Positions 1 to 64,000 of a stretch of 64,000 nt of DNA are shown here, one piece after another. Below the pieces are notes generated by a model. It was not told the origin of the DNA. It was given only the letters and a program-made list of their open reading frames with translations, and did not search any database. Within the stretch, counting starts at the first letter, position 1, and every line of letters starts with the position of its first letter. The stretch lies in NCBI GenBank assembly GCA_963765495.1, contig CAVXWP010000002.1:32001-96000 (forward strand), in the 5' to 3' direction. The translations under genes and the position numbers were made by a program. Source of the DNA: Blastocatellia bacterium. Its GTDB lineage: Bacteria > Acidobacteriota > Blastocatellia > UBA7656.

Positions 1-477
1 TAGAGCCAAAGGAGACTCAGATTTTGAACTGTTTGCTAATGCTTTTGGATGTATACCTATACCTAACTGATTGTAGACCATCATTGGGCCATTATTTATA
101 GTTTCGGGGAAATCCAGTTCGACGCTAATATACGTCATTCGCTTTGGTGTCAAATTTTTAATACTGAATTGAAGATTCTCAATCCAATCTGCAGCTTCAC
201 CTCCTGCCTGTTTAGCTAACGAACTGAAACTAAATTTCTTTTTGAGATCAACCCGGGTGTTCTTTACCTTTAAGTTGGCAAATTGGAAGGGTTCATTAGG
301 AAATTCTTTTTTCTCAATGACTTTTTCATCTGATTGTCTCAATAAGGTTGATGTACTCGCTGTTACCGTAACATCACTTGGCCGCAATGCAAATCCAAAT
401 ATTGCTGAGAGGATACAGGCTAATACAACAATGAGGATCTTTTTGAATCGATCTAAGCTAGATTTTTGCATTATCAT
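1..477 (-). CDS. hypothetical secreted/membrane-anchored protein, runs off the left edge
   Basis: Hand translation MIMQKSSLDRFKKILIVVLACILSAIFGFAL... stays open to position 1; GGAGAGG RBS upstream; hydrophobic N-terminal segment. Not in the ORF track. Confidence 0.7.
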   Translation of the reverse strand, partial: MIMQKSSLDRFKKILIVVLACILSAIFGFALRPSDVTVTASTSTLLRQSDEKVIEKKEFPNEPFQFANLKVKNTRVDLKKKFSFSSLAKQAGGEAADWIENLQFSIKNLTPKRMTYISVELDFPETINNGPMMVYNQLGIGIHPKALANSSKSESPLAL

Positions 478-943
478 TTTGCGCCTCTCCGTTAGCAGTT
501 ATCCGAATACCGAGAATAGGTTTCTAAGACCATCAAACAATTTAATTGTAAGATGGGTTGATTGCCATAACTATAGTGTGAGGCTAGCGATTATTACCAC
601 AATTGTTTATATCTGTCAAAGAAAAATTCAATTAGCTTTCAGTATTTTGTATTAATAAGGATATGCAGGTTCTGTATTGCGGTCAAATATTATGGAAGTT
701 CTCTCGATTACAGGAGTATTTATTGGACTGCTGGCAGGTATTTTGTGCAGGAAGACCTATGCTGCTTAATCTTCTAATGCACCTTGCTGGTAATGAACAA
801 TTAGGTACAATGCCAGTCAGACCAAATTGATCTAGCAAGCGAGCAGTTGCGGCGATGGGTCTGTTGTCTCGACAGGTGACTTGCCGCGATGTTCTGCCTT
901 TCAATTCATGATCAGACCTTGAACTTCCTCGCCCCGTCAGAAG

Positions 944-1028
944 GCCTAACCTTGGCATTCAGCGGACCCGCATTCCAACATCGCATTATCCCTTTGCTGC
1001 TGGCGGGCCGCTGATGCCTGCGTTAGGC
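944..1028 (+). repeat. attC site 1
   Basis: GCCTAAC..GGCATTCAGCGG/CCGCTGATGCC..GTTAGGC. Confidence 0.9.
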
Positions 1029-1260
1029 TCGCTCAGGACTAACCACGTCAGCGGTATGGATAATTCTAAGGAAATCTGATTCTTCCGTTAAAGCCTGACA
1101 ACGGACGATGCTCTGATTTATCTACCTTAGATTAGCTCTTGATCTTCCGTACATCTATTGAGCAATTAGACTATTTCCTGCAATACTACTCTCTATAATC
1201 GAATGCGCATGCAGATCATCAGTAAATTGGCTAATTTGGAGATTACCAAAGGAGAAGTCA

Positions 1261-1884
1261 ATGAACTTAGACCCAATAACGACTGCCTTAACTAAGGGTG
1301 GAGTAGAAGAAGGCGTAAAGGCCGCAAAACCTCTTTTGGAGAAGCTTTGCGGGCCAGCGTTGGAGGAACTCGGTTTGCTCCTACAGGATCGAGCACGTGT
1401 ATATCGCTTGAAGAATCAATTGCGTATTTTGAGCAAGGTACAAATTATGCTGCGAGAAGCAGGGACCACTGTGCAAGCAGTCCCACTACGTACTTTACTG
1501 CCTCTTCTTGAAGGTGCAGCTCTCGAAGATAGTAAAATGTTGTCTGACATGTGGGCCGGCCTACTTGCCAGCGCGGCTAGTTTCGGAGAGTCTGAATCCA
1601 TTCATCCAAGTTTTCCCAGAATTCTTAGCGAGCTAACACCACGTGAGGCCCATATATTGGATAAAGTCTATCAAGATGAGTTTGAGAAGATTTGGGAGCC
1701 ATTTCGCGAGGAGCTTGCAAACGAATTCGAAATCTCTCTTGATGAAGTAAATCAAGCACAAGGTAATTTATTCCGTTTAGGACTGTGCCATCTCTCAAGC
1801 AGTCCAAAGGGTACACTCCTCAAACTGAGCGCATTCGGTCGACAATTTCTCAAATCCGCATATGGTCCGATACAAAAGAGGTAA
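1261..1884 (+). CDS. Abi-alpha (DUF4393) family protein, cassette-borne
   Basis: PLLEGAALED..L.DMWAGLLASA..HPSFPRILSELTPREA.IL and C-terminal NL.RLGL..LSAFGRQF pattern; AGGAGA RBS. Confidence 0.8.
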   Translation: MNLDPITTALTKGGVEEGVKAAKPLLEKLCGPALEELGLLLQDRARVYRLKNQLRILSKVQIMLREAGTTVQAVPLRTLLPLLEGAALEDSKMLSDMWAGLLASAASFGESESIHPSFPRILSELTPREAHILDKVYQDEFEKIWEPFREELANEFEISLDEVNQAQGNLFRLGLCHLSSSPKGTLLKLSAFGRQFLKSAYGPIQKR

Positions 1885-1933
1885 ACAAAGAGAAGTAGGA
1901 AAAGAAAACTTGGATTATTCATCCTTCAAGCGA

Positions 1934-2018
1934 GCCTAACTGCTCAATCAACCGGACGCGCATTCCAACTATGCAGTTTCCCTCAACCGCCAGCGCGCCG
2001 GTTATCTCGGCGTTAGGC
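1934..2018 (+). repeat. attC site 2
   Basis: GCCTAAC..AACCGG/CCGGTT..GTTAGGC. Confidence 0.9.
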
Positions 2019-2410
2019 GTCAATCTCAAAAGCGACACTACTCAACAAGCAGTGATGCGTAAACTTCATCAGGTCAGATATCGTGAGGACAGCTACTTGC
2101 TCGCTTCTTATCCCTCTTTACCCGATACTGCTTTCTCCCGATCCAGACATTTCAGCACTGCTCAAAGATTAACCTGCATCTCAATGATTCCTTCGCAGTT
2201 GAATTGCCTGTTGAGGAATGTGGCAGAACAAACCTGATTGGCAATGACGAACTGGCACATCAATAGGCTTCCTCGACGATAGCCAGGAAAACCTGCCACA
2301 GAAAAGAAGGTAGCAACATGGAGAAATAGGAAAACTGTGCCGAAACAGGAGATGAGAAATGGAGGAATATGGTAAGCAAACAGGAAGAAGATGAAGCGGC
2401 GAAGGAATCC
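2019..2410. other. ORF-less cassette, paralogue A of a three-member family
   Basis: Bounded by attC sites; shares blocks with 17285-17638 and 17724-18101; no ORF common to the three. Confidence 0.75.
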
Positions 2411-2495
2411 GCCTAACTGCTCATTCCAGCGGACGCGCATTCCAACGATTCATTATCCCGAGGCTACTGGCGCGCCGCTGAACTCGTCGTTAGGC
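2411..2495 (+). repeat. attC site 3
   Basis: GCCTAACTGCTCATTCCAGCGGACGCGC..GCGCGCCGCTGAACTCGTCGTTAGGC. Confidence 0.9.
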
Positions 2496-2710
2496 TCACT
2501 CGGTCACCCGGAAAGACTTGGATTATTGAATCTGATAGTCCTTTCTTTTCCTTTGTGCTTGCAATACCTCAAAAGCCCTCGCCATTGATTACTCAGGCAA
2601 ATTTGTCTGCCTAACTCAATCTCACATCTTCCTAAAGGTCTTCCTATTCTCATTCTTCGTTTGAATTCTTATTGCGTTTTCCATTAACCTCATTCAAGGA
2701 GACTTCTTTT

Positions 2711-2953
2711 ATGAAAATTATTAGCTTCGTCTTTAATGCATCTCTCTTGATCATGGGTGTAATTCTTTTATCAATATACGGATTACGGACTCGTGATTTA
2801 TTTATTGCGTGTTTTTTGATGCTATCTGTCGCAACGCCTGTTGTCACATTGTTTGCATTATACCTTGATAAAGCCCCTTCATGGCTATCGCTTTACTTCA
2901 AACGAAAAGCAGAAGAAGAAAAACAAAGAATAAGAGAACTTGGAAGCACTTAG
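2711..2953 (+). CDS. small two-TM membrane protein, cassette-borne
   Basis: Two hydrophobic segments then a charged tail; stop just before attC4; AAGGAG upstream. Confidence 0.65.
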   Translation: MKIISFVFNASLLIMGVILLSIYGLRTRDLFIACFLMLSVATPVVTLFALYLDKAPSWLSLYFKRKAEEEKQRIRELGST

Positions 2954-2964
2954 AACTGGACTCA

Positions 2965-3049
2965 GCCTAACTGCTCATTCCAGCGGACGCGCGTGCCAAC
3001 CGCTCGCGTTCCACCAGCTACCGGCGCGCCGCTGAACTCGTCGTTAGGC
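2965..3049 (+). repeat. attC site 4
   Basis: Main attC family. Confidence 0.9.
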
Positions 3050-3308
3050 TCGCGTGCGCACAGCAAGCAATCGCCTATATTCGCTCGCAATCTTCTCTGA
3101 TCTGTATTACACTGACCACCGATGTCAGGAAAGCGGGCTGATTCGGCCTACAGGCCGACAATGCCAAGATGTTTGTTTATGCAATAACCTGATGGTTTAT
3201 GGAAGAACAAACTTGTTTGTCCATAGAGAAACTTGTTTATGAATGAAAAAACTTGGCTTGTGGGTCTATTTCATGGTTGGGCCGCCTTCAATCTCTAACT
3301 AGGTACTT

Positions 3309-4091
3309 ATGACCTTCAGGATCAGACTCTTTGTGGTCTTATTGATTGCAGGCTTCACAGGCCCTCTCTCATTCCTTCTCGTCGACCTATCGGAACTCCT
3401 GGCCGTTTTGCCGGTAACGGAGAGCGCAAGAATGCCATTCTCTCCTTTATCACTAAAACTATTGAGCCTGATTCAACCCACAGTCCTTCTATCGCTCGCG
3501 GTATTTGTCGGAGTCTCACTGGCTCCGAAGGTCGGCCTATTTACGCCGGCGTTCGAAGCGTGGGCGCGACGCGATAATTTCATGACAGCCCTGAATCCGC
3601 AAATCATTCCGGGCTTGATTGGCGGTGCAGTTGGCGGCGTTGCAGTCATTTTGGGCTGGGTCCTGGCGAAACCATTTCTGCCACCGGAGTTTGTTATGCG
3701 CGCAGTGGAGTTAAACCGAGTACTCCCGGTTCCAACTCGGCTGCTTTACGGAGGCATCACCGAAGAATTACTGCTGCGGTGGGGAGTGCTGACCTTTTTG
3801 GTGTGGGCCGCGTGGCGACTCTTTCAGAAACGGCAAGGCCAGCCACGAGGCGTTTACTTCGTCAGCGCAATTGTAATCTCGTCCGTCATTTTTGGTTTAG
3901 GTCATCTACCACTTGTAGTCGCGCTCGGTAGCGACTTCACGGCGGCGATAGTCTTGTACATCGTCTCCGCGAATTCAGTATTCGGTTTGATAGCCGGATA
4001 TCTCTATTGGCGCAAAGGGCTGGAAGCCGCCATTGTGGCTCACATGATGGCTCATGTCGTGATAGTGTCGGCGAGTTATTTCGAGAGGTGA
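3309..4091 (+). CDS. CPBP (CAAX protease/Abi) intramembrane metalloprotease
   Basis: EELLLR, FGLGH and AHMMAH motifs in a multi-TM protein. Confidence 0.9.
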   Translation: MTFRIRLFVVLLIAGFTGPLSFLLVDLSELLAVLPVTESARMPFSPLSLKLLSLIQPTVLLSLAVFVGVSLAPKVGLFTPAFEAWARRDNFMTALNPQIIPGLIGGAVGGVAVILGWVLAKPFLPPEFVMRAVELNRVLPVPTRLLYGGITEELLLRWGVLTFLVWAAWRLFQKRQGQPRGVYFVSAIVISSVIFGLGHLPLVVALGSDFTAAIVLYIVSANSVFGLIAGYLYWRKGLEAAIVAHMMAHVVIVSASYFER

Positions 4092-4182
4092 GGAGCCGTA
4101 GTGTGGCCGGGGTTGCGGTCACTGTTGGGGTCTTCGGTTGCGAAAGCGTCGGCGGCTGGCTATCGGCGGTGACTTCAACGCG

Positions 4183-4274
4183 GCCCAACTCCCGCGTGGA
4201 CCGAAGCGACGCGATCCAGTTTTGACGTGAACCTTGAGCGTTACACGCGTCGCTCGGTCACGCAAACGTTAGGC
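4183..4274 (+). repeat. attC site 5 (divergent family)
   Basis: GCCCAAC..GCGTGGACCGAAGCGACGCG/CGCGTCGCTCGGTCACGC..GTTAGGC. Confidence 0.85.
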
Positions 4275-4460
4275 TCGCTCGGTGACTACGAAAACACTGA
4301 TTGGGGCAATCCAAAGTATTTTCCGTTTTTCAATCTCCTTAAGAAATAGTGATTGAATATCTGGCTTATTCTTCGTAGAATCATAGCTCTTTCGTATGCT
4401 TACAAGGCTCTTGGGCATCTGACGACCTCCAAATGCCTTGAACAGCCAGAAGAGTTTAAT

Positions 4461-5237
4461 ATGGTGGATTGGATTTGGAAACGTCTAGCAGTACATCCAC
4501 AAGACATTCTCGGCGCTGCACACACAATTGATGTAGGTTCGGGAAGATTTGTGTTTGATTTGATTCCTAATTGGACAAGTGCCGAAGCATATTTATCCTG
4601 GGCCAAGAATGCATTAATTCAAAATGATGAGTTTGGATGGGATGCAGCAGTTTGCTATGCGAAACGTGCAGCCTGCCGACAAATTGATGCTTTTATTGTT
4701 ACCAACCATTTGGGCAATTTCTCTAGGAGGCCGTACCCAGAAAAAATGGAATTACTTTCTCAGATAGGATTAGCAGTCCCCGATATACTCCATGAATTGA
4801 TAATCGAGCCACGTAATGAAATCGAGCATAGATATGAGGCAACCACTTCTGGTCAAGCCAAGCGGTCTGTAGAACTTGCAGATTTATTTCTTCGAGCATT
4901 TTCGGAAGAAATGGAGCATAAACCCATCATTTCATTCGGGTGGTCAATCAGCATTCGGGCCGAATCTATGTCTACGCCGGATATTGAATACGAACACATT
5001 GAATTCAAACTGACTCATCGAAATTCCCCCATGCTGCTGATCACCTGTTGGGAAGAGAGTCCTCAGGTAATGATAATCCATCCCAAAGATGAAGAACTAA
5101 TGATTTCACCTCTTAGACTCTTCAATAAGAATGAAGCAATAGAGTTAGCAAGTTTGTTGAGAACGCACGAGAGGTACTCAGGTTGGCAACTTAAAACAGA
5201 ATGGATTACAAAGCTCAAACAGGATTTGAGTTTATAG
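4461..5237 (+). CDS. hypothetical protein with HEPN-like Rx4H motif
   Basis: RNEIEH at 4812-4829 within a helical N-terminal half; fills the cassette. Start is uncertain (ORF open from 4353). Confidence 0.6.
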   Translation: MVDWIWKRLAVHPQDILGAAHTIDVGSGRFVFDLIPNWTSAEAYLSWAKNALIQNDEFGWDAAVCYAKRAACRQIDAFIVTNHLGNFSRRPYPEKMELLSQIGLAVPDILHELIIEPRNEIEHRYEATTSGQAKRSVELADLFLRAFSEEMEHKPIISFGWSISIRAESMSTPDIEYEHIEFKLTHRNSPMLLITCWEESPQVMIIHPKDEELMISPLRLFNKNEAIELASLLRTHERYSGWQLKTEWITKLKQDLSL

Positions 5238-5329
5238 GAGCTGAAGACATCTCAACAAGAATCGAAAGCGTATAGGACCGAAAAGAGCAATCGTGTATTT
5301 GGATGGATTTAGAATAGACAAGGGAGGCA

Positions 5330-5414
5330 GCCTAACTGCTCATTCCAGCGGACGCGCATACCAACGTTTCGTGTTCCATCAACTACCAGCGCGCCGCTGA
5401 ATTCGTCGTTAGGC
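5330..5414 (+). repeat. attC site 6
   Basis: Main attC family. Confidence 0.9.
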
Positions 5415-5462
5415 TCACTCAGTCGCCTCGTCATCTATTCACTATCAGTGTATTATCTTCAT

Positions 5463-6185
5463 ATGAAGCTTCCAGTCATTCAGGGCATTATTGACCGTCG
5501 TATCTTGGTTAACTATCAGGTTGAGCCAAGTATCTTGACTAGCCTTCTTCCTCCTCCCTTTCAACCCAAACTTATCAACAATGTCGGCATTGCTGGTGTT
5601 TGCCTTATTCGCCTCAAAAATATTAGGCCCCATTTCATGCCCTCCCCCTTTGGCCTGACTTCTGAAAATGCTGCCTATCGATTCGCTGTACAATGGAAAG
5701 AAGAGAATACATTTCGTGAAGGCGTCTATATTCCCCGACGAGATACTTCTTCTCGACTCAATACTGTTGCCGGAGGTCGATTATTCCCAGGTGTTTATCA
5801 CCATGCAAATTTCCTAGTCATTGAGCAACCAACCCGTTTTCAAGTTGAACTAAAAAGCGATGATGGTAAGACGCATTTGTGTGTAAAGGGGCATACCTGT
5901 TCAGACATCCCTGATTCTTCGATGTTTCGGTCACTGGCCGAGGCATCCAACTTTTTTGAGACAGGGTCATTGGGATATTCAGCAACATCACAACCCGGGA
6001 AGTATGAAGGGATGGAGTTGCGGAGTTTCAATTGGAAAGTTGAACCATTGGCAATTGAAGAAGTGAGGTCGAGTTACTTTGAAAATAGAGAAATCTTCCC
6101 AGAAGGGACAGTGAAGTTTGACTGTGCGCTATTGATGCGAGAGATTACACATGAGTGGCACACGCGAGAACCGATAAGTGTTTGA
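5463..6185 (+). CDS. DUF2071 (YqjF-like) protein
   Basis: MKLPVIQGIIDRRILVNY..LPPPFQPK..GVCLIRL..GVYIPRRDT..GGRLFPG pattern. Confidence 0.8.
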   Translation: MKLPVIQGIIDRRILVNYQVEPSILTSLLPPPFQPKLINNVGIAGVCLIRLKNIRPHFMPSPFGLTSENAAYRFAVQWKEENTFREGVYIPRRDTSSRLNTVAGGRLFPGVYHHANFLVIEQPTRFQVELKSDDGKTHLCVKGHTCSDIPDSSMFRSLAEASNFFETGSLGYSATSQPGKYEGMELRSFNWKVEPLAIEEVRSSYFENREIFPEGTVKFDCALLMREITHEWHTREPISV

Positions 6186-6238
6186 AAAGTGTGGGTAAAA
6201 TTCCCTCAATCAGATGAAGAATGTTGGCCCTGGCCAGA

Positions 6239-6323
6239 GCCTAACTGCTCATTCCAGCGGACGCGCTTGCCACCTCATCATTATCCCGCTGCTACCAGCG
6301 CGCCGCTGAATTCGTTGTTAGGC
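6239..6323 (+). repeat. attC site 7
   Basis: Main attC family. Confidence 0.9.
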
Positions 6324-6540
6324 TCTCGCTGTGATAACCGGAACCCTGATATGGAAAATCTACAGATTATCAATTTCTTTCAGCCAGATAGAACTTGCAC
6401 ATTTGATTAGATGAACTATTCGAAGTAGAATCATCTCGCTTTCTGGTATTCCTTTGGCAAGTTGGGTGGTTATCAAAATCTTTGTTGGCCGCGCAACTTT
6501 GTCTGTGATTGTTTATGACTGCTTCAAGGAGATCTTCTTC

Positions 6541-6936
6541 ATGGCTAGAGTCTTAGGTGTTGGCGGTATCTTCTTCAAATCACCTGATCCAGAGAAACTA
6601 TATCAATGGTATGAGCGTTGGCTTGGCTTTAAGGCAGAACCACAATCAGGCTTTGGATTCCAACCGCACGACATGCCCAAGCATAGCCTAACCGTATGGA
6701 GCGCCTTTGAATCCTCAACGAAGTACTTCTCTCCTTCTGCAAAAGAGTTCATGTTCAACTTGGTTGTGGATGATTTGAGAGAGGCACTCACTCAGGTGGA
6801 GGAAGGCGGTGCCCAGATCATCGGCGTAATAGAGGAATACGAATACGGAAAATTTGGATGGTTTATGGACCCGGATGGGAACAAAGTGGAACTTTGGGAG
6901 CCACCAACTGACGAGCAAAAAACTCTTAAGCCATAG
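6541..6936 (+). CDS. VOC/glyoxalase family protein
   Basis: RVLGVGGIFFKS.DP..L..WY...LG and YGKFGWFMDPDGNKVELWEP. Confidence 0.92.
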   Translation: MARVLGVGGIFFKSPDPEKLYQWYERWLGFKAEPQSGFGFQPHDMPKHSLTVWSAFESSTKYFSPSAKEFMFNLVVDDLREALTQVEEGGAQIIGVIEEYEYGKFGWFMDPDGNKVELWEPPTDEQKTLKP

Positions 6937-7002
6937 TCCGTGGCTAAGGCGACAGAAAAGCGGATGATTCATAATTCATGAGATGTAATCGCCCAGGGTG
7001 TA

Positions 7003-7087
7003 GCCTAACTGCTCATTCCAGCGGACGCGCGTGCCAACTACTCATTATCCCGAGGCTACCGGCGCGCCGCTGAACTCGTCGTTAGGC
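7003..7087 (+). repeat. attC site 8
   Basis: Main attC family. Confidence 0.9.
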
Positions 7088-7166
7088 TCTTTCATAAACC
7101 ATCGTAGAATTCCTTCATTAATAAAGCCATTACTTTGTTAATTGCCTATCAAAATTCTTTCACGAC

Positions 7167-7194
7167 TTGCAACCCATTTGGCAATATGTAAAAT
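7167..7194 (+). promoter_or_regulatory. putative sigma70 promoter of the nuclease-NTPase cassette
   Basis: TTGCAA-16 nt-TAAAAT; lies about 35 nt upstream of the start codon once the IS at 7210-8852 is removed. Confidence 0.4.
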
Positions 7195-7209
7195 AAAGTT
7201 CCGGAATGA

Positions 7210-8852
7210 CAGCGATTCCCGGTGAGGAGATAGGTATCTGACTCAATAAGTCGCTCAACTTACAAAAGACAAACCCTTCTCATCGCTCCAAGTCTCTGGA
7301 CGCCTGTTTTCACTTCCTTTCCTTTCTGTTTGTTTCTTCTTTCTCCTCCTCTTCCTCTCTGTTGGATGGTTCTCTTTTGGCCGCTCCCTTGCCCCGGCCT
7401 GGGCTTCCTCTTTATCCACTATCTTCTTCCAACTCTGGATCATACTCTGCAAGCAACTGTGCCCAACTCTCTACCAAGAATCTGTGAAAACAGTATTTCA
7501 ATTCCTGCCACATCTCTCTCAATGTCCATTTCTCTCTCAGCTTACGGTAGGTTCTATCGCTTCTCTCCAACACTTTGTGCACCACGAAGGCCAGCAGATT
7601 CAGATAGTAGAAGACCTCACTCAAGCTCTTGCTTCCGTGTCCGAAGTTATGCTCCAACTCATAGCCTCCGTTTTTGTGTATGTTGAAATGCTCGTTTTCT
7701 ATCTTCCATCTCCCTCTTCCTATCCAGATTATTTCCGAAACATTCTCTGAGGTAACTTCAAGATTTGTCACCCAGGTCGAGTGATAGATTTGCCTGCCTT
7801 CTTTGTTTGTTTCCCACACTTCTATAAAGGTCACCCAATTCTTACGAGCCTGACTCATCGGCATCTCCCGTACAATTCTCCATCTGAAATACCTTCGCTT
7901 GGCTTTGGGTCCTTCCTGCCAATTACCTCGCTCGACCCACTCTCCTACAGCTTCTGCTTCTTCTACCCACTCGAAGGTCTCTTTGTGCGAGGTGGGTTTA
8001 ACTGATAGCAAAAAAGGCAGTTGCAACTCATTGAGTTGCTCGATCAAGGGTTCTGATGAAAAGATCGCATCGCCAAGGATCAACATATCGAGTTTGGGAT
8101 GCTCTCGACGCAGGCGTGCAAGCAATCGCTTTGCTGCATTGATCTCACAGTCCTGTTTGGCTTGGCCGTCAGTGTTTCTTATAGGCTCGGCATCTATTGG
8201 CAAGATAGAGTGCGTTCGGCTCTTGAAGAGAGTCGCCGCCAAGATAGAATGACGGTAGCAGACAGAGCCGTCATCCGTTGTGCGACGAAGACAGCCCGGA
8301 CAGTTGATAGCTGTTGAAGAGAAGTAATCCGTGCCATCTATAGCCACCGGGTAGAATCGTTTACCCAAAGCCAAAGACGTGCGCCAGTCCCAGACCCAGC
8401 CCGAACGGCGGTAACGCTGAAAGATCAAGGCAAGCAAGCGACGAAGAGGCTCTGTGTCAGCGCCATCGAGAATCTCGCGCAATTGAGTATCAGAGGGAAC
8501 CGCTTTAACGCCGAAGATAGTTTCGAGATTGCAGCGCCCCTTTCTTTGTTTGAGCCGATGCTGAAAATGAAGCAAGGAAGGATGATGAAAAAAGAAGATA
8601 GCAAAGGCCGAAAGTATAGAGTCGCGCAGAGAGTAGTTGATGCGCTGAGGATTACGGCGATCAGCGAGACGTTCAAAAGTGCGCGAAAGCAAAGCGACGA
8701 CAGATTCAAAAGAGAGATGAATAGGAGTACGCATAGGCAAATCTTGCCGCTAACTCGTCGGCAAGCCAAGTCAGAATGAAGGAAAAGTTCGCAATTTGAT
8801 CTTTTACAAAGTGGCAGGGTTGTTGTACTTCTCCTCAAACCGGGAATTGCTG
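7210..8852 (-). mobile_element. ISNCY-like insertion sequence
   Basis: Imperfect TIRs CAGCGATTCCCGGT.. / ..ACCGGGAATTGCTG; 9-bp TSD CCGGAATGA at 7201-7209 and 8853-8861. Confidence 0.9.
7412..8740 (-). CDS. DDE transposase (ISNCY-like)
   Basis: AIDGT, LGDAIF and GRGRWKIENEHFN..KNGGY.LEHNFGHG motifs. Confidence 0.9.
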   Translation of the reverse strand: MPMRTPIHLSFESVVALLSRTFERLADRRNPQRINYSLRDSILSAFAIFFFHHPSLLHFQHRLKQRKGRCNLETIFGVKAVPSDTQLREILDGADTEPLRRLLALIFQRYRRSGWVWDWRTSLALGKRFYPVAIDGTDYFSSTAINCPGCLRRTTDDGSVCYRHSILAATLFKSRTHSILPIDAEPIRNTDGQAKQDCEINAAKRLLARLRREHPKLDMLILGDAIFSSEPLIEQLNELQLPFLLSVKPTSHKETFEWVEEAEAVGEWVERGNWQEGPKAKRRYFRWRIVREMPMSQARKNWVTFIEVWETNKEGRQIYHSTWVTNLEVTSENVSEIIWIGRGRWKIENEHFNIHKNGGYELEHNFGHGSKSLSEVFYYLNLLAFVVHKVLERSDRTYRKLREKWTLREMWQELKYCFHRFLVESWAQLLAEYDPELEEDSG

Positions 8853-9867
8853 CCGGAATGATGGTCTACAGATAGGAGTAGAATGACTGGTATACAATGG
8901 GAAAAACTGACTCCGCGCCAATTTGAGGAGTTCGTTCACAGGCTTGTTGAGGCTATGAACTTTGAAGCGGTCACTTATTGGGGAGGTCCAGGTGATCGAG
9001 GCAGGGATATCGTTGCTTACCAGCCACCAAGTATCCCTGGTATTCGCCCAGCAAGCCGAAAATGGATTTTTCAATGCAAACGTTGTAAGCGATTAACCCA
9101 ATCCGAAATCAATAATGAGCTATCCAATTTCATCTCAGATGATATTGATACTTGGATACTTGTCACTACAGTCAGTCCTTCGCCTGGCTTAAGAAGATGG
9201 TTTGAAAAATTGGACAAATCAGTTAATTATCATTTTCATGTGGAAGCGTGGTGGAGAGAGGAAATAGAAGGTTATGCTCGGAAGTATGGGCGAGCACTCT
9301 TAAACAGCCTCCCCTCAGATGTATTGACTCTTCTGGATCTTCCCAAAGAGCTAGATTTGCTGACCCAGGTGGGGTTGATACCCTTACAGCAAGATGCCGT
9401 GACATAACGAACTCTCAAGTAGAGCGATTCGCTAAGGGGAAGTATATTCCGAAGCTTTATATTCGCAGACAACTCCAGGAAAGACTGACTCTATTTCATA
9501 GTTCGGAGGCTGAGCTAGCTAAATTGCTCAAGTCAAATAGTATACACTCAATAAAGGAGGAGATATTACAAATTGAAGATTATTTGAAATCCTTTCCATT
9601 GAAAGGTGTAGAAAAAGAAAGAGGGCACGAGCATCCGGTTATTCAAGAAGCAAGACCGCCTGATTTTAGGAGTGAAGTTGATTTTCTAAACAGTTTATTT
9701 AGTCGATCAAAAAACTGGATTAATAAACTGGTCCAGTCTGTTAATCTCCTACTTGAAACTGCGCAGGCTCTTTCGGAGTCTGTTTATTTCGATAAACAAG
9801 GCGACCATTTAAGATTATGCGAACGTATAAATGCTGTTGTATCCGTTTTGAAGTCCATGCCTAAGAC

Positions 9868-11351
9868 CAATACCTGTCAAATAAGCAAAATAGCATCACA
9901 AAATCGTAGCTGTGGCTTGGGCCAGTTGTAATGCTGTGGTCGCTTCAGATTGAACCCACTCATCTTTCTCTTCACTACTCGCGGATTCGATCTGGCTCGC
10001 CTTTCTGGTAACCTTTGCTCTCCTATATCTCTCAATAGCCTCTTGTATAATTGCTCCTTTTGCTCCTTTTCTACCATTTGGAATTCTGGTATTGCTTCTT
10101 GGATTATCCTCAATGCTCCTACAAAACTTATCCGATCCGGGTCTACTTCTGCCTCATTTGCTGCTTCGTGTATCAGTTTTCTTACTGCATAATGCGCTAT
10201 CAATAATGCGTATAACTCTTGTATGACTCCCTCTGGTTTTAGGCTTCTCAATGGCCTTCCTGCTAGTCGTTGATGTGTATCTATCTCATCTATGACTATC
10301 TCGATTTCCCATCGCTCGTGATACAAACACACCAACTCTTTGGCCGGATACTTCCTTTCATCCAATAGTGTTGTGACTATGCGGTATCTCTTCTGGTATC
10401 CTGCTTGGGTCGGGTCTGTAAAAGTGTAAGAGATTATCCGAACCAACTGTTTGTCTTCTTTATTTCGCCGTCCTTTTTGTGTTGGTCTGATATAGCCTAA
10501 CCACGTTCCATCTTCTAGCGTGCAAAGGTGTTCCGGTTTCACATTGTCAGGCAATCTACCAAGACATTGAGACCCTCGCTCAAGTGTCGCAACTACCATA
10601 TCATAGGAGTGAAAGCCTCTATCCCACATCAAAAGCATCCCTTTTCCCAGGCTTCTTAGCAGGCGAAAACCTCCAACTCGTTCACTGCTTTTTGCAGGCC
10701 AAAATCCTGCATCAATAATGGCATGAGTGCCACATTCTACAAGGTAGACAGCCTGAATTTGCACGAAGCAACACTTCCCGCGATCAGAAGCCAACCGCCC
10801 AAAAGCAGCATCATTTTCCGGAGTGTCCGGGGCTTCTTCAATAGAGCCGTCAAGGGCCATTAATCGCAGTCCAAATGCAAAAGCGCCACGAGTTTCATCT
10901 GTTGCCATAGGTTGTGCAACACGATGAAACAATGAGACTAAAGGACGAGGCCCCAACTGGTAACGACGATAAGATATTGCATTGTGTTTAGGAGGAGGAA
11001 AGTCAGGATCAGGCCAGATGAAACGCAAACCCTGAAAGACTCTCCGCACGACATGTCCAATAGAGAAATGTGAAAACAGATTCATAGCGATGATAATGAG
11101 CACGACAGCGCTCATAGTGAGTTTGCGATGTCGTTTGTGAGAGGCATTGTGGAGATCAAGAACCTCTTGGATTAATTCAATAGAGACGGCATCAGAGATG
11201 GCATCAATAGAGAGATGATCACAGAACTTTCGTTCATCGGTAATATGGCGTATTTTGTAACTCAAGCGAGGCGGCTCCTTGACAACTTTCGTTTCTATCA
11301 ACTCGAAAGTATGCCATAAATGCCGTCTCGTGGCTTATTTGACAGGTATTG
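9868..11351 (-). mobile_element. IS4-family insertion sequence
   Basis: Perfect 19-bp TIR CAATACCTGTCAAATAAGC; 10-bp TSD TGCCTAAGAC at 9858-9867 and 11352-11361. Confidence 0.95.
9877..11301 (-). CDS. IS4 family transposase
   Basis: ALDGS, WDRGF and YHERWEIE (YREK-type) motifs; C-terminal NPRVVKR. Confidence 0.93.
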   Translation of the reverse strand: MIETKVVKEPPRLSYKIRHITDERKFCDHLSIDAISDAVSIELIQEVLDLHNASHKRHRKLTMSAVVLIIIAMNLFSHFSIGHVVRRVFQGLRFIWPDPDFPPPKHNAISYRRYQLGPRPLVSLFHRVAQPMATDETRGAFAFGLRLMALDGSIEEAPDTPENDAAFGRLASDRGKCCFVQIQAVYLVECGTHAIIDAGFWPAKSSERVGGFRLLRSLGKGMLLMWDRGFHSYDMVVATLERGSQCLGRLPDNVKPEHLCTLEDGTWLGYIRPTQKGRRNKEDKQLVRIISYTFTDPTQAGYQKRYRIVTTLLDERKYPAKELVCLYHERWEIEIVIDEIDTHQRLAGRPLRSLKPEGVIQELYALLIAHYAVRKLIHEAANEAEVDPDRISFVGALRIIQEAIPEFQMVEKEQKEQLYKRLLRDIGEQRLPERRARSNPRVVKRKMSGFNLKRPQHYNWPKPQLRFCDAILLI

Positions 11352-11933
11352 TGCCTAAGACCGAACATCGGAGGAATGTTGTTGATCCACCGCATGTGAT
11401 TATGAACAATTTTGGTATTTTTCCAAATAGTCGTATCCAGCTACAAATTGAACACCTTAATTCCCTTTCGTCCTACGTTCAGGAGTTCAGGAGAAATTGT
11501 CTCTTAGTAATAGATCGAGCAGGAAGTGGAAAAACAAACCTTGTATGTGACTTTGCTCTCTCGCTGGCAACAAAACAACCTGTGCTGTTACTCTTTGGAA
11601 AAGAAAATTTTCATGGCACGGATGGGATTATCGAAAAGTTGGAAAGCCTGATATCCCACGCCTTTGACGTGCAATCATCAAGTCCTATTAGTTTGGTTGA
11701 CGAACTATTAGAAAAGGAAGGTCTCTTCCTTCATATCTTCCTAGAAGGGGTAAATGAGAATCGCAGCATTTCTGAGTTAGATGTGAATATTGCTACATTT
11801 CTTCAATGGGCCAGCAATCATAGAATTAGAGTAACTATCACTTGTAGGGATATATATTGGGTATTCTGTAGTGGTCCCCTAAAACTGGACAGTAGAAACA
11901 GACAGAACTACAGTTCAGAAATAGGAGACCACT

Positions 11934-12239
11934 ATGACGAAAAAGAGAACCTTCAAACCCCAATTGAAAGCCCAGGCTGTCTTGCAACTTCTTAGCGGTA
12001 GCAAAAGCGCTGCTCAAATCTGCCGCGATCTCAACATCAATGAAGCTCTCCTCAGCCGTTGGAAGCAGCAACTTCTCACTCACGCCCCGACGGTCTTCGA
12101 GACTGATAGTGAAGTAAACCACAAAGACCAACATATCGCTGAACTCCAACAAATGGTCGGGCGTCTTACTATGGAGTTAGAGATCGCAAAAAAAGCCTCT
12201 CAAGTTGTAATCTATCAAACCAGGAAAAACGGGAGGTGA
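11934..12239 (+). CDS. IS3 OrfA (HTH)
   Basis: KRTFKPQLKAQAV..AAQICRDLNI...LLSRWK; ends near the A7G frameshift window. Confidence 0.9.
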   Translation: MTKKRTFKPQLKAQAVLQLLSGSKSAAQICRDLNINEALLSRWKQQLLTHAPTVFETDSEVNHKDQHIAELQQMVGRLTMELEIAKKASQVVIYQTRKNGR

Positions 12240-13084
12240 TCGAGATGCTTGCAAGTGACTATCCTGTGAGCGTTATCTGCAAAGTCGTTTGCCTGCCAAG
12301 AAGTTCTTATTATTACTCGAGAGTCGAGCGCGATGAGACTTCTCTGACTGCTGCAATTCAAGAGGCAGCAGCGCAGTTCCCGACCTATGGATCGCGTCGC
12401 TTGACTCATCAGGTCAAACGCGAGGTTGCTGACCTTGCACCTTTGGGCCGCAAGCGAGTGAGGCGAGTAATGAGAGAAAATGGCCTGATTTTAAGGCGAA
12501 AAAAGCAGACCAAACAGACTACAAACTCCCGGCACTCATATCCTCGGTATCCGAATCTGGTAAAGGGAGTAATAGTAACTCATCCCGAAGAGGTTTGGGT
12601 ATGTGATATTACCTACATCAAATTGGGTAAGGGCCAGTTTGTATACCTGGCGATAGTAATGGATGTCTTCACACGAGCGATACGAGGATGGGCGCTCTCT
12701 CAAGGGCTAGGAGTAGAGTTGAGCTTAGCGGCTCTAAATCGGGCGCTCGAATGTGGGAAGCCAGAAATCCATCACTCGGATCAAGGGGTGCAGTATGCTG
12801 CGACTGATTATGTGGCTATATTGAAAGCAGCCGGAACCCGAATCTCGATGGCCGAAGTAGGACACGCCGAGCAAAACGGCTATGCCGAAAGAGTGATCAG
12901 AACGATCAAGGAAGAAGAAGTCTACTTGAGCGAGTACGAAGACTCGGAAGAAGCCCTCTCTCAGATAGGCCATTTTATAGAAGATGTCTATCTGAAGAAG
13001 CGGATACACTCGTCATTGGGATATATGACCCCGGTGGAGTTCGAGGCGCAGTGGAAAATGAAGCAATCTGCGTCTATACTATAA
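12236..13084 (+). CDS. IS3 OrfB (rve/DDE)
   Basis: YGSRR, WVCDITYI, HHSDQGVQY, NGYAER, RIHSSLGYMTP. Confidence 0.95.
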   Translation: MIEMLASDYPVSVICKVVCLPRSSYYYSRVERDETSLTAAIQEAAAQFPTYGSRRLTHQVKREVADLAPLGRKRVRRVMRENGLILRRKKQTKQTTNSRHSYPRYPNLVKGVIVTHPEEVWVCDITYIKLGKGQFVYLAIVMDVFTRAIRGWALSQGLGVELSLAALNRALECGKPEIHHSDQGVQYAATDYVAILKAAGTRISMAEVGHAEQNGYAERVIRTIKEEEVYLSEYEDSEEALSQIGHFIEDVYLKKRIHSSLGYMTPVEFEAQWKMKQSASIL

Positions 13085-14283
13085 ACCGACTTTTTACTGT
13101 CCAAATTTTGGGGTCCATTACATTCTTCAATTACGATAATTGGAGACATTTTGTGAGTATGACTGTGCAGGGTGGGCTTAAGGAGTTTTCTGCCTCTGAA
13201 TACAGTTCTGCGCTACCACTTTATCTAAGCCATTTTAATATTAGGTGTGAGTTGGCTGATGAGGCTAGGAGGGCTTGTCAACACCCTCTACTGCTTCGTT
13301 TTTTCTGTGAGGCATATGGTTCTGTAGATGGGCCAGAAGTTCAGCTAGGCTTAGTACGCGATATTAGATTAAAGGAACTATTCGATGAGTATTTTACGCG
13401 GAAAGTAGCGCAAATACGACAATTCCTTCATCATGGGAACGCGGATTTAGTAATTAGCTACCTGTCTAAACTCATAGCCTATTTGTTCAACAGCTTATCA
13501 GTCTCTATCTTCTCTACGGAAATTCAAGAAGCAACAGGAGATGCAGACTTAAGTACAGAGAACTCTCTCTACCTCCGTTTATTGGACGAAGACATTATCA
13601 TAGAAGAGCAGCCTACAGAATCCATTGAGAAGCGGCGTATTGGCTTTGTATATGAAGAATTTATGGAATATCTATTGGCAAGAACTCTCATTGCGATGCC
13701 TGAACGTTTTGGTTTATGCACCGTATCTGATATTTTTCAAAAGCTTTATGAAGCAGTTAATGTCTGGGTGAATGCGCGTGGCGTTGGAGAATATGTCGGA
13801 ATCATGTTATTGGAAGGTGATTTTGGCTATTCACGCGAAGATGCAATAAATTTTATAACTCTATTAGCTCGCGGGGATTCGGTCTGGCCAACAGCCTTTT
13901 GGTCAGTAATTGGCAAATTATCAGAAGAGAATCTCAATGCAGATGTTTTTGACCTTTTTTTTGATGCAATTAAGGCATTTTCTGATATGAAGGTTATAAG
14001 AAATGCACTTGAGGCTATGTCAAGATACAGCCAAGAAGGCTGCCAATTACTCGCAGCGATTTTATTATGGTCGGCGGCTGTGCCTAAGTTTTTGAGTTGG
14101 AGTGAGTTCTACAGATTATCTCACATGTGTGAGGATGAATTAAAAGAACTGAGCTCACGATTGGTAAGTGCAACCTATTCCAAAGTAAGATTCAATCAGA
14201 TTACAAATATCTCCTACAAGGATGTTCTAAAATCGATACGACCATATATTGAGGAGGATTCCAGCAAAGGTATAGATAATGTC

Positions 14284-15820
14284 CTCGACTGTTGTGTTTT
14301 GAATTATCCAACGGGGTTATAATCCTGCTTGGGACAAGGTAACAGATTATAAGAATAGGTTGGATGATTTCCATGCAAGTACCGATTGTTGCACCATCGC
14401 CAATAGTTGAAAAGCATTCCGTGGCTTTTCGTGATTTATTTGAGAACTGTTGTCAGTACGAGCATTTTCAAAACTATCTGACAGGGTTGATTTTATTAGA
14501 CAACAAAAGCTTGAGCAACATCTCTCGGTGTGTCTTATCAAGCGCAGACAAAACCAATCTATCTCGGTTTTTCTCTCAATCGCCTTGGAGCGAGAGCCTG
14601 GTCAATGACCGTCGAGTCGAGTATCTAATTGAGCAGACACAAAAGCATCTGAGAGCGGCTAAGGATTCTTGTTTGTTGTTGGATGACACTCTGTGCGAGC
14701 ACTTTGGGAGTTTGTTTGAGTATGTTTCACGTCATTATGATCATTGCGACGGAACTTATCCGTTGGCGCACAATTTAGTGACTAGCCATTTCGTAAGTGG
14801 AGCAGTGCGTTTTCCTGTCTCGGCACGTCTTTATCGCCGTTATGAAGAGAAGACTAATTGGGAGGTTTTTGTCGGGAAATATTTTCCTGATCGCAAAATT
14901 CCAACCCGGAGCAAAGAGCGAAATAAGTTTCATAAAGAAGTTGATAAAAAGTTGCTTTCAGACCCTGAGTTCGCGCGTCTGCACACGGAGTTTGAGACTA
15001 AGATAATGTTGGGGGTGCAGCTAATCCAAGACGCAGTAGGACGCAAATTGCCTTTCAAAATACGTCTTGATGGACAGTTGGTATCTAGCTCCTCTGATTA
15101 TTGAGTGTTTGCAAAAACATGGGTTGGATTGGGTGAGTTTGCTGAAAAAGAATCGCAAAATAGAGACAGCGAGTTTCACTTTGCGCGATGCCGAGGGGAA
15201 GAAGATAGAGATAGCCGGGCCACACGTCAAAGTTGAAGAGTTAGTGAAGTTGATACCGGCAAGGGCGTTTAAGTCGGTGAAAGTTGATGAAAAAGAGTAT
15301 TGGTATTTTGCGTTGAATCTTAGCATCCCGGATTTGGGAAAAGTGCGTCTGGTCATCAGTTATTCAGATGCGAGCCTTGAGGGAACATATGCAGTGATAG
15401 TGACAAATCGAACCGATTGGTCAGCTAAGAAAATAATTGAGAGTTATCTGCAACGCTGGCCGATAGAGACGTTTTATCAGGACAGCAAAGGACATCTTGG
15501 GTTAGACGAATATCGAATGCGAGGAGCCGAAGCCGCTAAAAAACATTGGTGTCTGGTCTTCGTAGCCTACTCTCTATTACATCTGGATTGTCTGGAAGCG
15601 TCACCGAAGAAACGTCAGCCGCTGCTTCGGCCTATAAGAACTATTGGCGAAGCCTGTCGGCAACAAGGACAAGCATCGCTTGAAAACTTGATAATGAAAG
15701 CACACAACTTAATACAACAGGGGGAATCTGTGTCTGCAACTTTCGCCAGGCTTTTTGCTAAACAACATCCAATTATGGCTTGTTGATTGGTTGCTTTTCA
15801 CCTAAAACACAACAGTCGAG
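14284..15820 (+). mobile_element. IS701-like insertion sequence
   Basis: Perfect 17-bp TIR CTCGACTGTTGTGTTTT; 7-bp TSD TAATGTC at 14277-14283 and 15821-15827. Confidence 0.92.
14364..15786 (+). pseudogene. IS701-like transposase, frameshifted near 15060
   Basis: ORF 14364-15104 (LLDDT) and ORF 15067-15786 (MDSWY, YLQRWPIETFYQDSKGHLGL) are two halves of one DDE protein. Confidence 0.85.
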
Positions 15821-16145
15821 TAATGTCATCAGACTTTATGGAGAGCCGACTAGAGCTCAATCGATTAGCCGCAATCTGGTTCGAGTGATTTGGAGATCAT
15901 TCCCCGAATTTCATCCCATGCTCATCAATGGACTCTTTAGCACAGATGAGAGCGTACGAAGGGTGTGTGCGGACAGGCTTCGATTTGCAAAGACATGTGT
16001 TAAAGAAATCATATTCCTTTGCAAGCAGATTGCAGAAGCTGAAGGCTCATCAGAAGTGGGGAAAATCCTTTTTCATACTGTAGGCTATTTAGAACAAGAA
16101 GTCATAAGGCGGTCGAAGACACGAACCGAATAACCAAAGTGCTTG

Positions 16146-16230
16146 GCCTAACTGCTCATTCCAGCGGACGCGCGTGCCAACTTCTCATGTTCCATCGGCC
16201 GCCAGCGCGCCGCTGAATTCGGCGTTAGGC
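16146..16230 (+). repeat. attC site 9
   Basis: Main family; closes the IS-riddled cassette. Confidence 0.9.
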
Positions 16231-16276
16231 GCGCAGAGCGGAATCCGTATTAGATGACATCTATGAATCAGGAGGA

Positions 16277-16810
16277 GTGATGATGTTGAGAGTAATTGCA
16301 GTCCTAGCATTGTTATTGTTATCTCTGACTGGCTGGTTAAGCGCGATCGAAAAATCTCCGACGCCAGTAGAAGGCTCACCAGTCGAGGTAACCTCACAGC
16401 AACTGAAAATCGGCGAGGCAAAAGGTAGCCTGATACAGAACAGGACAGTAGAATTGAAGTACGCCTATGCCCGTAAAGTAAAGGTGCAGGGTGACCCGAT
16501 GTATAGTCTTGTGCTAACCCACCGCCCCTATTCTGAAGATATCCTAAAAAAAGGCGACACCCTCAGTGATGCAGTAGGATTCAATGATATGCTCCACTTT
16601 ATGATTACACCCGAAGGCAAAATTGTCACCATGAGCTTCTTTCTCTCGCCACCGAATTTATCTAACTCGAAGGCGTATGCCTCAGCGAACAGGAAATCTG
16701 TGACGATTGGCGCCGATAGCATTGAGGGAGAGTTAGCCGAAGAGGATTCGGGTTTTGGTGGAAAATGGAGCTACAGAGTAAAATTTAAGAGCGCAATCCT
16801 GAAGGAATAA
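16277..16810 (+). CDS. secreted hypothetical protein
   Basis: Signal peptide; AGGAGG RBS; fills the cassette. Confidence 0.75.
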   Translation: MMMLRVIAVLALLLLSLTGWLSAIEKSPTPVEGSPVEVTSQQLKIGEAKGSLIQNRTVELKYAYARKVKVQGDPMYSLVLTHRPYSEDILKKGDTLSDAVGFNDMLHFMITPEGKIVTMSFFLSPPNLSNSKAYASANRKSVTIGADSIEGELAEEDSGFGGKWSYRVKFKSAILKE

Positions 16811-16849
16811 TTTCAGAAGCAGAAGCGGAGCAGACAATAGCAATCCGCC

Positions 16850-16934
16850 GCCTAACAGGTCGATCAACCGGACGCGCATGCCAACGTCTCATTAGCCCTC
16901 GGCTACCGGCGCGCCGGTTATCTCGTCGTTAAGC
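16850..16934 (+). repeat. attC site 10
   Basis: GCCTAAC..AACCGG/CCGGTT..GTTAAGC. Confidence 0.88.
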
Positions 16935-17198
16935 GCGCAGGAAATTGGTCGGTGAGAATTAACCAAACTGGTCGCCAAGATCGCAGCCAATATTATCTGT
17001 CTACAAGCTGTGCTGTTAGACTCACACTGGTCGTCAGATTGCAGGGTAGAATGACCTGTCTACGTCTGTCGAGTTAGACTCACACTTCGCCGCGCTAGTC
17101 GAAAGGGTAGAGTCAAAGTCCCGCTAAAAGGTAAAGTAAGCTTGCGCGGCTTGAACGACAGGAATCTTCATCTGTGACGAACTTACAAATCAGAACGC
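16935..17198. other. ORF-less cassette with internal ~60-bp tandem duplication
   Basis: CTGTCTAC..GTTAGACTCACACT..AGGGTAGA at 16997-17050 and 17056-17111. Confidence 0.7.
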
Positions 17199-17284
17199 GC
17201 CTAACCGTGGCATTCAGCGGACCCGCGTGCCACCGCCTCATTATCCCTTTGCCCACAGCGGGCCGCTGATCCCCGGCGTTAGGC
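17199..17284 (+). repeat. attC site 11
   Basis: GCCTAAC..CAGCGGACCCGC/GCGGGCCGCTG..GTTAGGC. Confidence 0.9.
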
Positions 17285-17638
17285 GTTAGATCACCGATGA
17301 AAGGGAAACGACTCAACAAGCAACGCTACGAAAACCAGTTCAGGCGAGTCATAGCGAGGAGAGCCTCTTGCTCGCTTCTCTCTTCTCTTGTTCCTTCATA
17401 GGATGTTTCTTCCAAAGGATTATTCACTCTGGCTCAATGATAATGCTGCCTCGAAAAGATACCTTCGCAGCACAACCACCTGTTGAGGCAAGGGGTAGAG
17501 AAGCCTGAATGGGAAGGACAAAGCTTGCACATCAAGCTGCTTCCTTGGCAATGACAGGAAAAGCTGTCTCAGAAAGTGAGAGTGAAAATAGGAGGATCAG
17601 GGTCAGCCAAGCGCAAGAAATGAAACAGGCAAGGGACC
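17285..17638. other. ORF-less cassette, paralogue B
   Basis: Shares a 29-mer and other blocks with paralogue C, and shorter blocks with A. Confidence 0.75.
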
Positions 17639-17723
17639 GCCTAACCGCTCAATCAACCGGACCCGCGTGCCAGCGATTCATTATCCCTCCGACCACAGCG
17701 GGCCGGTTATCTCGGTGTTAGGC
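17639..17723 (+). repeat. attC site 12
   Basis: GCCTAAC..GTTAGGC, AACCGG/CCGGTT variant. Confidence 0.9.
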
Positions 17724-18101
17724 GTCCATATCTCAATGGAAGCGAAACGACTCATAAAGCGATGATGCGAAAACATGTTCAGGTAGTCATCGCCAGGACA
17801 ATGCCCTTGCTCGCTTCTCATTCCACTCTCTTCGCATCGCTTATCTCTGTTCCTTTCTCTGATACTGCTTTCTCCCGAATCAGTCTGTTCAGCATTGCTC
17901 AATGACAATGCTGCCTCGAAAAGATACCTTCGCAGGGCAATTGCCAGTTAAGGAATGTGGCAGGTCAAACCTGATTGGAAGGATAAACCTGCCAATTCAG
18001 ATGCTTCCCCGACAATGGTAGGAAAACCTGTCTCAGAAAGTGAGACGAAAACAGGAGGATCAGGGCCAGCAAAGCGCAAGAAATGAAACAGGCAAGGGGC
18101 T
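17724..18101. other. ORF-less cassette, paralogue C
   Basis: Shares GATACTGCTTTCTCCCGA with A and AATGCTGCCTCGAAAAGATACCTTCGCAG with B. Confidence 0.75.
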
Positions 18102-18186
18102 GCCTAACTGCTCAATCAACCGGACCCGCATACCACCGTTTCATTATCCCTTCAACCACAGCGGGCCGGTTATCTCGTCGTTAGGC
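18102..18186 (+). repeat. attC site 13
   Basis: GCCTAAC..GTTAGGC. Confidence 0.9.
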
Positions 18187-18362
18187 TCGCGGGGAAATTT
18201 CCTGACCAACAGCAACGACACAGAGGCGGAAAAAAGAGTGAACAATGTCATAGTAACTAAACGACGCAGTCACAAAGCAGCGAGTCAAGATTGGGGCCGC
18301 GCCTCCCGATATGCCTTGATTGAATTGCCCAGAAAGCCGAGCGCGGCCAACGACAAAGGCGC

Positions 18363-18448
18363 GCCTAACATGGGCATTCAACGGACCCGCATACCAGCTT
18401 CTCGTTATCCCTTCGGCCACAGCGGGCCGCTGATCCCCGGCGTTAGGC
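18363..18448 (+). repeat. attC site 14 (follows a ~175-bp ORF-less cassette)
   Basis: GCCTAAC..GTTAGGC. Confidence 0.88.
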
Positions 18449-18617
18449 TCCCGTATTCTCCAGTAATTCTTCTTTTAAACATTTCTATTGCAATTCTTTT
18501 TCATCCTGGATTATACAGGCTTTCTATTGCGCTTATTCTCCTCATCCTTGTAGAATTCTTTTTCATTATCCATCTACTCGTTGCATCTATTTTACTTTAG
18601 ATTGGGAGGTTAGACTG

Positions 18618-19103
18618 TTGAGATCACCTTTTTTTCTTTTACTTGCAATTCTTCTTTCCCCTCTCCACGCCTTTTCGCAAAATGACTTCAATACTTATCC
18701 AATTCGCCCCCTAATTAGTATTATTGAGGACCACAATACAGTTGAGAGCAGCAAGGTGGACTTTGTTGTCTCGGCTGCCCCTTTTCCCTCTAAAACCGCC
18801 GTGGTCGTGACTGGCCAACACCGACCGATTTCCAAACCGAAAATGGATTTTATAAAGCTTTGGTTTGAAGTAAAAAATGCTCCTTTGGATCGTCTAAATG
18901 AATTCGAGAATGAATACCTCTTCAAGGAAGGCGACAAGGATTATTGGTTACCAGTTCTTAAACCAATCGAGCCCTACATGGAGAAAGAACTTAACAAAGG
19001 CGATATGACTGTATTGTACTACTTTTTTATGGGAAGTTATTCCAAGACATTGCGAGAGTGGGTGTTCGTTGTCGAAGAGTTTCACAAGGTCGAGACGAAG
19101 TAA
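18618..19103 (+). CDS. secreted hypothetical protein
   Basis: GGAGG RBS, TTG start, signal peptide ending HAFS-Q; stop next to attC15. Confidence 0.75.
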   Translation: MRSPFFLLLAILLSPLHAFSQNDFNTYPIRPLISIIEDHNTVESSKVDFVVSAAPFPSKTAVVVTGQHRPISKPKMDFIKLWFEVKNAPLDRLNEFENEYLFKEGDKDYWLPVLKPIEPYMEKELNKGDMTVLYYFFMGSYSKTLREWVFVVEEFHKVETK

Positions 19104-19107
19104 ACTG

Positions 19108-19192
19108 GCCTAACTGCTCATTCCAGCGGACGCGCTTTCCAACATCTCGCGTTCCATAGGCCCACAGCGCGCCGCTGAACTCGGCGTTAGGC
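19108..19192 (+). repeat. attC site 15
   Basis: Main attC family. Confidence 0.9.
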
Positions 19193-19247
19193 CCAACAGA
19201 CGGGTGTACTCTTGCAGTCACCGTTCTATAATCGTTGAAGGTAGGAG

Positions 19248-20177
19248 GTGTTTTCCTTGTTTAATTACAGAGTAGTGCTTCTGTTTGTTCTTATGCTCAG
19301 TTTGAGCCTGGTATCATCATATAGCCAAGTTCGCCTCAGTGCCGAAGACGCGAACAAGTTATTAGTCGAGAAGGTTGAGCCGGACTATCCTTACTTTGCG
19401 AAACTAATGAAACACCAGGGAATAGTGAAGGTAGAAATCATGGTTTCCGAAGCAGGTGCGGTTGTTTCATCGAAAGTGCTAGAAGGTAATCCCACATTGA
19501 GATCAGCTGCCTTGGACGCCGTAAAGAAGTGTAAGTATAAACCATACGTTGTTGATGGCAAGGCGACACCTTTCATCACTACTGTTGACATCAGTTTCTC
19601 TCTAGGCATACCGGATGACGACATCAAGCGAGAGCAAGAGGTTAGTAAGAAGTACTTCCAGCAAGAAGACAAGTGCCGTGAGCTGCTAAGAAGCGGCAAG
19701 CTAAAAGAAGCTGAGATGGTCTGTAAGGCTGCTGCTCAGGTGGCAGAGGAATTGCCAAGTGATAGAGCATTAGAAAAGATGGGAGCTTACGAACTTGTGG
19801 GGCATACCTTAATGCAGCAGCAGCGTTATCAGGAAGCTTTAGATAGCTATTCACGCGCCCTTCAATTTGCACAGTTGAAGTTGACAGACAAAAATGCCGA
19901 ATTAGGGCAATTGTACGGCTATCTGGCCATTGCACATCATGGCATGAGCAACTTAGACAAAGCACGAGAACTATATAAGAAGGCTGAAAAGTCCCTTCAA
20001 TCAGCCTATGCAGATATGGCCTGCGACAACTGTGATGAAGAGATAGAAAAGATCAGACAAGATTATATTAAAACGCTAAGGAGGCTACTTGAATATCACT
20101 TGGTAGCCGCCCAACAAGCAGGCGCAGCATCGGAGGTCGAAGAGATCAAGAAGCTGAAGGAAAGTCTTCCCAAGTGA
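19248..20177 (+). CDS. TonB C-terminal domain + TPR protein
   Basis: KVEPDYP..AK....QGIVKVEIMVSEAGAV..AALDAVKKCKYKP, followed by TPR-like helices; signal peptide. Confidence 0.85.
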   Translation: MFSLFNYRVVLLFVLMLSLSLVSSYSQVRLSAEDANKLLVEKVEPDYPYFAKLMKHQGIVKVEIMVSEAGAVVSSKVLEGNPTLRSAALDAVKKCKYKPYVVDGKATPFITTVDISFSLGIPDDDIKREQEVSKKYFQQEDKCRELLRSGKLKEAEMVCKAAAQVAEELPSDRALEKMGAYELVGHTLMQQQRYQEALDSYSRALQFAQLKLTDKNAELGQLYGYLAIAHHGMSNLDKARELYKKAEKSLQSAYADMACDNCDEEIEKIRQDYIKTLRRLLEYHLVAAQQAGAASEVEEIKKLKESLPK

Positions 20178-20183
20178 AGTTGG

Positions 20184-20277
20184 GCCTAACAATGTGTTCG
20201 ACCGGAGCGCGGGCAGCGAGTTTTGCATGGTTTCTTCCAGTTGGCTTGCCCGCGCCCGGTCAACACGGGCGTTAGGC
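20184..20277 (+). repeat. attC site 16 (divergent family)
   Basis: GCCTAAC..GTGTTCGACCGGAGCGCGGGC/GCCCGCGCCCGGTCAACAC..GTTAGGC. Confidence 0.88.
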
Positions 20278-20340
20278 TCTCGCCGTCTATTTGTGAGATA
20301 ATAGAATCGTAAACATTTAGGGTGAACCAGAAAGGTATTC

Positions 20341-20961
20341 ATGAAATTGCACATACCCTGCTTATTCACTATCTTCTCTTTGTTTCTTCCATCCGCTGTG
20401 GTTTCTCAAGATTCACATGTTCATTCTCAATATAATAAGAATATAAAGGCCACTGTTGTTCAAACCGATTCTATGTTTCTCGTTAATTCTCTTTCTCACT
20501 TCTTGCAATTTGAATTGACCTCCAATTTGCCCGGCGAACACTTGACAAAGCCTCCAAAGAAAATAACTTTGATGATTTGGTCAAGTTCCCCGACTATCCT
20601 TTTCACAAAGGACACAGATCGGAAGATTCGCTTCAATACTGATGGCGAAAGATGGACATTATCACCGACGACCTATCTGCTCTTGAAAGGAGAAGCCAAG
20701 AATGGGAAGGAAGCATTCTATTCTGAGAAACGTCCAGACATGGGTATAACATTTTCATTGCCGCAAACTGCACTGATTAGGAACGGGAGGGACATAAATG
20801 GATTGTACCTAGAATGGATAATTGGTGAGCTGAAACCAGAGCAATTGAAAAAACTTATTGAAGCGAAGGAGGTCGCGGGAGAAATGGGAAGATCAATCTT
20901 CAACCTCACAGAAAACCAGTTGAATACAATTCGAGAGTTTGCAAATCGCATCACTCCTTAA
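20341..20961 (+). CDS. secreted hypothetical protein
   Basis: Signal peptide; fills the cassette. Confidence 0.7.
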   Translation: MKLHIPCLFTIFSLFLPSAVVSQDSHVHSQYNKNIKATVVQTDSMFLVNSLSHFLQFELTSNLPGEHLTKPPKKITLMIWSSSPTILFTKDTDRKIRFNTDGERWTLSPTTYLLLKGEAKNGKEAFYSEKRPDMGITFSLPQTALIRNGRDINGLYLEWIIGELKPEQLKKLIEAKEVAGEMGRSIFNLTENQLNTIREFANRITP

Positions 20962-20973
20962 GAAAGGAAACCA

Positions 20974-21058
20974 GCCTAACTGCTCATTCCAGCGGACGCG
21001 CTTTCCAACTACTCGTGTTCCATCAACCGCCAGCGCGCCGCTGAACTCGTCGTTAGGC
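20974..21058 (+). repeat. attC site 17
   Basis: Main attC family. Confidence 0.9.
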
Positions 21059-21212
21059 CCCCTCGTTTGCCCTGCGAGTCTTGATTTGGAAAAGAGAATG
21101 AGAATGTTGGCCCGCCAAGAAATTGACCGATTCAAATTGAATATCAGTCTCATTCTGCATAATATTAATGCGCATTCGCAGATTCGGTTAGAGCTTTGTC
21201 ATCTGTAATTGT

Positions 21213-22019
21213 ATGTTACAAGAACACATAGAAATACTTCAGAAGCAGATGATGCTCCGATTGGAGGAGATACGCACAACCTATCGCCATAGTGGGAACA
21301 AAGGAACCAACGCCGAACAGGTTCTTCGTGACTTCTTAAGATATTTCCTGCCACCATATAACCGTGTCGGTCACGGGGAGGTAATTGATCATAGTGGTGT
21401 TAGTAGTCGCCAACTCGACGTCATAATCACTAACGAGTACCACCCGTTCCTCAATGATCTTTCCGTGCCTAGTGTATTTATTGTAGAGGGTGTGTCCTGC
21501 GTTGCAGAGGTGAAGAGCGTGCTAACAGGAGTTGAGCTTGAACGAGCATTAGAAAACTCCCTTTCCTTCAAGCGTCTATCTGTAACTATCCAGAAAGGTG
21601 CAACCGTTTTCGGAAATCGAGAGGACATCTCGCGATTCGTCGATAAGCGGCCATCATTCCTCTTTGCATTCGAATCACAACTCTCAATAATGACGATCAA
21701 AACAAAAATTGAGGCGTGGAATCAGAAACATGGCCTTGCAGTTCCAGAGCAGATTGATGCGGTTTTCATAATGACAGGAGGTAGCATTATTAACTTTGGG
21801 ACTGGCGCGGGAACTCTACAATTCATCACGCCTGAGGGAGAATCTAAGCCTGGGTATGTTTTCCGAGACCCAAACAACGACCGCCCTCTCGTTTCGCTCC
21901 TCTCATGGATTAGTGCCTCACTTCCGCATTTCACCTTACCGTCCCCCCCTATTCTCAATTATCTTGTAAAAGATATAACAACTATCAATAGTGGACCTAA
22001 ACCAACAGAAGATGCATAA
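21213..22019 (+). CDS. DUF6602-like PD-(D/E)xK nuclease-fold protein
   Basis: H.G.KG..AE..LRDFL...LP....G.GEVID..S.QLDVII...EGV..VAEVKS pattern. Confidence 0.75.
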   Translation: MLQEHIEILQKQMMLRLEEIRTTYRHSGNKGTNAEQVLRDFLRYFLPPYNRVGHGEVIDHSGVSSRQLDVIITNEYHPFLNDLSVPSVFIVEGVSCVAEVKSVLTGVELERALENSLSFKRLSVTIQKGATVFGNREDISRFVDKRPSFLFAFESQLSIMTIKTKIEAWNQKHGLAVPEQIDAVFIMTGGSIINFGTGAGTLQFITPEGESKPGYVFRDPNNDRPLVSLLSWISASLPHFTLPSPPILNYLVKDITTINSGPKPTEDA

Positions 22020-22050
22020 CAATCATTTGTGATATTTGGTTAGAAGTCCG

Positions 22051-22135
22051 GCCTAACTGCTCATTCCAGCGGACGCGCATTCCACCTCCTCATTATCCCT
22101 TCAATACCCGCGCGCCGCTGAACTCGTCGTTATAC
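22051..22135 (+). repeat. attC site 18
   Basis: Main family but ends GTTATAC. Confidence 0.88.
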
Positions 22136-22293
22136 CCCTGCGCGATGTCGCGGCACTTTCAATGCTGAGTGGAGAATGGAAACTACATTCTTGAAAAGCT
22201 GGATTTGGCGGGTTGCTCTATTCATGGCTTCTGAATCGAGGTGTCTGCGATGTAAGCATCTCTTCAACCAACTGCACAAAGTTTCACTACGGG

Positions 22294-22379
22294 GCATAAC
22301 AATCGGTTCGACCGGACCCGCATTCCAACTACTCGTGTTCCATCAACCCACAGCGGGCCGATCAACCGAGGCGTTAGGC
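22294..22379 (+). repeat. attC site 19 (follows a ~160-bp ORF-less cassette)
   Basis: GCATAAC..TCGGTTCGACCGG/CCGATCAACCGA..GTTAGGC. Confidence 0.88.
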
Positions 22380-22458
22380 GTCTTGATTAGAGTCGAAAAA
22401 TTCAGCTATCCTGAATTCAAAAGCATAAACTTGAGTTGAATAGATTCGGATCGTTGAA

Positions 22459-23640
22459 ATGCCAAGGAAGAAAACTACAAATAGAAAGCAATCCAAACAG
22501 AGGCAGCAAACAGGCTCTACTGTAAAGAAGGGGAAGATCGTTGAGAAGATTACAGCAGCATTTCATGAAAACCCTGATGTAACCGTTCGCCTTAACGTAT
22601 TCCTTCCCGTGCTTGGAACGGGGAAAAGAAGACGAGAAATAGATGTTTTAGTCGTTGGTCAGGTAGCAGGATATTCTAAGAGAATTGCTTTCGAGTGCAA
22701 AAACGAAAGATCATCTGTTGGTGTTCAAAAGATAGACGAATTTATAGGCAAGCTGAAAGATGTGGGAATCCCGCCACAAGATGGAGTTTATGTTTCTGCA
22801 AGTGGTTACACTCAAGGCGCAATCGAAAGAGCTCATAAAGAAGGTCTTAAAACGCTTACCCTTGAAGGACTTACCAAAGAAGGACTCTCGGCTATCCTTC
22901 ATGAAGCCTTCCAAGCAGTCGTTTTTCTTATGGGTGAGATTACTCAATTCACTATAGAATACGACGAGGAAACAGGTTGCTCTGACAATCCTTATATGTT
23001 TTTCAATGAAAGAGGCGAGTTCTACACCTTTCTCCATGATTTTCTTTGGGATGCATGGCTAACAGGCCAACTCCCTTTGATAATAGGAACCCATTCTTAC
23101 AATGTTAAACTGCCACAAAAGCTTTATCAGTTTGTGGATAAGAAGCTTAAATCTGTCAGGGCTGTCACAATAAAGTCGATGATTTCAGGACTTGTAATTC
23201 ATACATCGGGGAAGGGTGAACAGTTATTGCTTCGAGATGCAAGCACAAAAGCTATTGAACGAACTACGGTGAAGATCAAGTTCGATACTTCGAAGAAACA
23301 GTATCCTGCCACCTTAATTCAGAGTGAAAAAGAACTTGATTCATTTCTTGAAAGGCTAGAACCCTTTAGAATTGTAACACGTGTAAGACTTCCAAGGATT
23401 AGAACAGACCGAGGGGTTTACTGGCCGCCAAGTGATCGAATAGTTTCCGTTCTTATGCAAAGACACCGTGCCTATCAGATGGGCGAAATCTCAGAACTAT
23501 CCTTCGATGATTTAGGAGAAATCGAAGGGTCTGAGCTTAATGGTGCTTGGGAATCAATTTCAGAAAGATATATAGCGGCTCGCCAATATTGGAGAAGTAC
23601 TAGCGAATCAAAAAAGAGCGAATCAGAAAAGGATGAGTAG
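22459..23640 (+). CDS. Mrr_cat-like restriction endonuclease domain protein
   Basis: REIDVLV..IAFECKN..VGVQKIDEFIGKL.DVG..GVYVSASGYT.GA; uncharacterised C-terminal region. Confidence 0.8.
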   Translation: MPRKKTTNRKQSKQRQQTGSTVKKGKIVEKITAAFHENPDVTVRLNVFLPVLGTGKRRREIDVLVVGQVAGYSKRIAFECKNERSSVGVQKIDEFIGKLKDVGIPPQDGVYVSASGYTQGAIERAHKEGLKTLTLEGLTKEGLSAILHEAFQAVVFLMGEITQFTIEYDEETGCSDNPYMFFNERGEFYTFLHDFLWDAWLTGQLPLIIGTHSYNVKLPQKLYQFVDKKLKSVRAVTIKSMISGLVIHTSGKGEQLLLRDASTKAIERTTVKIKFDTSKKQYPATLIQSEKELDSFLERLEPFRIVTRVRLPRIRTDRGVYWPPSDRIVSVLMQRHRAYQMGEISELSFDDLGEIEGSELNGAWESISERYIAARQYWRSTSESKKSESEKDE

Positions 23641-23732
23641 TCAATATCAGGAGATAAAACCGATGAGGTGTATGTATTGGGCTAATAAACCTTAATACTT
23701 CGAAAGCTTCGTCGATAATCCCCAAGTCTGCC

Positions 23733-23782
23733 GCCTAACTGCTCATTCCAGCGGACCCGCATTCCAACTTCTCATTGTTCCA
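23733..23782 (+). repeat. truncated attC site 20 (left arm only)
   Basis: GCCTAACTGCTCATTCCAGCGGACCCGCATTCCAACTTCTCATTGTTCC, then unrelated sequence with no right arm. Confidence 0.85.
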
Positions 23783-23947
23783 GAGATGAATGGGGGCGCT
23801 CGCATCGCCCCGGCTGATTCATCCGCTTGCTTGCCCTCATTTATCATCCGTTGCTGTTTGTTCGTCACTGTCAGCCAAATGTTTTTCTATGACTTCGCGC
23901 AGAATCTCGGCCGCATTCCTTCCACCAATCACTTCATACCGGCCTGT

Positions 23948-24190
23948 CTATAACCTCAGCGCCAATCTGTAGGCTTCCGACTCCCTAAACAACAATTCAA
24001 TAAATCGGTCCAGTTCGGTTTCTACTACCTGCCAGCCGCAGCCTCCTTTCCTCATCCCTCGGCGCAATACAATAAACAGGTCAGCTAATGCTTCTCGGCT
24101 CTCTTCTGATAGTCCTTCAAGGCGTACAAGCCTGCTCTCATCATCCATAAACAGGATGGCTTGATTCTCCTGGCTCGATTCTGTTTCCAT
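23948..24190 (-). CDS. hypothetical protein
   Basis: Last gene of the leftward operon; 80-aa ORF. Confidence 0.55.
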   Translation of the reverse strand: METESSQENQAILFMDDESRLVRLEGLSEESREALADLFIVLRRGMRKGGCGWQVVETELDRFIELLFRESEAYRLALRL

Positions 24191-24274
24191 GTTCTTGCCT
24201 TTCTACGCGCTGATGAGGCGCGTGGGATAGTGGGCCGTGCGGTTCTTTGTCGGAGCGCACGGCCCGTAGCCTTA

Positions 24275-24631
24275 CTATGCTGCGCGCTGTCCTAACTCGG
24301 CGCGCTCATAATCAATCAAGGCAATTCGATAATCTCGGCGCATTCGCTCAATCTCTGCGGTGAGCATAGCACCCCGGCGCTCAAGAATTCGGGCTGTCTC
24401 TCTGTCTCGGCTGTATTGAGCATCGGCTTTCAGAGTGGCGCGTGCGGCTCTCTCGCGTAGCTTGTCGTTTGTGTACATCGGCTTCCCGTCTTCGCCTCTG
24501 GCCTCGGCCGCATCACACACGGCGTCAAGCTCTCTGTCTTTGATCTGCTCTCTCACAATGGCGAGGTCTTCACTATCGGTTATCAACTCCTGTTGCTTGC
24601 TTTCGATCTGTGCGGGTATCTGATGAATCAT
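24275..24631 (-). CDS. coiled-coil hypothetical protein
   Basis: AGGAGA RBS before MIHQIPAQ; YTNDKLRE motif within a coiled coil. Confidence 0.65.
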   Translation of the reverse strand: MIHQIPAQIESKQQELITDSEDLAIVREQIKDRELDAVCDAAEARGEDGKPMYTNDKLRERAARATLKADAQYSRDRETARILERRGAMLTAEIERMRRDYRIALIDYERAELGQRAA

Positions 24632-24681
24632 GGTCTTATCTCCTGAGTGGGGCAAGTCGAGCTTGCCCCGGTCTGGTGTCG

Positions 24682-25455
24682 TTAGTTTGTGGTTGCGACC
24701 TGTCCGGCCTTTATGATCTTGTCGGCTACGGCAAAGATTCGCTGTGCGCTTCGTTCGGGGATCGCCTCGCCTTTTAACCAGTTCTGTATATATCCCTTGC
24801 AATAGCTGGCCCCTTCGAGGTCGAGAGCATCGAGACAAAGCAGGGCGACCGCTTCGGCCTCAGCCTCTCGAAGTGAGCGCGGAAGCGTGGCCGCGTCGTT
24901 AAAGTCTGCCTCGGTCACATGTCCTAAAAGGATGTGGCCGCATTCGTGGAAGAGTGTCTTATGTGGGAAAGTTGCCAGCGGCGAGATTGCGATTGACCGC
25001 TTCGCTGTGGCGTAGCCCTGAACATTCCCATCTGTGTGCGCGAATTTTTCCTCTGTAATGTCGAGGGCGGTTAGTGCCTGGGCCTTATCCCATTCCGGCA
25101 TCGGCGGCATCTGGTAAGGCTCTCCATCGGTCTGACAGATGACGAACCATCGAGGCTTGTAGACGAATGCCTTTATGAAAGCCTCTTTCTCTCCATCGTC
25201 GTTTGTGCGCTTTGCCGCGAGCGGCATACACAAAGTTAAAGCTCTTTCGCCTTTGCGGACCTGACGGCCGAGTGATTGCCAGCCGGGGTATGTGTTTATG
25301 GGGCCGGGTTCAATCCCTCTGATGTTGCATTGAACCATTGCGGCAATTTGATTGCCTATCGAGTACGAGTGAAAAGCAGAGTAGGCTTTGAGAATTAATC
25401 CCGGCTCGCTCACTGCTGCTGTGAGTAAATCGCTCCATCGTGTTTGATCGTCCAT
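24682..25455 (-). CDS. ardC: ArdC-like antirestriction/ssDNA-binding protein with zincin-like domain
   Basis: FHSYS.GNQ..TYPGW..LGRQVRKGERA..FVI.QTDGE, HECGH and EAEAEAVA..YIQNWL motifs. Confidence 0.8.
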   Translation of the reverse strand: MDDQTRWSDLLTAAVSEPGLILKAYSAFHSYSIGNQIAAMVQCNIRGIEPGPINTYPGWQSLGRQVRKGERALTLCMPLAAKRTNDDGEKEAFIKAFVYKPRWFVICQTDGEPYQMPPMPEWDKAQALTALDITEEKFAHTDGNVQGYATAKRSIAISPLATFPHKTLFHECGHILLGHVTEADFNDAATLPRSLREAEAEAVALLCLDALDLEGASYCKGYIQNWLKGEAIPERSAQRIFAVADKIIKAGQVATTN

Positions 25456-25506
25456 AGCATCCTCCAAAGTGAAGCGGGGCAAGCATCGAGAGCTTGCCCC
25501 AACTGG

Positions 25507-25854
25507 TCAGTGAGAATAGTGCGCTGTATAAAAGGCGCGGTTCATTTCGTGAGCGGGATCGGTGCGGACGTTGAGAAGATTGAAAGCCCATCTTCGAGAT
25601 AGTGCGCTGATCTGTCCGCCGATGCGTCCGAATGCTCGAAAGTCGCCTTGTGCGATGTGGTAGGCAATGTGACAGCCTTTGTGAACCGGCTCGGTTTCGG
25701 TCCCTCCCTGGCTGCGATAAACCGGATGATGCAGGTTTGTTACATCATCCGGTTTGATTGCCTGCTCGCACAGTCCACAGATCAAATGTCTATACCGCCA
25801 ATGCGAAGGTCCGAGCGGTTGCATTTGTGAAGTGGGCATTTTGGGTGCTCGCAA
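25507..25854 (-). CDS. HNH endonuclease-like protein
   Basis: CGLC..NLHH...RSQGG...PVHKGCH. Confidence 0.7.
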   Translation of the reverse strand: MRAPKMPTSQMQPLGPSHWRYRHLICGLCEQAIKPDDVTNLHHPVYRSQGGTETEPVHKGCHIAYHIAQGDFRAFGRIGGQISALSRRWAFNLLNVRTDPAHEMNRAFYTAHYSH

Positions 25855-26090
25855 GCTTTCTTGATGAGCACTTGTGCGCCGTCATCAAGTGTGACAGGCT
25901 TTGCGCCATCCCATGCTTTTGTTTCTTCTTCTGCCAGTCGGATGGTTTCAAGGTCTTCTGACCAATCGCTGTAGCCCTCAAAGTCATCGGCTGCGGATAA
26001 CTCTTCGGCCTGTAATTGAAGGCTGTAGGCTGCGGGGTAATAATCCTGAGTGAGTGATTGAATGTCGGTCGGTGTCGTGTTAGTCTTCAT
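25782..26090 (-). CDS. acidic hypothetical protein with Cys/His-rich C terminus
   Basis: AAGGA RBS before MKTNTT; CEHPKCPLHKC. Confidence 0.55.
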   Translation of the reverse strand: MKTNTTPTDIQSLTQDYYPAAYSLQLQAEELSAADDFEGYSDWSEDLETIRLAEEETKAWDGAKPVTLDDGAQVLIKKACEHPKCPLHKCNRSDLRIGGIDI

Positions 26091-26166
26091 CTTGATAATC
26101 CTTTCATTCTTGACGGGGTGAAAGATTTGAGAGGCTGAGAGGGTCCAATCTCTCAGCCTTTCGCTG

Positions 26167-26295
26167 TTAGAATGGGTAGTCTTGTTCGTCTTCGTGTAAC
26201 CATTCGCCAAAGTCTTCGGCGGACATTTCAAACTCAACTTGCGGAATGTTGCCTGCCTTGACTTGCTCAAGTGTGCGCGTCTCTTTTTCCTTCAT
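26167..26295 (-). CDS. 42-aa acidic peptide ending DEQDYPF
   Basis: Hand translation MKEKETRTLEQVKAGNIPQVEFEMSAEDFGEWLHEDEQDYPF; AGGAGA RBS; below the ORF-track cutoff. Confidence 0.55.
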   Translation of the reverse strand: MKEKETRTLEQVKAGNIPQVEFEMSAEDFGEWLHEDEQDYPF

Positions 26296-26473
26296 CGTTG
26301 TAGTCTCCTGAATTGAAGTAGTGAATTGTTTTGGGTGAGTGTTGCGTGTTGTCGGATGAGTTACTATTCTTGGCTCATCTCTGCGCCCGTCACCTAATCA
26401 GCTACGGAACCTCGCCGTAGTCCCTTTTGGCTTCGCACTAAGTTATCAAACATCAATCATTCAATGATTAAAT

Positions 26474-26643
26474 ATTACGCTCTTTCGGAATTTATGTCAA
26501 GAAAATAATTACGATTCATCGTAAATTGCCTCTTGAAAAATTACCACTCTTACTGGAAAATGTTAAATAGTACTAACGAAAGAGCGTAATAAACTGACAA
26601 GCAAATATTTTCATTCTTGTAATTGATTCCGAAAGGGTGTAAA
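26474..26643. promoter_or_regulatory. divergent promoter region with repeated operator-like motif
   Basis: ATTACGCTCTTTCG (26474) and its perfect inverse CGAAAGAGCGTAAT (26577), plus the variant CGAAAGGGTGTAA near 26630; AT-rich. Confidence 0.6.
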
Positions 26644-26675
26644 CTGGCCTCTGAGTTTGCTAGTATGCGGAGGCT

Positions 26676-27032
26676 ATGATGAAACTATTTGTCAAAGAAG
26701 TAGCAGAAGCCAAAGGATACAAGAACGCGAAGGCTTTGACGGATGCCATGTCTGAGTCCTTCGGAGTTCGGATTTCCTATTCGACTATTTACCCTTTGTG
26801 GGATGATACAGCGCAGCAATGGTCAAGAAAGACATTTGACCGGCTGTGTAAATTCCTACAGGTTCCGGCTGGCATGCTGATCCAGTTCGTTGATGAATCG
26901 GTGCTTTCTAATCAAAATTCGACATCGAAGGAAAGCGGGAAGTCGAAACGAGCATTAGGCGCTAAGACTGAGAGCAAATCAAAGCGTGCTATACATAGGG
27001 CTGCCGGTCTGAGAGTTACGGCACTTAGCTGA
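26676..27032 (+). CDS. Cro/CI-type HTH regulator
   Basis: KLFVKEVAEAKG..ISYSTIYPLW..TFDRLCKFLQV..G.LI pattern. Confidence 0.75.
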   Translation: MMKLFVKEVAEAKGYKNAKALTDAMSESFGVRISYSTIYPLWDDTAQQWSRKTFDRLCKFLQVPAGMLIQFVDESVLSNQNSTSKESGKSKRALGAKTESKSKRAIHRAAGLRVTALS

Positions 27033-27043
27033 TAGGATGCGCG

Positions 27044-27310
27044 ATGGCTATCACAGGCATTCCAGCATATGACGGGCGAATTGCTGTAGAGTTCTCGTTG
27101 CGTTGCTTGTGCGGCCGTCGCTTTTTTGTCTTCAACCCATCCGGCTCTGTGATCGGTGCGGCCGAAGACAGGGCAAAAGAGCGAGCCGTAAAATTGAAAG
27201 CTACCTATGTTAATGCTCGGCTCTCGCCCTGGCGGTACTGTGAAGATTGCCATCAGTTGCTCATTTTTTCGGCTGAGTGCGATATTCAAACAAGTGAGTT
27301 TGTGCAGTAG
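27044..27310 (+). CDS. small Cys-rich (Zn-binding) protein
   Basis: CLCG and CEDC pairs. Confidence 0.55.
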   Translation: MAITGIPAYDGRIAVEFSLRCLCGRRFFVFNPSGSVIGAAEDRAKERAVKLKATYVNARLSPWRYCEDCHQLLIFSAECDIQTSEFVQ

Positions 27311-27335
27311 TAAACCACTTATGGAGTAGTAACCA

Positions 27336-27560
27336 ATGAAAAAAGAAGATGTTTCACCGACCTTGCCCGATACATCATCAACCTCGATGTTGCCACAATC
27401 AATGACTTCATCCGAGAAACCCGTGCCGAAGCTCAGTCAGAAAGCGTACAACGCGCTGTTTCGGATACTCAAGAAGAGAGCGAGTCAGCACAAGGCCAAC
27501 AAGATCGCGGCAGATCAAGCATTAAGAGTCGCGCCGAAAATCAGCGACGAGATAATGTAA
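27336..27560 (+). CDS. hypothetical protein
   Basis: GGAG RBS; co-oriented in the operon. Confidence 0.45.
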   Translation: MKKEDVSPTLPDTSSTSMLPQSMTSSEKPVPKLSQKAYNALFRILKKRASQHKANKIAADQALRVAPKISDEIM

Positions 27561-27683
27561 GATCATGAAGATTTTCAATCTTCGGCTTGCCTAACGTTGG
27601 CCTCATGAACCAGCGGACAGCCGCGCGATACTTGGCATGATTAGTAAGTTAGAGTTATTGTGCTGTCTTCGGGAGGAGTACTT

Positions 27684-29114
27684 ATGGCAATCGAAATAAG
27701 CCAAGCAATTAGAGACCTTGATAATCCTCAAGGACATGATCGCCTTATCGGGGGATTCGGTCAGTGCTTCTCTGCACACGCTTGGGAAGGCCATCAGCAC
27801 TACGGCCCTGGGGCACTAGTTGTAGTCCTTTCAGATGTGAAGGAAGTTAAAAATTCGCCTGGGCACTTTGCGGTCTCACCAAAATATGCCCCGCAAGGTA
27901 GCGAATTATTAAAGAAAACGGGATTTTGGCCGCACAGTGGAATGGAAAAGATACTCGAAGAATATGATCCAGAGCGTGAAGTAATAATTATCATTGTTGG
28001 GCTGAGTAGACGAGTTGATTGTTATAGCTGGCCCACGCCTGAAAATATATTTCCTCCCAAAGCTCACAAAGAATGGAGAGCTAAACATCCTATTGGAATC
28101 CGACTCGATCCTAACAGTACTCTGGAAGAATGCCTGCAAGTCTTAATCAATTATGAATTCAGTCAAAGGGAAAAACAGATAGCAGTTCGAAAGAGGATTT
28201 TATCTGACCCTGCTCATCAAGCTAGCTACCTGAGTAGTCTTATTGAGGAGCAGAAAAGGCTGCGCGCAGAACTCGAAGCGGGTGGTATAGGGATAGATAT
28301 AAATGGCCGGGCGTATCTCATTGAAGAACCGACTCAGCCCCCTAGGAATTCATTTGAACGGCTGAATCATTCGATAAAGGTCGTGGAGTATTTGGCTACA
28401 ACCACTGCCGTAAATCGAGCGGTTCAAGTTTACGAAATGAGTAAGGCAAGCGGAGGAGATTGGCTCAAAGAAGCGGCCAGAGCCGGACTTGAAACCTATG
28501 ATGATAAATTGACCGTTTCGATGGCTTCACACTTGTCAGCGGATTTCATTTCTGAGGTTGATTTAGCAGACGATACAGAAGAAATACGTAAGATTATTCT
28601 GCTATTAACGGCAGCAAGGCTTCGTGCCAATATGAAAAGGTATCCACGTATTCAGGCAGCATTGGAGGCTGAAGCGAGAGCAGAAGGTAAATCAGTCAAT
28701 GATATATTGCTATCAAAACTTCTGAGCGGCACGGTTCTCGCTTGGGCTGCGTATGAACAAGAGACACATAGCCCTTCTTTCAATGACAGTAACATTCTCG
28801 TCAATGAACTCGCCAAACTAATTACCAATGACTCTCAGCCTGAAAGAGAGCAAAACTATCTGAGCGACCCACAAAGTCAGATAGATAAAACGGCCGATTC
28901 AAGCTCTATGGATTTTGCACGACATTTAGAAAGCATGGATGAATTGACAGCATGGTTCCGACGAGCGCGATTGACTCCTGCTGAACAGGAAGTAATTGAA
29001 TTTAAGGCGCTAGGATATACCTACGAAAAAATCGCGGAAGAGACTGGTCGCTCGGTCGGAACAGTTAAGCCGTTAGCTTCGCACGCTTTACGGAAGCTTG
29101 AGCGATCTCTCTAA
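27684..29114 (+). CDS. protein with C-terminal sigma70 region 4/LuxR-type HTH
   Basis: LTPAEQEVIEFKALGYTYEKIAEETGRSVGTVK..SHALRKL; GGAGGAG RBS. Confidence 0.7.
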   Translation: MAIEISQAIRDLDNPQGHDRLIGGFGQCFSAHAWEGHQHYGPGALVVVLSDVKEVKNSPGHFAVSPKYAPQGSELLKKTGFWPHSGMEKILEEYDPEREVIIIIVGLSRRVDCYSWPTPENIFPPKAHKEWRAKHPIGIRLDPNSTLEECLQVLINYEFSQREKQIAVRKRILSDPAHQASYLSSLIEEQKRLRAELEAGGIGIDINGRAYLIEEPTQPPRNSFERLNHSIKVVEYLATTTAVNRAVQVYEMSKASGGDWLKEAARAGLETYDDKLTVSMASHLSADFISEVDLADDTEEIRKIILLLTAARLRANMKRYPRIQAALEAEARAEGKSVNDILLSKLLSGTVLAWAAYEQETHSPSFNDSNILVNELAKLITNDSQPEREQNYLSDPQSQIDKTADSSSMDFARHLESMDELTAWFRRARLTPAEQEVIEFKALGYTYEKIAEETGRSVGTVKPLASHALRKLERSL

Positions 29115-29212
29115 TTACAAATTTCCTCCCTGAAAATCTTTCAAAAAAAACTTATGTGGTCGTAAACCTTTTTGCCTTCCTTGCTGCATATCTAGTGAGG
29201 GAGAAAAAGACA

Positions 29213-29440
29213 ATGACTACCTTTGTTGCTATCTATCGTGGCCAGACGGTCTCAGATTCGCGTTTGGTGGCTCTGAGTGCTGACCCCTCATTAGTCGCTG
29301 ATGTGACGGCACGAATACTTGCTGAGAGACAGGGTGAAGAGCCTGATCCGGTCGTGGCCTGTGTGGAAGAGGGTAAACGCAAGGCGCTTCGACTTATTCA
29401 AGGGGAGACTTCAAGGGATGGGCGCAACGGGCAAAGCTAA
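29213..29440 (+). CDS. hypothetical protein
   Basis: GGAG RBS before MTTFVAIYRG; overlaps the primase start. Confidence 0.6.
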   Translation: MTTFVAIYRGQTVSDSRLVALSADPSLVADVTARILAERQGEEPDPVVACVEEGKRKALRLIQGETSRDGRNGQS

Positions 29441-31649
29441 TTCCGACCCTAGCGCCGCAGAAGTTCGAGAGGCAGCGCAACGGTATGTCGAGGCTGGTCG
29501 CTCTGTCTTTCCAATTGGCACGAACAAGCGGCCTGCCATTGCTGAGTGGAAGCCGTTTCAACAGCGACACGCAACGCATGAGGAATTATTCGACTGGTAT
29601 GGCAATGGGCGCAGACTAGGCATTGGTATTGTCTGCGGTGCGATCAGTGGCGGCGACGGCTACGGACTGGAAGTAGCCGACATTGAGGGTCGCGCGGCTC
29701 ATTTGTTCGCTCCATTGAGCGACGAAATTGATGAGCATTTACCGGGTCTATTCGAGAGAATGCCAGTCTTCCGTACGCCGAGTGGCGGCTTTCACCTTCC
29801 CTATCTAACTCCAAAAATTGAAGGGGGTCGTCGGCTCGCAGTACGTCAAAGAATAGGAGACGATGGGCAACCAATTCTCAACAAGCACAAGAAACCAGAA
29901 ACCGAACTGCTTATCGAGACTCGTGCAGAAGGTCATTACGTTGTCACCTACCCTAGCCCGGCCTGCTGTCATCCAGAGGGAAAATACTATCAACTGGTCG
30001 CTGGCGATTGGTGCGATCTGCCAATACTCACAGCCCAAGAGCGCGACAATTTGATTACCATTTGCGCGAGTTTCAATGAATACACCGAGTCTGTATATGC
30101 TCATATCAATAGCCATAACGAAACGAACGGATCAAGCACAAGGCCGGGGCATGACTTCAATATCCGTGCGACCTGGGAGGAAGTGTTAGAGCCACATGGC
30201 TGGCAAGTAGTCAAACGTCGAGGTCATGTTTTGCTCTGGCGCAAGCCGGGCGCTCGAAAGAATCCATACCATGCAACCACGAATTACGGCAGTAGTGACC
30301 TACTCTATGTATTTTCGACAAACACGGAATTTGAGTCAGAGCGCGGTTACAACAAATTTGCAGCCTACACGCTATTGAATCACGGCGACCTGACAAAAGA
30401 GTCATTCGAGACATCGGCGCGAGAGCTTGGCAAGATAGGTTATGGCGAACAAAGCGGCTTCAATGTATTTGTTGGCAGCGGAAAGCAAGATGACGATGGG
30501 TCACAGTCGGAAAAGCGCCGAAGGCTTATTCACGCCGATGAGCTTGACAGCCTGCCATCCATCGAATGGCTGATCGAGAACGAAATCCCTAAACATAGCC
30601 TGACGGTGCTATTTGGGCCGAGCGGCGCAGGCAAGTCATTTGTTGCACTCGATTATGCCTTGCGCGTGGCGCAATCCGCGCCAGTCGTTTACATCGCGGC
30701 TGAGGGTGTGAGCGGCTATTCGGCGCGAGTGAAGGCATGGTGTAACCATCACAAGCTGCCTGCGGGTCATCTGTATTTTTGGCCGGACACGGCTCAAATC
30801 ATGCACGCAAACGGTGTTAGTGATCTTTTGTTCGAGATCACCGAAGTTGAGCCAGTCCTGCTTGTAGTTGACACGCTTGCACGATGTATGGTCGGCGGTG
30901 ATGAAAACTCAGCAAAAGACATGGGACTGTTCATAGAAGGCTGTACGCGGATTATAAAAGCGACTGGCGCAACCGTTATGCCAGTGCATCATACTGGCAA
31001 GACTGCCGCAAGCGGGCCGCGTGGTAGTAGTGCGCTCTATGGAGCGGCCGATGTCATCATCGAACTGGCAAACGACAATGGCCGGATTCAATTGCGTTGC
31101 GAAAAGGCAAAGGATAGCGCGCTGTTTGAGACGCGCCGTCTTCGTCTGACTCAATGGAGTGATTCCTGTGTGCTCACCGAAGAAACTGGCCTCATAGTGA
31201 TAATTGAGCCACTTTCTACAAGACAACGCGAGCTTCTTGAAATCCTCGCATATCCAGCATTTAAGGATTCCGGCGCTAAGCTCAATGAACTTGTCAGTTT
31301 GTCAAAAATGCCTCAAAGCACGGCCTGTCACTCACTTGTTAGACTAAAAACAGGGGGCTACATCATTCAGCCCAACTCAAAAGGTCCATATTTTATCACA
31401 GACAAGGGTACTGCTTTTGTCACTCCAAACGACACCAAAGATATTGAAGTTGAGTTAAATAGTGAGGACAGTGGTAGTTACAGCCACCACTCCAAAGACT
31501 CCAATGACACTCCAATATCCCCAAATGAAGCAAAGGGCAACCCATCCTGCTCTTACTCCAACAACTCCAAAACCCCTTTAGGGGTTGGAGTTGATTGGAG
31601 TACAGCAGGAGCCGTTGAAGATGAGGACATGGATGAAGGCGAATTATGA
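29418..31649 (+). CDS. bifunctional primase/polymerase + AAA_25 (RepA-like) helicase
   Basis: SVFPI..KRP...WK.FQ, GIVCG..DIE, RTPSGGFH, IETR.EG.YVV..PS; Walker A GPSGAGKS, Walker B VVDT, HHTGK, RGSSAL. Confidence 0.9.
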   Translation: MGATGKANSDPSAAEVREAAQRYVEAGRSVFPIGTNKRPAIAEWKPFQQRHATHEELFDWYGNGRRLGIGIVCGAISGGDGYGLEVADIEGRAAHLFAPLSDEIDEHLPGLFERMPVFRTPSGGFHLPYLTPKIEGGRRLAVRQRIGDDGQPILNKHKKPETELLIETRAEGHYVVTYPSPACCHPEGKYYQLVAGDWCDLPILTAQERDNLITICASFNEYTESVYAHINSHNETNGSSTRPGHDFNIRATWEEVLEPHGWQVVKRRGHVLLWRKPGARKNPYHATTNYGSSDLLYVFSTNTEFESERGYNKFAAYTLLNHGDLTKESFETSARELGKIGYGEQSGFNVFVGSGKQDDDGSQSEKRRRLIHADELDSLPSIEWLIENEIPKHSLTVLFGPSGAGKSFVALDYALRVAQSAPVVYIAAEGVSGYSARVKAWCNHHKLPAGHLYFWPDTAQIMHANGVSDLLFEITEVEPVLLVVDTLARCMVGGDENSAKDMGLFIEGCTRIIKATGATVMPVHHTGKTAASGPRGSSALYGAADVIIELANDNGRIQLRCEKAKDSALFETRRLRLTQWSDSCVLTEETGLIVIIEPLSTRQRELLEILAYPAFKDSGAKLNELVSLSKMPQSTACHSLVRLKTGGYIIQPNSKGPYFITDKGTAFVTPNDTKDIEVELNSEDSGSYSHHSKDSNDTPISPNEAKGNPSCSYSNNSKTPLGVGVDWSTAGAVEDEDMDEGEL

Positions 31650-31957
31650 CGGCGAGAGATTGCATAGAGCGGCTTACGGCAAAGAGGGTGAGGCTGTGGC
31701 TTGATGGCGACAGACTGCGCTACAACGCGCCGCGTGACGCACTCACGCGCGATTTGCGCGCAGCAATCGCGGCGAATCGGGCAGAGATAATTCACCTTCT
31801 GCGGGATGAGCCGCCCGGTATTGTGATTCCTGAGCCAGCAGAGTGGTTCAACGCCATCGAGCGATGCTTTAACGGGAACTGTAACACCATGTTGGCATTC
31901 AAGGCAGGGCGCGGCATCTGTAATCACTGCGGCGTATATCAGCGAATTGTGGAGTAA
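31646..31957 (+). CDS. TubC N-terminal docking-like domain + Zn ribbon
   Basis: L...GV.L.LDGDRLRY.AP...LT..LR..I..NR.EII.LL; CxxxxC/CNHC. Confidence 0.6.
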   Translation: MTARDCIERLTAKRVRLWLDGDRLRYNAPRDALTRDLRAAIAANRAEIIHLLRDEPPGIVIPEPAEWFNAIERCFNGNCNTMLAFKAGRGICNHCGVYQRIVE

Positions 31958-31964
31958 AGAGTAT

Positions 31965-32168
31965 ATGAGCGCACAACTGATTAAACCGAAACTATGGACA
32001 CCTGAGATGCTGGCCGAACATCTTGGAGTCAGCAGGAAGTGGATTTATCACCGCACTCAATCCAACGGGCCTGAGCGCATTCCCCATCTCAAAATGGGGA
32101 AATTGCTGCGCTTCGATCCCGATTCTGAGGACTTCAAACAGTGGCTTCAATCCCACAGGCAAAATTGA
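31965..32168 (+). CDS. excisionase-like HTH protein
   Basis: LWTPEMLAEHLGVSRKWIY..IPHLKMGKLLRF; directly upstream of the integrase. Confidence 0.85.
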   Translation: MSAQLIKPKLWTPEMLAEHLGVSRKWIYHRTQSNGPERIPHLKMGKLLRFDPDSEDFKQWLQSHRQN

Positions 32169-32242
32169 CAATGATGCTAAATGGCCATAAAATATTACCC
32201 AACGACAGCAAAGCACGGGCTATCGGAAAGGAGAAACTTTCG

Positions 32243-33388
32243 ATGGCTCGTACCAGTTATCAAAGGGGTTTCATACAAGAGAAAAACGGGCGCTATACTC
32301 TCAGGTATCGTATCCGTGATTCTCAAAAAGGATGGCGGGAGAAAAGAGAAACACTGCCGCTAGGCACGTCTCACAAGGACGCGCTACAGTTGCTTGACAA
32401 ACGAATAAAGGCCGCGAATTCGCTGAACAACGACGCGCTACGGGTCGCTTCTCTCATATTCGCTGATTTCACGCGAGGTATATGGGCAGATTACCTGCAA
32501 CGTCGCAAAATAAAAGCTTCAACTGTCTACAGCTACAACTCAATGTTGAAGAATCACATTCTGCCGAGATGGGGAACGCTCGCGCTGCCGAACATCAAGG
32601 TTGAACACGTCACGAAGTTCTTTAATGAGCTAGAAGAGGACTATTCAACCAAGTATATCTTGAACGTCTATGCGCTGTTGAATGTCATGTTTGAAGTGGC
32701 GAAAGATCACGATCTAATAGCAGAGATACCTTTGCGGGCAAAGATTCATAGACCGCAGAATACTCCAAAGAAGAAAGTGGCACTGACGCCGGAACAGCTA
32801 AGGCAGATACTTGATGAAGTCGGAGAGGATTACAGACCGTTGTTTCTGACGGGAATGATTACGGGCGCAAGACTAGGAGAAGTGCGAGGACTGCGCTGGC
32901 AAGACCTGGACGCAAAGGAAAGCAATCTGTGCATCCAGCGGGCCGTGTGGCGGCAAGTTCTCCAAACTCCTAAGACAGAGGCCAGTATCAGGACGTTACA
33001 TATTCCGCGTGAACTGGTAGACGTTCTTATTGCCCATAGAGAACAATCAAAATGGGCTGGCGAGGATGACTTCATGTTTGCGCGGATAGATGGAACGCCT
33101 TATGACGCTGACCACCTGCGTCGAGTGGTCCTCTATCCGGCAATGGATCGCTGCAAAATATCGCGTGAGAAGTGGAAGCATGGTTTTCATGTCTTCCGGC
33201 ACACTGCGGGAAGCATCGTACACGCGCAGACCGGAGATTTGAAACTAGCGCAAGAGTTGCTTGGCCATAGCCGCATTTCGACAACATCGGATATTTACAT
33301 TCACATGCCGGATAATGTCGCGGGAAAGGCAACCGAGATACTTGCGCGAGAGATTACAGGAGCGTTGGGAAGTGAAAAGGTGCAATAA
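32243..33388 (+). CDS. int: phage-type tyrosine integrase
   Basis: TGARLGE..LRW.D, PKT, HVFRH and LGHS..TT..IY catalytic motifs; SAM-like N-terminal domain. Confidence 0.95.
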   Translation: MARTSYQRGFIQEKNGRYTLRYRIRDSQKGWREKRETLPLGTSHKDALQLLDKRIKAANSLNNDALRVASLIFADFTRGIWADYLQRRKIKASTVYSYNSMLKNHILPRWGTLALPNIKVEHVTKFFNELEEDYSTKYILNVYALLNVMFEVAKDHDLIAEIPLRAKIHRPQNTPKKKVALTPEQLRQILDEVGEDYRPLFLTGMITGARLGEVRGLRWQDLDAKESNLCIQRAVWRQVLQTPKTEASIRTLHIPRELVDVLIAHREQSKWAGEDDFMFARIDGTPYDADHLRRVVLYPAMDRCKISREKWKHGFHVFRHTAGSIVHAQTGDLKLAQELLGHSRISTTSDIYIHMPDNVAGKATEILAREITGALGSEKVQ

Positions 33389-33437
33389 AACAGGAAAGGG
33401 AACGCCGTTTTTGCGTCCCCTTATTGCGTCCTGTTTC
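33388..33437. terminator. hairpin between int and the tRNA fragment
   Basis: AAACAGGA..GGGAACGC/GCGTCCCC..TCCTGTTT inverted repeat. Confidence 0.4.
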
Positions 33438-33443
33438 TGTAAG

Positions 33444-33488
33444 TGGTTGCGGGGACGGGATTTGAACCCGTGACCTTTGGGTTATGAG
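33444..33488 (-). pseudogene. 3' half of tRNA-fMet(CAT), att-site duplication
   Basis: Minus strand reads CTCATAACCCAAAGGTCACGGGTTCAAATCCCGTCCCCGCAACCA (anticodon loop, T arm, CCA); no D arm or 5' acceptor strand upstream. Confidence 0.85.
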
Positions 33489-33678
33489 TCCCATTCTCTA
33501 ACGCCAAATTGCTTAACATTTGGTGCTAACTACTAACATTTACTACGAGCCGCAGCCACGGACGAGCCATTCGAGTGACACCTGATGACGTGTAGTCTCA
33601 AACTTTCCGGTCACATAGCGGTCACAAGCCTACTCGAGAAACTCCACAACGAAGGTCGGGCGAAATTTGCCTTATAGC

Positions 33679-35808
33679 CGGTTCACCCCCACACGCGTGG
33701 GGACCATTCAACTCGCGCTATCGTCTCGCCGAAGCACGACGGTTCACCCCCACACGCGTGGGGACCATTGGACTGCGAATTGCCTAAGCTGTGGCATCGT
33801 CGGTTCACCCCCACACGCGTGGGGACCATGGCCAGACACACTGCGCCTACTGCAGTCGCCGTACGGTTCACCCCCACACGCGTGGGGACCATTGCGCTAA
33901 TGGACTGCGCCGATCGGGCCGCCACCGGTTCACCCCCACACGCGTGGGGACCATTGCTCTAGCATTCTGATAAGACCTGACGCGCGCATCGGTTCACCCC
34001 CACACGCGTGGGGACCATGTCGTCAGACGTCGATCGATGTACTCTGGCATCGGTTCACCCCCACACGCGTGGGGACCATGCGCCGAGTCGCGATCGCTGC
34101 GCATCGGCGGTCGTGCGGTTCACCCCCACACGCGTGGGGACCATGTGCATATTCCGTTTGGCTCGATTCGAGACTGCGCGGTTCACCCCCACACGCGTGG
34201 GGACCATTCTTCCGGCAGATCATGGCCAGGTTCTGTCGTGCGGTTCACCCCCACACGCGTGGGGACCATATCACACGCGTCCGCATGGCCGTCGGCAGTG
34301 GTCGGTTCACCCCCACACGCGTGGGGACCATCACGGCGAGTCTCCAGTCAGCTTACGCAGTCGGTCGGTTCACCCCCACACGCGTGGGGACCATATGTAG
34401 CGCCGTGCACATACGCGCAGGTCGTCGGTTCACCCCCACACGCGTGGGGACCATACTGGCTCGAGTGCTCTACCGCACGGCGACGCCTGCGGTTCACCCC
34501 CACACGCGTGGGGACCATCTCGTCCGTGCAGCTTCCATGCGCTCCAGTCGGTTCACCCCCACACGCGTGGGGACCATCATCGGCATTGCGATTGACGACG
34601 CTGCGTCATGCGGTTCACCCCCACACGCGTGGGGACCATTCCGCGATTGCCTCGGTCAGCGTGCTGCGACTGTCGGTTCACCCCCACACGCGTGGGGACC
34701 ATCGCGCGATCACGCGACCAGACCGTGCCTGCAGAGCGGTTCACCCCCACACGCGTGGGGACCATGACATCGGACCTCGTCGAGACCATCGTCCTACCGG
34801 TTCACCCCCACACGCGTGGGGACCATCCTCAGAGTCCGCTCGATAGCTTGCTCGTCTGACGGTTCACCCCCACACGCGTGGGGACCATTCCTGCGACTGC
34901 GCGCTGCTCGGCCACGATGTCGGTTCACCCCCACACGCGTGGGGACCATGCGTCGCAGATCGCGGCTCGCTGCGTCAGCGTGCGGTTCACCCCCACACGC
35001 GTGGGGACCATCCGTGCATCAGCTTCGTCGACCTCGCGTCAATGCGGTTCACCCCCACACGCGTGGGGACCATCGCATGGTCGCACGATCTCGGCATAGC
35101 TCGTGCGGTTCACCCCCACACGCGTGGGGACCATTCGAGCTGCTCTGCCCGTGCAGTCACGGTCATCCGGTTCACCCCCACACGCGTGGGGACCATGCAT
35201 TCATCCGATGCGAGTCACTGGACATCGCGCGGTTCACCCCCACACGCGTGGGGACCACTATCACGGCATCCGAGCTCGCTCGTACGTGATCCGGTTCACC
35301 CCCACACGCGTGGGGACCATACCGCACTCAGCGCCGCGATGCATCGCGTACATCGGTTCACCCCCACACGCGTGGGGACCATGCGTCAGCCGTCAATCAG
35401 ACGTCTGTCGCCCTCGGTTCACCCCCACACGCGTGGGGACCATCATCGACTCGACGTATCATCTGCAGCGTCATCGCGGTTCACCCCCACACGCGTGGGG
35501 ACCATTGTATCCTCGAGGTGGATCAGTCCGGCTAGTCGGTTCACCCCCACACGCGTGGGGACCATGCTCACGCTATCGGCTGGCGATTAATCCAGACGGT
35601 TCACCCCCACACGCGTGGGGACCATGTTCCGTTGAACGCGATACCGATCAATGCCGTACGGTTCACCCCCACACGCGTGGGGACCATGCTGTATTAGCGG
35701 CTACCGATTGTGCATCGTGCGGTTCACCCCCACACGCGTGGGGACCATTACTCGAGCACTACTCGAGCCTAGTACGATCCGGTTCACCCCCACACGCGTG
35801 GGGACCAT
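33679..35808 (-). CRISPR. type I-E CRISPR array, 35 repeats / 34 spacers
   Basis: 29-nt repeat ATGGTCCCCACGCGTGTGGGGGTGAACCG (minus strand), with one variant base at 35258; spacers 30-36 nt; leader side next to cas2. Confidence 0.98.
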
Positions 35809-35850
35809 ACTGGAAAATAAAAGACTTAGGACCAAAAAGCTATTGTATGT

Positions 35851-36138
35851 CTAGGGATGGTCTGGAGGTTTGAAACGGACAAGGGCTAATCCCTCAAAAT
35901 CCTCAATTACACGAGATGCAGATCCCAAAGAGCGTATCTCAAATCCTTGTTCATTCGCCGTGCCGTGGACTATAACCCCTGCGCCTCCACGTAACTTTTC
36001 GCAAACCATCTTCCACAGCATGTCTCTCACCATCGCCGAAACATTACCAACGAATACACCTGCTTGTAGCTCAAGCATCCACCTTGTGAGTTCTCCTCGA
36101 ACACTTGTAGGCACTCGCTCCAAAATAATAACAATCAC
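35851..36138 (-). CDS. cas2: type I-E Cas2
   Basis: ILERVP..VRGELTRWMLE..AGVFVG..SAMVRD.LW..NEQGF..DFEGL.LV. Confidence 0.95.
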   Translation of the reverse strand: MIVIILERVPTSVRGELTRWMLELQAGVFVGNVSAMVRDMLWKMVCEKLRGGAGVIVHGTANEQGFEIRSLGSASRVIEDFEGLALVRFKPPDHP

Positions 36139-36140
36139 CT

Positions 36141-37088
36141 CTACTCTCCTTCCGCACGATCATCGGCCCAGTTTAACCCTCCCTGAGCCTCGCCTTCCTC
36201 AGGATCCCACAAGCCCCCTGGCGCTTCTTCTGCCGTGTCGTAATCCTGCTTTGCATCTGCGATTATTGAACTTTCTCCAAGGGCTGTCTCAATATCCGGG
36301 ACAATTCGTTGTAATAGCCGTTCACTGTAAAATAGATCCCGACAATATCTGCGGACCCTACTTTCCAATTTCGCTTCGTCCTCAGCTACTGCTTTGAAGG
36401 CTATGGGAACAGTGAGTGCAGTTTTGTAAAGGTCCGCAATATCGTAAACGAATGAGAGCATTTTCCCTGTGTGGATAAATCCCAAAGCAGGAGAGTATCC
36501 TGCCGAAACAATAGCTGCGTGACAAATACCATATAGGCAACTATGTGCAGCAGACAGTGCACGGTTAATCGGATTAGCGCTATCCCAACGGTCCCTCTTA
36601 TAAGAACGCCCCGTCCACTCAACCCCTGTTTCGCGACTCGCTTTTGCATAACCCTCTCGAACGCGGATGCCTTCTCTACCACGGATCTGTTGGAGCGTGA
36701 GAGTTTCATCAAGTGTTTCCGGGAACCGCATTTCATATAATCTCCGTACAACCTTCAGACGCAGTACCGGGTCTGAGCAGAGCCTGGCTTGATGCAGAAG
36801 GTTGCGGGATGAGCGCGTCTCTCCCATGCCCTGAGCGTAAAACCTCACTCCTTCTTCGCCAGTCCACAACACCAGGCAACCACTATCTGATAATGTTCTA
36901 ACCGCAGCGTGCGTGATGCTCGTGCCTGGCCCGACCATCAATGTTGTCAGCGATGCACACGGTACTGCTACCTTGCCGTTTAAATCATGTACTGCGATGG
37001 CCTTCATTTCTTGGTCTATTCGGCAATGCTCTACATAAAGGTAGCTCCAACTATCACGAACTTTCGGCAGCATATGAAGATCTTTCAT
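36141..37088 (-). CDS. cas1: type I-E Cas1
   Basis: GPGTSITHAA, GEEGVRFYA, RGREG.RVR, LGFIHTG..SFVYDIADLYK. Confidence 0.97.
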   Translation of the reverse strand: MKDLHMLPKVRDSWSYLYVEHCRIDQEMKAIAVHDLNGKVAVPCASLTTLMVGPGTSITHAAVRTLSDSGCLVLWTGEEGVRFYAQGMGETRSSRNLLHQARLCSDPVLRLKVVRRLYEMRFPETLDETLTLQQIRGREGIRVREGYAKASRETGVEWTGRSYKRDRWDSANPINRALSAAHSCLYGICHAAIVSAGYSPALGFIHTGKMLSFVYDIADLYKTALTVPIAFKAVAEDEAKLESRVRRYCRDLFYSERLLQRIVPDIETALGESSIIADAKQDYDTAEEAPGGLWDPEEGEAQGGLNWADDRAEGE

Positions 37089-37091
37089 CCG

Positions 37092-37805
37092 TTACCTCCT
37101 TATCGGTCCGAGCGATAGAAGCCCAAACCCATAGGCTTTACCAGAGCCGATCCCTCCTTCCAATGTTTCTTTGAAGGTTTTGGCATCAGTGATTTCCAGC
37201 TCTCCGTCAAATAACACAGAGCCAAAAGTCAGCCGCTGTTTCTGTTTCTCCCCAGCATTACCACGAAACCCGAGAGCCTTATTTTCAGGCTTTATACGCA
37301 CATTCGGGACATCCGCGTTGAGTTGCAGTGTAAGCACCCGAAAGCCCGATATCGCCGCCTTGCGCAGCAGCCAGGCGATCTGATCCTCCTCGCGAAAAAG
37401 CTCTACGCGCTTACCATTACGTTTCGTCCCATCGGCTAATGACTTAGTTTCAATCTTGCGCGTAGGATTCGCGCGAAGCCGGAATGTGAGCCGCATCCCC
37501 GTGATAAGCGATTCATAACTTTGGTCAATACTCTTATAGGTCGGATTATCCGAGACATCCAACAGGTAATCCGCCGGCAGTTTGTTCCAGTCGGGTTGTA
37601 TGCGCGATTGGACGAGTGCTGTCACTACTCCGGTGCGTGCATTCGTTTCGAGGCGATAGAGCAGTCCGAACTCCAAACGCGCAGCATCGGAATCCTTCTG
37701 TGGGAAAGCTGCAAGGAGCGTGCGGTGCATATTATGACAATCAGCCAGATCGCGCCGCACCGCACGACTGCGCGGATTCATGATGAGCTTTGAGAGAAAC
37801 ATCAT
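37092..37805 (-). CDS. cas6e: Cas6e (CasE/Cse3)
   Basis: FRLRANPT and GGIGSGKAYGFGLL. Confidence 0.95.
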   Translation of the reverse strand: MMFLSKLIMNPRSRAVRRDLADCHNMHRTLLAAFPQKDSDAARLEFGLLYRLETNARTGVVTALVQSRIQPDWNKLPADYLLDVSDNPTYKSIDQSYESLITGMRLTFRLRANPTRKIETKSLADGTKRNGKRVELFREEDQIAWLLRKAAISGFRVLTLQLNADVPNVRIKPENKALGFRGNAGEKQKQRLTFGSVLFDGELEITDAKTFKETLEGGIGSGKAYGFGLLSLGPIRR

Positions 37806-38500
37806 TGATCTCCTTCCGGTGTCGGGATGTAAAGGGTAGTCACATAGCGAATGGTAAAGCGCCTTGCTGAAAAGGAAACAGGAACATCCTGTCGAACTTC
37901 ACCTACCAGATCAGAACTGTCCACGATTAGGCGTAATCGTTCCGGCGAGTGAGTTTGACCGATTACTTCCCAAGGATGCGTTGACAAAGCATCACGTAAC
38001 GATTTCTCTAACAGCCCATTCGGAGTTCTTACTGGCAGGCCTGGTACAAAAGATTTTCTTCCAAGTGATAATTGCCAGCGAGGGTAGGTAATTGCCGTAT
38101 TCAGCCTTGCAAGCAGGTCATGGCTCTCAGCTTCCAGCCCGACTAGAAAATTCGCATCGCTCAGATACCAGCGTTGCGATGTGACAGTGCCACGACTCTT
38201 TCCATCGGCTTTGATGACCCCGTAATCATCACCGCGCTTGTGCGCTCCGCCAGCTGTATGAAAGTCCCGCTTGATTACCCCTTCACGATCTACCCTTACA
38301 CCCATTCGCAATGCCGAGAGCTGCGTGAGACCTGGAAACCCGTCATCAGGTTTTTCAGAGCGAGGCTTGCCAAGTGCAGCGCAGAGCAATCCGATGACAC
38401 CGCTTTTCGACGGCTCCAGCCCCGTATCCCTAATCGAAAAGCGGCTCTGTGTGCCCCACGATTGCATTGGCCCGGCCAGTCTCAAGAGTAATGTGGGCAT
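37802..38500 (-). CDS. cas5e: Cas5e (CasD)
   Basis: LLLRLAGPMQSWG..RDT..PSKSGVIGLLCAALG; LGRKS. Confidence 0.96.
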   Translation of the reverse strand: MPTLLLRLAGPMQSWGTQSRFSIRDTGLEPSKSGVIGLLCAALGKPRSEKPDDGFPGLTQLSALRMGVRVDREGVIKRDFHTAGGAHKRGDDYGVIKADGKSRGTVTSQRWYLSDANFLVGLEAESHDLLARLNTAITYPRWQLSLGRKSFVPGLPVRTPNGLLEKSLRDALSTHPWEVIGQTHSPERLRLIVDSSDLVGEVRQDVPVSFSARRFTIRYVTTLYIPTPEGDQ

Positions 38501-38506
38501 GGCAAC

Positions 38507-39691
38507 TCACGCTCCTTCCTTCGCCGCATCAAGCATCCTTCCGACCAATTCGGAAAGATTGCTGACACGCTTGCCGTTCAGATTTGCAAGATCGCGCCCG
38601 TCAAATGTGATGTAGCACTTGTCTATTATCTGGTCATCTCCGTACATCGCTGTCAGTTGCCCCCAGTGCTGATCAAGTGCGCTGATAGAATTCTCCACCA
38701 GATCTCCTTCCGAGTTCGGACGCACCGGCTTCACGAAAGCGTTCGTTAATGACCACAACCCCGATTTGCGCGCCACTGCAAGCACGAACAAAGGCGGATT
38801 CTGTGCCGCCATACTGTTTTGCTTACCCGTAGGGATTGCCGCGACCGAAGCCCGGATGAATGCCTTCAGAGTCCCGTGAGCTAGATCGAGATCGTTGTTG
38901 AGATTCTCCTGAAGCTGATTCAGATCAATATTGGAATAACGATAGAAACAGGCAGAATTATACTCGACAGTGCCAAGCATATCTGCCCCCGCCATATCAT
39001 CAGGCTTGAGGTCATCAACCGCGGTGTAGAAATCAAATTCCAGGTTAACCTTATTGGTTGAAATTGCATGGGCAACCTGACTGGCAGCATCAATATTTTT
39101 CTCAGGTAGATCGGCGAGCATACGCCCGAAAAGCGCTAGATCAGCCGCTTTTCCGCCATTCAAAAGCGCTAACATCCTGTCTCTGATTTCCTTCGGCACA
39201 GCATCTTGATCTGCTTTCTTTGATTCCTTGCTGCTCTTCTTTTTCACAGGTGGCTCGCCCTCGGCTTCCTGGGCAGCAGGTCTTGCAACCTCAATCAGTT
39301 TGTCCCAATTCTCAGCGCAAAGATCGGCGATTGCCTTGATTTCACCTTCTGCAAGAAAGAGGAGATATTGAGTTTTGCCGTCATCCTTCACCTTGAGTTT
39401 GACGCCGTTAAGCAAAGCCTCCGCCACGCGCCGCGCCTCGTCTTCGTTCTTTCCTTGCTCCTTCAGTCTGCCGGCAAGTGTTTCAACAAGACGCTTAGTT
39501 CGCTCAGCCAGGTACTCTTTACTGATGAGTTTGTCTGTTCTGAAGCTTTCGCGAATCGCGCGCTTGAGACACTGGCTGGATATGCGAGCGCGACGGAGGC
39601 CGCCGAACTCGCAGTCTTTCGGCGATCCCGTATCATCACGATTGAGATTGGCAGGTGCGAAATTCTGAATGATGTGCAGTTCAATAAACAT
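38507..39691 (-). CDS. cas7e: Cas7 (CasC/Cse4)
   Basis: ELHIIQNFAPANLNRDDTGSPK..RARISSQCLKR; ALFGRM; DFYTAVDD; PTGKQNS. Confidence 0.97.
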   Translation of the reverse strand: MFIELHIIQNFAPANLNRDDTGSPKDCEFGGLRRARISSQCLKRAIRESFRTDKLISKEYLAERTKRLVETLAGRLKEQGKNEDEARRVAEALLNGVKLKVKDDGKTQYLLFLAEGEIKAIADLCAENWDKLIEVARPAAQEAEGEPPVKKKSSKESKKADQDAVPKEIRDRMLALLNGGKAADLALFGRMLADLPEKNIDAASQVAHAISTNKVNLEFDFYTAVDDLKPDDMAGADMLGTVEYNSACFYRYSNIDLNQLQENLNNDLDLAHGTLKAFIRASVAAIPTGKQNSMAAQNPPLFVLAVARKSGLWSLTNAFVKPVRPNSEGDLVENSISALDQHWGQLTAMYGDDQIIDKCYITFDGRDLANLNGKRVSNLSELVGRMLDAAKEGA

Positions 39692-39745
39692 TGCGATTTC
39701 TCCTTTTGTAAATGTGAAATTCATTGCCGAGTCGTAAGACTCATC

Positions 39746-40279
39746 TTAGTTGGCAGTCTCCGAACTCTTTCCCCAGTAGGCGCGCGCCCAGTCGCGTTGC
39801 ACACGGCGGTCTTCACTATGCCACCAGCGCAGATCTCGCAGCAGGCGAGCCCAATCAATCGGAATCTCTTTTGACTTGAGCAGGCTGACAGCGTGGCGCA
39901 GATGTTCAGGCAAATCTTCGCGGTGACAATTAAGCAAAGCTACAAAGCGTTTTTCGATGCTCTCGCTTTCCACCTCTCTATTTAGCCGGGCAAATGATGC
40001 GCCCATGTTTGTCGAGCGATTGGATTCTTCATCCAAATGCCAGTTAATCTGATGCAGCGCGAAGAGAGCGCTAACCATATAGTAAACGTCTTCATCCCAT
40101 AGCGAAGCTTTTCCTATGAAAGGCAGCACATAACGATGCGCCTCCGCCGATTCGCCCGGCGATTTGCCCAGACCGCGACGCAATGCCGCCAGTGCTGCGC
40201 GATTTTCATTCTTCACCAGCCCTTCCAAATAAGCGACAAAGGCTTCCTCCCGGCTTGAATGTTTTGTTTCGGTTTTCAT
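39746..40279 (-). CDS. casB: Cse2/CasB (Cas11)
   Basis: RAALAALRRGLG; EKRF.ALL; IDWARLL.DL..W; WARAY. Confidence 0.93.
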   Translation of the reverse strand: MKTETKHSSREEAFVAYLEGLVKNENRAALAALRRGLGKSPGESAEAHRYVLPFIGKASLWDEDVYYMVSALFALHQINWHLDEESNRSTNMGASFARLNREVESESIEKRFVALLNCHREDLPEHLRHAVSLLKSKEIPIDWARLLRDLRWWHSEDRRVQRDWARAYWGKSSETAN

Positions 40280-41874
40280 TTTTGTCCTCCGTTAATCGAG
40301 GGTTTGCTGAGGTAATCCGCCAGTGTTTCGCGCAGCTTTCCGCGAAGCTGGGGCTCAACAATGGCAACGGCTTTTAATGCGCGGGCTGAATTGTCGAGAC
40401 TGCGTGAGGCGATCCCGAAGGATTGCAATGCACTCTGCTCCAGGGTGCGTGCCCAGATCGGAATTTCCTTTTCGCCATAGTACACGTCACCGTATTGATC
40501 CACTCGTTGATCCTGTGGCAGATCAAGCAACAGGCGCTTGAATGGAGCTTCAAGCTGTGACCAGTAATGTGGGATCGCGCCAAAGCTGTCTACAATTTTA
40601 CCAATGTCTTTCTTGTCTGGTTGCCGGGCTTCCTTGTTGTCAGACAAGGGCGCGAGCAACAGGCGAGCCAGTGCCCATAAACTCTGCTGAACCTTTTTCG
40701 CCGTCTCTTCTGCCAGCGCCAGCGCCTTCCTGAGTCTTTCGAGGAGTTCTACTTGATTGAGGTATTCGACTTTGATGGGCAGCCTCTCCTGTCGCCAAAA
40801 ATGTATTGTTGGCTGCCCTGATTTTAGAGATTGTCCGAGGATTTGCAGCTGGTACATCCGATGAGAATCAAGAAACCCTTCATTAGAAAGCGTGGCCAGA
40901 TGTCGCAGTCCCTGGGGAATCTGAAACGGGGAGTCTTGCGAGAGATTGAACAACGCGTGACTATCGCGCCACACTGCGCGATCTTCATTGAATTGCCAGA
41001 CAAATAATCCTTGCTTATCATCACGCTTATAGGCGAATGAAGGCTCCTTTCGCCAATCATCTGTCAGTGCGCGTCCCTGTGCGAAATAGCATTCGCTAAC
41101 TGTTCCGTCATCCAAAGGCAGCAGTCGAATCGAACGACTTTGCCACGAGAGATATTCGAGCTTTCCGTTCGGTGTCTGATTGTGCCCTGGTTGCCATTCC
41201 TCTTCGCGTTCCCACGTTGGTGTATCTTCGTCGAAGCTGAGAAAGTCAGGCCGGTGCAGGTTGAGTAGGTTTAGCATTAACGTCTCAAACAGATTATCCC
41301 CTTGCAAAATAATTACCGCGCCTCGAGTCATTGGTGAATCTTTCGTGTGAAGCGTTTCGCTTTTCCCCGCTGACGCGGCAAAACACTGCGTGGCGATGAC
41401 CCACTGTGCCGCTAGCGCAGGCTTAATTGGGGGACGATCTACATCCAGGCTATGATCGAGCAGGGTAGCGTTATTGCCTGCTGCAAACTCCCACCCAAGG
41501 CGTTTCATCGGAGTAGTTTTCTTCGCAGTAAAAGATGCTCGCTGATAAAACGGTCTATCCTTATCGTACAGATCGAAGCGCTCGTGGTAGGTTGCCAGGT
41601 ACACTTCTATATGCTGGTGATCAAATTCCCCTCTATTCCATAGCGTTTTCCATTCAGAGAGGCTACTGATTGGGAAGCACCGATGTGAGACCGCAAGTAA
41701 CAAGCGATAGATTCCTGCTGTGATCAGCGGCGATTGATCGAAGACTTCCTTCACTTCCTGTGCGCGGATCACCGCATCGTACAGGCTTAAATCAAGTTGC
41801 CTGCCATCCAGCATCAGACAGGGTATCCACGGCTCATCAATCAAATTGAATTGTGGTGGTTTGGCTTCATGCAT
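40276..41874 (-). CDS. casA: Cse1/CasA (Cas8e)
   Basis: FNLIDEPWIP; RFDL...RPFYQ; GDNLFETL.LNL; RAVWRD. Confidence 0.93.
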   Translation of the reverse strand: MHEAKPPQFNLIDEPWIPCLMLDGRQLDLSLYDAVIRAQEVKEVFDQSPLITAGIYRLLLAVSHRCFPISSLSEWKTLWNRGEFDHQHIEVYLATYHERFDLYDKDRPFYQRASFTAKKTTPMKRLGWEFAAGNNATLLDHSLDVDRPPIKPALAAQWVIATQCFAASAGKSETLHTKDSPMTRGAVIILQGDNLFETLMLNLLNLHRPDFLSFDEDTPTWEREEEWQPGHNQTPNGKLEYLSWQSRSIRLLPLDDGTVSECYFAQGRALTDDWRKEPSFAYKRDDKQGLFVWQFNEDRAVWRDSHALFNLSQDSPFQIPQGLRHLATLSNEGFLDSHRMYQLQILGQSLKSGQPTIHFWRQERLPIKVEYLNQVELLERLRKALALAEETAKKVQQSLWALARLLLAPLSDNKEARQPDKKDIGKIVDSFGAIPHYWSQLEAPFKRLLLDLPQDQRVDQYGDVYYGEKEIPIWARTLEQSALQSFGIASRSLDNSARALKAVAIVEPQLRGKLRETLADYLSKPSINGGQK

Positions 41875-44700
41875 TACTCTGCTCCTTCCAGTTTTGAAAT
41901 CACTACTCCTAGCCTTTCATCAAGGTGAATCTCATAGCCGCCATCGCTCCACCTGCCAGCCTCATTCAACTTGATCAATCGGTGATGTCGCAACAAAGCA
42001 GACCGCTGCCAGGTTGCGGGAACCTCACTGCGCAACAAATTCCAGACCAGGCCACGATGATTCAGGTTGACAGATCGATGCAGCAGAAACCGGAGGGTGT
42101 CGTAGTTTGGCGGTTGAACTAAATCAATCTGGGCCTGGTCATCAACGCGAAGAATCACAACAGAAATGCTTGCATCTGTAAGACGCGTCAGAGCCTGTAA
42201 AGACTTGTGAACTTCAGGTTCATCTTCTTCAAGCCTCTTATTCCAGACTTCGAGAATATCGTCAGGATAGTAGGGTGGCGGTATGATTTTGTCATCTGCC
42301 TGCATCTGCATCTGTCTAAGTTTGTCTTTCAAATTATTTGAGGTTTCCTGCCAGTAGGAGCGAAGTTCTTCTCCTGCCTCTTTCGGGCACTCACGTTCAC
42401 CATAAACAGTTTCGATCAAGTCTTCGATTTCAAATGGAATGACGACTGCGGATTGGTTGCAAAGTGCCAGCCACGAACGCAATAGAATATGCGCGTCATA
42501 TACGGCTTCAGTGCCACGATCAAACCTCGGAACATCCTGTCTTATCTGCTCAGGTGAACTGATCCATAGTGTCGGCTTCTCAAGCCCTGACGGGCGAGAG
42601 CGTGAGTGGCGATGCAATCTGCCGGACCGTTGCAGCATCAAGTCAACAGGCGCAATATCTGTCACCATCAAATCGAAGTCGAGATCGAGGCTTTGCTCAA
42701 TTACCTGCGTGGCAACCAGGACAAAGCGATGCGGGCGGTTGATTGTCTGGCTGTGGCCTTCTTCAATCTCGATCTCATCGCCCACTTTTCCGAAGCGCGC
42801 AAGAGCTTGTCTCTCCTTTTTTGTCCCGATCACTGAAGAGAAATCGCGCATGAAACAAATCAAGTTCATCCTCAGCAAAATAGGGTTGCAATGCTCTAAA
42901 AATCTGCTGTGCACGATTGACTGTATTGCAGATGACGCCGGCACAACCTCCGCCAGACAGGGCGGCTCTCAGTTGTTCGCCAAGAGTGAATTCTGCTGCT
43001 CTCTCAGACGATTCAGGCACACAACCGTCAACCCATCTGATTTGCAATTTGCGGGATAATTGAGCCGAAGTCTCAATGGATTCTTCCCCACTGGCTGATC
43101 TTGTTGTCCAGGTAATGCGGGGGTAACTCGCGCTCTCTGACTCTGTAATATCTGACTGCTTCGCATTTGCATTCAGCCCTCGCCGATACGCCGCCAACAA
43201 AGCATTTCTGCGCTCGCTCGGTAATGTGGCTGAAAGCAACACCACTGGTGAGCCGAGTGCTGCCAGCCATTCCAGCAGGCGTTCGAGCAACTTCGACATA
43301 TAGGCATCGTAGGCATGAACCTCATCAATTATGACTGTCTTGTGCGCCAGACCGAACAAACGAACAAAAACATGTTTTGTCTGAAGTACTGCCATCAATG
43401 CTTGATCCACCGTCCCAACACCGAAAGGGGCCAGTAACCCGCGCTTGCGATGAGTGAACCATTCGGCCGCAACCACATTCATAGCCTGGGGTGAACATTC
43501 CCCATCGCTAAACACTCCATCAATCTTAAAGACTTTATTGCCATTCGCCTTCATTGTCTGGAACTCAGCCGACAGCGCAGCATGGCCGTGAAGGAGTTGT
43601 AGATTGACTACACTCTTCGGATAACGCCGCTCTAGAAACTGACGCACACGTTGAAACATCTGATTGCTGGTTGCCTGTGTGGGCAACGCAACGTAACATC
43701 CACGAACACCCGGCGCAGTATTCTCCAATGTTTCCGAGATGATCCCCCAGCAATCCGTCAGGTAAAGCGCCGCCTCTGTTTTCCCCTCTCCCATCGGTGC
43801 TTCGATGATAACTATGCCGATTCCCTCCATCTTTTCTGCAACGTTGATAGCTGTCTCTTGCAAAGGGCGCGGAGAGAAAGGGAATAGTTGAGTAAATGAA
43901 AGCAAATCAGTTGACTGTGTCCAACCCACCCAACCTAGCCGCTTAAGAGCATTCTCCGCCTGTATAGATGCGAGATTCATATACTCGCGCGGATCAGTCC
44001 GTGGCAGGTTTCGCCAGTCGCTGACGAGATATGGAAAGAACTCATCATTGGAGCCGATCCAATCCGCAACCGAAACCAGCCCCGCAATGAACAGGAGTGC
44101 AGCGTGATCTGCTTGCTTTGGAGAAACGTCAGGTGATACCTCGATAAGACGAGCCAGATATTCAGATATCTCCCTTCTAACCTGTTTCCACGCGCCTCTG
44201 CCGGCCCCATCTATGGGGCAGCGATTCATTAGATCGTCGCTGGTTGGAAAAAGCCCGTGATGGCCTCCGATCGCTACACTCAGACATTTGGCCAGTCCCC
44301 TCTTTATTCCGAGTAAATCAGGAAGCTCCTTCGCCGTCACCCTGCCGTGCGGGCAATCACTGGCTTTGATCCCTAGCGGGGTTGTCCCGAGGTTGGAATA
44401 AAGACCTGCCAGATGTTGCGCCTCTTCGCGCAACTGGAACGCAGGAGATGCTTTGCCGAGATCGTGCAGCGCTGCGAGATAAACAATCCATCGCTCAGTT
44501 TGCAACTCAGAAAGCCCAAGCGTTTTTGACATAGCTCTTCGTGCAGTGGCTGAAAGCACATCACGCCATATCGCCCTGGCCACAACTGCTACATCAATCA
44601 AATGGCATAATAATGGATGGAAGGAGTCCGGACTTTTCTCCCCATAGGGCAGCTTTGCCCAAAGGGCAAAAGGATTTTTAGAGAATAGTGTTGCCGACAT
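41874..44700 (-). pseudogene. cas3: Cas3 HD nuclease-helicase, frameshifted at the T6 run 42817-42822 (real or sequencing error)
   Basis: HDLGK, GHHG, ADWIGS, APMGEGKT, DEVH, SAT and NTV in 42775-44700; ATQVIEQSLDLD and QRSGRLHRH in 41874-42944. Removing one base gives HARF..DRDKKERQ. Confidence 0.92.
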
Positions 44701-44722
44701 CGTTTCTTCCCCATTCGTTGGC

Positions 44723-45787
44723 CTAAAGGTAATTCTTCTGCATCTCGGTAATTTCTTCCTGAATCTCTTGTCGCAATTCCTTTGGCGCTATTACCTGTGC
44801 ATGCGAGCCGTACTGCATCACAAAGCGTTTCACTCCATCCAAAGCTGTCACATGCATCTTTACCCTCAGACCGCCATCCGGCATCTCTTCGCGCTCCTCG
44901 GTAGGGTGGAATTTGCCCCGCTCGCGCATCCATCGCGCTTGATACTCATCAAATATAATCTCAACCTCGATAGGATTCTGGCCCCTTATCATCGCAAAAC
45001 CTGATTCCAGGTACTCCCGCAGATCAAATTCTTCCGGCCAGCCGAATCGCTCCTCCGTAACTTCTAACTCGCGTATGCGGCCTGCATGAAAGTCCCGTAT
45101 CCCACCGCGCAGATGATCAAACGCGATCAGATACCATTCGCCCAGGTAGTTCCTCAGGTGAAGTGGATCAACTTGCCGTCGCGTCATCTGCCCACGGTTG
45201 GCAGTATAGTATGTCATCTCTATGCGGAGGTGCTCTTTAGCCGCTCGGCCAAGCCTACGAAAAAGCTCAGGGTCTAGCTCGCTTGTGGCTTGTGCTTCAA
45301 AGGAATATGCCTCAGCCAGTGATCCCAGATCGACAGATACAAGATCAGTCATTGCGCCTATAACCTTGCTGAACGCTGTCTCAACCTGATGAACTATGGC
45401 TGTGCCCCTATACTGTTGAACAAGCCGCTCGGCCAATAAGATTGCTACAAGATCGCCCTCAGAGAGTTCGATTGCCGGGAGGGCGTATGTCGGCTCGGTG
45501 TAATACCAGCCACGGTGCTCATACGAATATGCCAATGGCAACCGAAGTCGATCACGCATAAAGTCTACTGTGCGTTGCGCGGTCTTCGTACTAACTTCGA
45601 AATGATTGGCTATAGTGCGCGCGGTTGGATACCGGCCTAAACGAATTTCCTGATCTATCCAGAAAACACGTTCTAAGTGTCGTAAGTTCTCGCGGCTTTT
45701 CTGACTCGAATTCTGCTTCATGATCAAGCCATATTCAAACATGTGATGTAGGACATCTAGTGTCCTATCAAAAATTTCTCTACTCAC
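44723..45787 (-). CDS. WYL-domain transcriptional regulator (HTH-WYL-WCX)
   Basis: IA..FEVS.KTAQR..D; R.VDPL.L....GEWYLIAFD..R...R.F...RI; directly upstream of cas3. Start may be 45721. Confidence 0.92.
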   Translation of the reverse strand: MSREIFDRTLDVLHHMFEYGLIMKQNSSQKSRENLRHLERVFWIDQEIRLGRYPTARTIANHFEVSTKTAQRTVDFMRDRLRLPLAYSYEHRGWYYTEPTYALPAIELSEGDLVAILLAERLVQQYRGTAIVHQVETAFSKVIGAMTDLVSVDLGSLAEAYSFEAQATSELDPELFRRLGRAAKEHLRIEMTYYTANRGQMTRRQVDPLHLRNYLGEWYLIAFDHLRGGIRDFHAGRIRELEVTEERFGWPEEFDLREYLESGFAMIRGQNPIEVEIIFDEYQARWMRERGKFHPTEEREEMPDGGLRVKMHVTALDGVKRFVMQYGSHAQVIAPKELRQEIQEEITEMQKNYL

Positions 45788-46254
45788 TAGATGAAGTATG
45801 TGAGGGGATCATCGTTATTCAGTTTAAGATTCTCAGTTGCCTTGAACCCTCAAAAGGCTAGTGCAACCCGAGTAATCATCTTCCTAATAAACCAACATGA
45901 TGATCATATGCTGGATATATGTAAGTAATCATTGCAACTTTGATGGTTAGCCGATTGATTTCTTCTGCTTAAAAATTGGGTGCCGCAGTATCTCTATTAT
46001 TTAGTTATATTTTGGATAACGCAAAGCTTCTGATTCTTAGGATTCCTCGCGATTATATGCTAATAATTTTACAAGCCACCGATGAACACACATACCCGCC
46101 GACCCGGCTGAATACTCATCGGTGGCTTCGGCTCCCCTTTCTCGAAGCCGCTTGTGTTTTCAAATCTCTTCTTCGAGATCCGTACTGGCAACCAGACGGA
46201 TGTGTTTCACCTGGGGACCGCTGGGCCTATCCCCTCCTCTACAACCCTGGCTAA

Positions 46255-46491
46255 CTATGTGCCCGTTCTCTTTCGAACCGGGAGGCTTCGCTCTTCCAAT
46301 ACTCGCGCCTTTTGTCGTTCGATCTCATCTAACCGGGCTTGCTCGGCAGCTTCCCAAAGGTCTGCGTAATTGGAGAGTATTTCGACCATCACAGTGTTAC
46401 TGCTCTTTCCCCCATACTTCTCACCGAGAGCCGCTATCCTTTCCAGCAACTCTTCCGGTGCGCGTAATCTGAAGGATTTTTCGTCAGTCAT
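46255..46491 (-). CDS. Arc/ribbon-helix-helix repressor
   Basis: SFRLRAPEELLERIAAL....G.SSN..MVEIL. Confidence 0.75.
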   Translation of the reverse strand: MTDEKSFRLRAPEELLERIAALGEKYGGKSSNTVMVEILSNYADLWEAAEQARLDEIERQKARVLEERSLPVRKRTGT

Positions 46492-46502
46492 ATTGATGCC
46501 CA

Positions 46503-46560
46503 TTAGATACCTCACTGGTATCAAAAGTCAATCTTGACAAAATGGTACAACATTGATACC
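46503..46560. promoter_or_regulatory. divergent promoter/operators between the RHH genes
   Basis: GATACC-TCACT-GGTATC palindrome, TTGACA, and a second TGGTAC..GATACC site. Confidence 0.5.
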
Positions 46561-46571
46561 GTTCTGGCCGT

Positions 46572-46757
46572 ATGAAGAAACGAACAAGCAGCAAAACGAA
46601 GGACAACCAGATGCAGCTTCGCCTCCCGCCTGAGATCAAGAAGTGGATCGGGCCGTGGGCAAAGCGGCATGGGTTCAAGTCTAGCCAGCGAGCAATCGTT
46701 GACATCCTGCGCGACCGAAAGCGCGAGGATGAGATAGCCACGGTCACAAGCAAGTAA
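46572..46757 (+). CDS. Arc/ribbon-helix-helix DNA-binding protein (Cro position)
   Basis: QMQLRLPPEIKKWI...AKRHG.KS...IVDIL. Confidence 0.7.
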   Translation: MKKRTSSKTKDNQMQLRLPPEIKKWIGPWAKRHGFKSSQRAIVDILRDRKREDEIATVTSK

Positions 46758-46907
46758 TCAAGCATCGGCGGGGCTGCGCACGTTCAGAATACTTGAATTG
46801 GCCACTTGCGCGGCCCCATGCCCGAGATTTCTACAAGTTGAAAAAGGAGAAACCCTTTTTCAAATCCATTAACCACTCCTCCCCAGGCACACAAGAAAGA
46901 GGCATGT

Positions 46908-47183
46908 ATGAAAACACTATTCCTAGCTGTCGTGATGATTGCGCTGTTGATGTTTGTAGCAGCGTCAGGCCCAAGCCTAATAGCCAAAACAACTCCACTT
47001 ACGGGTTGCGATTCGCCTCTCGTTGACGGCCATACCCTTGTTGGCGGGTCTCCTAATGACTACTGCCCGGACGGCAAGCCGCTGCTCGACGGCCACACTT
47101 TCCCCCACGGCTCAGTCGGCAGCGACTACTGCCCAATCGAAGGATGGCCCCTGATCGAAGGCCGCACCACCCAGGGTGACTGA
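46908..47183 (+). CDS. small secreted protein with three internal repeats
   Basis: Signal peptide; PLVDGHT/PLLDGHT/PLIEGRT separated by DYCP. Confidence 0.65.
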   Translation: MKTLFLAVVMIALLMFVAASGPSLIAKTTPLTGCDSPLVDGHTLVGGSPNDYCPDGKPLLDGHTFPHGSVGSDYCPIEGWPLIEGRTTQGD

Positions 47184-47278
47184 TTACTTTCTTCGCCCTG
47201 GCCCGATGCGTCAATTCTCGCCGCTATTAGACAACCGCACTCAGGCCGGGGCGAACATTTCCTTCAGGAGAAAACCAT

Positions 47279-47599
47279 ATGCTCAGACCCACTACAGCAA
47301 CAATCTCGTCTAATTCCCCTCGGCACATAGACTGGCTGACAATCCTCGGAACCCGTACCGTACCGATCACAAGCCCGGCTCCAAAGCTCGCCTCAGGTCC
47401 TGACGGAACGATTAACGAATTCTATCTGCTCGATCACAATCAACTTTCTGCCGCGCAGCTCCACCGGCTCATTGCCCACATAGCGAAGAAATGGAACCTG
47501 CCGCAGATCGAGGTGCGGCGCACTATGGAAGAGTATGGCGGCGTGCCGATCCTGGCCGAAGACGTGATAGTGGCCTGCGATATCAGGCTGTTTTTTTGA
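47279..47599 (+). CDS. hypothetical phage early protein
   Basis: AGGAGA RBS; in the operon upstream of rep. Confidence 0.65.
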   Translation: MLRPTTATISSNSPRHIDWLTILGTRTVPITSPAPKLASGPDGTINEFYLLDHNQLSAAQLHRLIAHIAKKWNLPQIEVRRTMEEYGGVPILAEDVIVACDIRLFF

Positions 47600-47620
47600 T
47601 TCACTCAGAAGGGTGAGGCG

Positions 47621-48604
47621 ATGAGCAATCTTGTTCAAGGTCTTGTCTATGATCGTGCTCCTTACTCAGATGACCGTTTCAATATCCTGCTCGCCCTGGC
47701 TGATTGGGCCAATGATGACGGACGCAGTTGCTACCCCAGTTTGATAAAGCTTGCAAGAAAAGCAAGAGTCAGCTACCGCAATACCATCTACTCAATTCAA
47801 AAGCTCGAAAACGAACGCATCAACGGCGAGCCTATGTTGAACGTCACTCGTCACAAAAAGAAAGGTCTCGCAAACGAGTACTTCATCAACGTTCCTCTAC
47901 TTGAAAGCCTCCCCTACTATTGGCCGGAGAGTCTACAAAACAGAGTGCAACCATTGCACCCAAGCGTTCTGAAAAAGGCTGTGGAAAAAACTCGGCTCAA
48001 GGGTGCAACCAGTGGAAAAAATAGGGTGCAATCTAGGGTGCAACCCAAGGGTGCAATGGTTGCACCCCATCCATCATGTCATGCATCCATCATGAATCAA
48101 CCACCATTAGATGCAACCGTCAATCATGACGGAGGAGAGACTGTGGAAAACTTTCAGGAGAATCTTTTCCCTGATCTCTCGCCTGCCGAGTTGGTCGAAT
48201 TTGCGGGCGCGCCATCTCTTCCTATCGGGGGGCGATATGTCCGAGACGAAACAGACCCGGGCGGATGGAGTCAGGTCGAGGTGATGGAAGCATACAAAGA
48301 CATGGTGCCGCACGCCCTGAGCAACGATGATAGAAAAGAACTCCAGAAGATCCGAGACTTTCCTTTCTCCACACAACTAACCATCTACGTAATGCACAAG
48401 ACCAAAGCGAAAGCCGGCAGCCCGCCCGGCTCAATGAAGTACTTCCGTATTGCGCTCGAAAGGCTCTGGATAGATTGCTCCATAGCCATTGCAAAGGTGA
48501 GAGACGAAACCTATTCAATGACACGCGAGCAAGCCTTTTGGAAACTGAACGATGCTGTTTTGAAAGAAATTGCGCTGTGGGAATGTAGGCTTGGAAGAAG
48601 CTGA
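47621..48604 (+). CDS. phage replication initiator with N-terminal HTH
   Basis: ILLALADWANDDG.SCYPS...LARK..VS.R..I..L; internal iterons. Confidence 0.8.
   Translation: MSNLVQGLVYDRAPYSDDRFNILLALADWANDDGRSCYPSLIKLARKARVSYRNTIYSIQKLENERINGEPMLNVTRHKKKGLANEYFINVPLLESLPYYWPESLQNRVQPLHPSVLKKAVEKTRLKGATSGKNRVQSRVQPKGAMVAPHPSCHASIMNQPPLDATVNHDGGETVENFQENLFPDLSPAELVEFAGAPSLPIGGRYVRDETDPGGWSQVEVMEAYKDMVPHALSNDDRKELQKIRDFPFSTQLTIYVMHKTKAKAGSPPGSMKYFRIALERLWIDCSIAIAKVRDETYSMTREQAFWKLNDAVLKEIALWECRLGRS
47943..48068. repeat. iteron cluster (putative origin inside rep)
   Basis: GGGTGCAA repeated four times, plus inverted TTGCACCC copies. Confidence 0.75.
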
Positions 48605-48622
48605 AAAAGGAGACTGCATGAG

Positions 48623-48928
48623 TTGGAATATAACCACGATGACGCTCAGGCTCGCGCCTGCCTCGACCATCAGGCCACAGCGAAAGCAACGCCGCCGTGT
48701 CGAACACGGCAAAAAGGAGGAGGCGCGAAAGCGGACTGCGGCTTACTACTGGAGGGCAACAGATGCAAGGAAGGCTTCACAGAATTGATTATCGTCCGAG
48801 TTCCATTCGGGCAGATATTCGATCCCCCTGGATCAGATTCAGAGGCTTTCGGGCGCTACGATTTCACCCTATTTGAAACAACCCCCCTTTTGAAAATCCT
48901 GACAAAGATATTTCCATCGCAAATTTAA
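48623..48928 (+). CDS. hypothetical protein
   Basis: ORF right after rep; an alternative frame with an AGGAG RBS also exists. Confidence 0.35.
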   Translation: MEYNHDDAQARACLDHQATAKATPPCRTRQKGGGAKADCGLLLEGNRCKEGFTELIIVRVPFGQIFDPPGSDSEAFGRYDFTLFETTPLLKILTKIFPSQI

Positions 48929-49194
48929 ACGCGGAGATTTTTCACTGTGAACAAATCAACTTGTCGTTATTGTGGCCTTGAGATCGGATGGATTCGCCTT
49001 ATAAGCGACAAACTCGCGCCGGTCGAGCCGCGCCGAAGAGGTAGTTAGACCCTACGCCAAGCCATCCAGACCTCTTTGCATTAGTAATAGCCTTTCTATT
49101 CTAAATACAGTCTTACAGGGGATCTGAAATGTTTTGTGAGATTAGGACATATAGAGGTGTGCAGAAATCTCACAACCAACTTGGAGGAAAACCT

Positions 49195-49568
49195 ATGAGA
49201 AAATCGCTGCTTGTCATTGCTGTATGCTGTTTTGTTGCGCTTCTAACTGGCACACAAAGCTTAGGAACTCACACGCATGCTGACTCTCTTCAGATTTCTT
49301 CAACATCTGAGAATTACTCCTATGGGGTAATTCTTGTGTGACTTATGAAACAGAAAGTGGCACAAGATGTACCGGCTCCAACAGCCTCTGGCTTAAGAAC
49401 TTTTACAATGGTTGTGGTAGCCGTGTGGAGGTAATTATAATGGAGAAGCTGAATTCAACCTCTCCTTGGACAAAGAAGACTTCTTTTTACCTGAGTTCTG
49501 GTGAAACGTATAGAATAGGAGATTGGTGGTGTGACGCTCCCTATTCATACCGAGTAGATGTCGAATAA
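49195..49568 (+). pseudogene. small secreted protein, probably frameshifted near 49330
   Basis: GGAGG RBS and signal peptide (MRKSLL..) in one frame; Cys-containing domain continues in ORF 49338-49568; an attC-like site follows. Confidence 0.45.
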
Positions 49569-49596
49569 GAAGGGAGAGAAGCGCAAGGCAGGCGGG

Positions 49597-49689
49597 GTCT
49601 AACAACCAGTTGAAGCGGAGCGCGCGAAGGACACTTCTCGTGGCTTCAGGCAGTGCCGCTCGCGCGCCCGCCGAACTGGACCGATGGCA
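49597..49689 (+). repeat. solitary degenerate attC site
   Basis: GTCTAAC..CCAGTTGAAGCGGAGCGCGCGA/TCGCGCGCCCGCCGAACTGG..; right core decayed (GATGGCA). Confidence 0.65.
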
Positions 49690-49931
49690 GGAAGTTGCTC
49701 ATCTTCCCGGATGGAATTACAGTCAGGCGACATCTCGCATTCGAGAGCGGTTACACAAATCATCATGCGACTTGTCAGGGATGGCAGAGAATCTTGAGAG
49801 AAAGAAAATCGGCCTGTCGTTAATTAACCTACCCTCCTTTTGTAATGTTTCTCCTTGATCCCTCATTTATGGTTGTAGTATATCCTGTGCCAACTCACAG
49901 GTATTGAGTTTCCAATGGAAGGACAACCAAC

Positions 49932-50918
49932 ATGAAAAAGCTCCTCTTTTCCACTATTCTAATCCTCACAATCACTATTCAGGGCCTCTCATTCGGCGCT
50001 CAAGGTCACAAGGCGGTCGGTATGATCGCCCAGGCGAGGTTGAACCTACAGGCCGCCGCCGCTGTCACACGCCTGCTTGGAAATGGTGTCACTTTAGCTG
50101 ATGTAGCGACCTAGCCGGATGATGTGAAGCAAGCTAAGAGACGGAGAGGCCCTCTCAGGAATGATCCTGAGGCGAGAGCCTTCAACACAGCATTTCCTGA
50201 TAATGGAAGCTGGCACTTCGTCAATATGGCGCTTGGAACAAACTCTTACGCGGTCAATGGACCATTCAGCACGCAACATGACATCGTTCATATGATCAAC
50301 ACATGCATCCGTATACTTGAAACGCCTGGAAACCAAAGGACGCCGTTCACAAAGCTCCAGGCGCTCCGATGGCTGGTGCATTTGACTGGTGACATTCATC
50401 AACCTTTGCATGTCTCTGCCGGATACTATGAGTTTGACGATCAAGACGATGCCCTATTGATCGTAGACCCTGCGAGGGCTCTCGAACTTCCCCAGGATAG
50501 AGGCGGCAACTTGCTATTTTTTGGGACGGGCAGTAGCGATGAATTGCACGCTGTCTGGGACAACTTGCTTGTGCGAAGGATCGCCAATACACCTAACTTC
50601 AATCAACTCGCGGATTTCATCCTCTCAAGACTTAACGATCTTACCTGGATGAATCAGCGCAGATCTATGTTGAGTACTCCCGGTGAATTTCATTCGTGGG
50701 CATCCCGATGGGCCACTGACTCTCTTTTTCAGGCTCGGCAAGCCTATCAGGGAATCAGAATCGGAAAGACGACCTTCGATTCAGATGGAGACATTGTCTC
50801 GATTCAAATTGTTTTCCCTGATCATTACCTTGATAGACATGTGGAGCGCGAGACTTTACAGGTGGCAAAAGCTGGGTTCCGCCTTGCGGAATTACTCAAC
50901 AGGATAAACTGGAGATAG
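49932..50918 (+). pseudogene. secreted S1/P1 nuclease with in-frame TAG at 50112-50114
   Basis: GH..V..IA, A.(W)PD with W as TAG, WHFVN, LVHLTGDIHQPLH, DRGGN, LHAVWD, AGFRLA.LLN; both ORFs share one frame. Confidence 0.88.
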
Positions 50919-51073
50919 AAAAAGCCAGTAGGGGAACACACCCGAAGTTTCCCCTCACCCGATCACATCAGCGGCGCAGGTCGTCAGCGCCGCTGACGCG
51001 ATCTCCATCCAATCGCTTTCATAGGTAGGATGAGGATTCGCAAAGTGTGAGGAGTATAGCCAGTCAAAGATGG

Positions 51074-51265
51074 CTAGTGCCGCCATACCGCATTTGCGAT
51101 CAGCCCAAACGACAATCCGGCCGATCCCAAACAAACGCCCGCAGCTATCCAGTTGAAAGTGAAGAAAGCGAATATCGCTACTATGAAGCTTGCAAATCCA
51201 CAAACCAATCCACAGATTACTGCAATGCCTCCGATTGTCTGACCTTTCTCTATATCTCTTGACAT
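51074..51265 (-). CDS. small two-TM membrane protein
   Basis: GGGGAG RBS; two hydrophobic helices. Confidence 0.55.
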   Translation of the reverse strand: MSRDIEKGQTIGGIAVICGLVCGFASFIVAIFAFFTFNWIAAGVCLGSAGLSFGLIANAVWRH

Positions 51266-51520
51266 GGGCTTCTCCCCTATAAGGGATTTTCTTAAAGACT
51301 AGGAAGGCGAGAGATATCAAAAAAACTGTTTCACCTCTAGATCTCTCCCACACTTATAGACGCGATTTATTCTTAGAGTAATGCGATCTTTTGTTGTGCA
51401 ACGCACTTGTTCCAATCTGCGAATTTGGCTGCCTAACACAAGATTCACGGGGCGCGCAATCAGCGGCTATATCAGCAATCCTCTCTTCTCGCTCGGCCTG
51501 TCCCGTATGATGTTTGGTTT

Positions 51521-53701
51521 TTACGAGGCAAGGAAAGCTACCTCACCAGCCGCATCATTTAACAACTTTATGTATTCATCCGTATCATAACGCGAAGCAT
51601 TTTCTACACACTCCGCTCTCACTCTTGATGTTCTTGTCTTTGATCGCGCATCGCTGATTATGTAACCTACGCGCTCTCCCGGATGTACTTTGATTCCTGC
51701 TTCTCTCATCTGTCGCCCTGCTATAGCCGTTCGCGTCTCTGTCGTGTAATCGTCTAGCTCTTTCGTCAGCCTCCGCTTTACCAGCAATTTCTTTGGCTCT
51801 ACCTCGTCTCGCTTCAACTCGTCAATTCTTTTCTGTAGCAACTCCCTTGCTTGCTCCATCCTCTTCGCCCTTTCCTCGAGCGTTCGCGCTTTCGCCACGA
51901 TTGCCAGCATTTCTATCTGCACCTCTTTGATAAACTCAGGTGTATCCGATCTCCTACAGGCCAGCCCTCGCAGCTTCAGATTGCCGCCTGTAAATACCCC
52001 ATAATACCGGCACGCCACAGGACGGCTTCCTTTCTGCTTTGAAGACAGAAAGATTATCCACTTATAAATCCCTTCCAATGCCATCTCTACTCCGGTTGCT
52101 CGCGTGATCTCGTCGCATAATTCAAGCACATCCGTTTCGGTCAGAGACTCGCGCTCGATCCAGAGACTGTCGGTTAGCGCGTGTAATACGCTGAATCCTG
52201 CGCTTTCTGCAAGCTCTTTCGCCTGTAGCAGCTTCTCTCGCCCGAATGCCGTTGTCGCTTCGTGCGCCTCTATTCGACCAAAGCGGGCATTCTTATATCC
52301 GAGATAGCCAAAGCAGGATACAAGCATCCATTTGATGACCGCCTGCCTGGAATCATATTTCTCTCGCAGCCGATTATCTTTACACTCTCGCAGCATTCGC
52401 TTGTATTGCTTTCGACGCTCAAGCAGCGGTTCAAGTGTGAGCGGAATCAGCCCTCGCCGCCTCTCGCAGATGTTGTAGCCTGCTTCGGGCACGGTTCTGT
52501 TCTCACAGCAAGGGCAAAGCACGGTTTCCGGCGAGATGTTATGACGGACCATAATCGCCGGATACATGGAGGCAAAGTCTATCTCTGCTACATTCTCGAA
52601 AGCCCCAACCTTTTGCTGAAACGTAAGCCCGCCCTTATCTATCACAAGCAACTCAAGCGCCGTTTTGTAGCTCTCAGGCTCGCTCTTGTGCCAGGGCACA
52701 AGTATCCCTTCACCTGTAGCCCTGTCCATCTCCATAGAGGTCATCGCAGAGCCGGGACTTGTTCGCGCCATCCTCTGTACGGGAATCTTTGCGAGCCGCG
52801 CAAGCTCGATAAGTCCATCTAATCCCGTTTCGCCATAGAGAAATGAGTTTTGACCATCAATATGCCAGCGTCCGAATAGCGGATACGAAGGCCCTTTGTA
52901 GATTATCCTGCCATAGCTGAAATATGTACGCCCCTCCGTGACAATCTTTCGCTCAGTTACAACGCGGTCGCGGTCAAGCATCAAGTCAATCTTTTCTCGT
53001 TTGGCAATTTTCAGCAGGGCCGGAACGAGTAGCGTATCGCCTCGCTCGCTCAGGATCACATCGGGGTTGTATCGCTCTATCAGGCCATTGAATTCCTGCA
53101 CGGCTCGCGCGCCATCTTTAAGCCGAAGCGTTACTCGCTCGCCCGCATATTCAAGAATAATGCGGCTGTTGTAATTTGTGGGCCGCATCCTCTCGCCCCG
53201 CATCCTCAGCACCCGCAGACTGGGGAGCTTATAGCCGGTTTCCCACACCGAATCGGTGGCGGCGATCTTAAGGATGGTGCCCGCGCTATCCACTTCACAA
53301 GCAATGCGGCACAACGGAAAGAGTTGTCTCAGGTAGAGATAATATTGAGCCGTAGGTATGTCGCAATTGTAGAAGGTAATCTCTTGATCGAGCGAGGCCG
53401 CAAGACTTCTCAACTTCGGCAGCAGCGAAGAGTCGGCAATCTGCAATTCAAGCACTTCAATCAGGTTACCGCTCCAAAACTCTCGCCGCTCGGTCCATCT
53501 CACATTCAATACAATGCCGCGCCGATTCAACTCCCCGGCAAGCTGCCTCAGCCTCGCGCGCTCGCCTTGAACATAAACCGGCGGGTGAAACTCATCGGTG
53601 AGTCTTACAAGATTTCCGTCATCGGTATAGACCCATAAGGCGACCTGCGAGCCAAGCTCATCAAGATCGAATAGCCATCCTTCAAGCCGCCGATTCGCCA
53701 T
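51521..53701 (-). CDS. polB: family B DNA polymerase, PolB2-like
   Basis: DKGGL, DFASMYP, K..LVSCFGYLGYKNARFG and LTDS (degenerate DTDS); exonuclease motifs not evident. Confidence 0.9.
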   Translation of the reverse strand: MANRRLEGWLFDLDELGSQVALWVYTDDGNLVRLTDEFHPPVYVQGERARLRQLAGELNRRGIVLNVRWTERREFWSGNLIEVLELQIADSSLLPKLRSLAASLDQEITFYNCDIPTAQYYLYLRQLFPLCRIACEVDSAGTILKIAATDSVWETGYKLPSLRVLRMRGERMRPTNYNSRIILEYAGERVTLRLKDGARAVQEFNGLIERYNPDVILSERGDTLLVPALLKIAKREKIDLMLDRDRVVTERKIVTEGRTYFSYGRIIYKGPSYPLFGRWHIDGQNSFLYGETGLDGLIELARLAKIPVQRMARTSPGSAMTSMEMDRATGEGILVPWHKSEPESYKTALELLVIDKGGLTFQQKVGAFENVAEIDFASMYPAIMVRHNISPETVLCPCCENRTVPEAGYNICERRRGLIPLTLEPLLERRKQYKRMLRECKDNRLREKYDSRQAVIKWMLVSCFGYLGYKNARFGRIEAHEATTAFGREKLLQAKELAESAGFSVLHALTDSLWIERESLTETDVLELCDEITRATGVEMALEGIYKWIIFLSSKQKGSRPVACRYYGVFTGGNLKLRGLACRRSDTPEFIKEVQIEMLAIVAKARTLEERAKRMEQARELLQKRIDELKRDEVEPKKLLVKRRLTKELDDYTTETRTAIAGRQMREAGIKVHPGERVGYIISDARSKTRTSRVRAECVENASRYDTDEYIKLLNDAAGEVAFLAS

Positions 53702-53984
53702 TGTTCCCCTTCAGAGACTTCAATTGCTCTTCAAGCTCATTTACTCTTGATTCCAGCTTTTCGATTGACTTCCAGCCTTCTATAAGTACTGAGATGAAGA
53801 AGGCTTCAGCCGGGTCGGGATTCGAATAATAAACAGCCGCCTGTATGTGCAATCGGGCTTGCTCGAATAACGCGTCTAACGCCTGCTGGTCTTCTTTACG
53901 CAAAGCGCGGCGAAACTTGTTGAGTTGTTGCTGCTGTTCGGCAAGCACCTGGCTAAATGGCAGAAGTGTGCGCCCCATACTCAA
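53682..53984 (-). CDS. small helical PolB2-associated protein
   Basis: MGRT......W/L..FRRALR.EDQ..D.LF..AR.H pattern; overlaps polB. Confidence 0.75.
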   Translation of the reverse strand: MSMGRTLLPFSQVLAEQQQQLNKFRRALRKEDQQALDALFEQARLHIQAAVYYSNPDPAEAFFISVLIEGWKSIEKLESRVNELEEQLKSLKGNNGESAA

Positions 53985-54604
53985 CCTCCTATGATATGGT
54001 CTAAGGCCGCGAGGTAAGGAAGCGCCACGCGGCGACGGTTTTCGAGCGCAAATGTATGCTTGCTGCCCAGACGCAACACCACGTCAGACGCCCGGCAAAG
54101 GTCTGTCAAGAAATAGGTGCGGCGGGTGGCTTGTGGCATCTGGCTTTGAACCAGCACCAGCGTCATCCCGTCATTGACAAGCCCTACAATCTGCCAGAGA
54201 GCGCGATAGAACAGGCGCGCGGCGTCTACGACCGAAACATCTTCATCGAAAAAGGTAGAGCATGGCCCCGAAATCACAACCAGATCATTTTGCAGGTTAG
54301 ACTTGAGCCTGCCGACAAGCTCGACGAACTGATAAACAGTGAAAGCGCGAGCAATCAGGATTGATTGCAACGCGCTTTCCGGCCTCACTCCTTTCAACTT
54401 TGCAAAGAGCGACACAGCATAAGGATCGAATCGGTTATCTCCACAAATGAATCTTACCTGTCGTCTCTCACAAACAGCGCGAGCGATAACATAAGTAGCA
54501 AGCCCCTGAGCGCCATCGCCGCACAGCAACACGCTGCGAGCAGGAGCGAGCGAGGCAAAGGCTACAGTCTGGGCCATGCTGATGGAGAGAGTTCTTGAAA
54601 CCAT
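53981..54604 (-). CDS. inactive RecA/RadA-like (ImuA-analogous) protein
   Basis: ICGDNRFDPY..IARAFT.YQ..FFDEDV pattern; no Walker A lysine. Confidence 0.75.
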   Translation of the reverse strand: MVSRTLSISMAQTVAFASLAPARSVLLCGDGAQGLATYVIARAVCERRQVRFICGDNRFDPYAVSLFAKLKGVRPESALQSILIARAFTVYQFVELVGRLKSNLQNDLVVISGPCSTFFDEDVSVVDAARLFYRALWQIVGLVNDGMTLVLVQSQMPQATRRTYFLTDLCRASDVVLRLGSKHTFALENRRRVALPYLAALDHIIGG

Positions 54605-54608
54605 AAGC

Positions 54609-55226
54609 TCAATCTCTGGACTTGTATCTGCGGAGTACGCCAATGACAACACCCTGAATATCCACCCGCTCAGAGGCATTGATAAAGATCGGTTTGTAAC
54701 GCGGATTTGCGGCTTCCAAACGAATACGACCCCGCTCCCTGTAGAATCGCTTTACGGTGGCATCTGTGCCGTCGATGAGAGCAACTACAGTCTGCCCGTT
54801 GTCGGCTGTCTGGCGAGATTCAACAATGATGAAATCCTCATCGAGAATACCTTCTCCAATCATAGAATCGCCTCGCACCCGCAGGGCGAAGGTGCGATTA
54901 TTCCCAAGCATAGTATGAGGAACACAGATAGACTCGCTGCTGAGAATAGCTTCAATAGGATGACCGGCGGCGATGACACCAAGTAAAGGTATCTCGCAGT
55001 CATTCTCGAATACAGGGGAGCCAATGATTTCAATGCCTCTACTGACATTGGGGGTGCGCCGTATAAACCCTTCTCGCTGTAAAGCGGAGAGCAGAGAGTG
55101 AACAGTGGCCGGAGAGCTAAGGCTGAACTGGTTGCGGATTTCAGCGATAGTAGGCGCATGGCCATGCGCCTGGATGAAGCGACAAAGATAATCAAACACC
55201 TGGTTCTGGCGCGGAGTAATGGTCAT
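54609..55226 (-). CDS. lexA: SOS repressor LexA
   Basis: TPRQ..PT..EI..S..TV..L..L...G.I; AAG cleavage site; VRGDSM; TVKRF. Confidence 0.95.
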   Translation of the reverse strand: MTITPRQNQVFDYLCRFIQAHGHAPTIAEIRNQFSLSSPATVHSLLSALQREGFIRRTPNVSRGIEIIGSPVFENDCEIPLLGVIAAGHPIEAILSSESICVPHTMLGNNRTFALRVRGDSMIGEGILDEDFIIVESRQTADNGQTVVALIDGTDATVKRFYRERGRIRLEAANPRYKPIFINASERVDIQGVVIGVLRRYKSRD

Positions 55227-55497
55227 AATTCGTCTCCTGGCGAAAATCTACTATCCATGATCGAAAATAAACGAAAATTGTCAAGGGATAAAATACTTCC
55301 GACCATGCCCCACCATTTTTTAGAAAAGGAAGTAATCAGAAAGTGGTCAACCTCTTCCAGATCATCGAAAAGGTAATCACTCCTGATTTTATTCCGCGCA
55401 AGCTACTACTTGCCCTGATCCTTCGTAAGATTCATATCTCTATTGACGTCCTGATGCGGCTGTAGTATATGCTTTGCCCGTTTGTAGGAGAACAACC

Positions 55498-57183
55498 ATG
55501 ACATCCCCGGATACTCTCAAACCACCACAAGAGTCTACCTTCAAATGTGACTGTGAAGATTGGATGCGTTCTGCCTGTGAGGGTGAGCCTTTCTACAAAG
55601 AGCATGAAGGCAAGCAGTACTGTGTGCTTCACTCTCCAGAAAAAGAAAAGAGTGAGGCTTTCAATGAAGCCCTAAACAGAAAGCTTGAGAATAAAGACTT
55701 TGATTTTCGCGGTGTATGGTTCCCCGATGATGTGGACTTTAATGGATTTGAATTCAGCGCGTCGGCGGACTTCTTCTCTGCTAGATTCAGCGAGAAGGCC
55801 GACTTCCAATCTGCAAAATTTAGCGCGTGGGCGGATTTCCGAGCTGCAAAATTCAGCGAGAAGGCGGACTTCCGAGCTGCAAAATTCAGCGAGAAGGCCG
55901 ACTTCCAATCTACCACATTCAGCGCGTCGGCGAACTTCTTCTCTGCCAGATTCAGCGAGAAGGCCGACTTCCAATCTGCAAAATTTAGCGCGTGGGCGGA
56001 CTTCCGATCTGCCACATTCAGCAAGAAGGCCGACTTCTTCTCTGCCAGATTCAGCGAGAAGGCCGACTTCCAATCTGCAAAATTCAACGAGAAGGCCGAC
56101 TTCCGAGCTGTCACATTCAGCGCGTCGGCGGACTTCCGGTCTGCCACATTCAGCGGGAAAGCGATCTTTTACTCTGCCACATTCAGCGCGTCGGCATACT
56201 TCTCCTTAGCCACACTCAGTGGGGAGGTGGATTTCTACTCTGCCAAATTCAGCACGTCGGCGTACTTCTCTGTTGCAACATTCAGCGGGAAAGCGAATTT
56301 TCACTCTGCCAGATTCAGCGAGAAGGCCGACTTCCAATCTGCAAAATTCAGCGAGAAGGCCGACTTCTCCTTTGCCACATTCAGTGGGGAAACATCCTTC
56401 GCCTCTGCCGCATTTAGCGGGGATGCGTCCTTCTCCGAGGCTACGTTCAAAGATCAGGTCAGGTTTGTCGGGAATGACGGGAATCGGATTTTTAGTGAAG
56501 AGTCTACAGTTGATTTTCAAGTTAAACTCATTGAAAAGCCTGACCGAGTTTCTTTTCATACAGTGACTCTTTGCCCAACCTGGCTCATCAATGTAATAGA
56601 TGCGCCTAAGTTCGAGCTTACGAACGTGAAATGGGTTGAGGGTGTCACCAAACAAGAAATCAAAACGTTGAAATCCAGAAATGTTGAATCACCCCATCAA
56701 CTCCTTTCTATTGCTTATCGCAATCTTGCAGTCAACACCGAAGAGAATCACCACTATGATAGGGCATCAAGGTTTCGTTATAAGGCGATGGATGTGCTCA
56801 GATGTGAAAATTGTAGGGGCTTCGCTTTCTGGTCGTTGGGTTGGTGGTACTGGGTTTCAAGCGGTTACGGCGAAAAGATCATTAGAGCCTTTTTTTGGTT
56901 CTTAGTAATATGGTTGCTATTTGCCTGGCTCTACACAAAAGTAGATTTTGCTCACCCGAATCCACAGGCTTCAACTGCGAATCAGGCAGCAGCCGCAGAT
57001 GTAGGCGAACCACTCAAGTTACCACGCGCCCTCACTTACAGTTTTGCAGTGATGAGCTTACAGAAACCGGAGCCACGCCCGGCAACAAATACGACTCACG
57101 CTCTGGTAACACTAGAAACAGTTCTAGGCCCCTTGCAAGCTGCGTTGCTTGCCCTCGCTGTTCGTAGAAAGTTTATGCGATGA
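55498..57183 (+). CDS. pentapeptide-repeat protein with C-terminal membrane domain
   Basis: About 20 units of 11 aa (ADFxSAxFSxx); N-terminal C..C..YCVLH; C-terminal SGYGE..TM..E.VLG...AL..LAVRRKF. Confidence 0.9.
   Translation: MTSPDTLKPPQESTFKCDCEDWMRSACEGEPFYKEHEGKQYCVLHSPEKEKSEAFNEALNRKLENKDFDFRGVWFPDDVDFNGFEFSASADFFSARFSEKADFQSAKFSAWADFRAAKFSEKADFRAAKFSEKADFQSTTFSASANFFSARFSEKADFQSAKFSAWADFRSATFSKKADFFSARFSEKADFQSAKFNEKADFRAVTFSASADFRSATFSGKAIFYSATFSASAYFSLATLSGEVDFYSAKFSTSAYFSVATFSGKANFHSARFSEKADFQSAKFSEKADFSFATFSGETSFASAAFSGDASFSEATFKDQVRFVGNDGNRIFSEESTVDFQVKLIEKPDRVSFHTVTLCPTWLINVIDAPKFELTNVKWVEGVTKQEIKTLKSRNVESPHQLLSIAYRNLAVNTEENHHYDRASRFRYKAMDVLRCENCRGFAFWSLGWWYWVSSGYGEKIIRAFFWFLVIWLLFAWLYTKVDFAHPNPQASTANQAAAADVGEPLKLPRALTYSFAVMSLQKPEPRPATNTTHALVTLETVLGPLQAALLALAVRRKFMR
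55740..56450 (+). repeat. 33-bp coding tandem repeat
   Basis: TTCAGCGAGAAGGCCGACTTCCAATCTGCAAAA-like units. Confidence 0.85.
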
Positions 57184-57239
57184 TTTATTTGCCCTCTCAT
57201 TCGTAGACCTCAAGCAATCATCGGAGTAGAATTAAGCTA

Positions 57240-57440
57240 ATGAATAACCAACCTCAATCGAAACTGACCTCTCAATGGGATTTGTTATGGCAGGATTTGC
57301 AGAAGATCACTCAAGGCTGGCCAGAAGAAGAGGCGCGATACTTTACGAAAGTTTTCACCTCTCAACCTGGAAGAATAGCCTTCACGATTTATCTCGTAAT
57401 TGTGCTGGCTTTCATATTTGCAGTTTTCAAAGCCCTATGA
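57240..57440 (+). CDS. small membrane protein
   Basis: GGAG upstream; one C-terminal TM; converges on 57435-58307. Confidence 0.5.
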   Translation: MNNQPQSKLTSQWDLLWQDLQKITQGWPEEEARYFTKVFTSQPGRIAFTIYLVIVLAFIFAVFKAL

Positions 57441-58307
57441 ACCCAAGGGCTCCCAATTCCAGATCATAGGGAAGGTAATCACGCCAACCGCAGTGCCGCT
57501 CAAGCACCCACCCGGCCCGAGCCCCACATCATCAGCGCCGCTCACTATCTGGGCCATTGGGATGAGTTCAGTCCAGTCACTCTCATCGGTTGGATCGCTC
57601 GCCTTTGTCGAGTAATAGGTGTGAAAGATCGCCCCTCTCCTCTGCAACCTCACATAGCGCCCTGAATCGCCGCTCATGGTCTCGACCTGCGCCGCCGCAT
57701 CGTATTGATCAATTCTTGTGAACACAGCCGCGCCGTCATTTCTCACGCAGATGTAAACACCAAAACCTGATTCGAATCGAGCGCCGATGAATCCTCTGTA
57801 AGTCGGAGGCCCCGCAGGCACATCAACCGCCGCCCACACGTCGAAGTCTTTCATCACGCCCTGATAAAGCAACGAACCATCACCGGCCAGAACAGCAACA
57901 GGTGGCGCAATCTCCAACTCACCTTTCTTGTTCACCGAAAAGCCCGCTCCGCTCGCGGTCCAGAATGGATCGATCACCTCATGCTCGAAGTCATCAGGAA
58001 TGAACCAGGCGATCTCTCGACAGAGCGCAGTCTTTGTGTTGCTCTCCGGCGCGATCTGCACGACCTGGAGAACGCGCATTTCACCGACCGGACCCTTGAG
58101 AATATCGCCCACGATCACATCAGCGTTCGACGACACGCGCACGCCCATAGTGTAGGCTCTCGACCTCGCCCCGCGCGCCAGCACTTCGCTTATTCCGACT
58201 TCGCCGCGAAGTACCCGAACCCAGGCAGGCGAGATAGTAATCATCTCACTGCCGTAGCGAATGCGAGTAAACGAGGCGCGCGCCCAAGGCGTTTGTGTGC
58301 GTCTCAT
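57435..58307 (-). CDS. putative virion protein: head-closure-like N domain + ConA-like beta-sandwich
   Basis: Follows the capsid gene; VIVGDIL....MRV..V.......T...C.E resembles head-closure proteins; YVRLQRRG..F.TYYS.....WTE resembles DUF1349/ConA-like domains. Confidence 0.5.
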   Translation of the reverse strand: MRRTQTPWARASFTRIRYGSEMITISPAWVRVLRGEVGISEVLARGARSRAYTMGVRVSSNADVIVGDILKGPVGEMRVLQVVQIAPESNTKTALCREIAWFIPDDFEHEVIDPFWTASGAGFSVNKKGELEIAPPVAVLAGDGSLLYQGVMKDFDVWAAVDVPAGPPTYRGFIGARFESGFGVYICVRNDGAAVFTRIDQYDAAAQVETMSGDSGRYVRLQRRGAIFHTYYSTKASDPTDESDWTELIPMAQIVSGADDVGLGPGGCLSGTAVGVITFPMIWNWEPLGS

Positions 58308-58400
58308 AGTTCTACTTACTCAAGACACGAAGACCCGGCACGAGGAGATCAAGGCTTTGGCCCACGTCCTTGCGTCTCCCGCTCTCTGCGCCGGCAAACG

Positions 58401-59543
58401 CTATGGAATGCGCTTCACCTGGTCAGTGTCGCCTACAATCCCGGCATAGCGACCAAACCCTGCCAGGTCATCAGCATACTGCACCGGATCGAAACGACCG
58501 AACAGCGTCAGGTCCATTCGATAGCCGCCTTTGAGTTTTCCCTTGGGCAAGATCACATAGATGCCAGCCCCGTCGCCATCCACCGGAACATGAACGCTCA
58601 TCACTGGTCGGATGCGGAATTTCAAACGCTGCTTGCCTGCCGCCTGCTGAATCGCAAAGTCGGTGTTTGTTCTCAGCGCCCCATCAACCTCACCGGCCTT
58701 CTCAGGAGCGTACAGCACAACAAACTCACTGTTCGCGCTTGCGGAGTAGCCTTTCCCCTGAACTGCTCGCAGGATCGTAGCGCATGCGCCGTTGATCTTT
58801 GCGATCAGGTCAGCACCCTTATTGAAGTTGATCGTGTTGCCGAGACCGGTGATCAGCGAGTAGAAGGCTTTCGCCCGCTCGAAATAGTAGTCTTCTCGCA
58901 TCATGAAGAAGACATCCGAGATACTCATGTAATCCTGATCGTCCCAGTAAACGCGATCAATCGAGAGTCCCCCGCCGAACATATCGTATTCAACAGTGAC
59001 CTCAGACCCTCTGACCTGGCGCAGTTCAACCGGCTCACCCGGTAGCCGCTTCTTGAAAGTCACTCCGCTTGTGACATTCAGGATCTTGAAATAACTCTTG
59101 ATCAGTTGAGCCTCCGCCGTAGCTACGTCATGGATCATAAAGATTTGCTCGTAGCTTGTATCCATCTCACCAGGCGTTATCAAGAAGCGGTCTATATAGG
59201 CTCGGATATTTGCATCCGCAGGGAAGTCACCAAATGTTATCCCCTCTGTCACTCGTGCCCGCGCGCTGAATTCGTATAGCGAGGTCCTGAATTTTCGTCG
59301 TAGCTTCTCCGGAGCCCTCAAGAACTCTTGCAGGGCGACAACAGCGGCCACACGCCTGGCGGCCTCGCCGTTTCGCATTGCCTCAAGTACCCCTATCATG
59401 TCGAACTGCGACGGGTTCTGACGGCCATGCCCCTGCGCTCCCGGCTCAAACTCCCTTACTTGCGCGGCCCTCGCGTATAGGATCGCCTGATCTACCATTG
59501 ACGCGCCCTTAGGCCCACTCATCGGAATTAGATTCGTTCCCAC
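58401..59543 (-). CDS. putative major capsid protein
   Basis: About 380 aa, downstream of portal, protease and DUF2190; GGAGG RBS + GTG. Call is positional. Confidence 0.65.
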   Translation of the reverse strand: MGTNLIPMSGPKGASMVDQAILYARAAQVREFEPGAQGHGRQNPSQFDMIGVLEAMRNGEAARRVAAVVALQEFLRAPEKLRRKFRTSLYEFSARARVTEGITFGDFPADANIRAYIDRFLITPGEMDTSYEQIFMIHDVATAEAQLIKSYFKILNVTSGVTFKKRLPGEPVELRQVRGSEVTVEYDMFGGGLSIDRVYWDDQDYMSISDVFFMMREDYYFERAKAFYSLITGLGNTINFNKGADLIAKINGACATILRAVQGKGYSASANSEFVVLYAPEKAGEVDGALRTNTDFAIQQAAGKQRLKFRIRPVMSVHVPVDGDGAGIYVILPKGKLKGGYRMDLTLFGRFDPVQYADDLAGFGRYAGIVGDTDQVKRIP

Positions 59544-59626
59544 ATTACACCTCCCAGGCATCGGCAGTGAGCCGATGCTTCTCAAATTTGGAAATCTCAA
59601 CCTCGAATTCTGATGGCCAAAGGCTG

Positions 59627-60016
59627 TCAGACCACATCGGGGCTGAACTCGATAAACAGAGTGTTGCCCTCCAGCACCCCGCCGCTCAGATCCTTTGCCT
59701 CAAGCACTCGACCGCACAGAGTATTGCCGCCGGCAGTCTTTGTGAACTTGCCAGCGCCGTTGTCCCAATAGACCTTATCGAACACGCCGAAGTTCTCAGC
59801 AGCGATGTTTGAATCATCGGCTGCGGCGGTCACCTCTGCGCGCTCGACTTTGTAGACATACAGATGGTCCGCGCCATCTGCGTAGCTGTCGAAGGGAAAG
59901 ACAACCTTGCCGCTCAGGAGCTGAGGCGTCCCCTTCACCTTCGCCCCGGCTTCGGCCATCTTCTTGACAGTGCAGTAGGTACCCACCGCCGATCTGATCT
60001 CGATTACATCATTCAC
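59627..60016 (-). CDS. DUF2190-like capsid cement/decoration protein
   Basis: DKVYWD....FTKTA.GNT.CG.V.EA pattern. Confidence 0.75.
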   Translation of the reverse strand: MNDVIEIRSAVGTYCTVKKMAEAGAKVKGTPQLLSGKVVFPFDSYADGADHLYVYKVERAEVTAAADDSNIAAENFGVFDKVYWDNGAGKFTKTAGGNTLCGRVLEAKDLSGGVLEGNTLFIEFSPDVV

Positions 60017-60064
60017 GCCTCACCTCCAACTTGTCAGTAAATAGACACCTTTGAATTAGGCCGA

Positions 60065-60901
60065 TTAATCAGCAGGTAAGAATTCGTTAAACTTCGGATC
60101 AGTCAGACTCACCGCAGTGCCCTCCCCTTCCGGCTTCTTCTCAGTCGGAGCAGGTACTTTCTCCTCTGGCGGCTTGGGCGGTTCTTGCTTGCCAAAGATA
60201 TCTTCAGCATTCAGCCCCGCCTCTTTCACCTGCTCGATCAGTTCCTCCCTTGTCGGCTTCGCCGCTGGCGGAGGCTCCGGCTTCTTCTCAGGTGGCGGCT
60301 CGTCATCCGGGGGAGGGCAGAACTCAGACAGTGCCATCACCCGCGCGCCTGCAAACCCCGGCGTTTGCTTCGAGGTATGGCCGAGCACTACGCCAGTGGC
60401 ACGCTCCACATCCTCGACGATCATTCGCCCGGCCTGCTCGCTCACAACCACATCAGCCTCAATCGAGCAGCAGTCACGCTCTCCCTTGCGGATCGCTTCG
60501 CGCAAATCCGTCTGGTCGGCGTAGATATAGCCCACAGCTAAAGCCGACAGCACCCCGCTCAACTCCTGCCCTCGACTATGAAGGACCTCACCAACCGCAA
60601 CCCGGCTATCTTCGCTTCCATGCCAGTTGATGATCCCGTCATAGATGCGAGCAGGAACCCTACCGGCAGGATCGAAGGCATGCACCAGCGCGCGCACAAC
60701 TCGCTTGCCCCACTCTTTGACACGAGCGCCCAACCCCGACAGACTCCCGCTCGATGTGCCTTCGTGTCCGATGGTCATCTGCACAAAGAAAGGCGACTCA
60801 TCGGTCGCCACAATCTGCTGATACTGATGCGGGCCGATCAGCGCCTGCACGTCTGCCGCCGCCAGCTCTTTCACGCTTGCTCGAAGAAATACTCTCTTCA
60901 A
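60065..60901 (-). CDS. putative prohead protease/scaffold
   Basis: Position in the head module; H..R..VG, CSIE and PGF.GA motifs; Pro/Glu/Lys-rich tail. Confidence 0.6.
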   Translation of the reverse strand: MKRVFLRASVKELAAADVQALIGPHQYQQIVATDESPFFVQMTIGHEGTSSGSLSGLGARVKEWGKRVVRALVHAFDPAGRVPARIYDGIINWHGSEDSRVAVGEVLHSRGQELSGVLSALAVGYIYADQTDLREAIRKGERDCCSIEADVVVSEQAGRMIVEDVERATGVVLGHTSKQTPGFAGARVMALSEFCPPPDDEPPPEKKPEPPPAAKPTREELIEQVKEAGLNAEDIFGKQEPPKPPEEKVPAPTEKKPEGEGTAVSLTDPKFNEFLPAD

Positions 60902-60912
60902 ATCACACCTCC

Positions 60913-61464
60913 TTATGGATAGACACGGATCTCAATCGGTGTGTTAGACAGGAAATCGTCTCCCCCTGTACTCCCATCAAGAGCCAGGGTCACAAGACTT
61001 ACCTCGTTTGGAGAGTTTGGCGTTATTGAGATGAACCCGGCGGCATTTTGAACGTCTTGAGCATAAGCCACCGCAAACACCTTCTCCGCAGGAAAGGCCC
61101 CTGCGAGCGTGCCGGTATACGTCCCTACACCATCGCGAGTCCAAACAACTGTCTCGCCCAGACTGTTCTCAAACACCGTGGCAGTCGGCGCGCTTGTCCC
61201 ACTTTGCGAAAGTAACGCCACATATTTCTTGTATGCAGCTACTGGCGTATAAGTCACCGAGCCAACCGAGTTTGCGAGTGACCCGTTAGGAAACTTCAAC
61301 TGTCTGGCATTGAACACATCAGGCGAGCCATCAACCTCAGTGACACGAAGCCCTGAACCTTTCGCCCCAACCGACATCACCGGGCTTGAGCCAGTGTCAC
61401 AGATGACGCCAACAGAAAGCAGCAGCACAGCCATCACGGCAAGCAAAGCGAAAACCTTTTTCAA
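60913..61464 (-). CDS. hypothetical protein with signal peptide inside the head module
   Basis: GGAGG RBS, TTG start, hydrophobic N terminus; YVALLSQSGT.APT....N.LG..VWTR..VG.Y. Confidence 0.7.
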   Translation of the reverse strand: MKKVFALLAVMAVLLLSVGVICDTGSSPVMSVGAKGSGLRVTEVDGSPDVFNARQLKFPNGSLANSVGSVTYTPVAAYKKYVALLSQSGTSAPTATVFENSLGETVVWTRDGVGTYTGTLAGAFPAEKVFAVAYAQDVQNAAGFISITPNSPNEVSLVTLALDGSTGGDDFLSNTPIEIRVYP

Positions 61465-61482
61465 ATCGCACCTCCCCTCTCA

Positions 61483-61560
61483 ATTTTAGACTTTGGATTT
61501 CGGATTTTGGATTTCAATTTCTATCCGCTAATCCAAAATCGAAAATCCAAAATCCAAAAT
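61483..61560. repeat. low-complexity 7-mer palindrome
   Basis: (ATTTTGG)n...(CCAAAAT)n inverted array in an intergenic gap. Confidence 0.8.
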
Positions 61561-61859
61561 CAGACTGTGTGATCGTAATAGACTAACTCCACATCATCCC
61601 CATTGTTGGCCGCATCAAAGCGGAGGTCTGACAGATCGATCTCCCCGGCAAGCGGCGCTTCAAACTCAGGTGAGCTTGTCCCGGGTTGCAGCGCAGCCCG
61701 ATGAGTTGCATCTATGTCAGCCCCACCATAAAAGACCGCTCCCGCATTCCCAGCTGGAGCGTTCAAGATGAACTTCTTCGCCGTAGCCGCAGGACCATCC
61801 ACAGGAGTCCCCGCAGCAGGCACATCGATTAACATCGCTCGAACTCGAAAAGGCATCAT
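61560..61859 (-). CDS. hypothetical phage protein
   Basis: GGAGG RBS; A...N.G.VFYGG..DLS.L..D....GD.V pattern. Confidence 0.65.
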   Translation of the reverse strand: MMPFRVRAMLIDVPAAGTPVDGPAATAKKFILNAPAGNAGAVFYGGADIDATHRAALQPGTSSPEFEAPLAGEIDLSDLRFDAANNGDDVELVYYDHTV

Positions 61860-61923
61860 TCACCTCCCGGCTGTTAGTAATTGCGCGTTGCCGCGCCGAA
61901 AGAAAAATATTGAAAGAGTGCAA

Positions 61924-63315
61924 CTACATTATCTGTGTTCCCTCTGATCCCCCAGATAATTCCGGGTCAGTCCGGCCCCCGGCCCCCGACCCCTGGCCCC
62001 CGCGAGCGCCGCGAGCTATCCCCTCTTCTCGCCTTTGCTGTCTCGCCCTTCCTGCTTCGGTCTTCTCATCCACTCCCGGCAGCTTCTTCAAAAACTCCTC
62101 GTCGGTGATCGCTCCCTCTCTCCACGCCGGAAGCCAGACAGTCGCGATGTGGTTCCACGCCTCGAAGCTCACTACCTCTACCTCAACCCTGCCCGCTGTA
62201 GCCTGCAACCTGCTCCCTGTCTCCCGGTTGTACATTGCCATTGCTCGACCTACCAGATCAGTAAACCCGCTCCCCCACTCATCTGTTTCAGTCTCGCTGA
62301 TAGCAACAAACATCCGGCTTATGTCGTCTGCCGTAGCCCGATTGTTGAGCAGATCTGGAAACCCGAAGTAATGAGGCGGGACCGAGGTGTGACCGCTGAT
62401 GATCTTCACAAGGATGGTTATCAACTCGCTGTTTGCCGAATACGGCCCATACCCTATTTGCAGCATCGAAGGCTTGCCACCCACAGCAAGCGGATCACCT
62501 GCTTTCCAGTTCAGAGTTTTAAGCCTCTCTTGAAAGCTGCTTGCATCATCCTCAGTGTTGAACTCAAAACAAGGCGTAGGCTTCGAGGCTTTCGAGTTGA
62601 TCGTCTTAAAACAGATGATCGCATCGTCGAGGTCCTCAAGCTGCCCGAGGATACCCGCGAACAACGGAGTGCCTACATTCGAGTTCATCCGAGTGTGAAA
62701 CTTCATAAATGCAGTGCGACCGGCATCTACGTCATAGTCTAGCTGCGCGTCACCAAGCCAGCGGACATACTTGAAGTAACCATAATCCAGCGGGTCCGAC
62801 ACCACCTCATACCTTGTGTCATACCACGATACAAATCGAATCCGTGGAATATGATCCTCGCCGGGATTGAGCACAAGAAGCACCTGCCCCTCAAAGCATC
62901 TCTCCCTACCGAGCCGCCGCAGATAGGCCATGTTGAACCGATTGACCGCAAAGAACTCTTTTATAAACCCGGTCTCTGCCTCACCAACCCAACCCGTATG
63001 ATTCAGCCCCTTTCCAATCGTCCAGGCTGTGCGAGCCTCCAGAATGTTTCTCAGCAGGATATTGCCTTTGGCAGCCTGCCCTCGATACTTCCTGATAGTC
63101 TCATCAACTTGCATCTCACGAGTGAGATAGCGATTGCTCGACGTGCCTTGAAGCGCCTCAATCTGTAAGATCAAATCGCCAAGGTACTCGATTCCACCGT
63201 GTTCACCGAATTCTTGTGCTTTACGGCGCAAGGAGCGTCCGCGCTCCGGCCGCTTGCTGGTGTAGGAAAACTCGAAAGGCCCTAACTTCAAATTGCGTCC
63301 ACTTCTACCTGCCAA
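61924..63315 (-). CDS. putative portal protein
   Basis: 463 aa directly after terminase; G.PL...L..L, G.T.VP.HYFG....N.ATA and GAIT..E patterns. Confidence 0.75.
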   Translation of the reverse strand: MAGRSGRNLKLGPFEFSYTSKRPERGRSLRRKAQEFGEHGGIEYLGDLILQIEALQGTSSNRYLTREMQVDETIRKYRGQAAKGNILLRNILEARTAWTIGKGLNHTGWVGEAETGFIKEFFAVNRFNMAYLRRLGRERCFEGQVLLVLNPGEDHIPRIRFVSWYDTRYEVVSDPLDYGYFKYVRWLGDAQLDYDVDAGRTAFMKFHTRMNSNVGTPLFAGILGQLEDLDDAIICFKTINSKASKPTPCFEFNTEDDASSFQERLKTLNWKAGDPLAVGGKPSMLQIGYGPYSANSELITILVKIISGHTSVPPHYFGFPDLLNNRATADDISRMFVAISETETDEWGSGFTDLVGRAMAMYNRETGSRLQATAGRVEVEVVSFEAWNHIATVWLPAWREGAITDEEFLKKLPGVDEKTEAGRARQQRREEGIARGARGGQGSGAGGRTDPELSGGSEGTQIM

Positions 63316-63449
63316 AATGTGGGGCGGCGTTGACTCGACTACGAGTCTGCCGGGAGCCGCCCCGCTCGCCTTCTTAGATCAGGATAGATCTGATTTTCGT
63401 GAATATAAGCTGTACTTATATAATCGTCAAGTAGAATCAGGAATAGTTA

Positions 63450-64000
63450 TTAAAAGCATGAGGGGAGCTTCACCGCGAAGCTATCAGATCGAAAAGGAAA
63501 CTTCTTATGCACAACATAGCCCAGAGCGGCCCCAGGATGCGTCAACGGCCCCTTGTAGCTGTCTTTCAGCAACACATCCCAGGTACATTTCTCCAGATCA
63601 CCTCTGAGCAGCTTGCAGGATTTATCCACGAATAGATGACGCTCTCCCAGACTGTTGAAGATGCGCCCGTTGACGGCATTGATACGATCTTTGATGGGTG
63701 GATTTTTGGCCGGTCCACCAAGCTTGAACCCGGCCTCTTTCAAAATCTTATGATCGCTCGTTCCCGTAGTGTGTCTCTGCGCCCCGGCAGCATCGGGGAT
63801 CAGCACCACGCCCCCGACCCCATACCGGCGCTCAATCTCTTTCACCAGTTGCGGAGTATCGCCGCCTCTGATGTAAATCTCATCTATGACGTAAACATCC
63901 AGCCCCCGCACCTCGCAAGCATAGGCATGCATCCCCGGATCAACATTGAAATCAATCCCCACAAGCAATACTTCATCTGTCAACGAATACTCGCCCATAT
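63450..64000 (-). CDS. terL: terminase large subunit, C-terminal nuclease domain (partial)
   Basis: GIDFNVDP, VIDEI, PDAAG.QR, NPPIKDRINAVN, C..L..DLE. Confidence 0.85.
   Translation of the reverse strand, partial: MGEYSLTDEVLLVGIDFNVDPGMHAYACEVRGLDVYVIDEIYIRGGDTPQLVKEIERRYGVGGVVLIPDAAGAQRHTTGTSDHKILKEAGFKLGGPAKNPPIKDRINAVNGRIFNSLGERHLFVDKSCKLLRGDLEKCTWDVLLKDSYKGPLTHPGAALGYVVHKKFPFRSDSFAVKLPSCF

Follow-up and report, generated by a model that had tools for sequence, protein, structure and literature searches.

The head genes and the element around them

The DNA analysed here, a stretch of 64,000 nucleotides (the window), ends in genes for a phage head, and the question raised by this locus is what kind of element carries a head with no tail genes behind it. 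An earlier note had read these genes, from terL to a 290-aa ORF facing a convergent gene, as a head-only module, and had proposed a capsid-forming satellite or a tail-less particle, with a truncated prophage as the simpler alternative. All ORFs of this module were found again and, since they lie on the minus strand, the operon is read from right to left:

63450..64000 (-): large terminase TerL, C-terminal part (Terminase_6N 1.1e-6; phrog_2 1e-28)
61924..63315 (-): portal (phrog_27684, an unnamed family, 1.3e-11; phrog_104 'portal' only 0.0067)
61560..61859 (-): 99-aa ORF (no Pfam/PHROG family match)
60913..61464 (-): 183-aa ORF with a signal-like N-terminus (sequence)
60065..60901 (-): prohead protease/scaffold-like protein (place between portal and capsid; ESM-Atlas look-alikes)
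59627..60016 (-): cement / head-decoration protein (Pfam Phage_cement_2, PF09956, 1.5e-7; phrog_122 'head decoration' 6.3e-8)
58401..59600 (-): major capsid protein (phrog_24071 2.5e-16; 31 homologues)
57435..58307 (-): 290-aa head-closure-like and ConA-like protein, last gene of the head operon (AF2 model, fold matches)
55474..57183 (+): pentapeptide-repeat protein facing the head operon (convergent), C-terminus hydrophobic (Pentapeptide_3 3.8e-32)

The window holds the last 182 aa of TerL, and the whole gene (442 aa) extends to window-equivalent 64778. Of 148 related loci, 92 have a portal homologue upstream of their capsid gene, and 102 have a homologue of the protease/scaffold-like protein between portal and capsid. 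The latter protein matches no named Pfam or PHROG family; its N-terminal 195 aa are conserved, Pro, Glu and Lys abound in its C-terminus, and its ESM-Atlas look-alikes (YonD_N, DUF2213 and Peptidase_S77/S80 clusters, 0.94-0.97) serve as a lead only. The ORF previously assigned to DUF2190 is the cement protein. No Pfam match was obtained for the window's own capsid protein, while Phage_capsid_4 is matched by 11 of 23 aligned homologues; the database gene call of this protein (386 aa) starts 13 codons downstream of the ORF start. The signal peptide reported inside the module would be that of the 183-aa ORF, whose N-terminus appears hydrophobic and signal-like as judged by eye only. No separate head-tail adaptor was recognised in the element.

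The head genes form the head and packaging module of an integrative element, 42.5 kb long, whose insertion site is a tRNA-Met gene. At either end of the element lies the same 45-bp direct repeat, corresponding to the 3' end of tRNA-Met (window 33444-33488 and 76032-76076), a sequence with two copies only in the genome, 100% identical, by exact k-mer search and blastn-short. Tail genes beyond position 64000 had been set beforehand as the outcome that would speak against the head-only reading, and none was recognised there. Instead, terL is completed in the DNA to the right, which also carries two small conserved ORFs (one of them a TerS candidate by position only), a short tyrosine recombinase, SWIM, GIY-YIG and ArdC-like genes, an excisionase-like HTH_17 gene, the integrase and, 26 bp from the end of the integrase gene, the intact tRNA-Met. 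Besides this integrase and the excisionase-like gene, the element encodes a replication initiator and type I-E CRISPR-Cas; no HNH gene was found in it. Outside the head operon its features are:

33444..33488 (.): left att repeat, 45 bp identical to the 3' end of tRNA-Met
33680..35808 (.): CRISPR array, 35 repeats of ~29 nt with 34 spacers
35851..44700 (-): type I-E cas operon, cas2, cas1, cas6e, cas5, cas7, cse2, cse1, cas3 (Pfam)
44723..45787 (-): WYL/WCX regulator beside the cas operon (Pfam WYL 1.3e-18, WCX 2.9e-18; PADLOC WYL 4.4e-40)
47621..48604 (+): replication-initiator-like protein with an HTH_36 domain (Pfam HTH_36 6.5e-6; phrog_1032 'replication initiation protein' 1e-7)
50124..50918 (+): S1/P1 nuclease, cargo (Pfam S1-P1_nuclease 6e-29)
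51521..55226 (-): cargo cassette of a LexA paralogue, a 232-aa ORF, a 100-aa ORF and a family-B DNA polymerase (Pfam)
Window-equivalent 76032-76108, beyond the window (minus): intact tRNA-Met (ARAGORN)

What is left of the element is taken up by cargo, namely CRISPR-Cas, the LexA/PolB cassette (Peptidase_S24, LexA_DNA_bind, DNA_pol_B 7.6e-41), the nuclease and the pentapeptide-repeat membrane protein. The cas operon matches Cas_Cas2CT1978, Cas_Cas1, CRISPR_assoc, Cas_Cas5d, Cas_CT1975, CRISPR_Cse2, CRISPR_Cse1 and Cas3_HD/DEAD/Cas3_C; its cas3 is split over two overlapping ORFs (41874-42944 and 42775-44700) and appears frameshifted. No other array in the genome has the same repeat, and the spacers match nothing in the genome itself or in the related loci compared. 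A second LexA, on contig C8, shares 67% identity with that of the element.

The two-domain protein that ends the operon

The 290-aa gene comes last in the head operon, directly behind the capsid gene, which is the usual place of head-completion genes. Its product is a conserved two-domain family, with 55 cluster representatives mostly of 275-305 aa, and the AF2 model (pLDDT 92.4) sets a head-closure-like part (residues 1-105) before a ConA-like part (residues 110-290). The earlier note had proposed both domains, and the ConA-like assignment is strongly supported (Z 17-19): in the model, residues 110-290 clearly form such a domain, matching a GH43 C-terminal domain (6ms3_B, Z 19.3 over 185 residues, rmsd 2.8), the DUF1349-like 3mep (Z 17.7, 161/179 residues), CBM66 (Z 14.6), 5ly8 (Z 12.8) and the receptor-binding domain of TM4 gp23 (Z 12.7). 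Sequence identity to these structural matches is 8-15%, and Pfam DUF1349 is matched by 2 of 34 family members (6e-4).

Residues 1-105, modelled as a small beta-barrel, moderately resemble phage head-closure ("stopper") proteins. The best matches (VIA) are PBSX XkdH (3f3b, Z 9.0), SF1141 (2kz4, Z 8.5) and an RcGTA virion chain (Z 8.1), values which remain borderline as Z 7-8 is usual, according to the fold-comparison tool, for models with no true match. With Foldseek, phage neck/connector entries fill 18 of the top 20 rows at E 0.007-0.2 and probability 0.9-1.0, no E-value being as low as 0.001. At the sequence level no head-closure family of Pfam or PHROGs was matched, and profile comparison with the neck proteins of distant relatives gave no match. 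Among siphophage stoppers, SPP1 gp16 (7z4w), lambda FII (8k37/8xow), the T1 stopper (9l0e) and XkdH all align with this domain.

In the satellite reading set out below, the 290-aa protein would close the portal vertex and show a ring of lectin-like domains around it. If such a ring bound cells by itself, the product could be a self-sufficient tail-less particle, as already proposed in the earlier note from sequence only, or else a domesticated GTA-like host particle. The fusion of a sugar-binding-type domain to a closure domain would suit this, as would the failure to find a helper prophage in the genome. We nevertheless consider it improbable. No portal-containing HK97-type capsid is known to deliver DNA without a tail. 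The element is mobile (integrase, att) and sits in different tRNA genes in different genomes rather than at a fixed host locus, and vertical descent fits poorly because the full-length family turned up in only 2 of the 401 sampled genomes of the phylum.

Sibling elements and the missing tail

No tail, tape-measure, baseplate or lysis family was detected in any scanned ORF of window 1-64000 or of the 14 kb to its right (Pfam, PHROGs), in agreement with the earlier note, and the scanned ORFs contain no endolysin-like domain. Because head genes are present and no tail or lysis genes are recognisable, the element most likely spreads with the borrowed tails of another phage. The reading that we favour, with somewhat better than even confidence, is a capsid-forming, tail-borrowing satellite that works like a cf-PICI and represents a separate, much larger lineage. 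Such an element would excise and replicate, its headful-type terminase would then package its own DNA into self-made capsids, and the particle would become infectious only once a helper phage had supplied its tail, which in cf-PICIs is called 'tail piracy'.

This reading gains support from the relatives that carry the 290-aa protein, namely G051, G001 (= L003) and the short L075, with L074 repeating the L003 head module at the same per-gene identities; the genomic context of the family comprises only 3 genomes and 2 short metagenome contigs. The siblings in G051 and G001 belong to other genomes of the phylum of the window's host. An HMM search recovered the family in 3 of the 148 related loci, all in the close clade. 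The sibling G051 is about 31.1 kb long, has a 49-bp tRNA-Met repeat at both ends and shares the gene order of the window element from the integrase to the 290-aa homologue, with protein identities of 70% for TerL, 50% for the portal, 44% for the protease-like protein, 37% for cement, 52% for the capsid and 33% for the 290-aa protein, whose N-terminal domain is duplicated in tandem in G051. The gene for this protein is followed at once by defence cargo, an OLD/GajA-like ATPase-TOPRIM (PADLOC 1.5e-16) with a PifA-like KAP NTPase (1.9e-52), and then by Dam, a replication initiator and HNH. In G001, which has the same head module (34-70% identity), unknown ORFs on the opposite strand come next, together with a replication initiator of phage-O type. 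HTH_36 or phage-O-like replication-initiator genes occupy the corresponding region of both siblings, a likeness by gene type. Wherever siblings have enough flanking DNA, the operon stops at the 290-aa gene and cargo or replication genes come next, so that the expected lack of tails after this gene holds among them; neck and tail genes occur only in distant relatives devoid of the 290-aa protein.

These distant relatives are IMG/VR viral contigs (e.g. L010, L043, L047) with capsids 28-39% identical to the window's and homologous portal, protease-like, cement and capsid genes in the same order. They differ after the capsid gene, as seen for example in L010, by glycosyl-/methyltransferase genes, a minor head protein of SPP1-gp7 type, a connector, Neck1, a terminator, a tail protein with an Ig domain, a tape measure and a minor tail protein; the HMM search of the 148 loci did not find the 290-aa family in them. 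That they are complete tailed phages could suggest a defective prophage, i.e. a siphovirus-type phage whose neck, tail and lysis modules were deleted, with cargo in their place and functionless head remnants. Decay is indeed documented, since contig C9 carries a plainly decayed sibling copy, which means that elements of this family do decay: its 290-aa gene contains stops and adjoins a pentapeptide-repeat homologue (about 56% identical), and what is left of its capsid gene, a 3' fragment, is joined to the 3' fragment of an ArdC-like gene. The apparently frameshifted cas3 points the same way, as does the outcome of the helper searches. No tape-measure gene (PF10145) or HK97-type capsid (PF05065) was found in the genome, which is 97.9% complete, the sole TerL by PF03237 / PF03354 is that of the element, and these searches otherwise gave only two contractile sheath/tube clusters. 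However, the same head-only end-point is common to three elements at 33-70% identity with all head ORFs intact, two of which are bounded by exact att repeats and have intact integrases. Furthermore, the post-head cargo is different in each, as at a satellite accessory hot spot, and length is conserved across the representatives of the 290-aa family. A defective prophage is therefore less likely than a tail-borrowing satellite, and in our estimate unlikely, which weakens what had been put forward as the simpler alternative.

It is more doubtful still that the locus is a complete phage with an unrecognised minimal tail, built from the 290-aa protein and the 99-, 183- and 119-aa ORFs, and with lysis genes too divergent to be recognised. 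In favour of this, a number of ORFs within the module and beside it could be assigned to no family, a hydrophobic stretch in the 119-aa ORF is possibly holin-like (by eye only), and the barrel fold of residues 1-105 also occurs in tail-tube and Dit-type proteins (Z 6.2-6.6). Yet in the fold search with the whole model no Dit or tail protein matched over both domains, and the coding capacity is too small for a nozzle, fibres and an ejection apparatus. Few of the candidate tail ORFs are kept among siblings: the 290-aa protein and the 119-aa ORF are, whereas the 99-aa ORF has no homologue in G051 or in the scan of related loci including L003. The 183-aa ORF is kept with G051 only, where an ORF of 132 aa in the corresponding position shares 45% identity with its C-terminal 115 aa but does not have the hydrophobic N-terminus.

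Comparison with capsid-forming satellites

The satellite proposal of the earlier note is thus supported, and its likeness to cf-PICIs is drawn from gene content and layout. In the published accounts, cf-PICIs (EcCIEDL933, EcCIGN02175, KpCIDSM30104) are, as is the window element, integrative islands with an integrase and a replication gene, encode their own TerL, portal, protease-like gene, capsid and head-completion protein (head-closure-like in the window), have neither tail module nor lysis genes, and carry after the packaging module a variable region with defence genes. According to the same accounts, cf-PICIs release tail-less DNA-filled capsids that obtain tails from helper phages, a life style that would be expected of the window element too (bioRxiv 10.1101/2025.02.11.637232; PMC10085698).

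There are differences as well. At 42.5 kb (31.1 kb in G051) against 10-18 kb (median 14 kb) as given there, the window element falls outside the cf-PICI size range. Its host, a bacterium of soil type, is probably an acidobacterium, whereas the 969 cfPICI reported are from Proteobacteria and Firmicutes (PMC10085698), and the available text of that paper contains 'Acidobacteri' 0 times. Relative to the cf-PICIs as there described, the window element additionally encodes a cement protein, carries an entire type I-E CRISPR-Cas locus among its cargo, has no HNH in the window copy, and shows a stopper-like domain fused to a ConA-like one where no separate adaptor and connector pair of the cf-PICI type was recognised.

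This fusion also sets the 290-aa protein apart from the matched stoppers (88-165 aa), which do not have its 180-aa ConA-like C-terminal domain. The domain is of the DUF1349 / GH43 C-terminal type, and its likeness among phage CBMs is to the CBM2 of the evolved Dit of phage J-1 (5ly8). Known phage CBMs of ConA-like fold are located on tail tips and baseplates, whereas that of the window is joined to a head-closure-like domain.

Boundaries and gene content of the element

In the genome that holds the window (G000; 7.3 Mb, 17 contigs, completeness 97.9%; window = C2:32001-96000), a tRNA-Met is located on the minus strand at window-equivalent 76032-76108, and a 386-aa integrase gene (Pfam Phage_integrase 4.3e-26; phrog_1 9e-55) ends 26 bp from it. 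The last 45 bases of the tRNA-Met 3' end have a single further copy in the genome, an exact one at window 33444-33488, which gives an att-to-att span of 42.5 kb. A division of this region into two islands was considered and rejected, no third or internal att copy being found. The gene order between the repeats is as follows.

Gene order of the element from the 45-bp copy to the tRNA-Met
CRISPR array, 35 repeats
type I-E cas operon and WYL/WCX regulator
HTH_36 replication initiator
S1/P1 nuclease
PolB / 100-aa / 232-aa / LexA cassette
pentapeptide gene, then the head module
two conserved small ORFs, including one of 168 aa
191-aa tyrosine recombinase, conserved
SWIM, GIY-YIG and ArdC-like genes
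HTH_17 excisionase-like gene, two secreted-looking proteins, integrase

The HTH_36 initiator-like protein was recognised at 6.5e-6 in Pfam and at 1e-7 as phrog_1032, and the HTH_17 excisionase/regulator-like protein at 2.6e-9, while the element's ORFs gave no primase and no AlpA family match. No HNH gene was found in the element; its sibling in genome G051 has one. Of the sequencing runs searched, one from a soil metagenome contained 6% of the sampled words; among RNA runs there was no match.

The head operon and its last protein

The head module described in the earlier note was confirmed, and it is now explicit that the operon lies on the minus strand, so that its genes read from right to left, and that TerL is cut by the window end.

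Genes of the head operon and its convergent neighbour
63450-64778 (window-equivalent; L002:1450-2778 in the DNA right of the window), minus, TerL, 442 aa when whole (Terminase_6N 1.1e-6, phrog_2 1e-28)
61924-63315, minus, portal (phrog_27684 1.3e-11; phrog_104 'portal' at just 0.0067)
between portal and 183-aa ORF, minus, 99-aa ORF
after the 99-aa ORF, minus, 183-aa ORF with a hydrophobic, signal-like N-terminus
after the 183-aa ORF, minus, protease/scaffold-like ORF of 278 aa without a named family
after the protease/scaffold-like ORF, minus, cement protein (Phage_cement_2 1.5e-7)
minus, capsid protein (phrog_24071 2.5e-16; Pfam Phage_capsid_4 in 11/23 homologues)
57435-58307, minus, 290-aa ORF, final gene of the operon
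55474-57183, convergent on the operon, pentapeptide-repeat protein

The identities of TerL, portal and capsid are supported by family matches and homologues. For the 278-aa ORF, the Atlas look-alikes fall in YonD_N, DUF2213 and Peptidase_S77/S80 clusters (0.94-0.97), and a protease identity drawn from them is a lead only; by its position, the 168-aa ORF is a candidate TerS. Sequence searches of the PDB returned no meaningful match for the capsid profile, the portal or the protease-like protein, and nothing above chance came from a promoter/terminator scan of the stretch that separates the convergent genes.

Among all ORFs scanned between the att repeats there were 0 matches to tail, tape-measure, baseplate, holin or endolysin families, and tail and lysis families were also absent from the scanned ORFs in the flanks of the repeats. 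The lack of tail genes noticed earlier within the window extends to its right, no tail or lysis family being found in the 14 kb scanned past 64000. A cryptic short-tailed phage, whose tail genes would have gone unrecognised, is highly improbable given that conserved coding capacity for a tail is missing and that the element is without recognisable lysis genes.

Immediately upstream of terL lies a 119-aa ORF (L002:3082-3441, window-equivalent 65082-65441) that combines a hydrophobic segment with a charged coiled-coil tail and is found at 35-36% identity in all three siblings. Judged by eye, a holin-like protein is one possibility.

The family of the 290-aa protein was collected by exhaustive HMMER search of 1.84 billion representatives, which yielded 55 proteins at E <= 0.001, 43 of them at <= 1e-10, with lengths mostly of 275-305 aa. 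Because the alignment spans almost the full length, the protein represents a conserved two-domain family and no chance fusion. A few members bear N-terminal extensions, and in the G051 homologue the N-terminal domain occurs in tandem duplicate within a 489-aa frame. A word-based homologue search with the same protein retrieved the copy on contig C9 of the same genome only.

An AlphaFold2 model computed from 34 sequences reached a mean pLDDT of 92.4 and a pTM of 0.87. In this predicted structure the C-terminal domain (~ 110-290) strongly resembles a curved beta-sandwich (jelly-roll) of ConA-like type. Indeed, it superposes on the GH43 C-terminal domain 6ms3_B with Z 19.3 over 185 residues (rmsd 2.8), on the DUF1349-like 3mep_A with Z 17.7, on the CBM66 domain 4b1m_A with Z 14.6 and on phage carbohydrate-binding or receptor-binding modules with Z 12.7-13. 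Foldseek listed 50 PDB matches for it at E <= 1e-3, and Pfam DUF1349 is recognised at 6e-4 in 2/34 family members; the domain thus shares the beta-sandwich fold of the ConA-like superfamily, DUF1349 type.

The N-terminal domain (1-105), modelled alone, gave a pLDDT of 84.2. No Foldseek match was obtained at E <= 0.001, but entries for phage necks, connectors or stoppers fill 18 of the 20 top rows (E 0.007-0.2), among them those of SPP1, lambda, T1, T4, Chi, Douge, SaPI1 and PBSX XkdH. In the all-against-all comparison of VIA the domain matched XkdH 3f3b with Z 9.0 (78 aligned, rmsd 3.2), SF1141 2kz4 with Z 8.5 (92 aligned, rmsd 3.1) and the RcGTA virion chain 6tba_3A with Z 8.1, values that are borderline, best Z of 7-8 being common without true kinship. 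The assignment of head closure is graded moderate because of this caveat: the domain is, with moderate confidence, a small beta-barrel of the SPP1 gp16 / lambda FII / XkdH type. The likeness to head-closure proteins is one of fold, at borderline Z, and does not extend to sequence families, since Pfam and PHROGs assign 0 families to the protein and place 0/34 family members in any head-closure family. Likewise, hhalign lent no support, the N-terminal alignment reaching probabilities of 0.3 and 0.1 against the ~ 96-aa and ~ 148-aa neck ORFs that distant relatives encode. Hence, the earlier reading of two fused domains holds strongly for the ConA-like part (Z 19.3, 17.7) and moderately for the head-closure part (Z 9.0-8.1). 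A Dit-like reading of the protein was rejected, Dit N-domains scoring Z 6.2-6.6 versus 8-9 for stoppers and no two-domain Dit match being found.

Relatives of the head module and the search for a helper

Capsid homologues numbered 31 in the large protein collection, with 28 at 45-64% identity, and scans with the capsid alignment gave 4 loci in genomes, 67 in viral contigs and 77 in metagenomes. Only 3/148 loci matched the HMM of the 290-aa protein (L003, L074 and L075), and their capsids are 51-57% identical to that of the element. In L003, a locus of genome G001 (G001:C46), the order is a recombinase, a 168-aa ORF, a 119-aa ORF and then TerL through to the 290-aa homologue, with identities of 70% for TerL, 56% for portal, 56% for the protease-like protein, 43% for cement, 56% for capsid and 34% for the 290-aa protein. 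Past the latter, the opposite strand carries three ORFs without assigned function and a phage-O-like replication initiator, followed by host-looking genes.

When 401 genomes of the phylum were scanned, full-length 290-aa homologues were found in G000 and G051 only, the latter being of the same family but a different genus; 7 other genomes matched solely via a ConA-like domain within large proteins. The G051 element (~ 31.1 kb) lies between copies of a 49-bp repeat that derives from another tRNA-Met; an integrase marks one of its ends, its head module is the same, and it has no tail genes. Directly past its 290-aa homologue lie an OLD/GajA-like ATPase-TOPRIM, a PifA-like KAP NTPase, Dam, a replication initiator and HNH. 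A narrower alignment produced 82 motif matches in viral contigs and 0 relatives, a further scan of the phylum, this time around G001, sampled it again and brought no new relatives, and the close clade carrying the 290-aa protein was not seen among the 2.9 million viral contigs scanned.

In distant viral contigs the capsid is 28-39% identical, and the genes past it encode glycosyltransferases, methyltransferases and an SPP1-gp7-like minor head protein. In L010, where the locus is long enough, a connector, a terminator, an Ig-domain tail protein, a tape measure and a minor tail protein follow. Tail genes are thus seen in distant relatives. In the relatives with the 290-aa protein (L003, G051) none come after this ORF, where the earlier note would have taken them as a refutation; hence, the head-only design is a trait of the clade carrying this protein and not of the wider capsid family.

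The gene directly after the capsid matches phrog_4603 ('alpha-2,3-sialyltransferase') in 6/6 distant tailed relatives examined, often with methyltransferases following it, and these post-capsid genes may form a virion glycosylation cluster.

Matches to phrog_4603 in the distant tailed relatives
L010:10997-12997
L043:11068-12003
L047:11099-11953
L057:11156-12031
L006:10137-10886
L004:11025-12554

A decayed sibling was observed in G000 itself at C9:172216-193118, flanked by two copies of tRNA-Arg(CCG), with the pentapeptide gene, an excisionase-like gene, an integrase and a 290-aa gene (90% identical) that internal stops interrupt. Its capsid 3' fragment is joined directly to an ArdC-like 3' fragment, a fusion which points to loss of the head module by deletion.

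Such decay, together with the split cas3 of the element, is what a defective prophage that had lost its tail genes could be expected to show. However, the siblings share the same truncation point at 33-70% identity, with intact ORFs and att sites, and this explanation, the simpler alternative of the earlier note, appears rather unlikely. Overall, the sequence shows an att-bounded element with an integrase, a replication gene and a complete-looking head and packaging set, and without recognisable tail or lysis genes; its head-only design is kept in diverged siblings, with defence cargo that differs past the last head gene. The element most likely spreads as a capsid-forming, tail-borrowing satellite. 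It would excise, replicate and fill capsids of its own making with its DNA by way of a headful-type terminase; the portal vertex would be closed by the 290-aa protein, with lectin-like domains displayed around it, and tails would be taken from a helper phage, as described for cf-PICIs (capsid-forming PICIs) in the accessible text of 10.1101/2025.02.11.637232. A particle that is helper-independent, or domesticated by its host, and functions without any tail is quite improbable, the element being mobile and rare in the phylum.

As regards a helper, the TerL of the element is the sole match to PF03237 in G000, neither a terminase nor a capsid turned up elsewhere in this genome, and PF03354, PF10145 (tape measure) and PF05065 (HK97 capsid) have no match anywhere in the genome. 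Furthermore, tblastn with 1567 ORFs of related phage loci detected no neck or tail homologue in G000 outside the element. The helper, if any, is therefore no prophage that can be recognised in G000. Two clusters, at C3:211662-215103 and C4:138180-139436, hold genes for a contractile sheath (PF04984) and for a tube of T4-gp19 type (PF06841), and may be tail-like injection systems.

Comparison with known satellites, and the cargo

Capsid-forming satellites are a known kind of element. The criteria for cf-PICIs are set out in 10.1101/2025.02.11.637232 and their core components in PMC10085698: they have an integrase or site-specific recombinase and a replication and regulation module (AlpA/MerR/Stl type), are without lysis genes or a complete tail module, carry their own packaging module of capsid, protease, portal, TerL, TerS and HNH, and measure ~ 10-18 kb (median 14 kb). 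The former paper reports that they release tail-less capsids which join free phage tails, adaptor and connector proteins deciding which tails fit. The element has, similarly, a 386-aa integrase and a 191-aa tyrosine recombinase, and neither lysis genes nor a complete tail module were found among the ORFs between and flanking the att repeats. In contrast, its 42.5 kb and the ~ 31.1 kb of G051 exceed the cf-PICI range. Its HTH_36 initiator-like and HTH_17 excisionase/regulator-like proteins are candidates for a replication and regulation module, and its packaging set has TerL, portal and capsid, a putative protease and a candidate TerS. One neck-like domain was found in it, at the N-terminus of the 290-aa protein, and the adaptor families of Pfam and PHROGs have no match among its ORFs. 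The element may be likened to cf-PICIs in the way it would work, which is not a claim of membership. A gene transfer agent of the RcGTA type, a non-mobile host locus that has both head and tail genes, was rejected, the element having an integrase and att sites, different tRNA sites across genomes and no tail genes that the scans could find.

Tail-borrowing capsid-forming satellites have so far been described as 10-18-kb islands of Proteobacteria and Firmicutes, according to the accessible text of PMC10085698 and 10.1101/2025.02.11.637232. None was found for Acidobacteriota in the open-access papers searched, 'Acidobacteri' does not occur in the accessible text of PMC10085698, and no fusion of head-closure and ConA-like domains was found in the titles and abstracts of the matching papers. 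If the satellite reading is true, the strategy is widened to a hard-to-culture soil phylum and to phage-sized elements of 31-43 kb that could move entire defence systems from cell to cell, in this case a complete CRISPR-Cas locus. A prophage finder may rate islands of this sort as 'incomplete prophages'.

For sealing the capsid and for finding a tail or a cell, the closure-plus-lectin protein offers a concrete and testable candidate. A bolder idea, which we regard as unlikely, is that the family represents a novel type of neck protein in which a stopper crowns a tail-less portal vertex with a lectin ring, so that glycans would govern particle completion. The putative ring might dock on glycosylated helper tails, or alternatively it might hold the capsid at cell surfaces or exopolysaccharide where free tails occur; the distant tailed relatives carry a glycosyltransferase gene right past the capsid. 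If true, the element with its CRISPR-Cas cargo would be a large armed satellite choosing tails by lectin, not by an adaptor/connector pair.

The type I-E locus occupies window 33680-45787, with 35 repeats, 34 spacers and the WYL/WCX regulator. All Pfam families of cas3, cse1, cse2, cas7, cas5, cas6e, cas1 and cas2 were found in order with the array, which is the sole one with its repeat in G000; the 34 spacers had no match within this genome or in the related loci retrieved. cas3 reads as two overlapping ORFs (41874-42944 and 42775-44700), hence either a frameshift or an assembly error, and for the same reason its activity is uncertain.

Window 51521-55226 holds a LexA paralogue that shares 67% identity with another LexA on contig C8, together with ORFs of 232 and 100 aa and a 726-aa family-B DNA polymerase, which matches Pfam DNA_pol_B only, with no match to the exonuclease domain. 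This cassette may be an SOS-linked polymerase module. The pentapeptide-repeat protein (window 55474-57183, 569 aa) has a Cys-rich N-terminus and a hydrophobic C-terminus and matches no PADLOC family; its gene adjoins that of the 290-aa protein in the intact element and in the decayed sibling alike (~ 56% identical).

Left of the 45-bp copy a second integrase (32141-33388) is found in the same geometry, and the tRNA is thus a tandem insertion site. This second island (window 1-33388), which holds defence-type and IS genes in tandem at the same tRNA site, has a low GC of 0.43-0.46 and no structural genes, and its far boundary was not found. It carries PrimPol-AAA_25, Mrr_cat, DUF6602, Abi_alpha and several IS transposases, and its ArdC-like gene is 78% identical to that of the element.
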